NCBI GenBank assembly: GCA_964016885.1
Contig: OZ024741.1
Coordinates: 200,446,001-200,510,000 of the forward strand
Direction: 5' to 3'
Length of the DNA: 64,000 nucleotides
Origin: Eledone cirrhosa
Lineage: Eukaryota
Both the position numbers and the translations under genes were made by a program. The notes under the pieces are model-generated. The model did not search any database and was not told where the DNA came from. It was given only the letters and a program-made list of their open reading frames with translations. Each line of letters opens with the position of its first letter. Position 1 is the stretch's first letter. Of the stretch, positions 1 to 64,000 are shown piece by piece.

Positions 1-66
1 CATCATCATCATCATCATGATCATCATCACCACAATCACCACCACCACCACCACCACCACCAACAA

Positions 67-117
<51 letters not shown>

Positions 118-160
118 CACTATCATGATCATCAACACCACAATCACCACCACCACCACC

Positions 161-194
<34 letters not shown>

Positions 195-283
195 TCACTA
201 TCATGATCATCATCACCACAATCACCACCACCACCACCACCACCACCACCACCAACATCATCAACATCATCATCATCATCATT
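1..283. repeat. (CAT)n/(CAC)n compound trinucleotide microsatellite
   Basis: Directly visible CAT and CAC runs. Confidence 0.97.
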
Positions 284-527
284 TCGTTAACAAAAAAAAA
301 AAAGAGGTGCAAAATTATCGATCGGGCTGTTGATGAACACAAACTAATGTAGTATGCGTTTTCATGAATATTTTGCAGCAGTTCGCCAATGACCCCACCC
401 CTGCCCCACCCTCACGTCCCCCCCTTTCCGACGATAGCGTGGGATGGTTGGTTGGAAAAGGTAAGGAAGGTGTTCTTAGATGAAAGGAACAGTTGAAACT
501 TTCACCCCCCCCCCATACACACTCAGA

Positions 528-905
528 CACATATATACATATATACATATATACATATAGACATATATACGTACATGCATGCATGCATACATGCATACAT
601 ACGTACATACGTCTTGTATATACGTACATTCATACATACATAATTACATATATACATATATATATATATACATACATACATACATATATATATATACATA
701 CATACATACATACATATATATATATATACATTCATACATACTTACATACATACATAATTACATATATACGTACATATATATATATACATGCATATATATG
801 CATGCATGCATGCATACATACATACATACGTATATACGTACATTCATACATACATGTATACATACATACATACATATATACATTCATACATACATACATA
901 CATAA

Positions 906-956
<51 letters not shown>

Positions 957-1018
957 CATACATATATACATTCATACATACATACATACATATATACATA
1001 CATACATACATACATACA

Positions 1019-1052
<34 letters not shown>

Positions 1053-1106
1053 CATACATATATACATTCATACATACATACATACATATATACATACATA
1101 CATACA

Positions 1107-1140
<34 letters not shown>

Positions 1141-1151
1141 CATACATACAC
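528..1151. repeat. (TACA)n/(TA)n microsatellite
   Basis: Directly visible; produces the HTYI/MYVC pseudo-ORFs. Confidence 0.97.
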
Positions 1152-1219
1152 AATGAAAGTAATGTAGTAAATTGAAAACAAGAATTTGATCAAGAAGCCA
1201 GACGGTGAGTAAAAAGCAT

Positions 1220-3003
1220 TGGTGGTGTTGTTGTTGGTGGTGTTGGTGGTGGTGTTGTTGGTGGTGGTGGTGTTGGTGGTGGTGGTGGTGTTGGTGGTGG
1301 TGGTGGTGGTGTTGTTGGTGGTGGTGGTGTTGGTGGTGGTGGTGGTGTTGGTGGTGGTGGTGGTGGTGTTGTTGGTGGTGGTGGTGTTGGTGGTGGTGGT
1401 GGTGTTGGTGGTGTTGGTGGTGGTGTTGTTGGTGGTGGTGGTGTTGGTGGTGGTGGTGGTGTTGGTGGTGGTGGTGGTGGTGTTGTTGGTGGTGGTGGTG
1501 TTGGTGGTGGTGGTGGTGTTGGTGGTGTTGGTGGTGGTGTTGTTGGTGGTGGTGGTGTTGGTGGTGGTGGTGGTGTTGGTGGTGGTGGTGTTGGTGGTGG
1601 TGGTGGTGTTGGTGGTGGTGGTGGTGTTGGTGGTGGTGGTGGTGGTGTTGTTGGTGGTGGTGGTGTTGGTGGTGGTGGTGGTGTTGGTGGTGGTGGTGGT
1701 GGTGTTGTTGGTGGTGGTGGTGTTGGTGGTGGTGGTGGTGTTGGTGGTGTTGGTGGTGGTGTTGTTGGTGGTGGTGGTGTTGGTGGTGGTGGTGGTGTTG
1801 GTGGTGGTGGTGGTGGTGTTGGTGGTACAGGTGTTGTTGTTGGTGGTGGTGTTGGTGGTGGTGGTGGTGTTGTTGGTGGTGGTGGTGGTGTTGGTGGTAC
1901 AGTTGTTGTTGTTGGTGGTGGTGTTGGTGGTGGTGGTGGTGTTGTTGGTGGTGGTGGTGGTGTTGGTGGTACAGGTGTTGTTGTTGGTGGTGGTGTTGGT
2001 GGTGGTGGTGGTGTTGTTGTTGGTGGTGGTGGTGTTGGTGGTACAGGTGTTGTTGTTGGTGGTGGTGTTGGTGGTGGTGGTGTTGTTGGTGGTGGTGTTG
2101 GTGGTGGTGGTGGTGTTGTTGTTGGTGGTGGTGGTGGTGTTGTTGGTGGTGTTGGTGGTGGTGGTGGTGGTGTTGGTGGTGGTGGTGGTGTTGGTGGTGG
2201 TGTTGGTGGTGGTGGTGGTGGTGGTGATGATGGTGGAGGTGGTGGTGGTGATGGTGGTGTTGGTGGTAGTGGTGATGGTGGTGGTGTTGGTGGTGTTGGT
2301 GGTGGTGTTGGTGGTGGTGTTGGTGGTGGTGTTGGTGGTGGTGGTGGTGATGTGGTGGTGGTGGTGGTGTTGGTGGTGGTGGTGGTGTTGGTGGTGGTGG
2401 TGGTGTTGGTGGTGGTGGTGGTGGTACAGATGTTGTTGTTGTTGGTGGTGGTGGTGATGATGGTGGAAGTGGTGTTGGTGGTGGTGGTGGTGGTGGTGGT
2501 GTGGTGGTGGTACAGGTGTTGTTGTTGTTGTTGGTGTTGGTGGTGTTGGTGGTGGTGGTGATGTGGTGGTGGTACAGGTGTTGTTGTTTTTGGTGGTGGT
2601 GGTGATGAAGGTGGAGGTGGTGGTGGTGGTGGTGGTGGTGGTGGTGGTGGTGGTGGTGGTGATGGTGGTGGTGGTGGTGATATGGTGATGTTGTGGTGAT
2701 GTGGTGGTGATGTTGTTGGTGTTGGTGGTGGTGGTGGTGGTGGTGTTGGTGGTACGGGTGGTGTTGTTGCTGTTGGTGGTGGTGATGATGGTGGAGGTGG
2801 TGTTGGTGGTGGTGGTGATGTGGTGGTGATGTTGGTGATGTTGGTGGTGGTGGTGGTGGTGGTGGTGGTGATGTGGTGGTGATGTTGGTGGTGTTGGTGG
2901 TGGTGGTGATGGTGGTGCTACTGCTGATCATGATGGTGGTGGTGCTGTTGTGGTGGTTATGGTGATGTAGTGGAGGTGGTGATGAAGTGGTGTTGTTGTG
3001 GTG
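1220..3003. repeat. ~1.8 kb (GGT)n/(GTT)n compound trinucleotide array
   Basis: Continuous GGT/GTT triplets with recurring GGTACAG interruptions; decays toward the right end. Confidence 0.97.
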
Positions 3004-3137
3004 ATAGTTGTGACTGTCGAGGGGCATTAGAGAGAGATGCTGGTAAATGTGGTATAGATGCTTGTAGAGATGATTGTCACTGTAGCTTCAAACAGACACA
3101 TATAAGAAGTTTTCCCACCCGGCCAATTACTAATAGT

Positions 3138-3223
3138 TACCACCACCACCACCACCACCACCACCTCCCACACCACCACCACCACCTCCCACACCACACC
3201 ACCACCACCACCACCACTACCAA
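3138..3223. repeat. (CAC)n microsatellite
   Basis: Directly visible. Confidence 0.9.
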
Positions 3224-3550
3224 CTTTAACATCAATGCAAAATATTAAGAAAATTGTGCATGCACAAAAACAAACAAAAAACTCTTACTAATATTGATGT
3301 TGATTTGAAATAGAAAAAAAAAGATGTTTTTGAAGATATGTTTGGGTGAGAACTTCACCGCATTATGTTGTATTTACACAACGCATACACTCTGTTGCTT
3401 AACTTCCCTTGTTATCTAAAAGGAAAATTTCTTTACCACCCGCGGCCACAACCGTAATAAGTAGGCACCAGGGGTGTTATGCCGAGGTGCGGTTTCGATT
3501 TTTAGTTGAAACCATTTCATTCAGGTAGCTAATATCCTTTAAAAAGGCAG

Positions 3551-3730
3551 GGTGGTGGATTGGCAGAATCGTTAGAGCATCAAATAAGATAATGTGCAGT
3601 ATGTTTTCTAATTCTTTTCGGTCAAATTCCACCTTAGTTGACTTTCACTTTCAGCCTTCGATAAAATAAAGCACTGGAGTTGATATAAACAACTTACCCA
3701 CCAAACCATTGGCCTAAATTTGAAAAGGGA
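3551..3730 (+). mobile_element. Old, diverged copy of the main SINE family
   Basis: ggtggattggcagaatcgttagag head and gttgactttcactttcagccttcgataaaataaag core resemble the younger copies at 17148 and 30505. Confidence 0.6.
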
Positions 3731-4068
3731 GATCGAATTGTTAGGGCGTCGGATAAAATGCCATTGTGGTATTATTATTTCTTCTTCTTCTTCTTCTTCT
3801 TCTTCTTGTTCTTCTTCTTCTGTTGTTGCTGTTGTTATCATTATTATTATTGGTCGTTGAAGCGAATGGACGTACTATCGTGAGCACGAGTATGTTTGTT
3901 ATTTTAATGTGTATAAATCCTTTTGTTATTAATATTTTTGTTTTAAAAGGGGCATAAAACTTTAGTCTTTGCCTTCAAGAAAGGACTCAACATAATATTT
4001 GGGCCTTTTTTACCCAAATATTTAACCTTAAAAAAGATTTAAAAAGATTTTTTATCGAGAAAAAAAAC

Positions 4069-5844
4069 ATGGCGGAGCCACGCCGCCCAACTTTGAGTTT
4101 GCTGTCGTGCGACAGCCGCTTAAATGTTGAGACGAATAACACTGCTCCTCCCACAACAACTTTGAAATGTATCACTACATTAGGCAATATCGCCAACACC
4201 AGCACCAAAAGCAACACCAACAACACTAATATGAACAAAAATGACAACACCAACAACAGCGACAACAGTAAAAACACAGTCTTGAACAAGAACGACAACA
4301 GCATCAGCAAGAACGACAGCAATACCAACAACAACTGCAATAATGACAACAACACCAACAACACCAACAACAGCAGCAAGAAAGACAACAACAACAACAA
4401 CAACAAGAGCAACAGTGAGGGCAGCAACAAACAACAGCACATTCGTGGCGGCGGCTGCAAAAACAAAAATACCTTTTAACGTTGATATCACAGATAAGGA
4501 GCAACAGCTGGCCCAGGCATGGAAATTAATTAAACGCGAAAAATCCTGGGCCAACCTAACCATCCCGGACGAAGACATAGCGGTAATGCAGAGGAGGACT
4601 TTCCATTTTCGATGTATTTCAGCGCAGACTCGCAAGGCGGAACTCGCCAGCCAGGTAGAAGTCGAGACTGCATTGAAATACATCAAAGATGACATTGAAT
4701 ACAAAGCAGAGGCCAGACAGTTCAGCATCATCTCGGTGGTGTTCAAAGCCGAGGCCCTTGCTATTCAGCACTCCGTGGTCCCCTGCAGAACGGAACGCTT
4801 CATTATGTACCTGTCCTACATGGGCAAAAGAACAGTGAAGGTCCTGATTCCCAGGATCCCATCAGGACTGAACCTATGGTGGCTCCTGGGATGCATGGTC
4901 AAGGACGGTACCGGCAGTACTCTCATAGATGTTAGAAAGACTGAGAGAGAAGACTGGTCCGGGATGGATATGGAGATTCTTCTCCAAACCAAACCAAACC
5001 AAACCAGAAAAGTTAAATAATCATGTCCGCCTGCAGGACGGGTCAACAATTCAGTTGATTACTGAGGGAAGAAGGTCGCACTGCTTCGTCTGCGGCGAAA
5101 CAACGTATCTGCGAGCCTTCTGCCCTCAGCTCAAAAATGCAGGGGGCCGCAAACCTCCTTTGCTTCCAACGCCAGTGTCAGTTAGAGCACATAACGCTCA
5201 TCTTCCAGTACTGAAGATGAGGAAAACCCACATACCCCCAAAACAAAACAAAAAAAGACAACACACAAAGAATGAGCCCCCACAAAGCACAAACACATCC
5301 ACAACAAAAAAAAATGCAGACACCACCCACGCAAACACTTCCCCAACAACGCCAACACCTCTATCACCATCACCACAATCCCCCAAACGCAAACAACCTA
5401 AACAGACACAAGAACAAATAAACACACAGACCTGAAATTGCAGACATCACACCCACAACAAAGACACACCCGAAACAACACCAACAAAACCATCACCACC
5501 ACAGTCACCCAAACGCAAACAAATAAAACCGCACCAACAAAAAAAAAAACTTCGTGGGTGTCAGAAGGGCAAAGGATAAATTGATGGCCCTCGTAGCACG
5601 AAGTGAAGAAATTCAAACAGAGAAGGAGATTTTTGAATCGAGCACATTTCGCGTGCCAGAGGATTTGTTTCTGGTACGAATGTCATTCGGTTCCTACAAA
5701 AGAATTCGAGAGAGCTTTCCTCGGGACATAGGAACCCCGAACGTAAAACCCACATCCAGATTTTTAAAGGGGTTCCCAAAAGAAACCCCACCAACTATAG
5801 AGGTTGAACCTTCCGACCTCCACAAGGCTCCGGGAGGTAAGTAA
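4069..5844 (+). pseudogene. Tx1 ORF1 (type A), frameshifted
   Basis: Asn/Thr-rich N-terminus, knuckle CFVCGETTYLRAFC (CX2CX4HX4C variant), C-terminal domain ending GGK*. Split over ORFs 4069, 4343, 4929 and 5554. Confidence 0.85.
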
Positions 5845-5873
5845 ACCTTTCCTCTCTTCTTTAGCCTACCAAC

Positions 5874-8800
5874 ATGGCCATATTAAGAGTAGGAGGATTA
5901 AATTTTCGCAGTGTGGGGTCACTCTGGAAGCAAGGTTGCCTGCTCAACGACCTCAGGTAACTAGAAATGGATGAAATTGCCGTCAGCGAGACCAGGATTT
6001 CCGAAACGCACGCACTAACCCCCATTTTCGACGACTATCAGATCTTCTCATCTGTTATTCGGCCGGAAATGGGAGATGGGTGGATGTGCTGTTTAGGAAA
6101 GGCCTGGATCTCGAGGTAAGGTCGATCTTCCCGGACCTGGACGATTAGTTGGTGGGCCTGGACATGAACAATAGCGAAGGTGGTGCCTTTAGACTGGTGG
6201 CTGTCTACGCCCCAACCGGGGCAGAACGGCTGGACTTCTTTAGACGCCTGGAAGACTTTTTGGGTACGTCTCGCCCTTTACTGTGAGCGGGAGACTGGAA
6301 CGGCATCTTAGACGCACGCTGGGATTGTGTGGGAGTAGCCAATAGGAGTGGGAGGTGCAAAAGCCTCAAGTATCAGATCAGGCAGTTCCAACTGTCTGAC
6401 AGGTACCGACTAGATTGTCCTAATGCACCAGTGTGGACCTGGATCAACCACATGGGTCATCTAGATCGTATATAGACAGGATTCTCATTAGGAAAATAGA
6501 TAGAAATAGTGTAGGCTGTCCACTTTTTTAAAGGGTCGTCTATTCAGATCACAAGTTTGTGATCTGTATGGTCAACCTAAAAAAGACGCGTGGGTTAGGA
6601 GCTGGTTACTGAAAGCTGAATATGTCGTTTCCTGCACATAAGGCTTATAGGGACCAGGTCAACAATTTAGTTAAGCAAAATTTGACGGGGGTAGGGGTTC
6701 GTCAACAACAACAGGTGGTGGTGGTGGTGGGGGTTCTCAAAAGGGAGAGAGTAATGTCGATAGGGTTTAGCAAAGAAATAGCGTTAGAGAAAAATAGAAA
6801 GGAGGGGGTGTTGGTAGCTAAATTAGACGAGGCTATTTTTAGTGGCATTGCAACTGACGTGCTAGCGGCGAGAATGTTATTAGATAATTTTTTAATGCGA
6901 AACACGAAGGTTGCATTGTCAGAGCTAAGGCGCGTGCTCTGAGAAACGAGGGAACGAAAACTGTTCGATTGACATGTGTGACAGAGGCGCAGTGTGGTAA
7001 TAAAATCGCAATTCGGTCTTTGGCGAACCGAGACGGACCCGAGATAAGCGATTCCAAGCAGGTGTGTGTGGTCTTTCGCCAGCACTTTGCTCGGTTGTTC
7101 GAGGGGAGTCAGAGATGGTAGCGGATTTCAGTCCCTACCTCGACGGCTTACCGTGTCTCTCGTCGGCCGACGCTAAACGCTGCAATAGGCCGATAATTCA
7201 GGATGCCCTTGTCGGCTACACGAGGCGCAAGTCACCCTGTTTGGTTGGTCTGCCCTACACGCTTTACGTAAATATGCCAGACTTGTTCTCCAATCTGCTC
7301 GAAGCGCTCTACTGCAACTGGCAGCAGAACGTTTCTGTGAACCGGGGCCTAGTGAGGCTGACAAGGAAAGACGAGAACAAAAGGGACACATTAGGTCAGT
7401 GTTTCTCAAACTATCTGATGTGGCGGACCGGCATTTTTTTTCTCAATGTGCCACGTACCGCTAATATTTCGTAGTAATATTAATTTATACCGGAAACGAT
7501 ATATATAATGAATATAATAAAAGTTGACTATTTTTTTTATCTTCTATTTATTTTGTAAACAAATAATACAATATCAAAACATATAAAAAAGTAATAAGAA
7601 AAATTAACAAGCAGTTTATTAACACAAAAATAAAAATTATATAACCTTAATCTTTACTAGTGTGAAAGGTGAGCCTGCTTCTTCTTTGTCAGTTTATCCA
7701 GTCGTGGTTCAATTGAGGACAGTGCCACGCGCAATGGAGAATGAATATCCATATTATTCCTGTACTTTATCTTAATAACACTCATGTGAATGAGGGAATA
7801 CCACGTAAATAATGTTTTGTTACTGGTAAGAATTAATCAGGCTATTTTAAGCGTGAGAAAACAGTTACATTAAGGGAAGAAATAATTTATTTGGGGATAC
7901 GGGCCGAAGTAAAGGGAGCATGGTTTTGAAGGGAGACTAAAGTATCATTCGGCGGCATTACAATATCACAAATATACTACATTTACTTACATAATCTCTA
8001 CTACAGCCGGTAAGTACCACGCGTCACCACCGGCCAACTGATAAGTTGTTTACTTACTGCAGTAGGTCGTTTAGTCACCGAAACTGATGCTGCACGGTCC
8101 ATTTTCTGTTATTTGACTTTCTTTCTTCATAGAAAATTATGATATATTATCAACTTATATTTTTACTATTAGGTTAATTTACCTATTATTGTCATATAAT
8201 TTTCACCTCCAGTTTTCATTGCATAAGGACAAATTACTGAAACTAGCAGTCACAGCCTAAAATTTCCTTGAAATTCCTTAGATTCTCACCAATTCCTCAA
8301 ATGATTCCTTAGCATGGCCTGGACACTGGCCGCGTACCGGTAGCCGATGGCTCGCGTACCGGCACCGGTCCGCGGACCACCACTTTGAGTAGCACTGCAT
8401 TAGATAACTTCAGGCTCATAACTATGCTCAACACAGAGTTTAAGATTTTGGCCAAGGTGTTAGCGCAGAAATTGTTGCTTGTCGTCGAGGATTTGGTTGG
8501 GGAGGCGTAAACTTACACAATTCCAACCAGGTCCATACACGACAACCTCCACCTCATGCGATACATCATAGAGAGGGTAGGGTGTAAACCTGGCTTCAGT
8601 GGGGCTCTGATCAATTCAGATGAATCGAAAGCATTCGATAGGGTCGACCATCGATACCTAGAGGCTGTCCTCAAGGCAGATGGCTTCAGTCCCGACTTCA
8701 GAAGCTAGATCGCTGCAATGCACAGTGACATATGCTCAGAGGTCAAAGTTAATGGCCACCTTTCGGAACCGATTCAGATCTCCCGATCGGTCCGTCAGGT

Positions 8801-9701
8801 ATGCCCTCTCTCCTCCTTTCTGTACGTATTGACTCTCGAGCCTCTACTGTGGAAGATGGAACTAATGCAGGGCATCCTGTTAGAACCGGGACGCGGAAAG
8901 GCTCTGTTAGCTTATGCGGAAATCTAGGTTGTCTGCACTTTATTCGAGGAATATGAAAGGTTGACGGGAACGAAACTTAACCCGGAAAAGTCGGTGGGCT
9001 TGCAGCTCGGCACCTGGAGAGGCAAGTCCATGCCGTCCAACAGCGTCACTGGACGGACGCGTCGGTAAAGTTGCTCGGAATTTGGTTCGGACCAAACCTC
9101 CAGGTAGATAAGAATAGGGACGAGGTGACGATCAGGGTAGCCACTCTCACCCAGAAATGCGCTGCGAGGAAGCTATCACTGAAAGGTCAGTTTGGGGTGG
9201 CGAATGCGTTCATCGCGTCCATGATATCGCTTGGAAGTGCTATCGAAGGGCACTGCCGGTTTGAGATAAACTCTACAGGCACGGAAGTGCTGTCAGACGG
9301 ACCTGCTCGAAATGTGCGCAGAGTGACGAAACCGTTCTGCACGCACTCGTCCAGTGTCCGTGCATTACTGACTTGTGGAGTTATGTCGAACAGCTGTTGT
9401 CGCGTGTAGAACGGCTATCGGCTGAGTCCATAGTGAACATCGACCCGCCACCTTCTTTTGGCCAGGAAGAGCAGGCAATTTTCCTCTCTCTGGTGGCAGT
9501 AGCGAAAGAGGTTGAATGATGGACCGGGTCGCAAGGACTAAAGACAGACACTTTTCCCTTCGACCAATCCCTCATCAAATTTTTCAAATTTCACTTGGAA
9601 AGGAATGTGAGGGTGGAGAGAGAAGTGCTGACCCCAGCAGTACACTTTTTAAAAGGTGGGTGAATGTGGCGAGAATGGCCCGTGTGATCGTGGGCCTGTA
9701 G
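5874..9701 (+). pseudogene. Tx1 ORF2 (APE endonuclease + reverse transcriptase), disrupted
   Basis: APE remnants (GDWN, SDHK) and RT motifs (KAFDRVDH, SVRQ.CPLS); many stops and deletions; hAT insertion at 7397-8397. Confidence 0.88.
7397..8397 (-). mobile_element. hAT (Buster/Charlie-type) internal-deletion derivative, 1001 bp
   Basis: Imperfect TIRs CAGTGTTTCTCAAA / TTTGAGTAGCACTG. 8-bp TSD cattaggt/cattagat with central TA. Minus strand 7785-7657 reads SVIKIKYRNNMDIHSPLRVALSSIEPRLDKLTKKKQAHLSH*, a typical Buster transposase C-terminus. Confidence 0.93.
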
Positions 9702-9968
9702 GCTGGTGAATATGAGAAGGCGAGGGGTACCCTTCCCGGGTGCTCTCGAAGACGGGGGGTTTAGGATTGGTGTGGTACATGAGTTGACCCTGGGGGATTA
9801 TACCCCCCACCCCGCATTGGGGAATTTTCATTGTTGTATTTCTCTTGCTATTTTGTTATTGTTAGTTATATTTTTTACACGTTGTATATGTAACCCCCAG
9901 TGTCCCTGTCTATTGTATTGTCCCCTATATGTTGGCCCTTGTGGCCAATAAAGGAAACCATTATTATT

Positions 9969-10152
9969 ATTGGCAGTATCGGTAGAGGGTTGGACGCCAT
10001 GCTTTCTATCATAGTTACGTCCCTTTAGGGTCTGAGTTCAAATCCCGCCGAGGTTAACTTTGCCTTTCATCCTTACGGGGTCAATAAAATAAAGTACCAG
10101 TAATGCACTGGGTAATTGCTGGCTTTGTGCCAAAAGTAGAAACAATTATTAC
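9969..10152 (+). mobile_element. tRNA-head SINE, main family
   Basis: A-box-like TGGCAGTATCGG, B-box GAGTTCAAATCC, core ctttgcctttcatccttacggggtc.ataaaataaagtaccag (resembles the Meta/MESC-type SINE domain, from memory), tail gtgccaaaagtagaaacaattatt. Confidence 0.88.
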
Positions 10153-10430
10153 TAGCAGAAAAACCACCGTTCGGGTGGTTTTCTGTTAGCATGTGTAGTG
10201 TGTATATTGATATTATACGCAGGTATATATACATGTAGATATGATAAATCAAATAAAATCGTAATTGACAATATATAATACATAGAAATTGAAAGAAGAC
10301 TTATGTAATCATTTCAGAAATTTTAAAGAAGTGAATCTTTAAATAAACAAAATATCTTTAAATAAACAAAATTGAACAACCACGAAATTTAGTAGATAAA
10401 TTATGTAATATTCATTCATTATTTATTCAA

Positions 10431-10523
10431 GGTTAACTTTGCCTTTCATCCTTACGGGGTCGATAAAATAAAGTACCAGTAATACACTGGGTAATTGCTG
10501 GCCTTGTGCCAAAAGTAGAAACA
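10431..10523 (+). mobile_element. 5'-truncated SINE with 13-bp TSD
   Basis: TSD attatttattcaa at 10418-10430 and 10524-10536. Confidence 0.88.
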
Positions 10524-10629
10524 ATTATTTATTCAAAGTAATCCAACTTATTTTACAAACTGGCTAAAAAAACAACAAAACCGTACGCAATCCCGCAGAC
10601 CTTCCTTTATTATAGTTTAGATTATTATT

Positions 10630-13600
10630 GGCTATTGGTGTGATCGGACGTCGTTTTGTTCGCTCCCGTAAGTCTCTTTATTTACCTTTTGTAAATTGTT
10701 GTTGTCGTGTAAGGGACATAAACCCTTGCACTTTACCCTGTGAATGGGGAAAGTATAATATTTGGGCCTTTTGGCCCAAATCTTTGAACTTTATTTAAAA
10801 TATAGATAAAAAAAAGATACATGGTGGAGCCCCCCCCCCCCCCCCCAACTTCATCTGACAGCAGTTTGCACGTTGAGGCGAATAACGCTGCCCCTCCCAC
10901 AACAAATATGAAAACCAACACCACATTAGGTAGTATCGCCAACAGCAGCATCAACAACAACAACGACACCAACAATAATGAGACCACCAACAACAGCAGC
11001 AACAACGACAACAATACCTGCAATAGTGAAAATTCAAATATCAAGAAAAACGATAACACCAATAACAGCAGCATCAACGGCAAACAAGAACAACGACAAC
11101 ACCAACAGCACCAACGACAACAACAACAGTTTCGCTGCCAAGCAAAGGCCATGCTTCAACATGGACTTGACAGAAAAGGAGACAAAGTTGGCCCAGGCAT
11201 GGAAGTTCATCAAAGAGGAGCAAACCTTGGCTAACTTAACTGTCCCGGCAGAGGCGATGGAGAGGAGAACTGAACTTCAGATGCATCTCAGCTGAGACGA
11301 AAAGAGGCACAAACTCTCCTCAAACAGATATCGAGGCAGCGCTGAGGTGCATCAGAGGAGATACAAAGCACATAGCGAGGGGTCGACAATACGGCACCAT
11401 CTCGGTCTTGTTTAAATCGGAGGCTCTCGCTTTGAAGCACACGATGACCCCTTACAAAACCAGCAACTATCTACCCCTCCCACATGGGAAAAAGAACGAT
11501 TAGAGTCTGCATTCCCAGGATTCCACCAGGACTAGGTATTTGGTGGCTCTTTAGATGCGTGATTGTGGAGGGGAGAGATGACGTCGCAATAGAGGTAACC
11601 AAAATAGGAAGAGAGGACTGGTCCGGGTTTGATCTGGAGATACTTCTCCAGATCCGCCTCCAAGTAATGGCTGAGGGCAAAAGGCCGCACTGTTTTGGTT
11701 GTGGCGAAACAACACACTTGCATGCCTTCTGCCCTCAGCTATTGTAAAATGCAAGGGGTCAAAAGTCTCCGCTGCTGCCGACGCCGGGGCCTCATCGCGA
11801 AACAACAACACCAACAACACCAGCAGAACTAACAACAACTGCAAAGACCACCAAGACCACTCAGGGGCCACTCCAAAGAAACTCTCCCGCTCCCCCTCTG
11901 TACCCCCCCCCCCCTATACACACTCCCACTTACATCTGACACAAACACAGAAACCTCTTCATCACTGAGCAAAGATGAGGAGGAACACAAAAAGTCAAAA
12001 AAAGAAAAAAGAAAACACAAGAAGAAATCTCACAAACCAACAAAAACAGCAAACAAAAAAGACCCATTCGCACCAAACACAGACACATACTACACCCCCC
12101 CCCCCGCAACAACACAAACACCATCTCCACCAACAACACTACCACTAACACAAACAACTAAAAGAAAACACACAGCAACAACTCACAACCACAACAATAT
12201 CTAACTTCGTGTTAGTGAGGAAATCGAACACAAAACTACTGAACCTCATAATACGAAGCAAAGAAATATATAGAGAGGGAGAGGCGTTTAGCACCTGCAT
12301 CTTCAAGGTGCCCCAAACACTTTTGCTGGTGCGGATGGCATTTAGCAATCATAAAACGATTAGGGAGAGCTTCCCCAACGACGTGGGAACACCCAGTGTA
12401 AAAGTATCAGGTAGGCTTTTAAAGGGGTTCCCAAAAGAAACCCCACCAATTATGGAGGTAGAACCACCCGACCTTCACAAGAGCCCGGCAGGTAAGTAAA
12501 CATTTCCTGTCTCTTTTAGCCTGCCAACATGGCCACATTAAAAGTAGAAAGTTTAAATGTTCGAGGCCTTGGATCGTCCTGGAAGCAGGGTCACTTTCTC
12601 TAGAAATGGATGTAATTGCCGTCAGCGAGACCAAGATTTCTGACACGCGCGCACTAGCCCCCATTTTTGACGACTATCAGATTTTCGCATCTGTTAGTCG
12701 GCCGGGAATGAGAGGTGGGGTGGAAGTGCTGTTTAGGAAAGGCCTGGATCTCGAGGTAATGTCGATCTCCCGGGACCCGGACGGTAAGTTGGTGGTCCTG
12801 GACGTGAACAATAGCAAAGGTGGTGCCTTTAAACTGGTGTCCGTCTACGCCCCTACCGGGGCAGGACGGCCGGATTTCTTTCGACGCCTGAAAGCCTTTT
12901 TGGGTACGTCTCGCTCTTTACTGTTAGCGGGGGACTGGAACGGCATCTTAGACGCACATTGGGACTGTGTGGGAGTATCCGATAGGAGCGGGGGGGGGGG
13001 GGGGGGTGCAAAAGCCTCAAGTACCTGATCCGGCAGTTCCAACTGTCTGACAGGTACCGACTAGATTTCCCTAATGCGCCAGTGTGGACCTGGACGTACT
13101 TAGGTTTCTAATTAGATTAGTGGATAACGATAGTATCGGGTGTCCACAATTACATACGGCCGCCTATTCAGACCACAAGTTTGTGATCTGTATGGTCGAT
13201 CTAGATAAGACGCATGGATTAGTGCCTGTGTACTGGAAGCTGAACATGTCGTTTCCGGCACGTAAGGCTTACAGGGACCGGGTCAACAATTTAGTTAAGC
13301 AAAAGTTGACGAGAGTGGGGGGTCGTCAACAACAGATGGGTGGGGGGACTCTCAAAAGAGAGATTAGAGTAATGTCGATAGGGTTTAGCAAAGAAGTAGC
13401 GTTAGAGAAAAATAGAAAGGAGGGCTGGGGGCTGATAGATTAGTTAGACGAGGCTATTTGTAGTGGCATTGCAACTGACGTGCTAGCGGCGAGAATGGCA
13501 TTAGACCATTTCTTCAATGCGAAACACGGAGGTTGCATTGTCAGAGCTATGGCACGGGCTCTGAGAAACGAGGGAACTAAAGCTGTTCGATGGGCCCGCT

Positions 13601-15842
13601 TGGCGGAGGCGCAGCGTGGTAATAAAACCACAATTCGCTCTTTGACGGACCGATACGGACACGATCTGAGCAATTCCAGGCGGATGTGTGAGGCCTTTCG
13701 CCAGTATTTTGCTCGGTTGTTCGGGAGAAGTGGTGGGTCAGAGACGGTGGCGGACTTCAGTCCCTACCTCGATGGCTTGCCGCAACTCTCGACGGCTGAC
13801 GCTGAGCGCTGCGAAGAAAGGCAGATTACTTCAGCCGAAATTCAGGATGCCCTTGTCGGCTGCATGAGGCGCAAGTCACCCAGTTTGGATGCTCTGCCCT
13901 ACGAGCTTTACGTAAATATGCCAGACGTGTTCTCCAATCTCCTTGAAGCGCTATGCTGCAACTGGCAGCAGAACGGGAGTATTCCTAGTTCTGTGAGCCG
14001 AGGCGTAGTGACGCTGATAAGGAAAGACGAGAACAAGAGGGACACATTAGATAATTTCAGGCCGATAACTCTGCTCAACACAGAGTTTGAGATTTTGGCC
14101 AAGGTGTTAGCGAAGAGGTTGGCGCTTCTCGTCAAGGATTTGCGGAGGCGCAAAATTGCGCAATCCCGACCAGGTACATACACGACAACTTCTACCTATT
14201 TCAATACATTATAGAGAGGGTAGGGTGTAAACCTGGCTTCAGTGGGGCTCTGATCAATTTAGATCAGATCAATCGAAAGCATTCGATAGGGTCGACCATC
14301 GGTACCTGGAGAATATGTATGGTTGACGGAAACGAAACTTAGCCCGGAAAAATCGGTGGGCTTGCAGCTTGCATGCCGTCCAACAGCGTCGCCGGGCGCT
14401 GGACAGACGGACCGATAAAGTTGCTTGGGATTTGGTTCGGGCCAGACCTCCAGGTGGATAAGAATTGAGATGAGCTGACGAGTAGGGTAGCCAGTCTCAC
14501 CCAGAAATGGGCTGCGACGAAGCTATCACTGAAAGGTCGCGCGGAGGTGGCGAACGCGTACATCGCGTCCGACATCTACTACCGCCTGGCCGTCGTCCCT
14601 TGCCCCCCATTTGCCCCTCGCCAACTTGGAACGGTTCCTCTTGAACTTCTTGTGGATGGGACAGGTTCCGTTGGTGAGGCGGTCCATCTACTGCCAGCAC
14701 CCTCTACGTGGAGTTGCTGGGCATGCCGTGTCTAATGATGCACAGACATACGCTGAGGCTGCGGCATCTTCAGATATTCTGCCTAAACGGTGAACAGGTG
14801 TGATCGCCGTTTGTCAGATGGGCCTTTACGCAGCACGTCTCTGTGACTGAGCTACAGTCCTGGGTTAAGAAAAGACCGAGACTGGGTGACTGGCATCTGA
14901 AATGTTGCCAGGCACTCACTGCTCTATACCAAGCGGGAAATGCGGTCAGTGGAAATTCCACTCTCGAGTTCTATAGAGGGTTAGCGGTGGGCAAGTGTGA
15001 CGACACACTCGGAGAGGCTCTGGGCGTTGACGATGTTGAACTAACCAGTCTGTCCCGGAAGACTTTCGAACCGGGGACGATGGATAATTTCCAAAAATCC
15101 CTCGATTGGCAGGACTACCGGGGGGGGGGGGGGGGGGCACTGCCGGTCTTAGATCAACTCTACAGGCACGGAAGTGCTGTCAGACGGACCTGCCCGTGAT
15201 GCACGCAGAGCGACGAAACCGTTCTGCACGCACTCGTCCAGTGTCCGTGCATTACTGACTTGTGGAGTTATGCCGAACAACTGTTGTCGCGTGTAGAACG
15301 GATCCGGCTATCGGCCGAGTCCATAGTGAAGATCGACCCACCGCCTTCTTTTGGCCAGGAAGGGCAGGCAATTTTCCTCTCTCTGGTGGCAGTGGCGAAA
15401 GAGGTTGCATGGTGGACCAGGTTGAAAGGACTAAAGACAGACGCTTTCCCCTTCGGCCAATCCCTCATCAACTTTTCCAAGTTTCACTTGGAAAGGAAGG
15501 TGACGGTGGAGAGGGAAGTGCTGCCCCCAACAGTACATTTTTTAAAGGGTGGGTGAATGTGGCGAGAATGGCCCGTGTGAATGGGCCTACTCTGATCATG
15601 GGCCTGTAGGCTGGTGAATATGAGAAGGCGAGGGGTGCCCTTCCCATGTGCCCTCGAAGACGTGTGGTTTAAGATTGGTGGGGTACATAAGTTGACCCTG
15701 GGGGATTATCGCCCTATTGGGAAATTTTTCATTGTTGTATTTTTTTTGTTATTTTGTTATTGTTATTTATATTTTTACACGCTATATATGTAAATCCCCA
15801 CTGTCCCTGTGTAGTGTATCATTCCCTATATGCCGGCCCTTG
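10630..15842 (+). mobile_element. Tx1 copy 2 (type A ORF1 10821-12499; ORF2 12529-15609, disrupted)
   Basis: Starts after (att)3. Knuckle CFGCGETTHLHAFC; APE motifs AVSET and GDWN; RT FRPITLLN; internal deletion near 14310; 3' end cut at ggcccttgt. Confidence 0.92.
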
Positions 15843-17122
15843 TCATCTGCCACCGCCTAACCGTTGTGCCTTGCCCCGGCCCAACTCTGACAAACATGGA
15901 GCGCCTCTTCTTCCGCTTTTTATGGAAGGGACGTGCTCCCATGGTCAGACGATCCATTTGCTGTCAACACCCGTTGCGTGGAGGGCTGGACATGCTGTGG
16001 CTGATGATGTGCAAACACGCGCTGAGGCTGCGACATCTCTGGTGCTTCCTTGACGGTGAGCAGGTGTGGTCGCCGTTCGCCAGACATGTTTTTCCCCAGC
16101 TCGTCTCATTAACGGAGTTGCAGTCCTGGATCAGGAAACCACCGAGGGATAGTGCTTGGAAGCTGGAATGTCTCCAAGCCCTCACAGCCTTCTACCAGCT
16201 AGGCACTAGTATCGTTGGAACATCCACCTCAGCGTTCTATAGAGGACTAGTGGAGGGCAAGAGTGACGACGTTCTCGGTGAGACCCTGGGCGTCGAAGAC
16301 GATCAGCTGTTCGCTCTCTTCAAGAGAACTTTCAGCCCAGGGCCTATGGACAACTTCCAGAAATCCCTGGCCTGGCAGTGCTACCGGGGAGCCATGCCAG
16401 TTCAAGATAAGCTCTACAGGCACGGAAGTGCCGTCAGCCAAACTTCTCCGAGATGCGCACAGACGACGAAATCGTTGTGCACGCACTCGTTCAGTGTCCG
16501 AGCATTGCTGATTTGTGGAGCTATGTCGATATTTGCTGTCACGGGTAAGACGGATCCGGTTATCGACTGAGTGCATTGTGCAGATAGCCCCGCCGTCCCC
16601 CTTTAAGGAGGAGGAAGGGCAGGCAGTTTTCATCTGCCTGGTGGCCATGGCGAAAGAGATTGTATGGTGGACAAGGTTGAAAGGATTGAAGACGAACACT
16701 TTCTTCTTCGGCGAATCCCTGATTAACTTTTACAAATTTCACTTGAAGGGGAAAATCACGGTGGAGAGACAGGTGCTGTCTCCAAATAAGTTTGTTGAAA
16801 GGTGGGTGAAAGTGGAGAGTCTGGTCCTAGTGAACGGGCCCGCTCTGAGTATGCGCCTGTAGACTGAGGAGTGGAAAACTGAGAGAGGGCGCTTGCCCTG
16901 GTGGTCAGCGTGGCCGCGGTCTTTTGTGTGGTTTTCGCCACGAGTGAGCCTCGGAAGTTTCCCCCCTATCGGGGGAAATTTTTGTTTTTTGAGATTTTTA
17001 TATTTCTATCTTGTTATATCCTTTTTTTACACGGTCAAAACCCACTTTGTATCGTCCTGTACCGTTCTGTGCCGTCTGTAATGTTTTTCTTCATGTTAGC
17101 TCTTGTGGCCAATAAAGAAACC
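15842..17122 (+). mobile_element. 5'-truncated Tx1 copy 2b (different subfamily), fused to the 3' end of copy 2
   Basis: ORF2 C-terminus VICHRLTVVPCPG...; distinct 3'UTR; ends cttgtggccaataaagaaacc followed by attattatt. Confidence 0.88.
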
Positions 17123-17147
17123 ATTATTATTAGTATTATTAGTATTA

Positions 17148-17333
17148 GGCGGTGGATTGGCAGTATCGGTAGAGGGTCGGACGCCATGCTTTGACGCATA
17201 GAGTTACGGCCCTTGCCATTCTGAGTTCGAATCCCGCCGAGGTTAACTTTGCCTTTCATCCTTACGGGGTCGATAAAATAAAGTACCAGTAATGCACTGG
17301 GTAATTGCTGGCCTTGTGCCAAAAGTAGAAACA
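17148..17333 (+). mobile_element. Full-length SINE, main family
   Basis: ggcggtggattggcagtatcgg...gagttcgaatcc...gaaaca; TSD attattagtatta at 17135-17147 and 17337-17349. Confidence 0.92.
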
Positions 17334-17352
17334 ATTATTATTAGTATTATTA

Positions 17353-17824
17353 TTCTTTGAGTCTCAGTCATTGATGTTATTTAACTGGAAAGTTTGTTGA
17401 AATGAATATCAAGCCGCTACCTGCAGCCTCAGATATTCAGGACGTATCGGAGGGTTCTTGCTGTTCCCAGCAAGCATGCCTTTTGAAGTGTTCAAAAAGC
17501 GGGGCTGGACTAATCTTCTTTAACCATCCTTGGAAACTCTTTGAGATAGCACCTAGTGCGCCTATGACAATCGGGACGACCTTGATTTCATGGCAGTTCC
17601 AAATTCTTTTTAACTCCCACTTTAAATCCTGGTATTGGTTAATTTTCTCCCAGTCCTTTTCTTGCACTCTCGTGTCAAATGGGCAGGCTACATCTACAAT
17701 CAGGCACGATCTTTTTCTAATTTCTTGTCCGTCTGTATCCTAAAATCCCATAGCACCTTCACCTGATCGTTTTCTATCACCGACTCTGGCTTATGCTCAT
17801 ACCACTTCTCAGAATGTGGTAAAT
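17353..17824 (-). mobile_element. R4/Dong-type REL-endonuclease LINE, 3' fragment
   Basis: WYEHKPESVIENDQVKVLWDFRIQTD and KINQYQDLKWELKRIW...VPIVIGALG; same 3'UTR as the copy at 49694-50424; (TAA)n tail. Confidence 0.88.
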
Positions 17825-20800
17825 CCGAAAGAATTTTGGAAATCCAGCAGCACTGTACGGTCACGTACCGTACAGTAAGCACAAAATCATGTAGGGTTGA
17901 AAGAGCCACAGAGGCTCAAATATAAAAAGCCTTAGGGTCTGTGTGGCAGCAGAAAACGCATATCACCCCACGCAAGAAATATGCCACCGTGGACGTGCTT
18001 TTTGCCACCACCCAGGAGGCAAAGGCTCAATCCTTGGTGATCCTAAGGAGAGAGGAAATGGTGTTGGTGCCCTCCTATTGCGGGCAAAAAATTGTGAGGG
18101 TCAAACTGACCCAAGTCCCCACCCACCCCCCACCCCCGGGATGGCCCCTTCTTGGCTGGCCGCGTCTGTCGTCGTCGGAATCGAGGACAAAACAACCGTA
18201 CTGCAAGTACAAAAAAAAGTACAAGAAGATTGGGTCGGCGCCTCCATTGAGATGTTAATCCAAACCAACCAGGAGTGCATCGAAGCTATCCCGGATGTGA
18301 TAGACTTCGATAACGGCACTCAACTTCCCATAAGTGTTGAGGGCAAACGCCCGAAATGCTTTCGCTGTGGGTTGAAGACTCACCTCAGGGCCTTCTGCAA
18401 TGAGAAGACCCTGAGAAAGGAGACCCCCCCTCCTTCCAAAACCGGCTCCACTGCTACCAGCAACAGGACAGGCGGCAAGCAGGAAGGATAGGTCCGTGGC
18501 ACCCATACCCACGCCACGGAAATCAAGAACAGCAACAGCAGTGGAAGTATTAACAACAACAACAGTAATACCAAATGCATCTGCAACAGAGACTCCACTG
18601 CAAACATCACCAACAAGAACAAGTGTAAGAATGGAGCTGGTAACCCTCCCCGACCTCACAGAATCGGACATGGAGTGTGTGGTGGGAGAGGGATGGCAAA
18701 AGGTCGTTAGAAGGCACAAACGCAGAAGCAGCGCATCGTCGCCTTCGAAAAGAGAGGAAAGAAATGAAAAAAGGGTAAAGGCTACTGCAAAGAGACTCAC
18801 AGCAGCAACACCACCAACATCATCACCACCCACATTAGCACCACCATCACCACCGGCGACAACCCCACCGCCAACAACAACAACACCTTCAACAACACCA
18901 CCACAAGCACCAACATCGCAAACACAACAACAAAACACACACACCCAGCAACAACAAGAAAATATCAGAACCACACCCCATCCCCAGAAAAAGAAATGCA
19001 CAGCAATAAATACACACAACAAGAAACTAATGACTCACATAATTGAACACACAGACATTTCACAGCACGACTACATAATACCAGCACCAATCAAAACACC
19101 AACGAACATAAGACTGGTAAGAATATCACAGAAACAATACACAAACATTAAAACGAAATTCCCCAACGCAGTTGGTGATTTCAGAGACCTAGGAGGGGAT
19201 ACTCAACCGGAGAGTATATTCGGATATACTCACAGAAGAGCCGACGACCAGCCGAAGGGACGATTCAACGGTCCCTTCACCAGACAATCAAGGAAAGTGA
19301 TCCTTTTTCACTTGCCCCGTTCCTCACCCAATATGGCCGTACTCAGAATAGGCAGTATAAATGCACGTGGCTTGGGATCATCTTGGAAGCAGTGTCACCT
19401 GCTCAACGACCTCAGGTCACTCAACATAGATGTGGTGGCCATCAGTGACACCAGAATCTCCGAAGCACAAGCCTTCGCACCGATCTTTGGCGGCTACAAT
19501 GTATACGCATCTCCCAGCCGTCCAGGATCGAGGGGAGGGGTCCCGTCCTTTTTCGGAGAGGCTTGCATATCGCCATATGGGCCATCTTCCTAGACCCAGA
19601 AGGTAAGTCGGTGGTGCTGGACGTGACCGGCAGCGAAGGCAGTGCTTTCAGGCTAGTAGCCGTCTACGCCCCAACAGGGGCAGGACGGCCAGATTTCTTC
19701 AGACGTCTAGAGACCTTTCTTGGAACGTCCCGCTCTTTAGTGTTAGAGGGCGATGGAACGGTATCTTGGATGCACGCTGGGATTGTGTGGGGCTAGTGGA
19801 TAGGGGAGGAGGGTGCAAGAGCCTCACCAACCTGCTCAGACGTTTTGAACTGTCTGACAGGTATCGACTGGATCACCCGAATGTGCTAATGTGGACATGG
19901 ACTAACCGCATCGGGTCATCCAGATCGTATCTCGATAGGGTATTCTGCAGAGAACTAGATAAGGCTAGTATAAGTTGTCCACAATTTAAAATAGTCGAGT
20001 ACACAGACCACAAATTTGTGATCTGTGAGATCGACATAGACAGACTTCATAGACAAGGACCCGGTTACTGGAAGCTGAACGCGTCTTTCCCGGCGCGCAA
20101 AGCCTACAGAGACCGGATTAGAGTATTAGTTAAGCGGGCCTTGACGGGAGCGGTCGTCAACAACAGGTGGTGGTTCGCCCTGAAAAGGGCAATTAAAGTA
20201 GAGTCGATTAGGTTTAGCAAAGGACTAGTGTTAGAGGAAAATAGAGTAGAGGGAGAGCTAGTCAGAAAGCTAGAGGGACGTTTAGGACAGGCATCGCAAC
20301 CGACGTGCTTGCGGCGAGATTGGCACTCGCCCAATTCTTCAACGCAAAACACGAAGGCTGCGTTGTCAGAGCTAAAGCGCGTGCTCTGAAACACGAGGGG
20401 ACAAAAGCCGTCCAATGGACCCGCGTGGCAGAAGCGCGACGTGGCAACAAAGCCATAATTCGGTCTTTGTCTGATCAAAACGGGCGCGTGTTGCTTGAAC
20501 CCGAGCAGATGTGTGAAGCTTTTTAGCAGCACTTTGTTGAACTGATCGGGAGCAGCGGCGGGCCGGATCGGGGTATGGACTTCAGTGCATACCTCGATGG
20601 ACTGCCTCGGCTCACGACGACCACAGCACAGTGTTGCGAAAAGCCAATAACAGCCAGTGAAATACGGGAAGCGATGGCTAGCTGCACGAGGGGTAAATCG
20701 CCAGGTTTGGATGGTCTTCCCTACGAGATTTATGCATTTATGCCAGACTTGTTCGGTGATCTCTTGGCAGACGTCTACTGCAAATGGCAGCAGAACGGGA

Positions 20801-22760
20801 GCATTCCTAGTTTTGTGAGCCGGGGAGCGGTGGCGCTGCTGAGAAAAGACGAGAACAAGGGGGATGTTATCGATAACTTCAGGCCCATAACCCTGCTAAA
20901 CGCAGAGTTCAAGATTTTGGCCAAGGTGCTAGCAACGAGGTTGGCGCTTGTCGTCAAGGGTCTGGTGAGAGAGGCACAGACATGCGCCATTCCGGACAGA
21001 TCCATACACGACAACCTCCACCTCATGCGATACATCATAGAGAGGGTGGTTAAGAAACCTGGCACGGGTGGGGCCCTGATCAACTTGGATCAATCCAAAG
21101 CATTCGATAGGGTCGACCATCGGTACCTGGCGGCGGTCCTCGAGGCAGCCGGTTTCGGGCCCGTTTTCAGGGGTTGGATCGCTGCGATGTACAGCGATAT
21201 CTGCTCAGTTGTGAGGGTGAACGGTCACCTGTCGCAGCCGTTCAGCATCATGCGCTCGATCCGCCAGGGTTGTCCCCTCTCGTCCATCTTGTACGTATTG
21301 GCACTCGAGCCGTTACTGCACAAACTGGGGGCGATGAGGGGCGTCCCACCCGAACTAGGATGCGGGAAATCCGAGTCGGCCTACGCCGACGACGTCATCG
21401 AGGTGGTGTGGAGCACCAGACACCTCCAGATGCTCTGCACCGCTCTTAAGGAATACGAAGCGATGACAGGAGCAAAGATAAACCAGGAAAAGTTGGTGGG
21501 CTTGCAGCTCGGCACCTGGAGAGGAAAGTCCATGCCGTCCGACAGCGTCGTGGCGCCTTGGACGGACGGGCCGGTTAAATTACTCGGGGTCTGGTTCGGA
21601 CCGGACCTCCAGATGGAGAAAAACTGGAACGAGGTGACGAGCAAGGTGGCCTCCCTTACCCAGAAATGGGCCGAGAGGAAGCTGTTCCTGAAAGGGCAGG
21701 CGGAGGTGCCGAATGCGTACATAGCATCCGTCATCTGCTACCGCCTCACCGTCGTCCCTTGCCCCGGCCCAACTCTCACCAAAATGGAGCGCCTTCTCTT
21801 CCGCTTTTTGTGGAAGGGAGGCGCTCTCATGGTCAGACGATCCATCTGCTGTCAACACCCGTTGCGTGGAGGACAGGGCATGCCATGGCTGATGATGCGC
21901 AAACATGCGCTGAGGCTGCGACATCTCTGGTGCTTCCTTGACGGTGAATAGGTGTGGTCGCCGTTCGCCAGGCACGTTTTCCCACAGCTCGTCTCCTTGA
22001 CGGAGCTGCTGTCCTGGGTCAGGAAAAGACCGAGGTATAGCGCTTGGAAACTGGAATGTCTCCAGGCGCTCACTGCCCTCTGCCAGCTGGGCATCAGTAT
22101 CGGTGGAACATCCACCTCGGCATTCTATAGATGACTAGTGGAGGGGAAGGGTGACGACGTTCTCGGAGAGATTCTGGGCGTCGAAGCGATCAGCTGTTTG
22201 CTCTCTTCCGGAGAACTTTCACCCCAGGGCCTATGGATAACTTCCAAAATCCCTGGCCTGGCAGTGCTCCCGTGGATCGTTTCCGGTTCGAGATAAGCTC
22301 TACAGGCACGGAAGTGTCGTCAGCCGAGCCTATCCGAGATGCTCGCAGAGCGACGAAACCATCGTGCACGCACTCGTTCAGTGCCCGAGCATTGCTGACT
22401 TGTGGAGCTATGTCGAACAGTTGCTGTCGCGTGTAGGATTGATCCAGTTATCGACTTAGTCCATTGTGCAGATGGTCTCGCCGTCTTCCTTCGAGGAGGA
22501 AGGGCAGGCGGTTTTCATCTGCCTGGTGACCATGGCGAAAGAGATTGTGTGGTGGACAAGGTTGAAACTGTTAAAGACAGATACTTTCCTCTTCGGCGAA
22601 TCCCTAATTAACTTTTTCAAGTTTCACTTGAAGAGGAAAATGAGCGTGGAGAGGCAAGTGCTGCTTTCTAGCAAGTTTGTTGAAAGGTGGGTGAATGTAA
22701 CGAGAATGGTCCGAGGGAACGGGACCGCTCTGAATATACGTCTGTAGTTTGAGAAATGGG
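17825..22760 (+). mobile_element. Tx1 copy 3 (5'-truncated type B ORF1; ORF2 19333-22747, disrupted)
   Basis: Knuckle CFRCGLKTHLRAFC. ORF 20575-21951 carries the RT core (FRPITLLN, LDQSKAFDRVDH, RQGCPLS, YADD). 3'UTR missing. Confidence 0.92.
20575..21951 (+). pseudogene. Longest open piece of Tx1 ORF2: reverse transcriptase domain (458 aa)
   Basis: SPGLDGLP, FRPITLLNAEFKILAK, KAFDRVDH, QGCPLS, AYADD; bounded by a premature stop on each side. Confidence 0.93.
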
Positions 22761-22836
22761 CTCCACCTGATTTTCTTAGGAACCAAATCTGTGTTTGTTT
22801 TTGAAACACGTCCCTCAAATTTCTGCGAAAATTAAT

Positions 22837-23846
22837 ATGGTCGACAAAAATGTCGTGTCCACTAAATGGAATGACGGGCTATCCATAGAGTGTAACAGCT
22901 AACAATTTGAAAACAATGACAGCAGCAACAGCAGCAGCAGGGACCATAATTTATCTCGTGAAAGCAAAGCGCTGCCAATGTTCACCACGGTGAATACTGC
23001 CACCCCCACTACAAGACAGTAGGCGCGACCAACACCACTCCCACTACTGAAACAACGGAAAAGAAAGACAAAATTAAAACGAACACACATGACAGCGACA
23101 ACATAAATGATAACAACATGAACAACAATAACAACAAGACAACCACCACCACCACCACCACCACCACCACTACTACAGACATCACTAAGAACGACACCAT
23201 CGCTAACAAAAGCAGCAGCAGCTGTAACGGTGGCAGCGGCGACAGCATTAGCGGCAACAACAACAAAACCGACGGCAGCAACAGCAGCAGCAACAACAAT
23301 GACACCACCACCACCACCACTAAAAACAACAACAACAACAACGTGAACATGGACAACACTACCAGCAGCAATAACAACGTAAACAACAATATTACCTTTG
23401 CAGCCACAGCTGCAAAATCTCAAATCTATAATAATTTTGATTTAACTGAGAAGAAAGAACGTTTGAACCTCCCGGCAGAGTTGATGGCAGCAAAGGAGGG
23501 GAGAACGCTCAAATATAGATGATTTCACTAAAATCTCGAAAAGCTGAGGCATCCACAGAAGGAAAGGTTTTTGGCGGCACAGAAATACATCAATAATGAG
23601 GATATAGACTATATAACAAGGACCAAACAATTTGGGAGCATCTTGGTGCTCTTCAAAACTGAGGCCCTTGCTATAAAGCATTCTGTGGTCCCCTGTAAAA
23701 CGGGCAAATTATTATGTACCCTTGCAACACGGGGAGGAGGACAGTAAGGGTCCTTGTTCCCAAGATTCTGTCGGAATTAGATTTATGGTGGCTCCTGGTA
23801 TGTGTGGCTGTAGAGGGCCCTGACACTCTCCTCGACGTTAAATTCA

Positions 23847-23905
<59 letters not shown>

Positions 23906-24190
23906 GGTCCGGGACTGGTTTGGAGATTCTTCTCCAAATCAGACCTGAAGACATAAAGAATATCCCGGATCACATCAAACTATCGGACGGGTGCGAAATC
24001 CAGGTGGTCACGGAGGGCAAACGGCCACATTGTTTCGTTTGTGGTGAAGCCACACACCTGCTAGTGCTTTTATCCCAACTGATAACTGCAGGGGGGCTGC
24101 AAATCTCCGTTGTTGCCAGCACCGGTGCCGGGACTAGGGACAACACCAACACCAACAGCAGCAACAGAAAAGGAAACAGCACTACTAGCA
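22837..24190 (+). mobile_element. Tx1 ORF1-only fragment (diverged type A) with an expanded (GA)n
   Basis: Asn/Thr-rich start, RRTVRVLVPKI...LWWLL, knuckle CFVCGEATHL; (GA)n at about 23851-23903. Confidence 0.82.
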
Positions 24191-25358
24191 ACAAGAGCAG
24201 GAATTTTCAGAGTTATGACAAGAGTTAAATGCAAATATAGGATCTAAAGTTTGCTTCAGGAACATTTGGAGGATACATATTATGAGCAAAAATTAATCTA
24301 TATATATAAAACTGAGGATGTGTGTGTGTGTGTGTGTGTGAGTTTGAATCCCTAAAAATCGAGAAGCACCCAACCGACTGTTTTCAAACTTTACACATGT
24401 AAGAATTATGTTTCAGGGAGTGTTCTGAGCAAAAAGATCTCAAATTTTCAATGCCCTAGAGACCGCATTAGGCGATTTAGTGATCTCTCTCTATAATTCT
24501 TAGTCTTTCTCTTTTTAGATAGACACATACATATAACGTCGCGCCCTTATAAATTCTGTCTGTATGTCTGGCTCTCTGCATTACGTCACTTCCCTAAGGA
24601 TGTGTGTGTGTGTCTGTGAGTTTGAATCCCTAAAACTCGAGAAGTACCGAACCGACTTTTTTCAAACTTTACATGTGTATTACTTATGTTTCAGGGAGTG
24701 TTATGCACATAAAAATTCACATTAGGTGAAAAACTGCGTTTTTTCAGGTTTTTAGGTATTTTTTGAGGCGTTACGTCATACCTATTGCCTTGAAATTGTA
24801 ACTATGTATTAGTCAGTCTCTTCTTCATACCGTGAGCAAAGAAAATCCAACTTTTTATGGCCTAGGGTCCGCATTAGGTGAAAAACTTAATTTTTTCAGC
24901 TTTTTAGGGCTCCTTTGAGGCGTTACGTCTAGCCGATTTCCTCGAAATTTCAAGGCATATTATGCACATAAAAAAAATTCATTTTTTTGATCCCCTAGGT
25001 GAAAACCTGCATTTTTCCTGCTTCATTGAGGAAAATCTTAAAGATTATCCAGCCATCAGAGTATTCGGTTTATTTTCTTTACATAATGTCCAGGTATGCA
25101 GTTTTTCCACGATTAGGTCTGTTGGCGGCCCCCGTTCCAAAATACCTTATCCCGTACCACTGCTAGTATTTATATAAAGTACCCTATTTTTCACACGTAT
25201 TCCGACTCAGTTGCTTGGATACATTATATAAATATTAATGCTTGCTCTTATCTAACCTTTCATAATATGTATCCTCCAAATGTTCCTGAAGCAAAGTTTA
25301 GATCCTATATTTGTATTGAACTCTTGTAATAACTCTGAAAATTTTTGCCTTGTGCTAG
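24185..25358. mobile_element. Fold-back/MITE-like element with ~100-bp terminal inverted repeats, interrupted by a Helitron
   Basis: 24185-24286 is the imperfect reverse complement of about 25260-25358 (e.g. tttgcttcaggaacatttggaggatacatattatga). Confidence 0.72.
24297..25166 (+). mobile_element. Non-autonomous Helitron
   Basis: 5' TCTATATATATAAAA, 3' CTAG, inserted between A and T without a TSD; internal tandem duplication (about 24316 and 24598). No clear subterminal hairpin. Confidence 0.72.
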
Positions 25359-25526
25359 GATGAAACGGTCGTTAGTTATTAAAAGTTTGAAAGACTAAAT
25401 ACTATTTGATTATTATTTACATTGTATTTCGGCTCTGTATTATACTTGACATATTACATCGAGCAATATTCATACTTATAACTGTGGGTAATATTTAATA
25501 TTACTCACCATATATATATATATATA

Positions 25527-25875
25527 TGATGGCTGCCCTCTCGTTATCGAGTATGGCCATTGCACGATATACCATTATTAATCATTATTAATTAATTCTA
25601 TTGCGCAACGCCTGTGCGTGAAGATTTTTTAAGGTGAGGAAAGACTGTGCACTGAGCCAGTCCCACTCTCTGGGCGGCTGTAGCTATAACCCGAAAAGAA
25701 GAAAAGATCAACATCATCAGTAACTACCGAGCCGCAGGTTCTATGTCGGAATCATCCCTGTTTCCTGAGTTGCCTTCTCCTAGAAGAATGCCCTGACAAA
25801 GGCTAGGCGTCCTTCACTCCCAGTGATTTCACCGCGCGATCGGGTGTCCACCTCGATTATTTCTATGTCTCCGCG
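25527..25875 (-). mobile_element. Short non-coding RTE-related element
   Basis: On the minus strand it ends gagagggcagccatca-(ta)n, the same terminus as the RTE copies. Confidence 0.5.
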
Positions 25876-25876
25876 C

Positions 25877-26026
25877 ATATACATACACATGCACATATGC
25901 ATACACATATATACACATACATAGATATGTACATGTATATATAAAATTAAATATATATATATATATACACATTCATATATTTGTGTGTGTGTCTGTGTAT
26001 ATATATGTATACATATACATACACAC

Positions 26027-26093
<67 letters not shown>
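25877..26093. repeat. (TA)n/(CA)n microsatellite
   Basis: Directly visible. Confidence 0.9.
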
Positions 26094-26544
26094 AGAAAGT
26101 AAGTCCATAGAATCATTAGATAAAATATATACAGTATTTCTTCTCTCAATCAGCAGAATCAACCATACAAAAAATCATTGAAACGAGGCTATAAGTTTAA
26201 AATATACCTATGAAGAAATAATAGATAAATATATGATAGCTTTTTATCCGCGATTCATAGCCACAGAAAATTAACCTAGTATTTCTGATAACCTGTAAAA
26301 ATTGACTAGATATATAGTTAACCATACATAATTAGGTACAAAATCAAAGTTAGAAGAAAAAATGTACATAAACATACCAAAATCATCAAAATATATCGCT
26401 ACCCCGGAGGTTTCATTCGCTTTTTGGATATATCCGATCTTGGATAAATCAACGAGTTTCGAAGTCATCAGGAGACAAACTCAATTGGACAAAGATTTTT
26501 CTTAAATGATCCCCGCTAGAAACGAATTCAAAATGGCTAAGAAT

Positions 26545-29152
26545 TGTCACGTGGCCAGTGGTCAAGTCAAGGCGCGGAATGTTGGACTGATCATCGTCTG
26601 GTGCGCGCCAAGTTTCAATTTGTTGTGAAGCCCAAAGTAAGGGGGAAGAAGGTTGCACTTCCAAAACAACTAAACGTGGCTCGTCTGAAAACAGAGAAAG
26701 TCAGAGCTGAGCTGTGGAGGTCCCTTGAGTCTATGGAATGTGAAAACACTTGGGAATCATTAAAGAAAACCGTCTATGATGTTAGTGCTGGAGTTTTGGG
26801 TCATACCAATAGAAAGCATAAAGACTGGTTCGATGAAAATGATCCAGTGATCCAGACCTTGCTTGAAGAGAAACAAAAAGTGCTGACATTATTGTTGTGT
26901 GAGACACGTTCTAACAGGAGTGACCGGACCTTCAGGCAGATCAAGGCACCTGTGCGACATCGATTGAGAGTCATGCAGGATACCTGGTGGAGCCAAAATG
27001 CTGATGAAATCCAGAAGGCCTCATGATACAAAGCTCCTATACAGTCTGCTCAAGGAGGTGTATGGTCCGACCGGTTCACAAATATCACCACTTCACTCCG
27101 GGGACGGCAAAGAATTGCTCAGAGATCCGAAGGAAATCCTGATCAGGTGGCATGACCATTTTGATGAGCTTCTCAACAGACCATCAGAAATTGATGATGA
27201 GTTCATCCGGTTGATACCATCCAGACCTACAAAGCTGGCAATGGCTGATCCTCCTTCATTTGGTGAGGTGGCGAAGGCCATTGCTAAATTAAACAGCGGC
27301 AGGTCACCTGGAATGGATGGACTGAGTGCCGAGATTTTCAAGTGTGCTGGTGATAACTTCTTAAACCGCCTCACTGATCTCTTTGTGAATGTTTGGAATG
27401 AAGAAGATGTGCCACAGGTTTGGAAAGATGCACTGATGGTGGTACTTTACAAAGGAAAGGGAGCCAAAGATGACTGTGGCAACTACAGAGGTATTTCACT
27501 GCTATCTGTGGCTGGAAAGATCTTGTGCAGGATATTATTGGACAGATTGATACAGTACATTGCTGTTGAGGTACTTCCTGAGTCCCAATGTGGCTTTAGG
27601 AATGGTAGAGGCACTGTTGACAAGATCTTCTCGGCCAAACAACTTCAAGAGAAATGCATTGAGCAGCGCATGGACTTATATCAAATTTTTGTCGATCTGA
27701 CCAAGGCATTTGACACCGTTAATCGGAAGGCTTTGTGGGTTATTTTAGAGAGATTGGGCTGTCCTGAAAAGTTTGTGAACATTCTGAAACTCTTCCACGA
27801 TGACATGCAGGCATGGGTGAATGTTGGAGGTAAACTGTCTGAGCCAATCTCGGTTGAAAATGGTGTCAAGCAGGGTGATATACCTGCACCAACTTTGTTT
27901 GCCTTGTATTTCGCGATGGTGTTCTTCATGGCCTTCAATGATTGTCAACACGGTATCTATCTCAGATATCGCACTTCCGGCAAGCTGTTTAATCTTAGGC
28001 GTCTCACTGCCAACACTAAGGTACTGAGTACCTTTATCAGAGAATTTTTATATGCAGATGATTGTGATCTCTTTGCACACTCCCAGAGTGACATGCAACA
28101 CCTTATGGATTCTTTTTCCAATGCGTGCAGTGCTTTGGGACTGACAATCAGTCTGAAGAAGACTCTCATCATGTACCAACCTGCTCCGGATAAAGTTTTC
28201 AATGAACCCTCCATACACGTATACGGTCAAAAGCTGAAGGCTGCTGACACATTTGTGTATTTGGGGAGCGCTCTGAGTGTGACCTGTTCTCTGGATGCAG
28301 AAGCTGGTCTACGTGTTTGTAAGGCAAGTGAATCATTTGGAAGGCTCAACGACCATCTTTGGTGCAGGCGAGGAATCACAATGAGGACTAAGGTGAGAGT
28401 GTATGCTGCATGTGTACTGTCAGCTTTGCTGTATGTGTGTGAGATATGGGTTGCCTACAAACGGCATATCCACAGACTGGAACGGTTTCACCAGTAGTGT
28501 CTCAGAAAGATGCTTGGTATCAAGTGGCAGATGCTTGTGAGGGATGTTGAGGTCCTTGAGAGAAGTAAGTGTCGGAGCATTGCGATGGACCGGACACCTC
28601 TGCAGAATGGAGGATGATCGAATCCCAAAACAACTCTTGTATGGCGAGTTTTGTGAGGGTAAGAGACACCCTCACAAACCAAAGCTCCGATTCAAAGATT
28701 GTGTAAAGGACTCATTGAAAAAAAACTGGTTTGATGATGGCTGACTGGGAGATAGAATCTCTTAAAAGAGAAACTTGGCGTGGAATGGTGAATGTTGGGT
28801 TCCATAATTTTGATGACAGACGCATAGAGCACGAGACGATCAAAAGGGATGTGCGTAAGCAATGCCCTGGTGTATCTCTCGAAACGATCGGTGTCTCCAT
28901 TGAACTGAAGTGCCCTGAGTGTGGAAAAATTTGCGTGAGCAAATCTGGTCTCAGGAGCCACAGTCGCAGCCATGTTCAAAGAGAACCAGTGAACTATGAT
29001 CTCCACGGTGTTGTGAGGGTTTACGGGCAACCTGATGCGGGACCTCAAGCCAGGGAGATCCATGGTTGTCGTCACTGTGTGAAGGAGTGCAAGTCTCTAC
29101 ATCTGAATCTGACAAGCGATTGCAATACTCTTGGCATAATTTGCAGCCATCA
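26545..29152 (+). mobile_element. RTE-clade LINE, 5'-truncated and disrupted
   Basis: End of APE (CWTDHRLV); RT (NYRGISLLS, ESQCGFR, VDLTKAFDTV, GVKQG, LYADD); RTE-type C-terminus LRWTGHLCRMEDDRIPKQLLYGE and a C2H2 finger CPECGKICVSKSGLRSHSRSH. Frameshift near 27020 and stop at 28497. Confidence 0.93.
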
Positions 29153-29254
29153 TATATGTATTTATGCACGTGTATGCACGCATCTGTAAATGTGTATATC
29201 TGTGTAGGTAGTGTATGTTCATATATTCATTTATTATATATTTATTCATTCTCG

Positions 29255-30160
29255 GCAGAGTTGTTCTGCTAGAGAACAGGTCGCAGGTGGCGGATAGCGG
29301 TGCGGCCAGCAGATATGATGGCTAATTGAGATATAAGCGGGTAACTGCTGGACGAATAATCGACCCCAGACCAACAACGGTAAACTACTAGGGGAGATGG
29401 AACAATGGATGACACTTATAGCTCGCAAGACAACTCTCACAACCCAGTGACGTAGCTACGAGAAGGCGAGTAAAGGCCGCCTTTAAAAAAGCCTAGTCTT
29501 CGCGGGCTTGACAAAGTACCAGATTGGTGACTGGCGCGAATAAGACCACTGAAACTGAAACTGCAATATGACGAGGAAACCAAAAACGAACCATACGGCA
29601 TCGTCCTTTATGCGGGATAACACGGGACGCGTTCAGGCCTTAGGTAGAGGGGCCTGTTCAACAAATATATTGCAGTCTCCATTTTATGCCGCAAAAACTA
29701 GCGATGGGCCTATGACCGAAGCGTGGGATAGACGCACAAAGGTTGCGTATCCCGAGACCCCAAAAGGGATCCGGAAAAAAGCAAACTTTGACAATTGGAA
29801 TCTGGAACATCACAACCCTTACATGTAAGAAGCAGGAACTAGTGGGGGTGGCCAGATGCTACCGGCTAGATATAGTCGGGGTTTCCTCAACAAAGTTCCG
29901 TGGCTCAGATACTGTAGATTTGGATGGAGGATGGAAACTCCACTATTCAGGTGTAGTGCCAGAAATGACTGCACAGGCTGGAGTGGGACACTCACAAGTT
30001 CCTGGCTGTCAGAATGTGTCATGGACTGGATCCCATTAGGAGGGAGGATTTGCCTCTTGAAGCTTAGGCTGAACGATAGGTCTCTGTGGGTGGTGCAAGT
30101 TTATGCACCGAACAAGGAACCCGAATACAAGTCCTTCCTTGGTGAAATCACTGCAAAGAA
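29255..30160 (+). mobile_element. 5' part of a second RTE-like LINE (probable 5'UTR plus APE N-terminus)
   Basis: LTIGIWNITTL...YRLDIVGVSSTKFRGS...WKLHYSGV and VVQVYAPN. The 5' boundary is uncertain. Confidence 0.75.
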
Positions 30161-30219
30161 GTGTCATAGTCACGTGTCATAGTCACGTGTCATAGTCACG
30201 TGTCATAGTCACGTGTCAC
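30161..30219. repeat. 13-bp tandem repeat (GTGTCATAGTCAC) x4.5
   Basis: Four exact copies plus a partial one. Confidence 0.95.
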
Positions 30220-30285
30220 TGGTAATCGAACTTACAATCGTGATGAGAACACGACAACCAAGTCACGAGCCTTCACAAACCAAAA

Positions 30286-30480
30286 CATTTACAGACAGAA
30301 GGCCAAACAAATGGGTAAGAGAAAGGACGGTGGGAGACACTATTCTCATCACTGTAAAAAAAGAGGAAATGGACTAAGGCAGGACACATTAGCAGAAAGG
30401 TAGAAAAATGTTAAGCAAAATATTTTATGAAATGGCACGCGACAGTGCATGGTGAGATCGACAAATACTGGAACATTGCC
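30286..30480 (+). mobile_element. Degenerate RTE C-terminal fragment
   Basis: DRRPNKWVRERT... and KRKW..AGHI-like translation with frameshifts. Confidence 0.5.
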
Positions 30481-30504
30481 AACTGGCATTATAAACACTG
30501 AAAA

Positions 30505-30690
30505 GAGCGGTGGATTGACAGTATCGGTAGAGGGTCGGACGCCATGCTTTGCAGCACAGTTACGTCCCTTTACGGACTGAGTTCAAATCCCGCCGAGGTT
30601 AACTTTGCCTTTCATCCTTACGGGGTCGATAAAATAAAGTACCAGTAATACACTGAGATAATTGCTGGCCTTGTGTCAAAAGTAGAAACA
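30505..30690 (+). mobile_element. Full-length SINE with 17-bp TSD
   Basis: TSD attataaaca(c/t)tgaaaa at 30488-30504 and 30691-30707. Confidence 0.92.
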
Positions 30691-30812
30691 ATTATAAACA
30701 TTGAAAATATTCGCAAAGGCATATTGAGATTTCCAACTAGAGAAATGGATCAACATAGAGTAACACTAGTTTTAAGTATTCAGTACCCTTTCTCTTGTCT
30801 GGATAACGAAAT

Positions 30813-30842
30813 GCACGCACGCACGCACGCACGTACACACAC

Positions 30843-30912
<70 letters not shown>

Positions 30913-30917
30913 ACACG

Positions 30918-30981
<64 letters not shown>

Positions 30982-30990
30982 TGTGTGTGT
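30813..30990. repeat. (CA)n-(TA)n-(TG)n self-complementary compound microsatellite
   Basis: Directly visible. Confidence 0.92.
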
Positions 30991-31105
30991 TTTTCTTCTA
31001 TCATATATACACTCTGCCTGCGCATAGAGTACTTGGTTTGGCACCAACACCAGTACTTCACCGGACTACCTACACTATATATATAGTAATAATAATAATA
31101 ATAAT

Positions 31106-34100
31106 GATTTCATTTATTAGCCACAAGGGCCGACATGTAGGGGACAATACAAAGGCAGGGACAGTGGGGGTTTACAATAAGGTCGAGTAAAAGTGCACAA
31201 TGGCAAGACTAATTTAACAATGAAAATATAAAAATATAAAATAAACTATGCATAAATATAACAAAATAAATTCCCCGATAGGGGGTGGACGACCCTGGGG
31301 TGATTCGGGTACCCCACCAATCCTGAACCACCCTGCGCTTTTAGGGCACCCAGGAGAGCACCCCTCTCCTCAAGTTAGCCTGCCTATAGGCGCATGGTCA
31401 GAGTAGGCCCATTCACACGAGCCATTCTCGTCACATTCATCCACCTTTTAGCAAATGTACTGGGGGAAAGCACTTCTCTCTCCACCCTCACCCTCCTTTC
31501 CAGGTGAAACTTGAAGAAGTTGATGAGGGATTGGCCGAAGAGAATAGTGTCTGTCTTTAGTCCTTTCAACCTGGTCCACCATATAATCTCTTTCGCAACT
31601 GCCACCAGACAGAGGAAAATGTCCTGCTCTTCCTGACCTAAGGAAGGTGGCGGCTCTATCTTCACTATGGACTCGGCCGATAGCCGGATTCGTTCCACAC
31701 GCGACAGTAGCTGTTCGACATAACTCCACAAGTCAGTAATGCACGGACATTGGACAAGTGCGTGCAGAACGGTTTCGTCGTTCTGTACGCATCTTGGGCA
31801 GGTCCGTCTGACAGCAGTTCCGTGCCTGTAGAGTTTATCCCGAACCGGCAGTGCCCCCCCCCCCCCCCCCCCCGGTAGCACTGCCAAGCGAGGGATTTCT
31901 GGAAATTGTCCATCGTCCCCGGCTCAAAAGTCCTCCGGTACAGACTGGTCAGTTCGACTTCGTCGAGGCCCAAAGCTTCTCCGAGTGCGTCATCGCACTT
32001 GCCCACCACTAATCCTCTATAGAACTCGAGAGTGGAAGTTCCACTGATCGCATTGCCCGCTTGGTAGAGGGCAGTGAGTGCCTGGAAACATTCCAGGTGC
32101 CAGTCACCCAGTCTCGGTCTCTTCTTGACCCAGGACTGCAGCTCAGTCAAAGAAATGAGCTGCGGAAAGGCCCGTCTGATAAACGGCGACCACACCTGTT
32201 CACCATTGAGGCAGAATATCTGGAGATGTCGCAGCCTCAACGCATGTCTGCGCATCATTAGCCACGGCATGCCCAGCCCTCCGCGTAGAGGGTGCTGGCA
32301 GCAGATGGACCGCCTCACCAACGGAACTTGTCCCCGCCACAAGAATTTGAAGAGGAGCCGTTCCAACTTGACGAGGCGCAGACGGGGGCAAGGCACGACG
32401 GTTAGGCGGTAGTAGATGACGGACGCGATGTACGCATTCGCCACCTCCGCGCGACCTTTCAGTGATAGCTTCCTCCCAGCCCATTTTGGGGTGAGACTGG
32501 CTACTCTGCTCGTTACCCCGTCCCAATTCTTTTCCACCTGGAGGTCTGGTCCGAACCAAACCCCGAGCAACTTTACTGGTCCGTCCGTCCAGCGCCCCAC
32601 GACGCTGTTGGACGGCATGGGCTTGCCTCTCCAGGTTCCGAGCTGCAAGCCCACCGACTTTTCCGGGTTAAGTTTGGCTCCTGTCAACCTTTCATATTCC
32701 TTCAATAAGGTGCCGACCACCTCGATTTCTGAGGTGTTCGACACCATCACGGTGATGTCGTCCGCATAAGCCGACACCGCCTTTCCACGTCCCGGTTCGA
32801 GCGGGATGCCCTGCAACAGCTCCAGCTTCCGCAGTAAAGGCTCGAGAGTCAATACGTACAGAAGGGAAGAGAGAGGGCACCCTTGACGGACCGATCGGGA
32901 GAGCCGAAATGGTTCCGAGGTGTGGCCATAACCTTGACCACCGAGCGTGTGCCGCTGTGCATTGCAACGATCCAGCTTCTAAAGACAGGGCCGAAGCCAG
33001 CTGCTTTGAGGACAAACTCCAGATACCGATGGTCGACCCTATCGAATGCTTTCGATTGATCTAAATTGATCAGTGCCCCACCAGGTTTACACCCTACCCT
33101 CTCTATGATGTTTCGCATGAGGTGGAGATTGTCGTGTATGGACCTGGCTGGGATTGCGCAAGTTTGTGCCTCCCCAACCAAATCCTCGACGACAAGCGCC
33201 AATCTCTTTGCTAACACCTTGGCCAAAATCTTAAACTCTGTGTTGAGCAGAGTTATGGGCCTGAAGTTGTCTAATGTATCCCTCTTGTTCTCGTCTTTCC
33301 TTATCAGCGTCACCACTCCCCTGCTCACAGAACTGGGAATACTCCCATTCTGCTGCCAGTTACAGTAGAGTGCTTCGAGGAGTTCGGAGAACAAGTCTGG
33401 CATATTTACGTAAAGCTCGTAGGGCAGGCCATCCAAACCGGGTGACTTGCGCCTCATGCAGCCGACAAGGGCGTCCTGAGTTTCGGCTGAAGTAATCGGC
33501 CTTTCGCAGCGCTCAGCTTCGACCGTCGAGATGCGCGGCAAGCCGTCAAGGTAGGGAGTGAAATCCGCTACTCTCTCTGACTCGCCACTCTCCCTGAACA
33601 ACCGAGCAAAGTGCTGGCGAAAGGCCTCACACATCCGCTTGGAATCGTTTATCTCGTGTCCGTCTCGGTCCGCTAAAGACCGAATTGTGGTTTTATTACC
33701 ACGCTGCGCCTCCGCCACGCGGGCCCATCGAACAGCTTTAGTTCCCTCGTTTCTCAGCGCACGCGCCTTAGCTCTGACAATGCAACCTTCGTGTTTGGCA
33801 TTGAAGAAATGGTCTAAGGCCATTCTCGCCGCTAGCACGTCAGTTGCGATGCCACTACAAATAACCTCGTCTAACTTATCTACCAGCTCCCCCTCCTTTC
33901 TATTTTTCTCTAACGCTAGTTCTTTTCTGAACTCTATCGAAGTTACTCTAATCTCTCTTTTGAGAGCCCCCCACCATCTGTTGTTGATGATCCCCCCCCC
34001 TGTCAACTTTTGCTTAACTAACTTGTTGACTCGGTCCCTGTAAGGCTTACGTGCCGGAAATGACATGTTCAGCATCCAGTAACCCGGTCCTAACCTACGC

Positions 34101-36174
34101 GTTTTATTTAGGTCGACCGTACAGATCACAAATTTGTGATCTGAATAGGCGACCGTTTTAAAAAGTGGACAGCCCACACTATTTCTATCTATTTTCCTAA
34201 TGAAGATTCTGTCTATATACGATCTAGATTACCCCCATTCGGTTGGTCCATGTCCATACTGGCACATTGGGGAAATCTAGTCGATACCTGTCAGACAGTT
34301 GGAACTGGCTGAGTAGGTGCTTGAGGCTTTTGCACCCCCGATCCTATCGGCTACTCCCACACAATCCCAGCGTGCGTCTAAGATGCCATTCCAGTCCCCC
34401 GCTAACAGTAAAGGGCGAGACGTACCCAGAAAGGTCTCCAGGCGCCTAAAGAAGTCAGGTCGTCCGGCCCCTGTAGGGGCGTAGACGGCCAGCAGTCTAA
34501 AGGCACCACCTTCGCTACTGCTCACATCCAAGACCACCAACTTACCGTCCGGGTCCCGGAAGATCGACCTTACCTCGAGATCCAGTCCTTTCCTAAACAG
34601 CACTTCCACCCCACCCCCCATTCCCGGCCTGCTAACAGATGCGAAGATCTGATAGTCGTCGAAAATGGGGGCTAGTGCGCGCGTGTCGGAAATTCTTGTC
34701 TCGCTTACGGCAATCACATCCATTTCCAGCGACCGGAGGTCGTTGAGCAGGCGACCCTGCTTCCAGGGTGACCCCAGGCCGCGAACATTTAAACTTCCTA
34801 CTCTTAATATGGCCATATTGGTAAGCTAAGAGAGAGAGAGGGAAGGTTTACTTACCTCCCGGGTCTTGTGAAGGTCGGGTGGTTCGACCTCCATGGCTGG
34901 TGGGGTTTCTTTTGGGAACCCCTTTAAAAGTCTTGATGTGGGTTTCACATTCGGGTTTCCCACGTCTTGAGGAAAGCTCTCTCGAATTTCTTTGAAGGAA
35001 TTGAGTGACATTCGGATCAGAAGCAAATCTTCTGGCACGCAAAATGTGCTCATTTCAAAAATCTCCCCTCTGTTTGAATGTCCTCGCTTCGCGCTAAGAG
35101 GGCCATCAGTTTATCGTTGGCCCTTCTGACAAGCACGAAGTTTTTAACATTTTGTTGGTGTGGTTTTATTTGTTTTCGTTTTGGTGAAGGTGGTGGCGAT
35201 GGTTTTGGTGGTGTTGTTTCGGGTATGTCTATGTTTGTTGTAGGTGTGGTGTCTGCAATTTCAGGTATTTGTGTGTTTATTTGTACTTGTGTTTGTTTAG
35301 GTTGTTTGCGTTTCGGGGATTGTGGAGGTGGTGTCGATGTTGCTGATGGTGCTGATGTTATTGGGGAAGTGTTTGCGTTAGTGGTGTCTGTATTTTTTGT
35401 TGTGTGTTTTTTTGTGTTTTGTTGGGGCTTTTTTTTTTGTGAGTCTTCTCTGTTTTTTTGCACTTTTGGGTTTTCCTTCATCTTCGCTGCTGGAAGACAA
35501 AGGGTCTGTGTCTGTGAGTGTCTCTGTGTCTGTGTGTGCGTTTATTTTTTTTTTGTCTATGTGTATAATTGGGGGGCGGGGGGAGCTTTCCTCGTTTTCT
35601 CCTTGGATTGGTTTTGGTGTTGGTGGTGATCCGGCTGCTTTTGATGTTGGTGTCCGTGTTTTTGTTGATGTTGTTTTTGGTGGTGGTGGTGCAGCTTTCC
35701 GTGCTGACACTGGCGTTGGCAACAAAGGAGGTTTGCGACCCCCTGCATTTTTGCGCTGAGGGCAGAAGGCTTGAAGATGCGTTGCTTCCCCGCAAACGAA
35801 GCAGCGTGGCCTTCTTCCGTCAATCATTAGTTGGATTGTTGTCCCGTCCTGCAGGCGGGCAAAATCTGGGATGTTATTCATATCCTCCGGTTTCATTTGG
35901 AGAAGAATCTCCAAATCCATTCCGGACCAGTCCTCTCTCTCTGTCCTTTTGATGTCCAGGAGGGTGGTGTCTGTCCCCTCCTCGATTACGCATCCCAGCA
36001 GCCACCATATGTTCATTCCTGGTGGGATGCTGGGAATGCGTACCTTCACTGTCCTTTTACCCATATAGGACGGATGCATGATAATGCGTTCCGTTCTGCA
36101 GGGGGTCACCGAGTGCTTAATAGCGAGGGCCTCGGTTTTGAACAGTATCGAGATGGTACCGAACTGTTTGCCTC

Positions 36175-36175
<1 letters not shown>
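31106..36175 (-). mobile_element. Tx1 copy 4 (5'-truncated within type A ORF1; ORF2 34816-31384 nearly intact)
   Basis: (TAA)n at 31088-31105 and 36176-36223. ORF2 pieces contain APE, RT (AYADD) and the C-terminal CPRC...ETVLHALVQC motif; a few frameshifts, mostly at G runs. Confidence 0.95.
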
Positions 36176-36225
<50 letters not shown>

Positions 36226-36602
36226 TTGAAGATCCCGACAAGGGTGAAAGCAGCGAATCCTTGCTCAAACTTTAATCTGTTATTTTAATAAATATGAATA
36301 TATATGTAGGAGGTGAGTTTTATTGTAGTACAATAAAACAATGCAGATATCGGATAAGTAGCACTCATCCTCTTTTTCATCCTTTCCAACACCCTCCTCA
36401 ATTTTTTCCCCAATATCACACATCAATCTAAAACTACTTTTCATATGTTGATTTAAAACTGCACTATTCACAAGTGTTTTTTAACCTTCATATCATGTCT
36501 CCCTATTTTATCTGACGAAAACGCAAATGTCATTGCATGATGATATTTGTTTTTGAAATGCGCATAATAAAATACATGGAACTCTTTTATCCATCTTTTG
36601 AT

Positions 36603-36604
<2 letters not shown>

Positions 36605-36680
<76 letters not shown>
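36605..36680. repeat. (TA)n(GA)n microsatellite
   Basis: Directly visible. Confidence 0.92.
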
Positions 36681-36685
<5 letters not shown>

Positions 36686-37415
36686 GAGATGTATGTGCAT
36701 GTATTATGTATGTATATGTATGTGCATATGATATTATTCTCCTAGGTTCATGTATACGTGTCGGTTATTTTTTGTTTGAAGAGACTGAAAATATGTTTGT
36801 CACACCCTGAATATAACCGCTAATAGTTCGGTCAACTTGACCTTCCTCTTTTGAGAAAGGTCACGTGACGACTCAGGCACATTTACTACTAAGGTAGAAT
36901 GCCTCACTGACTTCAGTGGATAACACGTAACAAAGCTTGCCAACGAAGAGACTTCCAGTTCCATCGTGAAAATGCACACATATGACTTGCATATGCATTA
37001 TGCAACTTCTAAGGTTCCAGAAACCTATCGGAGATTTTTATCGATTTGTATCGATTCTAATCGATTCGAGATGGTTCAGGTTAGTCTTCAGCCTATTTGT
37101 ATTTATCGTTGTTGTGTATAAGTATGGCCGCTGCTTTTGGTCATTTTTCTTGGTGACATACTTTCTTAACTTTGTGTTTACTTTGGACGATAATATATTA
37201 ACTTTTCTCTCCGTTTAATGCTTTGTGACCGCCCCAAACAATTCGATTAGGATCTGCTATATTGCGGCTACAACTTTGATTCATACCTAATATCATATAT
37301 TTGGCTATTATTGGGTAAATTGGTGCACACGCGCACACACACATAACTCCCTAAAATTACTGTAGCACTTTGAGAGAATTTATCTAAACACTACAACTAT
37401 CCACACCCATTCTCT

Positions 37416-37738
37416 GCTACATGCAGCCTCAGATACTCAGGACATATCGGAGGGGTCATGCTGTTCCCAGCAAGCATGCTTTTGAAGTGTTCCAAAAAAG
37501 GGGATTGGATTAATGTTCTTTAACCATCCTTGAAAACTCTTCGAGATAGTACCTAGTTCTCCTATGACAATCGAGACAATCTTGATCTCATGACAGTCCC
37601 AAATCCTTTTTAATTTCCCCTTTAAATCCTGGTATCGGTTAATTTTCTCCTTCACCTTTCTTGCACTCTTGTGTCAAAGGGGCAGGGTACATCAACAATC
37701 AGACACGATCATTTTTCCTTTTCAAAAACTACCAGGCC
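37416..37738 (-). mobile_element. R4/Dong-type 3' fragment, older copy
   Basis: KINRYQDLKGKLKRIWDCHEIKIVSIVIGELG; the truncated 5' end abuts (ATT)4. Confidence 0.82.
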
Positions 37739-37752
37739 TATTATTATTATTC

Positions 37753-37920
37753 AGTAGACGGTCGGACGTCATGCTTTTCAGCATAGAGTTACGACCCTTT
37801 ATGAACTGAGTTCAAATCCCGCCAAGGTTAACTTTGCCTTTCATCCTTACGGGGTCGATAAAATAAAGTACCAGTAATGCACTGATATAATTGGTGGCCT
37901 TGTGTCAAAAGTAGAAACAA
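37753..37920 (+). mobile_element. SINE, main family (slightly 5'-truncated)
   Basis: B-box, core and tail present; flanked by tattattc on both sides. Confidence 0.87.
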
Positions 37921-38010
37921 CTATTATTCTTTTAACGTTTGTTCTATTTTGTCAGCAATTGTGACAAAACGTTTTGACAATCGATTGTTTAAAGCTGTTT
38001 ATTATTTATT

Positions 38011-39175
38011 GGTAAAATATCTTTCTAATAACCATCGTGGAACGGTTCCAAAGACGAATTTTGCTATGGTTTTCCTTCAAAAATTTCAAAATGGCCTGTT
38101 CCTTTATTGGCAAAAGTAATGAGTCAGTATTTTTAGAAGCTGTTGATACGAGTGGGGAGACTGAAACATCAGTTTGTGCTCCCAAACAAGACAAAAGCAA
38201 CAACAACAACAACTTCCTAGCTTTAATACTGCCTTCACCACAAGATATGCTGGATGTCAAAACACACACAAGAAACAACAACAACAACAACAACAACACC
38301 AGCATCACCACCAGCAGCAACAAAGAAAACAACAGCAACAACAACAACACTACCGACAACATCAACAACAACCAGCAACAACAGCAACTCATTCCCCGCT
38401 GCCAAGAAAATGCCATGTTTTCATATGGATCTAACTCCCAAGGAACAACGTTTGGCCCAGGCATGGCAAATAATCAAGCGGGGAAAAAACCTGGGCCAAC
38501 CTAAATGTCCCGGCTGAGGCAATGGAGGCGTTGGAGCGCAGAAGAATCACGTACAAATGCGTTTCGGTCCGGACTCGCAAAGCGGAGGTAACGCCTTGAG
38601 CTGAAGTTGAGGCTGCATTGAAGTGCATCTAAGAGATATTGAATTCAAGACAATGGGCAAACAATTTGGCACTATTTCAGTGCTGTTTAATTCCGAATCC
38701 CTCGCCCTAAAACCCTAACCCTAACCCTAACGCTAAAACACCCAGTGGCTCCCTGTAAGATGGAGCAAGTGGTGATGTATCCGTCCCACATGTACAGAAG
38801 AATAGTCAGGGTCCGCATTCCAAGAATCCTACCAAGACTGGACTTTTGGGGGCTCCTGGGATGTGTGATCGAGGAGGGCATGGATGCGTCACTCATTGAC
38901 GTCACCAAAACAGCTAAGGAGGACTGGTCTGGGGTGGATTTGGAGATCCTTCCCCAAATCAAACACGAAGACATAAAACGCATCCCGGACAACCATATAA
39001 GTGAGCACTGGGGGCCTTACAGAATTGGAGCGGCTTCTTTTCAACTTCTTGTGGAAGGGACAGGTTCTGTGGATGAGACTGTCCATCTGCTGCCAGCACC
39101 CTCAACATGGAGGCCTGGGCATGCCATGGCTAATGATGCTCAATATACGCTGAGGCTGTGGCATTTCCAGATACA
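38011..39175 (+). mobile_element. Internally deleted Tx1 copy (ORF1 5' part joined to a short ORF2 C-terminal piece)
   Basis: Starts after ttatttatt. QRLAQAWQIIKR and RRIVRVRIPRI, then a jump near 39000 to LERLLFNFLWKG...CCQHP. Confidence 0.82.
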
Positions 39176-39835
39176 CTACCATGTAAGGATGTTTTTTGCC
39201 ATCGTTTTAACATGGCATTCTGGATGTTAGTTTTCAATTTAAATTTCATGTCTTTCACAATTTCTATTGTTGTTTTTTTCTTTTTTTTTCATTTTCCTCA
39301 CAATTATCTGTTAGTCCAGTTTCTGATTGGAATATTTTGGCTTCCTTGAAGACCGAGACAAGTTTTTTGTTTTGTTCATGTTTCGTGGCTATTTGTATTA
39401 GCTTTCCATTGTTTTTTATTAGTTAGTAGTTATTTTATAAATAATCTTTCTATTCCTGATTTTGGATGGTGTGTTCTAAATGCGGTCATTATTTTTCTTG
39501 TTTTTCTATCTATTCCAAATGCACACGCTTATATGCTTTCCACGTACACTACTCCGACCCTATCCTATTTTAGCAACCACTCGGACACTCTACATGCTTA
39601 TGCCTCTTTAAATCTTTAAAATTTTATATCTTCATGTACATATATATCTAGTAAATAAAATCATAGTTTAGTGTTTATGAAGAAGATGGCTGATTGAACA
39701 GGGATTTCGAGACTAGAAATAAATAGTAACTTAACCACTACCATGCTAGTCGATGCATCGATCTCCACCGATCAATCGACCATCTGAAACGATAGAAAAA
39801 TAATGAAAAAATATCTACCTACGCCTGACTGGTGC

Positions 39836-39840
<5 letters not shown>

Positions 39841-39882
<42 letters not shown>
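39841..39882. repeat. (ATT)14 microsatellite, apparently unoccupied
   Basis: Directly visible; no Tx1 or SINE terminus adjacent. Confidence 0.9.
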
Positions 39883-39883
<1 letters not shown>

Positions 39884-40427
39884 TATGACCAAACACATAT
39901 ATGTATATGACAATGTAACCTGATCATCTACTTCAAAATCTAATGGTCACACTGCTGAATCTCGCAGCTTCCATCTTTCCAAGGACACATTGAGTTCTAA
40001 CAACGTTATCAGCCCCACCACAATTAGGGGATTACGCTATATATATATTCCAAATATATATATATATATATACAAAAACACACACACACACACGTGCGTA
40101 TTCTCACATACACATACTCGGCGTCCAGGACTCCGCACGTCCCTCTCTCCCACCCCCTCCGACCCCTCTCCATCCACACGCACATACACACATACACACA
40201 CCACCTTCCGCCCTCTTGCTCGGACCCTCAATTTCCTTCTCCCCTCTCCCTCCTCCATCCACCCACCACCACCTCTACACGCCTCACACCCTTTCACCAC
40301 TTGTTTTCATTTTAATTTTTTTACCCTCATTTTAATTTTTTTCCTTCCCTTTAACCCCCCCCCTTTAATGTCTTTCCACCACTCCCCCTCACACTCTCAG
40401 AAACTCTTTTCCTTCCCACTTTTCTCC

Positions 40428-40455
40428 TGATGAAGGGCTTATGCCCGAAACGTCG
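40428..40455 (+). ncRNA. Minimal hammerhead-ribozyme-like motif of a Penelope-like pLTR
   Basis: CTGATGA-A-GGGC(TTAT)GCCC-GAAAC-GTC; stem I pairing is poor. Confidence 0.6.
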
Positions 40456-40539
40456 TCCCCCACCCCCACTCTCAAGCGTGAACCTAATACCAACACTGTT
40501 TGTACTGCACTCTTCGTTATTGTTTTTGCGACAGGTTCA

Positions 40540-41420
40540 GAAAAGAACTCAGCCTTTTTTAAAGGCTTCAACCTCTCCATACAGGTTGAGGCCAGCCTCT
40601 CGGTCGTTAATTACCTCGACGTTACCATCAATTGTCGAATGGCTTTCACTAACCGTATATAAAGCCGAATGATATGCTTAATTACATAAGTAAGCATTCT
40701 AACCATCCTGCCAGCATAACCAAGAACCTGGTAAGAAACATATATGTTCACCGACCATTCCACATATTACAATGAAGCTCTTGCTCGGAGTGGATTTGTC
40801 GATAAGGTAGCATATACTAAGTATGAGCATAGACCAAGGAAAAATAGATCCCGACGCATTATATGGTATAACCCACCATATAATATGGAGGTGGCCACAC
40901 CATTAGCTAAGATCTTTCTCTCCCTTATTAAGAAGCATTTCCCCTCAGTACATAAATATAATAACATTTTTAATAGAAATACCATTAAAATATCTTACTC
41001 TACGACTCCTAACCTTGCACATAACATCACAGCTTCAAATTTAGCTAAATTACCTAGCCGTAGGAACACGTGCAACCCTGTAGCTAGTACTAACTGTAAT
41101 TGTAGGAATCAGGCTGACTGCCCTCTATCCGGGAAATGCCTCTCTAGTAACATTGTCTACAAATGTAAGGTCGAAATACACACGTCCCGTAGGGCCTACA
41201 TAGGGTTAACCGCCAATAGATTCAAGCAGCGTCTTTACATGCATACCCATTCTTTTCTTAACCCTTTAAGAAGGAATATGACGTAACTTTCAGCTTATAT
41301 CTGGAGTCTAAAAGACAACCACACCCAATATAGGTTACACTGGGAGATCCTAGCCAAAGCTAAACACAAATTTCATAAAACTTTCCTGTATTACAGCCCC
41401 ACATTATGCCTTAACGGATA
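40540..41420 (+). mobile_element. Penelope-like element fragment: RT thumb plus GIY-YIG endonuclease (possibly Naiad-type)
   Basis: VNYLDVTI, PYIKPN...SNHP, WYNPPY, KHFP, IFNRNTIKISYS, CNC..CPLSGKC, NIVYKC...YIGLT..FKQR..H..SF. Confidence 0.88.
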
Positions 41421-41784
41421 GTATGAACAATACGCGGATAATTTACGTCTTGATGTGGTAGCTAAGTATATGTTATGTTTATACCATTACTTATTTTTAT
41501 AGGTAAGTATACCTTACCCGTATGTTCTGTGAAGGAACGTATACTTTCTCGTACGTTTATATGCTTTTATTTGTTATAGGTGTATATATTATATTATATA
41601 TACTGGTATATGTGTATATGGTTATGTGTGCCTATGCGTGCATGTGTGTTTGCACGTGTGTAAGGTGTGTATATGTGTACATTGTGTTTTGGTGAACTTA
41701 TGTGTATTTACCTGTAGGTATGTGTGTGCGCGCGTTATATACGTATTTATGTGTGTATATTTATATACGTTTATATCATTATAT

Positions 41785-41786
<2 letters not shown>

Positions 41787-41872
<86 letters not shown>
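41787..41872. repeat. (CA)n(TA)n microsatellite within TG/TA-rich low-complexity DNA
   Basis: Directly visible. Confidence 0.92.
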
Positions 41873-42422
41873 TTTAAATGTGTATTTGGTATATACGTTC
41901 GTATGTGTGTGGGTACATGTGTCGTGCGGATTCATGTATGTGTGCGCATGTTTATGTGTACGTGCATGTATATGCATGCATGGCGGGTGTTTTGCGTATG
42001 CCTGTGTATGTACGTATATAGATGCGTGTATGTATATATTTAATTATTTGATTTTAATAACCTCTGTCATTTTCGTTCTACTAATTTATTTACATTATTC
42101 TAAACTCTAAAGCCGAGAATCATTCGGTTTCCTAAATAGAATATTAGTCTACGACTTCATTTATACCATAAACGTGGTTTTGTCTTTGCGTGTATTTGTT
42201 CTCACCGCTCCACATAACGACGTTTTATGTTCGCTATTATCCGTTCATTGCCAGGGAACGTCTTCACGAACCAAAGTATCGTCTTCCTGTTTTCCTTCGG
42301 CTGCAACGTTTTTCGAAATATTTACTTCTGCGTTTACAGATTGATTTTTTTAGTTTCAGAAGATTCCGTTAAGGGTGAAAGCAGCGATTCTTTGCTTAAA
42401 CTTTAATCTGTTATTTTAATAA

Positions 42423-42492
<70 letters not shown>

Positions 42493-42494
<2 letters not shown>

Positions 42495-43107
42495 TATATT
42501 TCTTTAGGTCGTTTTGGAAGGCTCAACAATACAGATGGGTAAATCTCCGGGTAACAAGATCCGGTGGTGGATTCTCGGCTTTAGCGTGTAGAAGAATGTA
42601 GGAAAGAGCGTAAAGGATAAAAATAATAACACGAGATAGAGTTACCTTGGGAGAGATTTAATTGTCCCTATATATTTCGGATTCTCATCCATCAACTGGG
42701 GGGGGGGGGTTATCTGTCGGAAAGGTGCGAAACGTGTCCTTCGCTGTTCGTTGTTTTGAATATCTTTTTGAATATCTTTTTGAATATCTTTTTGCTCAAA
42801 TATTCAAAACAACGAACAGCGGAGGACACCTTTCGCACCTTTCCGACAGACAACCTCCCTCCCCCGAACCCCCCCCCCACTTGATGGATGTGAATCCGAA
42901 ATATATAGGGATAATTAAATCTCTCCCAAGGTAACTCTATCTCGTGTTATTATTTTTATCCTTTACGCTCTTTCCTACATTCTTCTACACACTACACATC
43001 TCAACCTACATTCACTTACATCTCTCTCTCCACCACCGGATCTTGTTACCCGGAGATTTACCCATCTGCATTGTTGGGGCTTCCAAAACGTCCTAAAGAA
43101 ATATACC
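42493..43107. repeat. ~615-bp imperfect palindrome (fold-back)
   Basis: Arms at about 42493-42763 and 42800-43107 are reverse complements; the centre contains tandem tttgaatatctt. Confidence 0.9.
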
Positions 43108-43173
43108 TTATTATTCCACAATGCTTCAAGCAAACTTCAATACTCTCTTATATATATATATACACACACACAC

Positions 43174-43220
<47 letters not shown>

Positions 43221-43225
<5 letters not shown>

Positions 43226-43352
43226 ACATTGAGGACCGAGTAAGTTAGATCGCAGATATAAAAGACAGCGAGAAGCGAAAACCAACCAAACAGTGAGTGT
43301 GTTCTGTTATTAATTCTGGCAATATTACGCAAATATGACCCTCCCCAAGTAT

Positions 43353-43428
<76 letters not shown>

Positions 43429-43565
43429 ATACTTGGGGAGGGTCATATTTGCGTAATATTGCCAGAATTAATAACAGAACACACTCACTGTTTGGTTGGT
43501 TTTCGCTTTTCGCTTCTGTGTCTTTTATATTGGTCATCTAATTTATTCGGTCCTCAATGTTGCCA
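43221..43565. repeat. ~345-bp palindrome centred on (TA)n
   Basis: ORFs 43126..43446(-) and 43335..43541(+) begin with identical translations; the inner arms are exact reverse complements. Confidence 0.93.
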
Positions 43566-43573
43566 TTGGTTGT

Positions 43574-43692
<119 letters not shown>

Positions 43693-43714
43693 TAATAATA
43701 ATAATAATAATAAT

Positions 43715-46700
43715 GATTTCTTTATTAACCACAAGGGTTTACATAAAGTAGACATTAAGGACAGTGCAGGACAATACAGGACGGTACAAATGGGCATTTC
43801 TGCGTGTAAAAAACAAAAACAGAGGATGTATAAAAAAAATAATGAAAAATTCCCCAATAGGGGGGAGACTTCGGAGGGACATTTGTGGAGAAAGCCCAGT
43901 AAAAGGCCACAGTGAACCTGCCCACCAAGGCAAGTGCCCTCTCCCAGTTTTCCACCTTTAATTTACAGATACGTACTCAGAGTAGGCCCATTCAGTCGGG
44001 CTATTCTTGCTTCTCTCACATATCTTTCAACAAAATGCTGGGAAGAGAGCACTTCCCTCTCTACTCTGATTTTCCTTTTCAAATGAAATTTGAAAAAGTC
44101 AATCAGGGCATCACCGAAGAGGTAAGTGCTCGTCTTCAGCCCTTTCAAACGTGTCCACCATACTATCTCTTTCGCCATGGCCACCAGACAGATAAAAACT
44201 GCCTGCCCTTCCCGGCTAAAGGAAGAGGGCGGGGCAATCCTCACGATGGACTCAGATGATAGCCGGATCCGTCCTACACGCGACAGCAGGTGTTCGACAT
44301 AAACCCACAAGTCAGCAATTTTCGGACACTGGACAAGTTCGTGCAGGACGGTTTCGTCTCCCTGCGCGCATCTCGGACATGCCCGGCTGACGGCACCTCC
44401 ATGCCTGTAGAGTTTATCCCGAATTGGCAAGGCTCCTCGGTAGCACTACCAGGCCAGAGATTTCTGGAAGTTGTCCATAGGTCCCGGCCCGAAAGTTCTT
44501 CCGAAGAGATTGGCTAGTTGATTTTCGTCGACGCCTAGAGTTTCTCCAAGTAGTTCGTCGCTCTTCCCCTCCACTAATCCTCTATAGAACGCCGAGGTGG
44601 AGTTTCCACCGATCACATTACCCGATTGGTCGAGGGCTGTGAGCGCCTGAAGACATTCCAGTCTCCAGGCGCTCCCTCTCGGTCTTCGCTTGACCCAGGA
44701 CTGCAGCTCCGTCAAGGAAACGAGCTGCGGAAATACGTGTCTAGCAAATGGCGACCACACCTAATCACTGTCGAGGAAGAGGTGGAGATGTCGTAGCCTG
44801 AGCGCGTGTCTGCGCATCATCAGCCACGGCATGCCCAGCCTTCCACGTAGCGGGTGTTGACAGCAGATGGACCGCCTGACCATCGGAGCGCGTCTCTTCC
44901 ACAAAAAGCAAAAGAGCAAACGCTCCAGCGCAGTCAGGCGGGGCTTAGGACAAGGTACAACGGTCAGGCGATAGCAGATGACAGACGCGATGTACGTGTT
45001 AGCCACCTCCGCTCGACCTTTCAGGGATAGTTTCCTCTCTGCCCATTTCTGGGTGAGAGAAGCCACCCTGCTCGTCACCCTGTCCCAGTTTTTGTCCGTC
45101 TGGAGGTCCGGACCGAACCAGACCCCTAGCAACTTAACAGGTCCGTCCGTCCAGCGTCCGACGACGCTGTTGGACGGCATAGACCTGCCTCTCCAGGTGC
45201 CGAGCTGCAGACCCACTGACTTTTCCTGGTTGATCATTGCTCCTGTCACCGCTTCGTATTCTCTTAGTGTAGTGCCGATCGCCTCGATGTGTTTGGCGTC
45301 GACACCACTACGGTGACATCGTCTGCATATGCTGACACGGATCTTCCGCATCCTAGTTCGCGCGGGACGCCCCTCAATGTCTCCAGTTTGTGCAGTAATG
45401 GCTCGAGAGTCAATACGTACAAGAGGGACGAGAGGGGACATCCTTGGCAGACCGAGCGCATGATCTTGAACGGTTCCGAAAGGTGACCGTTCACTCTCAC
45501 CACAGAGCAGATGTCGCTGTGCATGGCAGCGATCCAGCCTCTGAAGACGGCCGCCCTCAGGACTGCCGCTAGGTAACGATGGTCGACCCTATCGAAAGCT
45601 TTCGACTGATCTAAATTGATCAAGGACCCACCCGTGCCAGGTTCCCTAGCTACCCTCTCTACGATGTATCGCATGAGGTGGAGGTTGTCGTGGATGGATC
45701 TGTCGGGAATGGCGCATGTCTGTGCCTCTCTCACCAGACCACCAACGACAAGCGCCAACCTCTTTGGTAGCACCTTGGCCAAAATCTTGAACTCTGCGTT
45801 TAGCAGAGTTATGGGCCTGAAATTATCTGTTATCACCCTTGTTCGGATCCTTTCTCAGCAGTGCCACCGCTCCTCGGCTCACAGAGCTGGGAATTCTCCC
45901 GTTCTGTTGCCAGTTGCAGTAGACGTCCGCCAAGAGGCCTCCGAACAAGTCTGGCATCTGTACGTAAAGTTCATAGGGCAGACCATCCAAACCAGGCGAT
46001 TTACCCCTTGTGCAGCCAGTCATTGCCTCCCGTACTTCAGCGGCTGTTATCGGCTTTTCGCAACACTCCGACTCAGTGGCCGAGAGCCGCGGCAGTCCGT
46101 CGAGGTAGACACTAAAGTCCATCCCTCGACCCGGCCCACCGCTGCCCCCGAACAGTTGAGCGAAGTGTCGCTGAAAAGCTTCACACATTTGCCCGGGATC
46201 GAGTAGCATGCGCCCGTCGTGTTCCACCAAAGACCGGATCGTGGCTTTGTTTCCACGACGCGCCTCCGCCACTCGGGCCCATTGAACGGCTTTCGTCCCC
46301 TCGAGTCTGCGAGCACGCACCCTAGCTCTGACAACGCAACCTTCGTGCTTTGCATTGAAGAATTGGTCAAGGGTCAATTTTGCCGCAAGCACGTCGGTCA
46401 CGATGCCTTTGCTAAGTGCTTCGTCTAATTTTCTAACTAGTTCTCCCTCTGCTCTATTTTTCTCTATTGCTAAAGTCTTACTAAACCTAATGGATTCTAT
46501 TCTAATCGTTCTTTTCAGAGCAAACCACCACTTGTTGTTGACGATGGCCCCCGTCAACGCCCGCTTAACTAGTTCGCTAATCCGGTCTCGGTAGGCCTTG
46601 CGCGCTGGTAAGGACGCGTTTAGCTTCCAGTAGCTGGGTCCTCGTCTATGAAGCCTATCTAAGTCAAGCACACAGATCACGAATTTGTGGTCCGTGTAGC

Positions 46701-49675
46701 TGACTATCTTGAATTGTGTACAGCCTATGCTAGACCTATCTATTTCCCTACAAAATACTCTATTTTGATCTGGATGACCCTATGCGATTTGTCTAAGTCC
46801 ACATTGGCACATTCGGGAAATCCAATCGGCACCTGTCAGACAGTTCAAAACGCCTGAGCAGGTTGGTGAGGCTCTTGCACCCTCCACCCCTATCCGCTAA
46901 TCCCACACAGTCCCAGCGTGCATGTAAGATCCCGTTCCAGTCGCCCACTAACACTAAAGAGCGGGACGTTCCAAGAAAGGTCTCCAGACGCCGGAAGAAA
47001 TCAGGCCGCCCTGCTCCTGCCGGGGCATAGACGTCCAGCACCACCAACTTGCCCTCTGGTTCCAGGAAGATGGCCCGTATGGCGAGATCCAAACCTCTCC
47101 GAAAAAGCACAGTAACTCCTCCCCCCGATCCAGGACAGCTGGGAGATGCGTACACATCGTAGCCGCCAAAGATCGGTGCGAAGGCCCGTGCTTCGGAGAT
47201 TCTGGTCTCGCTGATGGCCACTACATCTATGTTTAGTGACCTGAGGTCGTTGAGCAGGTGACCCTGCTTCCATGACGACCCCAAGCCACGCGCATTTATA
47301 CTGCCTATTCTGAGTGAGGTCATGTTTAAAATGGAGTGGAAAAGATGGGAAAGACCACTTACCGTACTTTTCGTAGAGGAAGGATGGTTTCTCCATCCCT
47401 TTTCACTTGATCGTCTGGTGAAGGGACCGTGAATCGTTCCTTCGGCTGGTTGTCGGCTCTTCTATGAGTATGTCCGAATATACTTTCCGGTTGAGAGTCC
47501 CTCCTAGGACTCTGAAATCACCAACTGCGTTGGGGAATTTCGTTTTAATGTTTGTGTATTGTTTCTGTGCTATTTTTACCAGTCTTATGTTCGTTGGCGT
47601 TTTGATTGGTGCTGGTATTATGTAGTCGTGCTGTGAAATGTCTGTGTGTTCAATTATGTAAGTCATTAGTTTCTTGTTGTATGTATTTATTGCCGTGCAT
47701 TTGTTTTTCTGGGGGTGGGGTGTGGTTCTGCTATTTTCTTGTCGTTGTTGCTGGGTGTGTGTGTTTTGTTGTGTTTGCGATGTTGGTGCTTGTGGTGGTG
47801 GTGTTGAAGGTGTTGTTGTTGTTGGCGGTGGGGTTGTCGCCGGTGGTGATGGTGGTGCTAGTGTGGGTGGTGATGGTGTTGGTGGTGTTGCTGCTGTGAA
47901 TCTCTTTGCAGTAGCCTTTACCCTTTTTTCATTTCTTTCCTCCCTTTTCGAAGGCGACGATGCGCTGCTTCTGCGTTTGTGCCTTCTAACGACCTTTTGC
48001 CATCCCTCTCCCACCTCACATTCAATGTCTGATTCTGTGAGGTCGGGGAGGGTTACCAGCTCCACTCTTTCACTTGTTGTTGTTGGTGATGTTTGCAGTG
48101 GAGTCTCTGTTGCAGCTGCATTTGGTATTACTGTTGTTGTTGTTAATACTTCCACTGCTGCTGCTGTTCTTGACTTCCGTGGCGTGGGTATGGGTGCCAC
48201 GGACCTATCGTTCCTGGTTGCCGCTTGTCCTGTTGCTGGTAGCCGTGGAGCCGGTTTCGGAAGGAGGGGGGTTTTCTCCTTTCTCAGGGTCTTCTCGTTG
48301 CAGAAGGCTCTGAGGTGAGTCTTCGATCCACAGCGAAAGAATTTCGGGCGTTTGCCCTCAACACTTATGGGCAGTTGAGTGCCGTTATCGAAGTCTATCA
48401 CATCCGGGATAGCTTCGATGCACTCCTGGTTGGTTTGGATTAACATCTCAATGGAGGTGCCGACCCAATCTTCTCTTACTTTTTTCTGTACTTGCAGTAC
48501 AGTTGTTTTGTCCTCGATTCCGACGAGGACAGACGCGGCCAGCCAAGAAGGGGCCATCCTGGGGGGGGGGGGGGTTAGTTTGACCGTCACAATTTTTTTC
48601 CCGCAGTCGGAGGGAACCAACACCATTTCTTCGCTCCTTAGGGTCACTAAGGATTGAGCCTTTGCCTCCTGGGGTGTGGCAAAAAGCACGTCTACGGTGG
48701 CATATTTCTTGCCTCGGGTGATATGCGTTTTCCGCTGCCACACAGCCCCTAAGGCTTTTTGTATTTGAGCCTCTGTGGCTCTTTCAACCCTACGGGATTT
48801 TGTGCTTACTGTACGGTACGTGACCGTACAGTGCTGTTAGGTTTCGAAAAATGTTTCGGCTACCTTTCAGATTGCTCGGTGTCCGGTTTTCGTCACCATC
48901 TTCTTCGCTTCCTGTAATTCCTCATTTGTTATGAGGATGGTTTCCAGGTTCTTTGCGATACCTGCAAACGAGATTGGTTTTTCTTTGCTGCTGTTGTCGT
49001 TGTTGTTGTTGTCGTCAGAGCTGCTGTTACTTTTGTTGTTGCTGCAGGTACTACGTCTACTGCCGCCGCCACTGTGGTTGTTGTTGTTGTTGCTGCTGCT
49101 GCTGTTGTTGTTTATGTTGCTGCTAATGCTGTTTCGGCTACTGTTGTTTTCCTTGTCACTGTTGCTGCTGCTGCTGTTATTACGGCTGCTACTGCTATTA
49201 TTCATAACGTCAGACGAATGAAATGGGTTTTCGTATTTACCGCACACCTTTTTCGTCATTGTCGTCGTCGTGGAGAAATCTTCCATGATTTTCACGTGAT
49301 TTTTCTTGACTGGCGTCGCTAGCGAAAGAGAAGGGAGGGAGAGGGACACATTTAGAGACGGGAGGGAGAGAGACAATCTTCTCTCTGCTGTAGTGACGAT
49401 TGAGGAAGAAGAAGACGGAATGAGTGGGAGTGACCTATGAAAATTATTTTTCGTGGCCATGTTTTTCTTGGGTTTAAAATAAATATTGGGCACAAAACCC
49501 CAATAAGCGGTTATTTAACCCTGAAGGGCCAAATAACGGGCAGAAAGACCCCTCTCACGAGGAGGAGGGTGTTTTTGTCTACAATTTGGTTAAAGTTTTA
49601 AACAATTTACAATTGTTATAGCGGTCAAAATTTACAATACCTTACAGAGCCGAGCCTCCGTCAACCATGGCATTC
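43715..49675 (-). mobile_element. Tx1 copy 5, full-length (type B ORF1 from 49460; ORF2 47323-43963), disrupted
   Basis: (AAT)n at 43691-43714 and 49676-49693. APE (GSINARGL, AISET, GDWN), RT (AYADD), CPRC...ETVLHELVQC; 3' end aacccttgtggttaataaagaaatc. Confidence 0.95.
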
Positions 49676-49693
49676 AATAATAATAATAATAAT

Positions 49694-50423
49694 GGAATGT
49701 TAATGGCTGCGCAAGAGCAGGCCCTCAAAACGAAGTGGTTGAAACACCATATTTACAAGGAGGAGGCTAGCCCACTGTGCAGGATCTGTGGAGAGAGAGA
49801 GGAGACTGTGGCTCACAAAGTATCCGAGTGTAAACACCTAGCCCAGACTCACTATAAGGGCTGGAGACATGATGTGATGGGCAGGGTGATCCACTGGCAC
49901 CTATGCAAAGTAAACAATTTACCACATTCTGAGAAGTGGTATGAGCATAAGCCAGAGTCAGTGATAGAAAACGATCAGGTGAAGGTGCTGTGGGATTTTA
50001 GGATACAGACGGACAAGAAACTGGAACACAATAGACCTGACCTGGTGGTTGTGGACAAAGAAAAAAGATCGTGCCTGATTGTGGATGTGGCCTTCCCATT
50101 CGACACGAGAGTGCAAGAGAAAGAGAGGGAGAAAATTAACCGATACCAGGACTTAAAGTGGGAGGTAAAAAGGATTTGGAACTGCCATGAAGTCAAAGTG
50201 ATCTCGATTGTCATAGGCGCACTAGGGACTATCTCAAAAAGTTTCCAGCGATGGTTAAAGAAAATTGGCCCCTTCACGCTTTTTGGAACGCTTCAAAAGG
50301 AATGCTTTCTGGGAACAGCAAGAACCCTCCGATACGTCCTGAATATCTGAGGCTGCGGGTAGTGGCTTGATATTCATTTCAACAAACTTTCCAGTTAACT
50401 AACATCAATGACTGAGACTCAAA

Positions 50424-50424
<1 letters not shown>
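49694..50424 (+). mobile_element. R4/Dong-type LINE, 5'-truncated, with an open CCHC + REL endonuclease frame ending at 50350
   Basis: AAQEQAL, CRIC...ETVAH..SEC, RHD, LWDF.IQTD, RPDLVVVD, IVDVAFP, EKINRYQDL; (AAT)n on both sides. Confidence 0.93.
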
Positions 50425-50456
<32 letters not shown>

Positions 50457-50628
50457 GCCATATATATATATGAATACAAAGAGTTTAAAACCGTTAAAAC
50501 ATGTTTATATAATAGTGCGCCTACGTACATTTCGCCCGGAATGGGTTTATCAAGGGCATGGAAAGCAAAATAATGATCAATATAGGACCCAGGAGGGAAT
50601 TCACGGTTAAATTAACATCATATATATA

Positions 50629-51345
50629 TGATGGCTGCAAACTCATGCTAAGAGTATTGCAATTGCTTGTCAAATTCACATGTGCGACGCTCAGTTATTG
50701 CTTCTCAAGCCTGCTAGAGACTTGCACTCCTTCGCACATTGACAACAACTATGGACCTCCCTGGCCTCAGGTCTTACATCAGGTTGATGTGAACCTCGAC
50801 ATGCCGCTTCAGTCCTGCTACAGATCGACATTCTTTGCCACATTCATTACATTTTGCATTACCATGGTGATTATAGTTCACTGGTTCTCTTTGAACATGG
50901 CTGCAACTGTGGCTCTTGAGACCAGATTTGCTCAAGCACACCTTTCCTCACTCAGGGCACACACATTCAATGGAGACACCGATTGTTTAATGAGATACAA
51001 CAGCGCATTGCTTACGTGTATCCCGTTTGGTCTTCTCACATTCTATGCGTCTGTTGTCAAAATTATGGACCCCTTCCTTCACTACTCCACGCCAAGTTTC
51101 TCTTTCAAGAGCTTTTATCTCCTAGTCAGCCACCATCAAACCAATTTTTTTTTCAATGAATCCTTTACACAATCTTTGAATTGGAGCTTTGGCTTGTGAG
51201 GTGGTCTCTTATCTTTGTAGACCTCGCCATACAAAAGTTGTTTCCGGATTCGATCATCTTCCATTCTGCAGAGGTGTCCGGTCCATCACAAACGACGTTC
51301 GTGGATGATACTTTCAATGCTCCGACACTCACTTCTCTCAAGGAC
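50629..51345 (-). mobile_element. 3' fragment of the same RTE family as 26545-29152
   Basis: Reverse complement matches about 28550-29152, including the gcagccatca terminus. Confidence 0.85.
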
Positions 51346-52616
51346 CAGTCAGGTCACTCTCAAGTGCTATTGGTAACATTTAACCCAGTACAACCTGTGT
51401 ATGGCCGGGTCGTCGGTGATAAAACGGGCAACCCCACCAAGCTTGCTTGGTGAGGAGGGTGATATTTAGACACCTTGCAGGATGAAATACAAGATCCGGC
51501 AAAGGGTGGAGGAACTCAGCAGAGTCAATGTCCATCCAAATAGTATTTCTTAATTTTTATTTTTACTATATTCTCATATGTGAGTGAAAGGCCGCCAGTT
51601 GTTGTCACAGAACGTTTCTAGGAGAGAGAAACTCTGAAGAAAAAACCTGCGGCTTCGGAAGCATCCGATGATATATGTATACATATATATATTTGTAAAC
51701 AATATTAATACATTACGAACACACACACACACACACACTTATTTTCCGTATATATATATACCCCCCTCATGCGGTTTTCGAAAAATAAGTGTGTTTGTGT
51801 GTGTTCGTAATGTTGTTTACAAATGTGTGAAAAAAGAAAACCAAATTTTTGAAGTGCAAATGATATGAACTTTCACCGACACATTTCGTTTTGCAGTTTA
51901 TTTAATTTAATACAAAGGCGTTCATGTTTACAACATGGTGACACTCAACTTGATCGAGTAAACATGGGACATGAACAAAGGTTTAAAACATTGTAGCAAA
52001 GTACTTTCGAAGAGATTCGAAATGGTACTAATTTTAGTTTTTTTTTTTATATCAATTCTCAGTTATCCCATAGTCTCTATTCTAGGCGAACGCAGTGTAG
52101 CGAATCGCTTATAATTAAAAGGCAAAACTTCTTTCGTGAGGCGTTAACAATACGAACACTTAACTACATATTCGATTATGCAGAATATTTATTTTACTGC
52201 TTAAGAATGATACCTATAGAATAGGCTTTAGGATGTCTTGTTGAATGGTTTGTGGTATTCGTCTCGGCTCTTTCAATTGAAATACCAACGATGTGAGCTT
52301 TACCTTTTATCCTTTCAGGGTCGTTGACAAAAGTACCAGTCACTACTGGGATAGATATTTCCTCTATATATTTTTCTCATTTTCTCCCTGTCTCTCATTT
52401 CCCTCTTTTCTTCTGGAAGAAATTGGCTAGTTTCAGACCTGGAGAAAGGATGGGCTCAACTAGGTTTAAAGTACCAATGACACGCCATATGTCATGACGG
52501 CGCCAATACGATTCCATCAGGAGTTATGAGTCTGTGTATACATGGTATTCATGATATTTTATTTGCTGTCATTGTTGGGGACGCGGGGACACAATATGTG
52601 TGTTATGTATGTAATA

Positions 52617-53167
52617 CGACGGGGCTTCAAAAAGTTCGTGGAAAAAGGACTGTTGGAAAACAACGGTTTAAGTTATGATTTTTATTTTTCAACATATGCT
52701 CCATCTAGGTCAATACACTTCTGCAAGCATTGATACCAGCCTTTAAGTTCATCTGGGAAAAACGGAGGGCCATGCGATTTAAACCATGTCAAAGCAGCTT
52801 TTTTTTACATTTTCAACTGGGTATCATCTTCAACCCCATCTCTTCCACTTTTAAAACGCCTTATCTGTTTGTAGGTTGTTGATTTCTTCGAGGCATTGTC
52901 CCCATAAACGTGCTCCAGAGCGTCAATGACTTGATTTCTCTTTCACCCTAGCTTCACCATGAATTTGATGTTTTAATGGAGACCATATAGCTCGAGCAGG
53001 TGCTGACTGTCGACTAGCGCCACCGCGTTGCAGCGTGTATTTAAGGGTTCATGTTAGAGCATGTTATGCCACGTTAGTACGAGAACGTACAGGTGCATTG
53101 AGATCAAAATCCCTGCATATCATCTTTAGCTATGTACTTTTTCCACGAAATTTTCGAAGTTCCCTTG
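52617..53167 (-). mobile_element. Hsmar2-like (irritans) mariner internal-deletion derivative, 551 bp
   Basis: TA on both flanks; imperfect ~30-bp TIRs. Minus strand reads NIKFMVKLG*KRNQVIDALEHVYG...RFKSGRDGVEDD, joined to LKGWYQCLQKCIDLDGAYVEK*. Confidence 0.88.
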
Positions 53168-53170
53168 TAT

Positions 53171-53375
53171 ATATTAAGAAAAAGAAAAGGAAGAGAGGCG
53201 ATATCACACATTCAATATCAGTTTATTTCATTACATCATCCCGTTATGTACATTTTAAAAACATCAAAATGTCCTTATTCAACTGTTATTTTGTTCGTTG
53301 TCGTTGGCGCTTGATGTAATGAAATAAACTGATGTTGAATATGTGATGCCGTATCTCTCTTCCTTTTCTTAATAT
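53171..53375. mobile_element. MITE-like element with ~60-bp inverted repeats
   Basis: aagaaaaggaagagag...cagtttatttcattacatca versus tgatgtaatgaaataaactg...ctctcttccttttctt. Confidence 0.65.
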
Positions 53376-53553
53376 TGATACTCCTTCTGATACCATATAT
53401 GTAATACCATATGGCATCCCTAACATCGAGTGCTTCCACCTGATTACACTATTGTTGGTCGATTGCTTGGATCAACTAACCTTGATTATCGTAATATATA
53501 CTGGGAAACATGATCATCATACATATTAAATACGAATTGATACTTTAACATAG

Positions 53554-53584
<31 letters not shown>

Positions 53585-53589
53585 GAACA

Positions 53590-55260
53590 TGATAGAAGAA
53601 AACACAGGAGGCAATTGTACATTGTTACATTAGGTTCGGTTCACGCTTGGTGGAAGTGGAGGAGGTGTCAACGTTTCGGACAGAAGTCCTTCATCAGGAA
53701 AGATCAGATAGAGGGAGAATAGGAACTCCGAGAAGTAGGGAAGTTAAAAAGTAAAAAAAAATAGAAAAAGAAAAATAGAAAGTAAAAATAAAAATAAAAG
53801 GAATAGTGGGGTATAGGTCCAGGGTGGAAAGTAGGGGGGTGGCATGTGTGTGGTAGTGTGTGTGTGGGGGTGGTTCGAAGGGGGAGAGGGGAGAGGGGCG
53901 CAGCAAAAGTACTCAGACTTTAGGGAGACGGCAAAGGGTTAAGTGTGTGTGTGTATGTGTAGATGTGAGTGTGTGTGTGTGTGTGTGAATATAAGTATGT
54001 GTGTCTGAAAAAGAAGCTTGTGTGTGTGAGCCTAAATTAAATAGTAAGTAACGCGTGTGGTGTTGGTAGTAGTGTATGTTGAAAGTGTATATGAGTGTTG
54101 TAAGATATTGTATTGGTGTGTGTGTACGTATGTAGTTACGTGTGTATGTGTAGATGTGACTGTGTGTGTGTGGATGTAATTATGTGTGTCTGAAAAAGAA
54201 GAAGCGTGTATTAAATAGTAAGTAAAACCACGTGTGTATGTCAATAGTGTTGTAAGTGTATTGGTGTGTGTGTGTACGTGTGTAATTACAATTGTGTGGG
54301 AATGGTGTTCATGTCTGGGTGTATAAGTTCCTGTATTGATGTTGGGGTCTGTGTGCGTGGATGGTCACGTTTGGAGCGTGGAAAGCAGAAATGAATGTAG
54401 ACGTGAATAGGAAAGCTGAAGCGAAAGAAGTGAAGTAGTGGCGCACGCAGACCGGAAGAGGTGGGGAGGTGGTAGGAGCGGGTAAGAAGGACGAGGTGGG
54501 ATCGGGTGTGGGAGGTTAGTCGGAAGGCAGAGGAGGTAGTCGTAAATTCAAAATGTGTAGGCGAGGTAACTGTGGCTTCTATATATGTGTGTGTGTGTGT
54601 GAGGAAGCGTGTATATGTATATATAAAGCCGCGTGTGTAGAGAAGTCAGCGTGTGTGTGTATACAGGCAGGTGTGTGTGAGTTGGGTGTGTACATATGTT
54701 TGTATAAAGGTATGGGGTTGTGTGTGTATAACCCAATGGTTTTACATGTATATATTTTCGGTGTGTACGACAATCTCTCTCATTGTTTATATATATATAT
54801 ACATATATATGTACATATACATACTTAGTGTGTGTGTGTGTGTTTCAGTGTATAAGTGCGTGTATGTTTATGTGTAGTGTACGAATGAAATGGACCTAAG
54901 TGTGTGGTAGAAGACGTGGGTGGGTGCGGGGGGGGGGGGGGGGGGTAGTGGTCCGTTAGTGGATTAGTGGTGTGAGGGTAGGGGGAGCTAAAGGAAAATG
55001 GATAGGGAGTTCAAACCGGCGGCGGTCCAGGTCTGAAGCAGTAAAATGTTGTGTTGCTCGATCTCAGTCGTGAATCCGGGGTTCCGGGGCACGCAATCAG
55101 GCCGCAGACAGACACATCGTGGGCGGAATGACCGGCGGAGCAGAAGTGCCGGGCGACGGATTAACAGGAGCCGAGGCGGATGTCACGCACGGAGGGGTTC
55201 GGTGAACCGCGCAGCCAAATGCCGTCCCGTGTGTCTGACATAGGTCACTTCGTCCGTAGA
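53590..55260 (-). mobile_element. Degenerate Penelope-like element: GIY-YIG C-terminus plus a long microsatellite-rich pLTR
   Basis: Minus strand at about 55245-55005 reads YVRHTGRHLAARFTE..RDIR...VARHFCSAGHS..DVSVCGL...EQHNILLLQTWTAAGLN. Hammerhead motif at 53669-53696; the downstream segment is homologous to 40455-40500. Confidence 0.7.
53669..53696 (-). ncRNA. Minimal hammerhead-ribozyme-like motif
   Basis: CTGATGA-A-GGAC(TTCT)GTCC-GAAAC-GTT on the minus strand. Confidence 0.6.
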
Positions 55261-55928
55261 CAAGGCTGGAGGTGGTGAAGCGGAAGGAGTGCTGAACATA
55301 GAGGTAGTGACCGTTAGGCCCCTGAAAGGTAGTGGTGTTGGTGATGTGAGAGTAGGTGTGGCAACTGTGTCGAGGGCAGGGAAGGGATCCAGAGGTGGAA
55401 GATGCCGACGAGGAAATATATATATATATTAAGGAAAAGGATAAAGTTTCGTTTACATGTAGTTATTTTTTAAAATTATGTATTGACCTGTTACATGCCT
55501 TTTGCAGAGGATTAGTTCAAGGTCGCCCACAGAAGTTAAGGACCCGACTCCATTTTGGGCTGTTCATCAGCCTGGTGATTCGACAAAAATGCACTGTTTA
55601 TTGTGATCTCTAATATGTTCAGTATATATAAGCATCGGACCTATTTCTTTTCGTGGATGTAAGTGTTTTAGTGCATAGTCAGGGCTACTCGTATATATAT
55701 ATATAAAAGAATAGAGGTGTAACACACGAGTTGTGATATATTGGTAAAAGGAAAAGAAAATGCTGACAAATTGTTCCCAGTGAAAAATTAGTAATAAGTA
55801 TTGGTTAGTATTCAGTTTTAGTTTTAAGTTTTTACCGGTTGCGCATTTCTAATGCTTTTCAAAAATAATTTTGAGATAGAGCGCCCGTGATGTTTGCTCT
55901 AATCAGATTAGAGCAAATATCACGGGCG

Positions 55929-55976
<48 letters not shown>

Positions 55977-56255
55977 GTGTGTGTTTATTCATGTGTGCCT
56001 GTGTATGTGTGTTTGTGCCTTTGTTTTTAACTGGGGTATTTATGTGCGCGCGTGTGTGTTGGTATGGGTGTTTGAAGACTGGAGTGGTCAGCTGGACATA
56101 AATAGAATGACCGCTCAACGTGGAGCTGTGGAGATACTGTTCGATATTTGTGTCAATCTAGGCTGAACGTTAAAAACAACATCTTTTATGACAATCAAGC
56201 ATAGAATAAAGCTACGGTATATATATATATATATATATATATAAATATATATGTC

Positions 56256-56302
<47 letters not shown>

Positions 56303-56431
56303 TATATGTCGAAACGGCCGGAGCTCAGCCGTCGGGGTCCTGACACTTTTCCTATTACCCATTCTACTACCCTAAGTATCGAGTACTCTGGTGCGTTATG
56401 GTCCACCTGGTATCTTACAACACTTTCTTTG

Positions 56432-56499
<68 letters not shown>

Positions 56500-56871
56500 C
56501 TGGTGGCTGGTTAGAAAATTACTTATAAAAAGGATGATTACATTTTAGTTACGATATATTTTTAACTAGCATCGAAGCAGTTTGATTTCTCGCTTAGATC
56601 TAATACCATGTGATATGTAATTTCTCGTCACATATACGTTCATGTACTAATGGTACATGTTGACTTTAATAAGTCTTGCATTATTTCCTCTGAACGCCAT
56701 ATCCCTGAACTGAAATTTTCTCGAGGTGATAAAATTGCTAGAACGCCTTTAACCTTTCCGTTGTCTAAGACCACCGACTAAGTATTGAGTTCTATTAAAT
56801 CGCCTGATCCCCTTTCTCAAATATATATCTTTGTGTCTGAGCTAGAAATCACCATTATTATATATGTGCCG

Positions 56872-57039
56872 TGGATTGGCAGTATCGGTAGAGGGTCGGG
56901 CGACATGCTTTGAAGCATAGAGTTACCTTTATGATCTGAGTTCAAATCCCGCCGAGGTTAACATCCTTACGGGGTCGATAAAATAAAGTACCAGTAATGC
57001 ACTGGGATAATTGCGGGACTGGTGCCAAAAGTAGAAACA
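56872..57039 (+). mobile_element. SINE with 15-bp TSD
   Basis: TSD attatatatgtgccg at 56857-56871 and 57040-57054. Confidence 0.9.
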
Positions 57040-57054
57040 ATTATATATGTGCCG

Positions 57055-57270
57055 GTAAATGAATCGGATTGACAGAATTATTAGAACGTCGGGACCAAAT
57101 ACTTTGTGGCATTTAGTCACGGCTCTTTATGTTCTGCTTTTAAATCGCGCTGGGGTCAACTTTTCATCCTTCTGGGGTCGATAAAATAAAGTATCAGTAA
57201 AGAACTCGTCTCGCTATAATTGAGTTTTCACTCCTTCTAACTTTTTTGGCCTTGTGCTTGTAATAACCAA
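57055..57270 (+). mobile_element. Older diverged SINE copy
   Basis: cggattgacagaattattagaacgtcgg head; ttcatccttctggggtcgataaaataaagtatcag core. Confidence 0.7.
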
Positions 57271-57469
57271 ATAAAATATGCAGGTAGAGTGTTCGCCTAA
57301 ATGTCTAACTTTTCTTTATTCCCATCTTACTTTCTAATTTGAAATCTGGCCGAAGTGAGAACTATATTTCAGGCCTCTGTCGTCGATAAAATACATATTA
57401 AAATACATATTAAAATACATATTAAATTAAATTAAAGTGTTCGCTCCGACATATCTGTATACAAATAGG

Positions 57470-57712
57470 TATGTGTATTTTTATATCTAGCGATATGTGG
57501 TATGTTTACGAATAAATATTTGAAAGCCTTTTAGCTATGGATTTTGGAAGCTGACGGCTAGCGCCACCAGGTGGGTTCCAGCAGTAGCAGGAGCGGGTAA
57601 TCTGCCGACAGCAGACTGTTTCTGACTGATGGTCGTTATGAAGACAACGTTCCCTCTCTCTACTATCTGCTGGGCAACATACCGTATATCGCTAGATATA
57701 CAAATACACATA
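57470..57712. mobile_element. MITE-like element with ~37-bp terminal inverted repeats
   Basis: tatgtgtattt.tatatctagcgatat..ggtatgtt versus its reverse complement at 57676-57712. Confidence 0.65.
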
Positions 57713-57869
57713 CATATATCGAATTAGTTAGTTGTATCTTCCCTCATAAATTTCAACGGTTGAAATCATTCAGTAATACACTGGGTAATTGCTGGCCTTG
57801 TGCCTAACGTAGAAACAATTATTATTATGTAATAACATTACGTCCCTTTGCGGTCTGAGTTCAAATCCC

Positions 57870-58780
57870 ACCGAGGTTAACTTTGCCTTTCATCCTTACG
57901 GGGTCGATAAAATAAAGTACCAGTAATGCACTGGGTAATTGATGGCCTTGTGCCTAAAGTTGAAACAATTATTATGTAATAACATTACTTTGAGCTATGT
58001 TTCACTGTATATACGCTGAGTTTGAAAATTGGTTTAAACTTCTTTTGTTTGTCTTCGAGAGGAAGTTTACGCCGAGGTTGACTTTGCCTTTCATCCTTAC
58101 GGAGTCGATAAAATAAAGTACCAGTAATGCACTGGGTAATTGATGGCCTTGTGCCTAAAGTTGAAACAATTATTATGTAATAACATTACTTTGAGCTATG
58201 TTTCACTGTATATACGCTGAGTTTGAAAATTGGTTTAAACTTCTTTTGTTTGTCTTCGAGAGGAAGTTTACGCCGAGGTTGACTTTGCCTTTCATCCTTA
58301 CGGAGTCGATAAAATAAAGTACCAGTAATGCACTGGGTAATTGATGGCCTTGTGCCTAAAGTTGAAACAATTATTATGTAATAACATTACTTTGAGCTAT
58401 GTTTCACTGTATATACGCTGAGTTTGAAAATTGGTTTAAACTTCTTTTGTTTGTCTTCGAGAGGAAGTTTACGCCGAGGTTGACTTTGCCTTTCATCCTT
58501 ACGGAGTCGATAAAATAAAGTACCAGTAATGCACTGGGTAATTGATGGCCTTGTGCCTAAAGTTGAAACAATTATTATGTAATAACATTACTTTGAGCTA
58601 TGTTTCACTGTATATACGCTGAGTTTGAAAATTGGTTTAAACTTCTTTTGTTTGTCTTCGAGAGGAAGTTTACGCCGAGGTTGACTTTGCCTTTCATCCT
58701 TACGGAGTCGATAAAATAAAGTACCAGTAATGCACTGGGTATTTGCTGGCTTTGTGCCTAAAGTAGAAACAATTAATTAT
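57870..58780 (+). repeat. 201-bp tandem array (about 4.5 units) of a SINE 3' half plus flanking DNA
   Basis: Unit starts at 57870, 58071, 58272, 58473 and 58674; the internal units look identical. Confidence 0.95.
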
Positions 58781-58954
58781 TCAATTGCAAATCCAATAAG
58801 TAAATGTTTGATTATGACAAGGAGATAATTTCGAAGGAATCATATTTTGCCTTTTGGATAGATAGAAATCTTAATGCAGCAAACCATAATTTGCTGCTCT
58901 CGCTTCATGCTGGTCAATCAGGTGAGATTGTTATTATTAATATTATCTGCTCTG

Positions 58955-59385
58955 AGCGGTCGATTGGCAGTATTGGTAAAGCAACCGACAAAATGGTTTG
59001 CAGGATTTAGTCACAACTTTCTACATTCTCATATCAAATCTCACCGATGTTAACTTTGCCTTCCATCCTTCTGGGGCCAATAAAATAAAGTTTCAATTTA
59101 AGTACTGGAGCCAATATAATCGACTTGCCCATCCTCAAAATTGCCGTCAACGTTAGAAAGAATTATTATTTGCACCGTAAAAGGCGGTGGATTGGCAAAA
59201 GACGTTACTGTCGGAAAAATGCATAAAAATATTTGTTCCGGCTCTACTTTCTGAGTTTAAAGCTCACCCAGGTACATTTTGCCTTTCATATTTTCGAAGT
59301 CGATAAAATAAAGTACTAGTGTCGATATAATTGACTTTCCCCTTCTTCTAAATTGCTGTACCAGAATTAGAAATCCTCATTATTT
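58955..59385 (+). mobile_element. Two older diverged SINE copies in tandem
   Basis: Heads at about 58955 and 59183 (gcggtggattggca), cores (ttgccttccatcc / gtcgataaaataaagtac) and tails (ttagaaa...attatt). Confidence 0.7.
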
Positions 59386-59529
59386 GCATTCTTCTGTCAC
59401 TGAAGACAGGATCTTTTCCTTAGCTTTTATCACATTCATAGCAATAGCACCTACTTTCCTTTAATTCCGTTTAAGCCTTCTAGCACGGAAGAAAAAAAGA
59501 ATTCAAGCAACTGAACCAGACAGATTTTT

Positions 59530-59985
59530 AATCTAATAGTATTAGGTTGTCTTTTTTATTTCAACCTAAAAGAAGAAAATAATAATTGACCAGCAATTTT
59601 GGGGGTGGGTAAAGTCGATTAAATCGAGCCCAATGCGTGACGGGTACTTTATTTTATGGACCCCATAAGGATAAAAGGCAAAGTTAACCTCAGCGAGATT
59701 TGAACTCAGATCATAAAGGTCCGTAACTCTATGCCGCAAAGCATGGCGTCCGACCTTTGCGGCATAGAGTTACGGACCTTTATGATCTGAGTTCAAATCT
59801 CGCTGAGGTTAACTTTGCCTTTTATCCTTACGGGGTCAATAAAATAAAGTACCAGTCACGCACTGGGTCGATTTAATCGACTTTCCCCACCACCAAAATT
59901 GCTGGCCTTGTGCCTATATAAGAAACCATTATTATTTTCTTCTTTTAGGTTGAATTTAAAAAAGACAACCTAATACTATTAGATT
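59530..59985. repeat. 456-bp hairpin formed by a head-to-head inverted SINE plus flank
   Basis: Arms 59530-59741 and 59755-59985 around a 13-nt loop, catggcgtccgac. Confidence 0.92.
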
Positions 59986-60027
59986 GGTTGTCTTTTTTAT
60001 TTCAACCTAAAAGAAGAAAATAATAAT

Positions 60028-60464
60028 TGTTTCTACTTTTGGTACAAGGCCAGCAATTACCCAGTGTATTACTGATACTTTATTTTATCGACCCCGTAAG
60101 GATGACAGGCAAAGTTAACCTCAGCGAGATTTGAACTCAGAATGGCAAGGGCCGTAACTCAATGCGTCAAAGCATGGCGTCCGACCCTCTACCGATACTG
60201 CCAATCCACAAAAAGAAAATAATAATTGTTTCTACTTTTGGCACAAGGCCAGCAATTACCCAGTGTATTACTGGTACTTTATTTTATCGACCCCGTAAGG
60301 ATGAAAGGCAAAGTTAACCTCGGCGGGATTTGAACTCATAATGGAAAAGGCCGTAAAAGGCAAAGTTAACCTCGGTGGGATTTGAACCTAGACCATAAAG
60401 GGCCGTAACTCTATGCTGCAAAGCATGGCGTCAGACCCCCTACCGATACTGCCAATCCACCGCC
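60028..60464 (-). mobile_element. Tandem SINE copies (two complete plus a duplicated head) on the minus strand
   Basis: Each is separated or flanked by aa(g/a)aagaaaataataat, at about 60011-60027, 60211-60226 and 60467-60483. Confidence 0.9.
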
Positions 60465-62272
60465 ACAAGAAGAAAATAATAATGATGCCTTACTGTGTGT
60501 GTGTGTGTGCTAATGTGATGTTTCAGTTTGAGAATGTGTATAACCTGCTCCATTATGTACTAGTAGAGTTCCCACTGATAAAACCATTATGGATTATTTT
60601 CATTTAGTCTGGTCGTCATTATCTCTTGTTCTTGACTACTAAAATAACGAACTGCAATGTATACATGGCATGAGTCATTTACTCCAAGAGAAAAATATTC
60701 GAGGGGAAATGAACAAAATCTGTTATGGATGGGGAGGGCGAAATAATTCTACGAAATCATTGCTTATATACCAACTGAGATATTAGAACTCTCTGGTTGT
60801 TTGGGGTGGGAAAAGCTGTTCATTGCGGGAAATTATGTGCTTTTTATCATGGTACGTGACAAACTTTTAAGCAAGCGGCCCAATCGTGTCGACAATGATT
60901 AACTTGGAGCCTTCCCCAATTAAAATGACAAGGCGACAGGAGGTTGTTGTTTGTTTGCTGTTTTGTTTTTAGTTTTGCTTTTATGTAAACACTATCATGT
61001 TAAAAAGCCAGCCGAATTTTAAGTCTGAGGTCAGAGGTCAAAGTAAGTTTAAACTAAGGCATTTGCTACTACTTATTCAGGTATTCATAACAATCCGATG
61101 GTGGTGATTCTTTGACATAGTAATTCTGCCTCGAAAGCCAGTGTTAAATGTTGTAGTGAAACCGATTTTCCAGAGCTTCTCAGTTAATTTTAAAGGAATC
61201 AACTCAGCATCTAAATACTGTTACATCTCAGTAATGTGATACAGCCAGTCGCCATGTTATTACAATGTGTTGACATCTCGTTATTAAAAATGACATTGTG
61301 TTGTAAGCAGCGCCGAAGAATGTACAGTTCTCATGTTAAGAACCCGTAACACTAGATGTTTTCTTAGTAATAAAATAGGGGGATGGACTATGAAATTGAA
61401 AGGTCGTTTGTTCTTAAGAATAGCTTCTATAAATAATTTTTAAGCAACATTATTTTGTTTTTGTTATTGAATAATAAATGGTTTTTTTTTTTTTTTTTGC
61501 TTTATAGCTATTGAGTAATTCTAAACTTTATTAAGAATAGGAAAACAAGCGTTCGTTTAGTTATGGTCAGTCAACATGATAATTTCCAATTCATCTGTTG
61601 TCGAGACACCTTATTTTAGGTTTGATTGATGTAATAACGCAGGCAGTTGCCGAAATACAATAGTACGTTTTCTTTAGGCATTCATGCTACGATAGAAAAG
61701 AAGACATAGCGGTGCGAAGCTACAGATACAATATATAACACAATCGGATAGTTATTTCTACTTACACTACTGGTAATGAGCGACTGTGTTAATGAGCCTC
61801 AGATAATGTCAGAACACATAACTAAATTCATTTGTATGTGAAATAAATACCTAAAACGAAATTGATGTACAAGAGGGGATATAATAATACAAACTTGCAA
61901 AATAAATGACATTGAACTACTAGTAAAGATCACTCGAGATAAAATGTATCTGTACATACAGCCTTCCGAAATATTTAGTCTAAATAAGAGGACATTATAT
62001 GAGAAATTTTCTGGCATTTTATTCTTTTTCAAGTAAATCAATTCTTCCAAATATGAATTGAATTTCGTGCAAAAGCCTATAACTCTAGTAACACACGAGT
62101 GAAAGACGTACTTTGTTGTGAGTAATAATATTTGGAAGTCGGCCCACCACTTTTACTGTGTATCAAGGTTCAGACCAGCAGGGTCCATCCTCCTGCAAGT
62201 GACACTGGTATAAAGATTTGAATTCGTCATTGTAAGCTTACTCAATATTTCTTAAGTATATAGTGTTCCCGT

Positions 62273-62480
62273 GGAGGCACGTGGCTTAGTGTTAAGGATG
62301 TTGGACATACGATCATAATGCCGCGGGTTCGATTCCTGGACTGGGCTATGTGTTGTGTTCTTGAGCAAAACACTCCATTTCACATTGCTCCAGTATACTC
62401 AGCTGAAAATGAGTACCAGTGGTAGCTGGTTTTTACACTGTTTTAACACTGCTATGGACTGGCGTCCTGTTCAGAGGGAA
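62273..62480 (+). mobile_element. Second tRNA-derived SINE family (CORE-like)
   Basis: A box TGGCTTAGTG, B box GGTTCGATTCC, then tgtgttcttgagcaaaacact...tcacattgctcca. Confidence 0.75.
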
Positions 62481-63099
62481 GGGGGAGTCTTGTCTTAGTT
62501 TACCTATTAAAGTTAGGTGGATTAAACTATTTCAGAATTAGGTTTTAGTTGTTGATGTTATTGTTGTTTGCACTAAAGTCAGAGCAAATTGATTAGTCTA
62601 TAACCAGAAATTGTTTTATCGGTAGTCATTCTTTCTATATCCCAAACTACATAATTCAGTGAGTCCTTTCATAATTCAGTGAGTCCTGGTAGAGTGTGAA
62701 CTGAGTAAAAGTTAATTACTATATTTAGCTCATCGTAATTGCTCACCAGAGCTAAATAACTTCCACTTTTTGTTCATCAACCTGATTATCGGTAGCTTTT
62801 AAAATAAAAGTTGATATATAGTAAACGGAATGGCGTTGAGTTAGTAAAAACAACTGGGCGTCAGACTAATAACAAACATGATTTACAGTGACGCTTAGGT
62901 CGACTATGCTTTTCATCCATTCAAGTTTTAAAAAATAAGTACCAATAATATGGCAGAGACTCCTCTGCCAGAAACTGACCTTGTACTTAGTCAAAAATAT
63001 GTAATTTACTTACGATTTGAAATATATTATATATATTAAATACAACTTGCACTAATAGACATTCCCTTTATCATCTGTCAAATGGGGATGACAAGAATC

Positions 63100-63990
63100 T
63101 TGGCATCATCTGGTAGTATCGTTCACTTCAGCGGCGCCGAGCAACATTTCTGCTACAGGGAATGTCTGAATTACTTTGGCTCGCATTGTAACACGGTTTT
63201 CACTATCTGTAAATCCTTTAACCGCCATACCAAACCAAATGCATCTGTAACCACCCCAGCTATACAGTAACTATTTTATTTTTGGTATACCGAGGATGTG
63301 TTCTTTGTTCCAGCTTTGCTTCTTTTTTTTCTCATGTCTCTTCCATATCCATAATGGATATGCTCTGTCTTTTTTAGCGGCCGCTTTGAATCTGCCGACC
63401 AAATCACGCTCATTTAGCATGTACTGTCACCACTTCTTTATTATAACTACCGGAATTTATTCTATAGTTTTGTTTTCTCTTTAACGACATCCATGGACTG
63501 TTGTTTATGATTTCCACATAACTAACTAGGTAATCTGGTCATTGTGGGTTTCTGTACAGCGAAAAACACATTCAGCTTCTACTTTTGAGCTCCGTATCTA
63601 TGTGAATGCCTTTCGCTCAATTCCACATTGAAGTATTAAAAAATCCAGATGATAACTGTTAAACTGTTGAAAATGTCTGAGTAGGTTTACGAGCTTTTTA
63701 TCGGCTACTTTCACACAATCCTAGTGTGCGTCGGTATGCCATTCTAGTCACCTACTAAAACTGTGTGGGATGTTCTCAGGCTTGTAAGACGCACGAAGAA
63801 TTCCAGCCCACGCACCTATGGAATTAACGGACACGGCCTAAGAATTTTGCCTTCGCCGTTACTCATGTCTAGGTGCACCGAACAGCTCTCGGGATCTAGA
63901 AGTACAAATCTGTTCGAAATGACACTTCCACCCCACTCGATTTGGGTCGACCCAACAATTCTGCATACTACTGATAACCCTGACACTTTG
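63100..63990 (-). mobile_element. Ancient, heavily decayed Tx1 ORF2 (APE region) fragment
   Basis: 63660-63910 aligns by eye with 34290-34565 (tatcggctact..cacacaatcc.ag.gtgcgtc...atgccattc.agtc). The left boundary is uncertain. Confidence 0.55.
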
Positions 63991-64000
63991 GAAAGAAAAA

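Follow-up and report, generated by a model that had tools for sequence, protein, structure and literature searches.

Preferential, one-strand insertion of an L1/Tx1-group LINE family into ATT microsatellites of an octopod genome

Introduction

Mammalian L1 nicks its target at TTTT/AA and relies on poly(A) priming. An ORF1 CCHC zinc knuckle is a feature of the Tx1 clade, within which Keno is specific for U2 snRNA, and Dong carries a restriction-like endonuclease. Sequence-specific APE elements are reported only from the Tx1 and R1 clades (PMC6007223). Kibi, Koshi and crocodilian Tx1 families target (TC)n, (TTC)n and (TTCC)n/(TTTC)n (PMC4494074, PMC3812793), and Dong, of the R4 clade, targets TAA repeats in silkworm, mosquito and snail (PMC3812793). 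Also described are crocodilian Tx1-Mar and SINEU, whose common target preference, a Mariner element, is taken to mark a mobilising pair, the SINEU heads being snRNA-derived (PMC4494074).

Comparison of these systems with the LINE family studied here provides its context. Like Kibi, Koshi and the crocodilian families, the octopod family consists of APE-RT LINEs lying in a microsatellite on one strand, but the unit is ATT, the host an octopod and the copies number thousands. It shares its microsatellite with Dong, but occupies the opposite strand and has an APE domain. As with Tx1-Mar and SINEU, a Tx1-type LINE is accompanied by a SINE with a common target preference, whereas here the SINE is of tRNA type, the core is ATTAT and the two have a common 3' hairpin-like tail. 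Duplications are similar in size to those of mammalian L1, while the octopod family has no poly(A), an ORF1 CCHC knuckle and a SINE with common 3' sequence, a hint of the stringent type. Microsatellite-targeting Tx1 and TAA-targeting Dong are known already, and what would be new is the ATT unit in a Tx1-like family. No ATT-targeting Tx1 was found in the open literature searched, and the suggestion that the lineage is undescribed holds for that literature only; Repbase, or the figure and supplements of PMC4494074, could list one.

Results

Copy 4 and its surroundings

The window, by which we mean the whole 64-kb stretch of DNA analysed, is a dense repeat cluster with the following features.

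3840..9971, plus strand: copy 1, diverged subfamily, (ATT)4 at both ends, 1-kb insertion; a SINE follows the tail
10621..15843, plus strand: copy 2, (ATT)3 at the 5' end; clipped 3' end fused to the next piece
15841..17147, plus strand: subfamily C 3' piece joined to the clipped end of copy 2, without 5' ATT, degenerate ATT tail
17148..17354, plus strand: tRNA-type SINE flanked by ATT runs; 3' end similar to the LINE 3' end
17355..17824, minus strand: Dong-like LINE 3' piece; ATT/AAT run in common with the SINE tail, opposite strand
17825..22747, plus strand: subfamily B-like copy after the Dong-like piece, without ATT at the 5' junction and without a 3' end
31088..31105, minus strand: (ATT)6 array that closes copy 4 on its 3' side and probably consists for the most part of target DNA
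31106..36175, minus strand: copy 4, a subfamily A member lacking, at its 5' end, the first 832 nt of a full-length copy
31106..31130, minus strand: 3' terminal segment of copy 4, in which a short hairpin (loop CUUGU) is predicted ahead of AATAAA and GAAATC; resembles the SINE 3' end
31384..34816, minus strand: what is left of copy 4 ORF2, spread over three frames, with APE endonuclease, reverse transcriptase and zf-RVT
35762..35803, minus strand: one zinc knuckle (CX2CX4HX4C) within what remains of copy 4 ORF1, read in the window and in the L064 ORF1 translation
36176..36223, minus strand: (ATT)16 array immediately 5' of the copy 4 truncation point
38001..39173, plus strand: 5' fragment downstream of an imperfect ATT run
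43691..49693, minus strand: copy 5, a subfamily B element of about 5.96 kb, (ATT)6 at the 5' and (ATT)8 at the 3' end
49694..50454, plus strand: 5'-truncated Dong-like LINE, (AAT)6 before and (AAT)10 after; 5' run in common with copy 5

Copy 4 runs on the minus strand from 36175 to 31106 (5,070 nt) between two ATT/TAA arrays, which read (TAA)6 at 31088-31105 and (TAA)16 at 36176-36223 of the window. It contains Exo_endo_phos, RVT_1 and zf-RVT domains, with ORF2 broken by frameshifts. Its match to the full-length copy L074 (5,902 nt, 97.5% identity) starts at position 833, and other family copies reach about 830-900 nt farther 5'. Copy 4 is therefore 5'-truncated, without the first 832 of the 5,902 nt, and starts about one third into ORF1. 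The truncation within ORF1 and the (TAA)n at both flanks, as given in the preliminary description, are thus borne out by the sequence and by the L074 alignment. The family, with thousands of copies in the octopod genome, is large and young. Copies 1, 2 and 5 likewise start after ATT repeats, as had been noted. The fragment placed at 38011 does follow a run, but only an imperfect one (TATTATTTATT), and two pieces of the window, at 15841 and near 17825, have no 5' ATT.

Classification of the family

In ORF2, an APE domain at the N terminus is followed by RT and by a zinc domain at the C terminus. This layout is closest among solved structures to that of L1, and the best PDB match is mammalian L1 ORF2p (E 9e-55). 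The APE catalytic motifs align with those of L1, and the endonuclease hairpin loop is equal in length. 5' truncation and variable target-site duplications (clean in L112, L310 and L328), both L1-group features, are present. A Pfam search of ORF1 gave no match; the zinc knuckle is read in the L064 translation as CFVCGEATHLQAFC. In an RT tree built without Kibi, Koshi, Xenopus Tx1 and vertebrate L1, the family lies among Tx1-like sequences (a Stylophora sequence labelled 'TX1' and the U2-flanked L346 and L348), with a support of 0.28 at the joining node. L346 and L348, which recall Keno and belong to the same broad group, form a separate clade (support 0.998) with a different target. A U2 snRNA target was not seen for the family itself, whose flanks are ATT arrays; nor was a Kibi/Koshi-type pyrimidine target, (TC)n or (TTC)n, with CTT at 1/59 truncated 5' junctions. 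Membership of Dong/R4 is ruled out by the APE domain. Domains and motifs point to an L1/Tx1-group LINE, and a placement in Tx1 is likely. The flanks of 56 metagenome loci of relatives, mostly about 30% identical and too distant to inform, held no ATT array. A sister group (P0002, P0049 and P0059) is roughly 50% identical to the family. Relatives in the ESM Atlas are RT/APE clusters only, without names.

One-strand preference for ATT arrays

Truncated copies were sampled blind to the junction sequence, and a junction was called ATT-positive at 10 or more of 12 matches to ATT. ATT is found at 32/58 truncated 5' junctions versus 321/56,920 background positions (0.56%), and opposite-strand AAT precedes 0/59 truncated 5' ends. 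The enrichment is not due to chance. The preliminary description had held the CA, TA and GGT repeats to be unused, which agrees with their presence at 0, 2 and 0 of 59 truncated junctions, although CA and TA arrays are far commoner (57 and 514 perfect arrays in 200 kb of background, compared with 5 of ATT). ATT stands at 8/10 full-length 5' ends and 61/70 3' ends. For the closest relatives of copy 4 the counts rise to 18/22 truncated and 10/10 full-length 5' ends. Among truncated 5' ends, subfamily A has ATT in 55% (87% at 3' ends), B in 33% (5/15) and C in 26% (5/19); all three lie above the mark for target specificity used in PMC4494074, more than 20% of flanks.

The remaining 26/58 truncated junctions (45%) have no ATT, and nearly all of them are also without duplication. 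Since 5' ATT shows no age trend (15/25 versus 17/33 by divergence, p = 0.6), later deletion is not demonstrated for these junctions. The family inserts preferentially, and on one strand, in ATT arrays. The target specificity originally proposed stands in the form of a preference rather than a strict specificity. Among 100 matches, subfamily B spacings of 5.7-6.3 kb were same-strand in 11 cases and opposite in 0.

Use of microsatellites is not special to this family, because Dong-like and RTE families of the same genome use microsatellites of other units. (AAT)n, the same repeat on the opposite strand, precedes 9/14 resolved truncated Dong-like copies, and Dong-like neighbours of the LINE copies lie on the opposite strand in 11 cases versus 1 on the same. 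The RTE family is associated with TA/ATGT/GAT repeats and, as a control, has ATT at 0/13 resolved junctions.

Evidence that the array precedes the insertion

A dispersed host repeat with 455 exact matches provides paralogous empty sites. Its ATT array is intact in 28/30 uninterrupted paralogs examined with a search pattern that derives from the left arm of a filled site and itself includes ATT units. Inside this array, with both arms present, lie the LINE copies L079, L151, L156, L292 and L310 and the SINE L139; none of them lies in the adjoining TG/TA tracts of the host repeat. The ATT tail is missing from copies at non-array sites (L112, L328, L293 and L305), and the tail is therefore mostly target DNA. 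The claim that the 5' repeat pre-existed and is not encoded by the element is supported by these empty sites, by the strand-specific 5' ATT and by the tailless non-array copies.

Duplications containing non-ATT letters occur in L112, L310, L328, L166, L149 and L146, that of L328 beginning ATAT. A formal test for informative duplications gave 11/100 against a null of 2-9, not clearly above it. Microhomology was present at 29/45 5' junctions, but its null is too low given alignment-defined ends, and it is given no weight. Among the joints listed for public sequencing reads against the window and L002, none skips the element, the alignments being swamped by other copies, a result with no bearing on empty alleles. 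Some copies (L023, L093, L144, L299 and L301) sit at ATT/CTT borders. A 70-bp duplication in L023, although plausible, is given no weight, as this copy sits within a long CTT tract.

A tRNA-type SINE with a common 3' end

A very abundant tRNA-type SINE, whose A and B boxes were identified by eye, has its 3' end in common with the LINE family, both ends carrying CTTGTG and GAAAC. ARAGORN found no tRNA gene within the 64-kb window. ATTAT follows 25/30 SINE ends, and duplications of 12-20 bp, every one beginning ATTAT, are seen in 10/30 compared with 8/870 mismatched pairs. As this SINE inserts at ATTAT outside arrays, the LINE machinery probably recognises a short core, ATTA(T). The SINE is seldom in arrays, with (ATT)3 at 2/30 SINEs versus 44/69 LINE copies, and a single motif is therefore not a full explanation for the two elements. 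SINE neighbours of LINE copies are on the same strand in 34 cases versus 1 opposite. Two-sided changes occur in 4/6 pairs of the 3' hairpin among 14 hand-picked related rows; the folding energy is better than that of shuffles in only 1/6 ends, and the slid control gave 0.353 versus 0.403. SINE and LINE insertions also have the ATTAT start in common. The LINE family likely moves the SINE, which would borrow the LINE enzyme through the common hairpin-like tail.

Discussion

Our preferred reading, to which we give a probability of about 0.72, is that an L1/Tx1-group LINE inserts with strand-specific preference in pre-existing (ATT)n, likely by an APE nick followed by priming from the RNA end. The APE endonuclease, whose domain would set the specificity, would nick the AAT strand at the ATTA(T) core, and the short AUUA end of the element RNA would pair with the nick and prime reverse transcription. 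The second nick, staggered by 12-25 bp, would duplicate part of the array, placing ATT ahead of even truncated copies. The arrays left at both ends of each insertion would renew the target, and such renewal would account both for head-to-tail arrays and for nested clusters such as the present window.

RNA-guided priming, in which the endonuclease is loosely A/T-specific and a read-through (AUU)n RNA end must pair with the nicked strand, is unlikely as the full account and could work alongside the endonuclease. It would accommodate the match, in every family, between tail unit and 5' flank unit (TA/ATGT in RTE, AAT in the Dong-like LINE, ATT here), and the use of short motifs by a SINE with a short ATTAT end where the LINE uses arrays. 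Such a model is proposed for RTE elements (PMC6007223), and nicking by L1-EN alone is less defined than integration (PMC1950540), but in the Tx1 clade the endonuclease is held chiefly responsible for target choice (PMC4494074). Moreover, the four non-array copies gained no extra ATT units, an observation that speaks against the need for a long (AUU)n tail.

That there is no targeting, slippage having made the tail, and template jumps to another tail or later SINE or Dong arrivals the 5' ATT, is very improbable. A LINE or SINE tail does lie directly upstream in 12/32 ATT-positive truncated junctions, and the Dong-like copy appears younger in 2/16 tail-to-tail pairs. However, 20/32 junctions have no such tail, in 14/16 pairs the Dong-like copy stands farther from its relatives than the LINE copy does from its own (in sets of unequal size and selection), uninterrupted paralogs contain the array, and tails are missing at non-array sites; this reading is largely refuted. 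Passive accumulation, in which random insertions survive only in repeat-rich neutral DNA, would suit a dense repeat cluster but is contradicted by the strand and unit specificity and hardly merits credence, as it cannot yield the one-strand polarity, the avoidance of far commoner TA and CA arrays or the different units of the RTE, Dong-like and ATT families.

A wider picture can be drawn tentatively, and we hold it to be somewhat less than an even chance. An undescribed octopod Tx1 lineage would recognise ATTA(T), read its RNA through the CUUGU hairpin, drive an octopus SINE group that ranks among the most abundant and share with an opposite-strand Dong-like LINE a self-renewing ATT/AAT landing site that gives rise to nested retrotransposon clusters in octopus genomes, with RTE in TA/ATGT arrays. 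Because three LINE clades match their tails to a different microsatellite or strand, control by the endonuclease and by RNA pairing can be told apart by swaps. The curated O. vulgaris annotation reports TE hot spots, and the word 'target' has 0 matches in it (PMC13282606). The present findings would add ATT as a new target unit to the sequence-specific APE elements, in a large, young family, give a very abundant octopod SINE a candidate LINE partner, and offer a reason at the sequence level why TE hot spots exist.

Copy 4 and its family

Copy 4, a subfamily A member of the Tx1-like LINE family, is the following feature of the window:

36175 to 31106, minus strand: copy 4 LINE, with APE, RT and zf-RVT domains

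The preliminary description had it truncated at its 5' end within ORF1 with repeats on both sides, which we confirm: it starts at position 833 of a full-length copy, within ORF1, and is bounded by (TAA)6 and (TAA)16 as read on the plus strand. Full-length copies measure about 5.9 kb, and their 5' start directly follows (ATT)n. In the 3.0-Gb genome, a 37-mer from the subfamily A 3' UTR has 838 exact matches, and the sister subfamilies B and C have 5,901 and 828, all lower bounds of copy number. The closest named homolog, from Argonauta hians, is 69% identical across the RT region, which makes an octopod host likely. Copy 1 carries a 1-kb insertion (7394-8398), with inverted ends beginning CAGTG, that appears hAT-like. 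Two adjoining long inverted repeats at 42419-43566, with TA runs at their bounds, are possibly non-autonomous DNA transposons.

Insertion junctions favor ATT repeats

The first 72 matches to a tail-free pattern on the sampled contig, C1, minus two copies already known (both full-length with 5' ATT), gave 70 copies; the 5' end of one could not be placed, and a duplicate was left out. A junction counted as ATT-positive if 10 or more of 12 positions agreed with any ATT phase no more than 6 nt away, and twenty fixed 10-kb stretches scored by this criterion served as background. Automated scoring found ATT at 30/59 truncated 5' junctions, 8/10 full-length 5' ends and 61/70 3' ends. Correction of two mis-chained copies and removal of the duplicate brought the truncated junctions to 32/58, versus 321 of 56,920 background positions, a result at odds with random 5' flanks. 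The remaining 26/58 are without ATT, some of them because a fusion or an internal break had been called as the end. Other units were scarce at truncated junctions (n = 59: opposite strand 0, CA 0, GGT 0, TA 2, GTT 3), in keeping with the earlier statement that CA, TA and GGT repeats are not used. The ATT share did not depend on divergence (p = 0.6).

Among 32 of the 40 closest relatives of copy 4, 18/22 truncated and 10/10 full-length copies were ATT-positive; their 3' ends were not counted because the query contained 6 nt of the tail. Resolved 5' ends carried ATT in 5/15 copies of subfamily B and 5/19 of subfamily C, and 3' ATT tails were present in 26/30 and 19/30, respectively. Thus, of the target specificity first proposed, the strong bias stands and the strictness does not: the ATT preference of the family is real and strong, but not strict. 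Five subfamily A copies without 5' ATT (L119, L122, L124, L153 and L155) are each then followed by a subfamily B 5' end; co-transposition through a read-through RNA is possible for them.

Paralogous sites carry the array without the element

Several LINE copies lie in a dispersed host repeat (455 exact matches; loci L397-L426), in which TG, TA, ATT and GTT microsatellites follow a fixed order. Of 30 paralogs examined, 28 are uninterrupted, each with an ATT array between both arms (the search pattern contains ATT units, the central array lying outside it); of the other two, one carries a Dong-like insertion and the second is deleted. Within this array lie five LINE copies and a SINE, each with both arms retained; the adjoining TG/TA tracts hold no such insertion. 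The paralogs, as distinct from orthologous alleles, hence bear out the claim of a pre-existing repeat. Copies at array-free sites (L112, L328, L293 and L305) are flanked on either side by a short duplication or a host repeat and lack the ATT tail, and so the LINE's ATT tail is mostly target DNA. A bulk informative-duplication test was not clearly over its null. Template jumping onto another element's tail could also place ATT at 5' ends; as a general source it is argued against by the 20/32 positive junctions whose upstream flank holds neither a LINE nor a SINE tail.

Other LINEs of the genome

Two further LINEs served for comparison:

26541-29100: RTE family (also loci L191-L220), truncated 5' junctions and 3' ends in TA, ATGT and GAT repeats
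49694-50454, 17355-17824 and 37417-37736: Dong-like LINE (also loci L221-L250), (AAT)n at both ends

Among 13 resolved truncated RTE junctions, judged by eye and including two near-duplicate pairs, none had ATT and 11 followed TA, ATGT or GAT runs; the RTE family is a second microsatellite-associated LINE. The Dong-like LINE, so named from its motifs and target, has 2,375 exact matches, with (AAT)n upstream of 9/14 resolved truncated copies and tails lying tail to tail with a Tx1-like 3' end in 8/30. Neighbors of the sampled LINE copies are oriented: SINEs on the same strand (34 versus 1) and Dong-like elements on the opposite one (11 versus 1). Subfamily B forms head-to-tail arrays spaced 5.7-6.3 kb (11 same-strand, 0 opposite; 100 matches). 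The ATT preference is therefore family-specific, yet LINEs of this genome commonly use microsatellites.

A probable SINE partner

The tRNA-type SINE has 8,199 exact matches; its A and B boxes and Deu/Nin-like middle are our assignments by eye. Its 3' end resembles that of the LINE. In a predicted hairpin whose loop is CUUGU, 4/6 pairs have changed on both sides; covariation was 0.403 (0/500 shuffles; slid control 0.353) over 14 hand-picked, related rows, and folding energy was better than shuffles in 1/6 ends. ATTAT follows 25/30 SINE copies, but (ATT)3 just 2/30, and duplications of 12-20 bp in 10/30 all begin ATTAT (mismatched pairs 8/870). Taken together, we read these features as marks of a likely LINE-SINE pair and as a hint that ATTA(T) is the core of the target. 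The window also holds ~201-bp tandem units with the SINE 3' part (57818-58781) and inverted SINE pairs (59530-60480). SINE variants (59868-59927; L085, L088 and L270) have another body and an identical CTTGTG and GAAAC tail.

Mechanism

The observations to be explained are position, strand and unit, arrays pre-existing in paralogs, individual duplications and tandem arrays. The framework is target-primed reverse transcription, which is established. With catalytic motifs alignable to those of L1, the APE domain would nick the AAT strand, the AUUA end of the RNA would pair there, and a staggered second nick would duplicate 12-25 bp. The main rival places specificity in RNA pairing instead of nicking. 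A longer, read-through AUU end on the LINE RNA could explain why the LINE chooses arrays and the SINE a single motif; alternatively, a laxer sister family may mobilize the SINE.

Relation to known elements

Among structures, the LINE protein best matches L1 ORF2p; among named proteins in the first protein search, its best match comes from a coral and bears the label Transposon TX1. In an RT tree of 55 sequences, the octopod sequences form a clade (support 1.0) joined by a sister group with no named member (1.0), and two U2-flanked Keno-like elements (L346 and L348) lie apart. Because this tree contains neither named Tx1 families nor vertebrate L1, membership in the Tx1 clade is only likely. 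The sister group (P0002, P0046-P0105; ~50% RT identity) comes from metagenome assemblies and is large, some clusters having hundreds of members. Metagenome contigs L346 and L348 carry Tx1-like elements beside U2 snRNA, and L366 carries one with a U1 snRNA at the contig end.

In excerpts of PMC4494074 and PMC3812793, Tx1 elements target TC, TTC, TTCC and TTTC, unlike the ATT used here, and Dong targets TAA repeats. Octopus families of the L1-Tx1, Dong or RTE type are described in excerpts of PMC13282606, PMC8967140 and PMC9115989, which mention no target preference for them. The excerpted open literature (also PMC4758252, PMC4824008, PMC4640811, PMC3747384, PMC6007223 and PMC1950540), with Repbase outside its scope, yielded neither a Tx1 that targets ATT nor a pairing of Tx1 with a SINE in octopus. 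The family is thus of a known kind, with ATT as its likely new target unit and a probable SINE partner.
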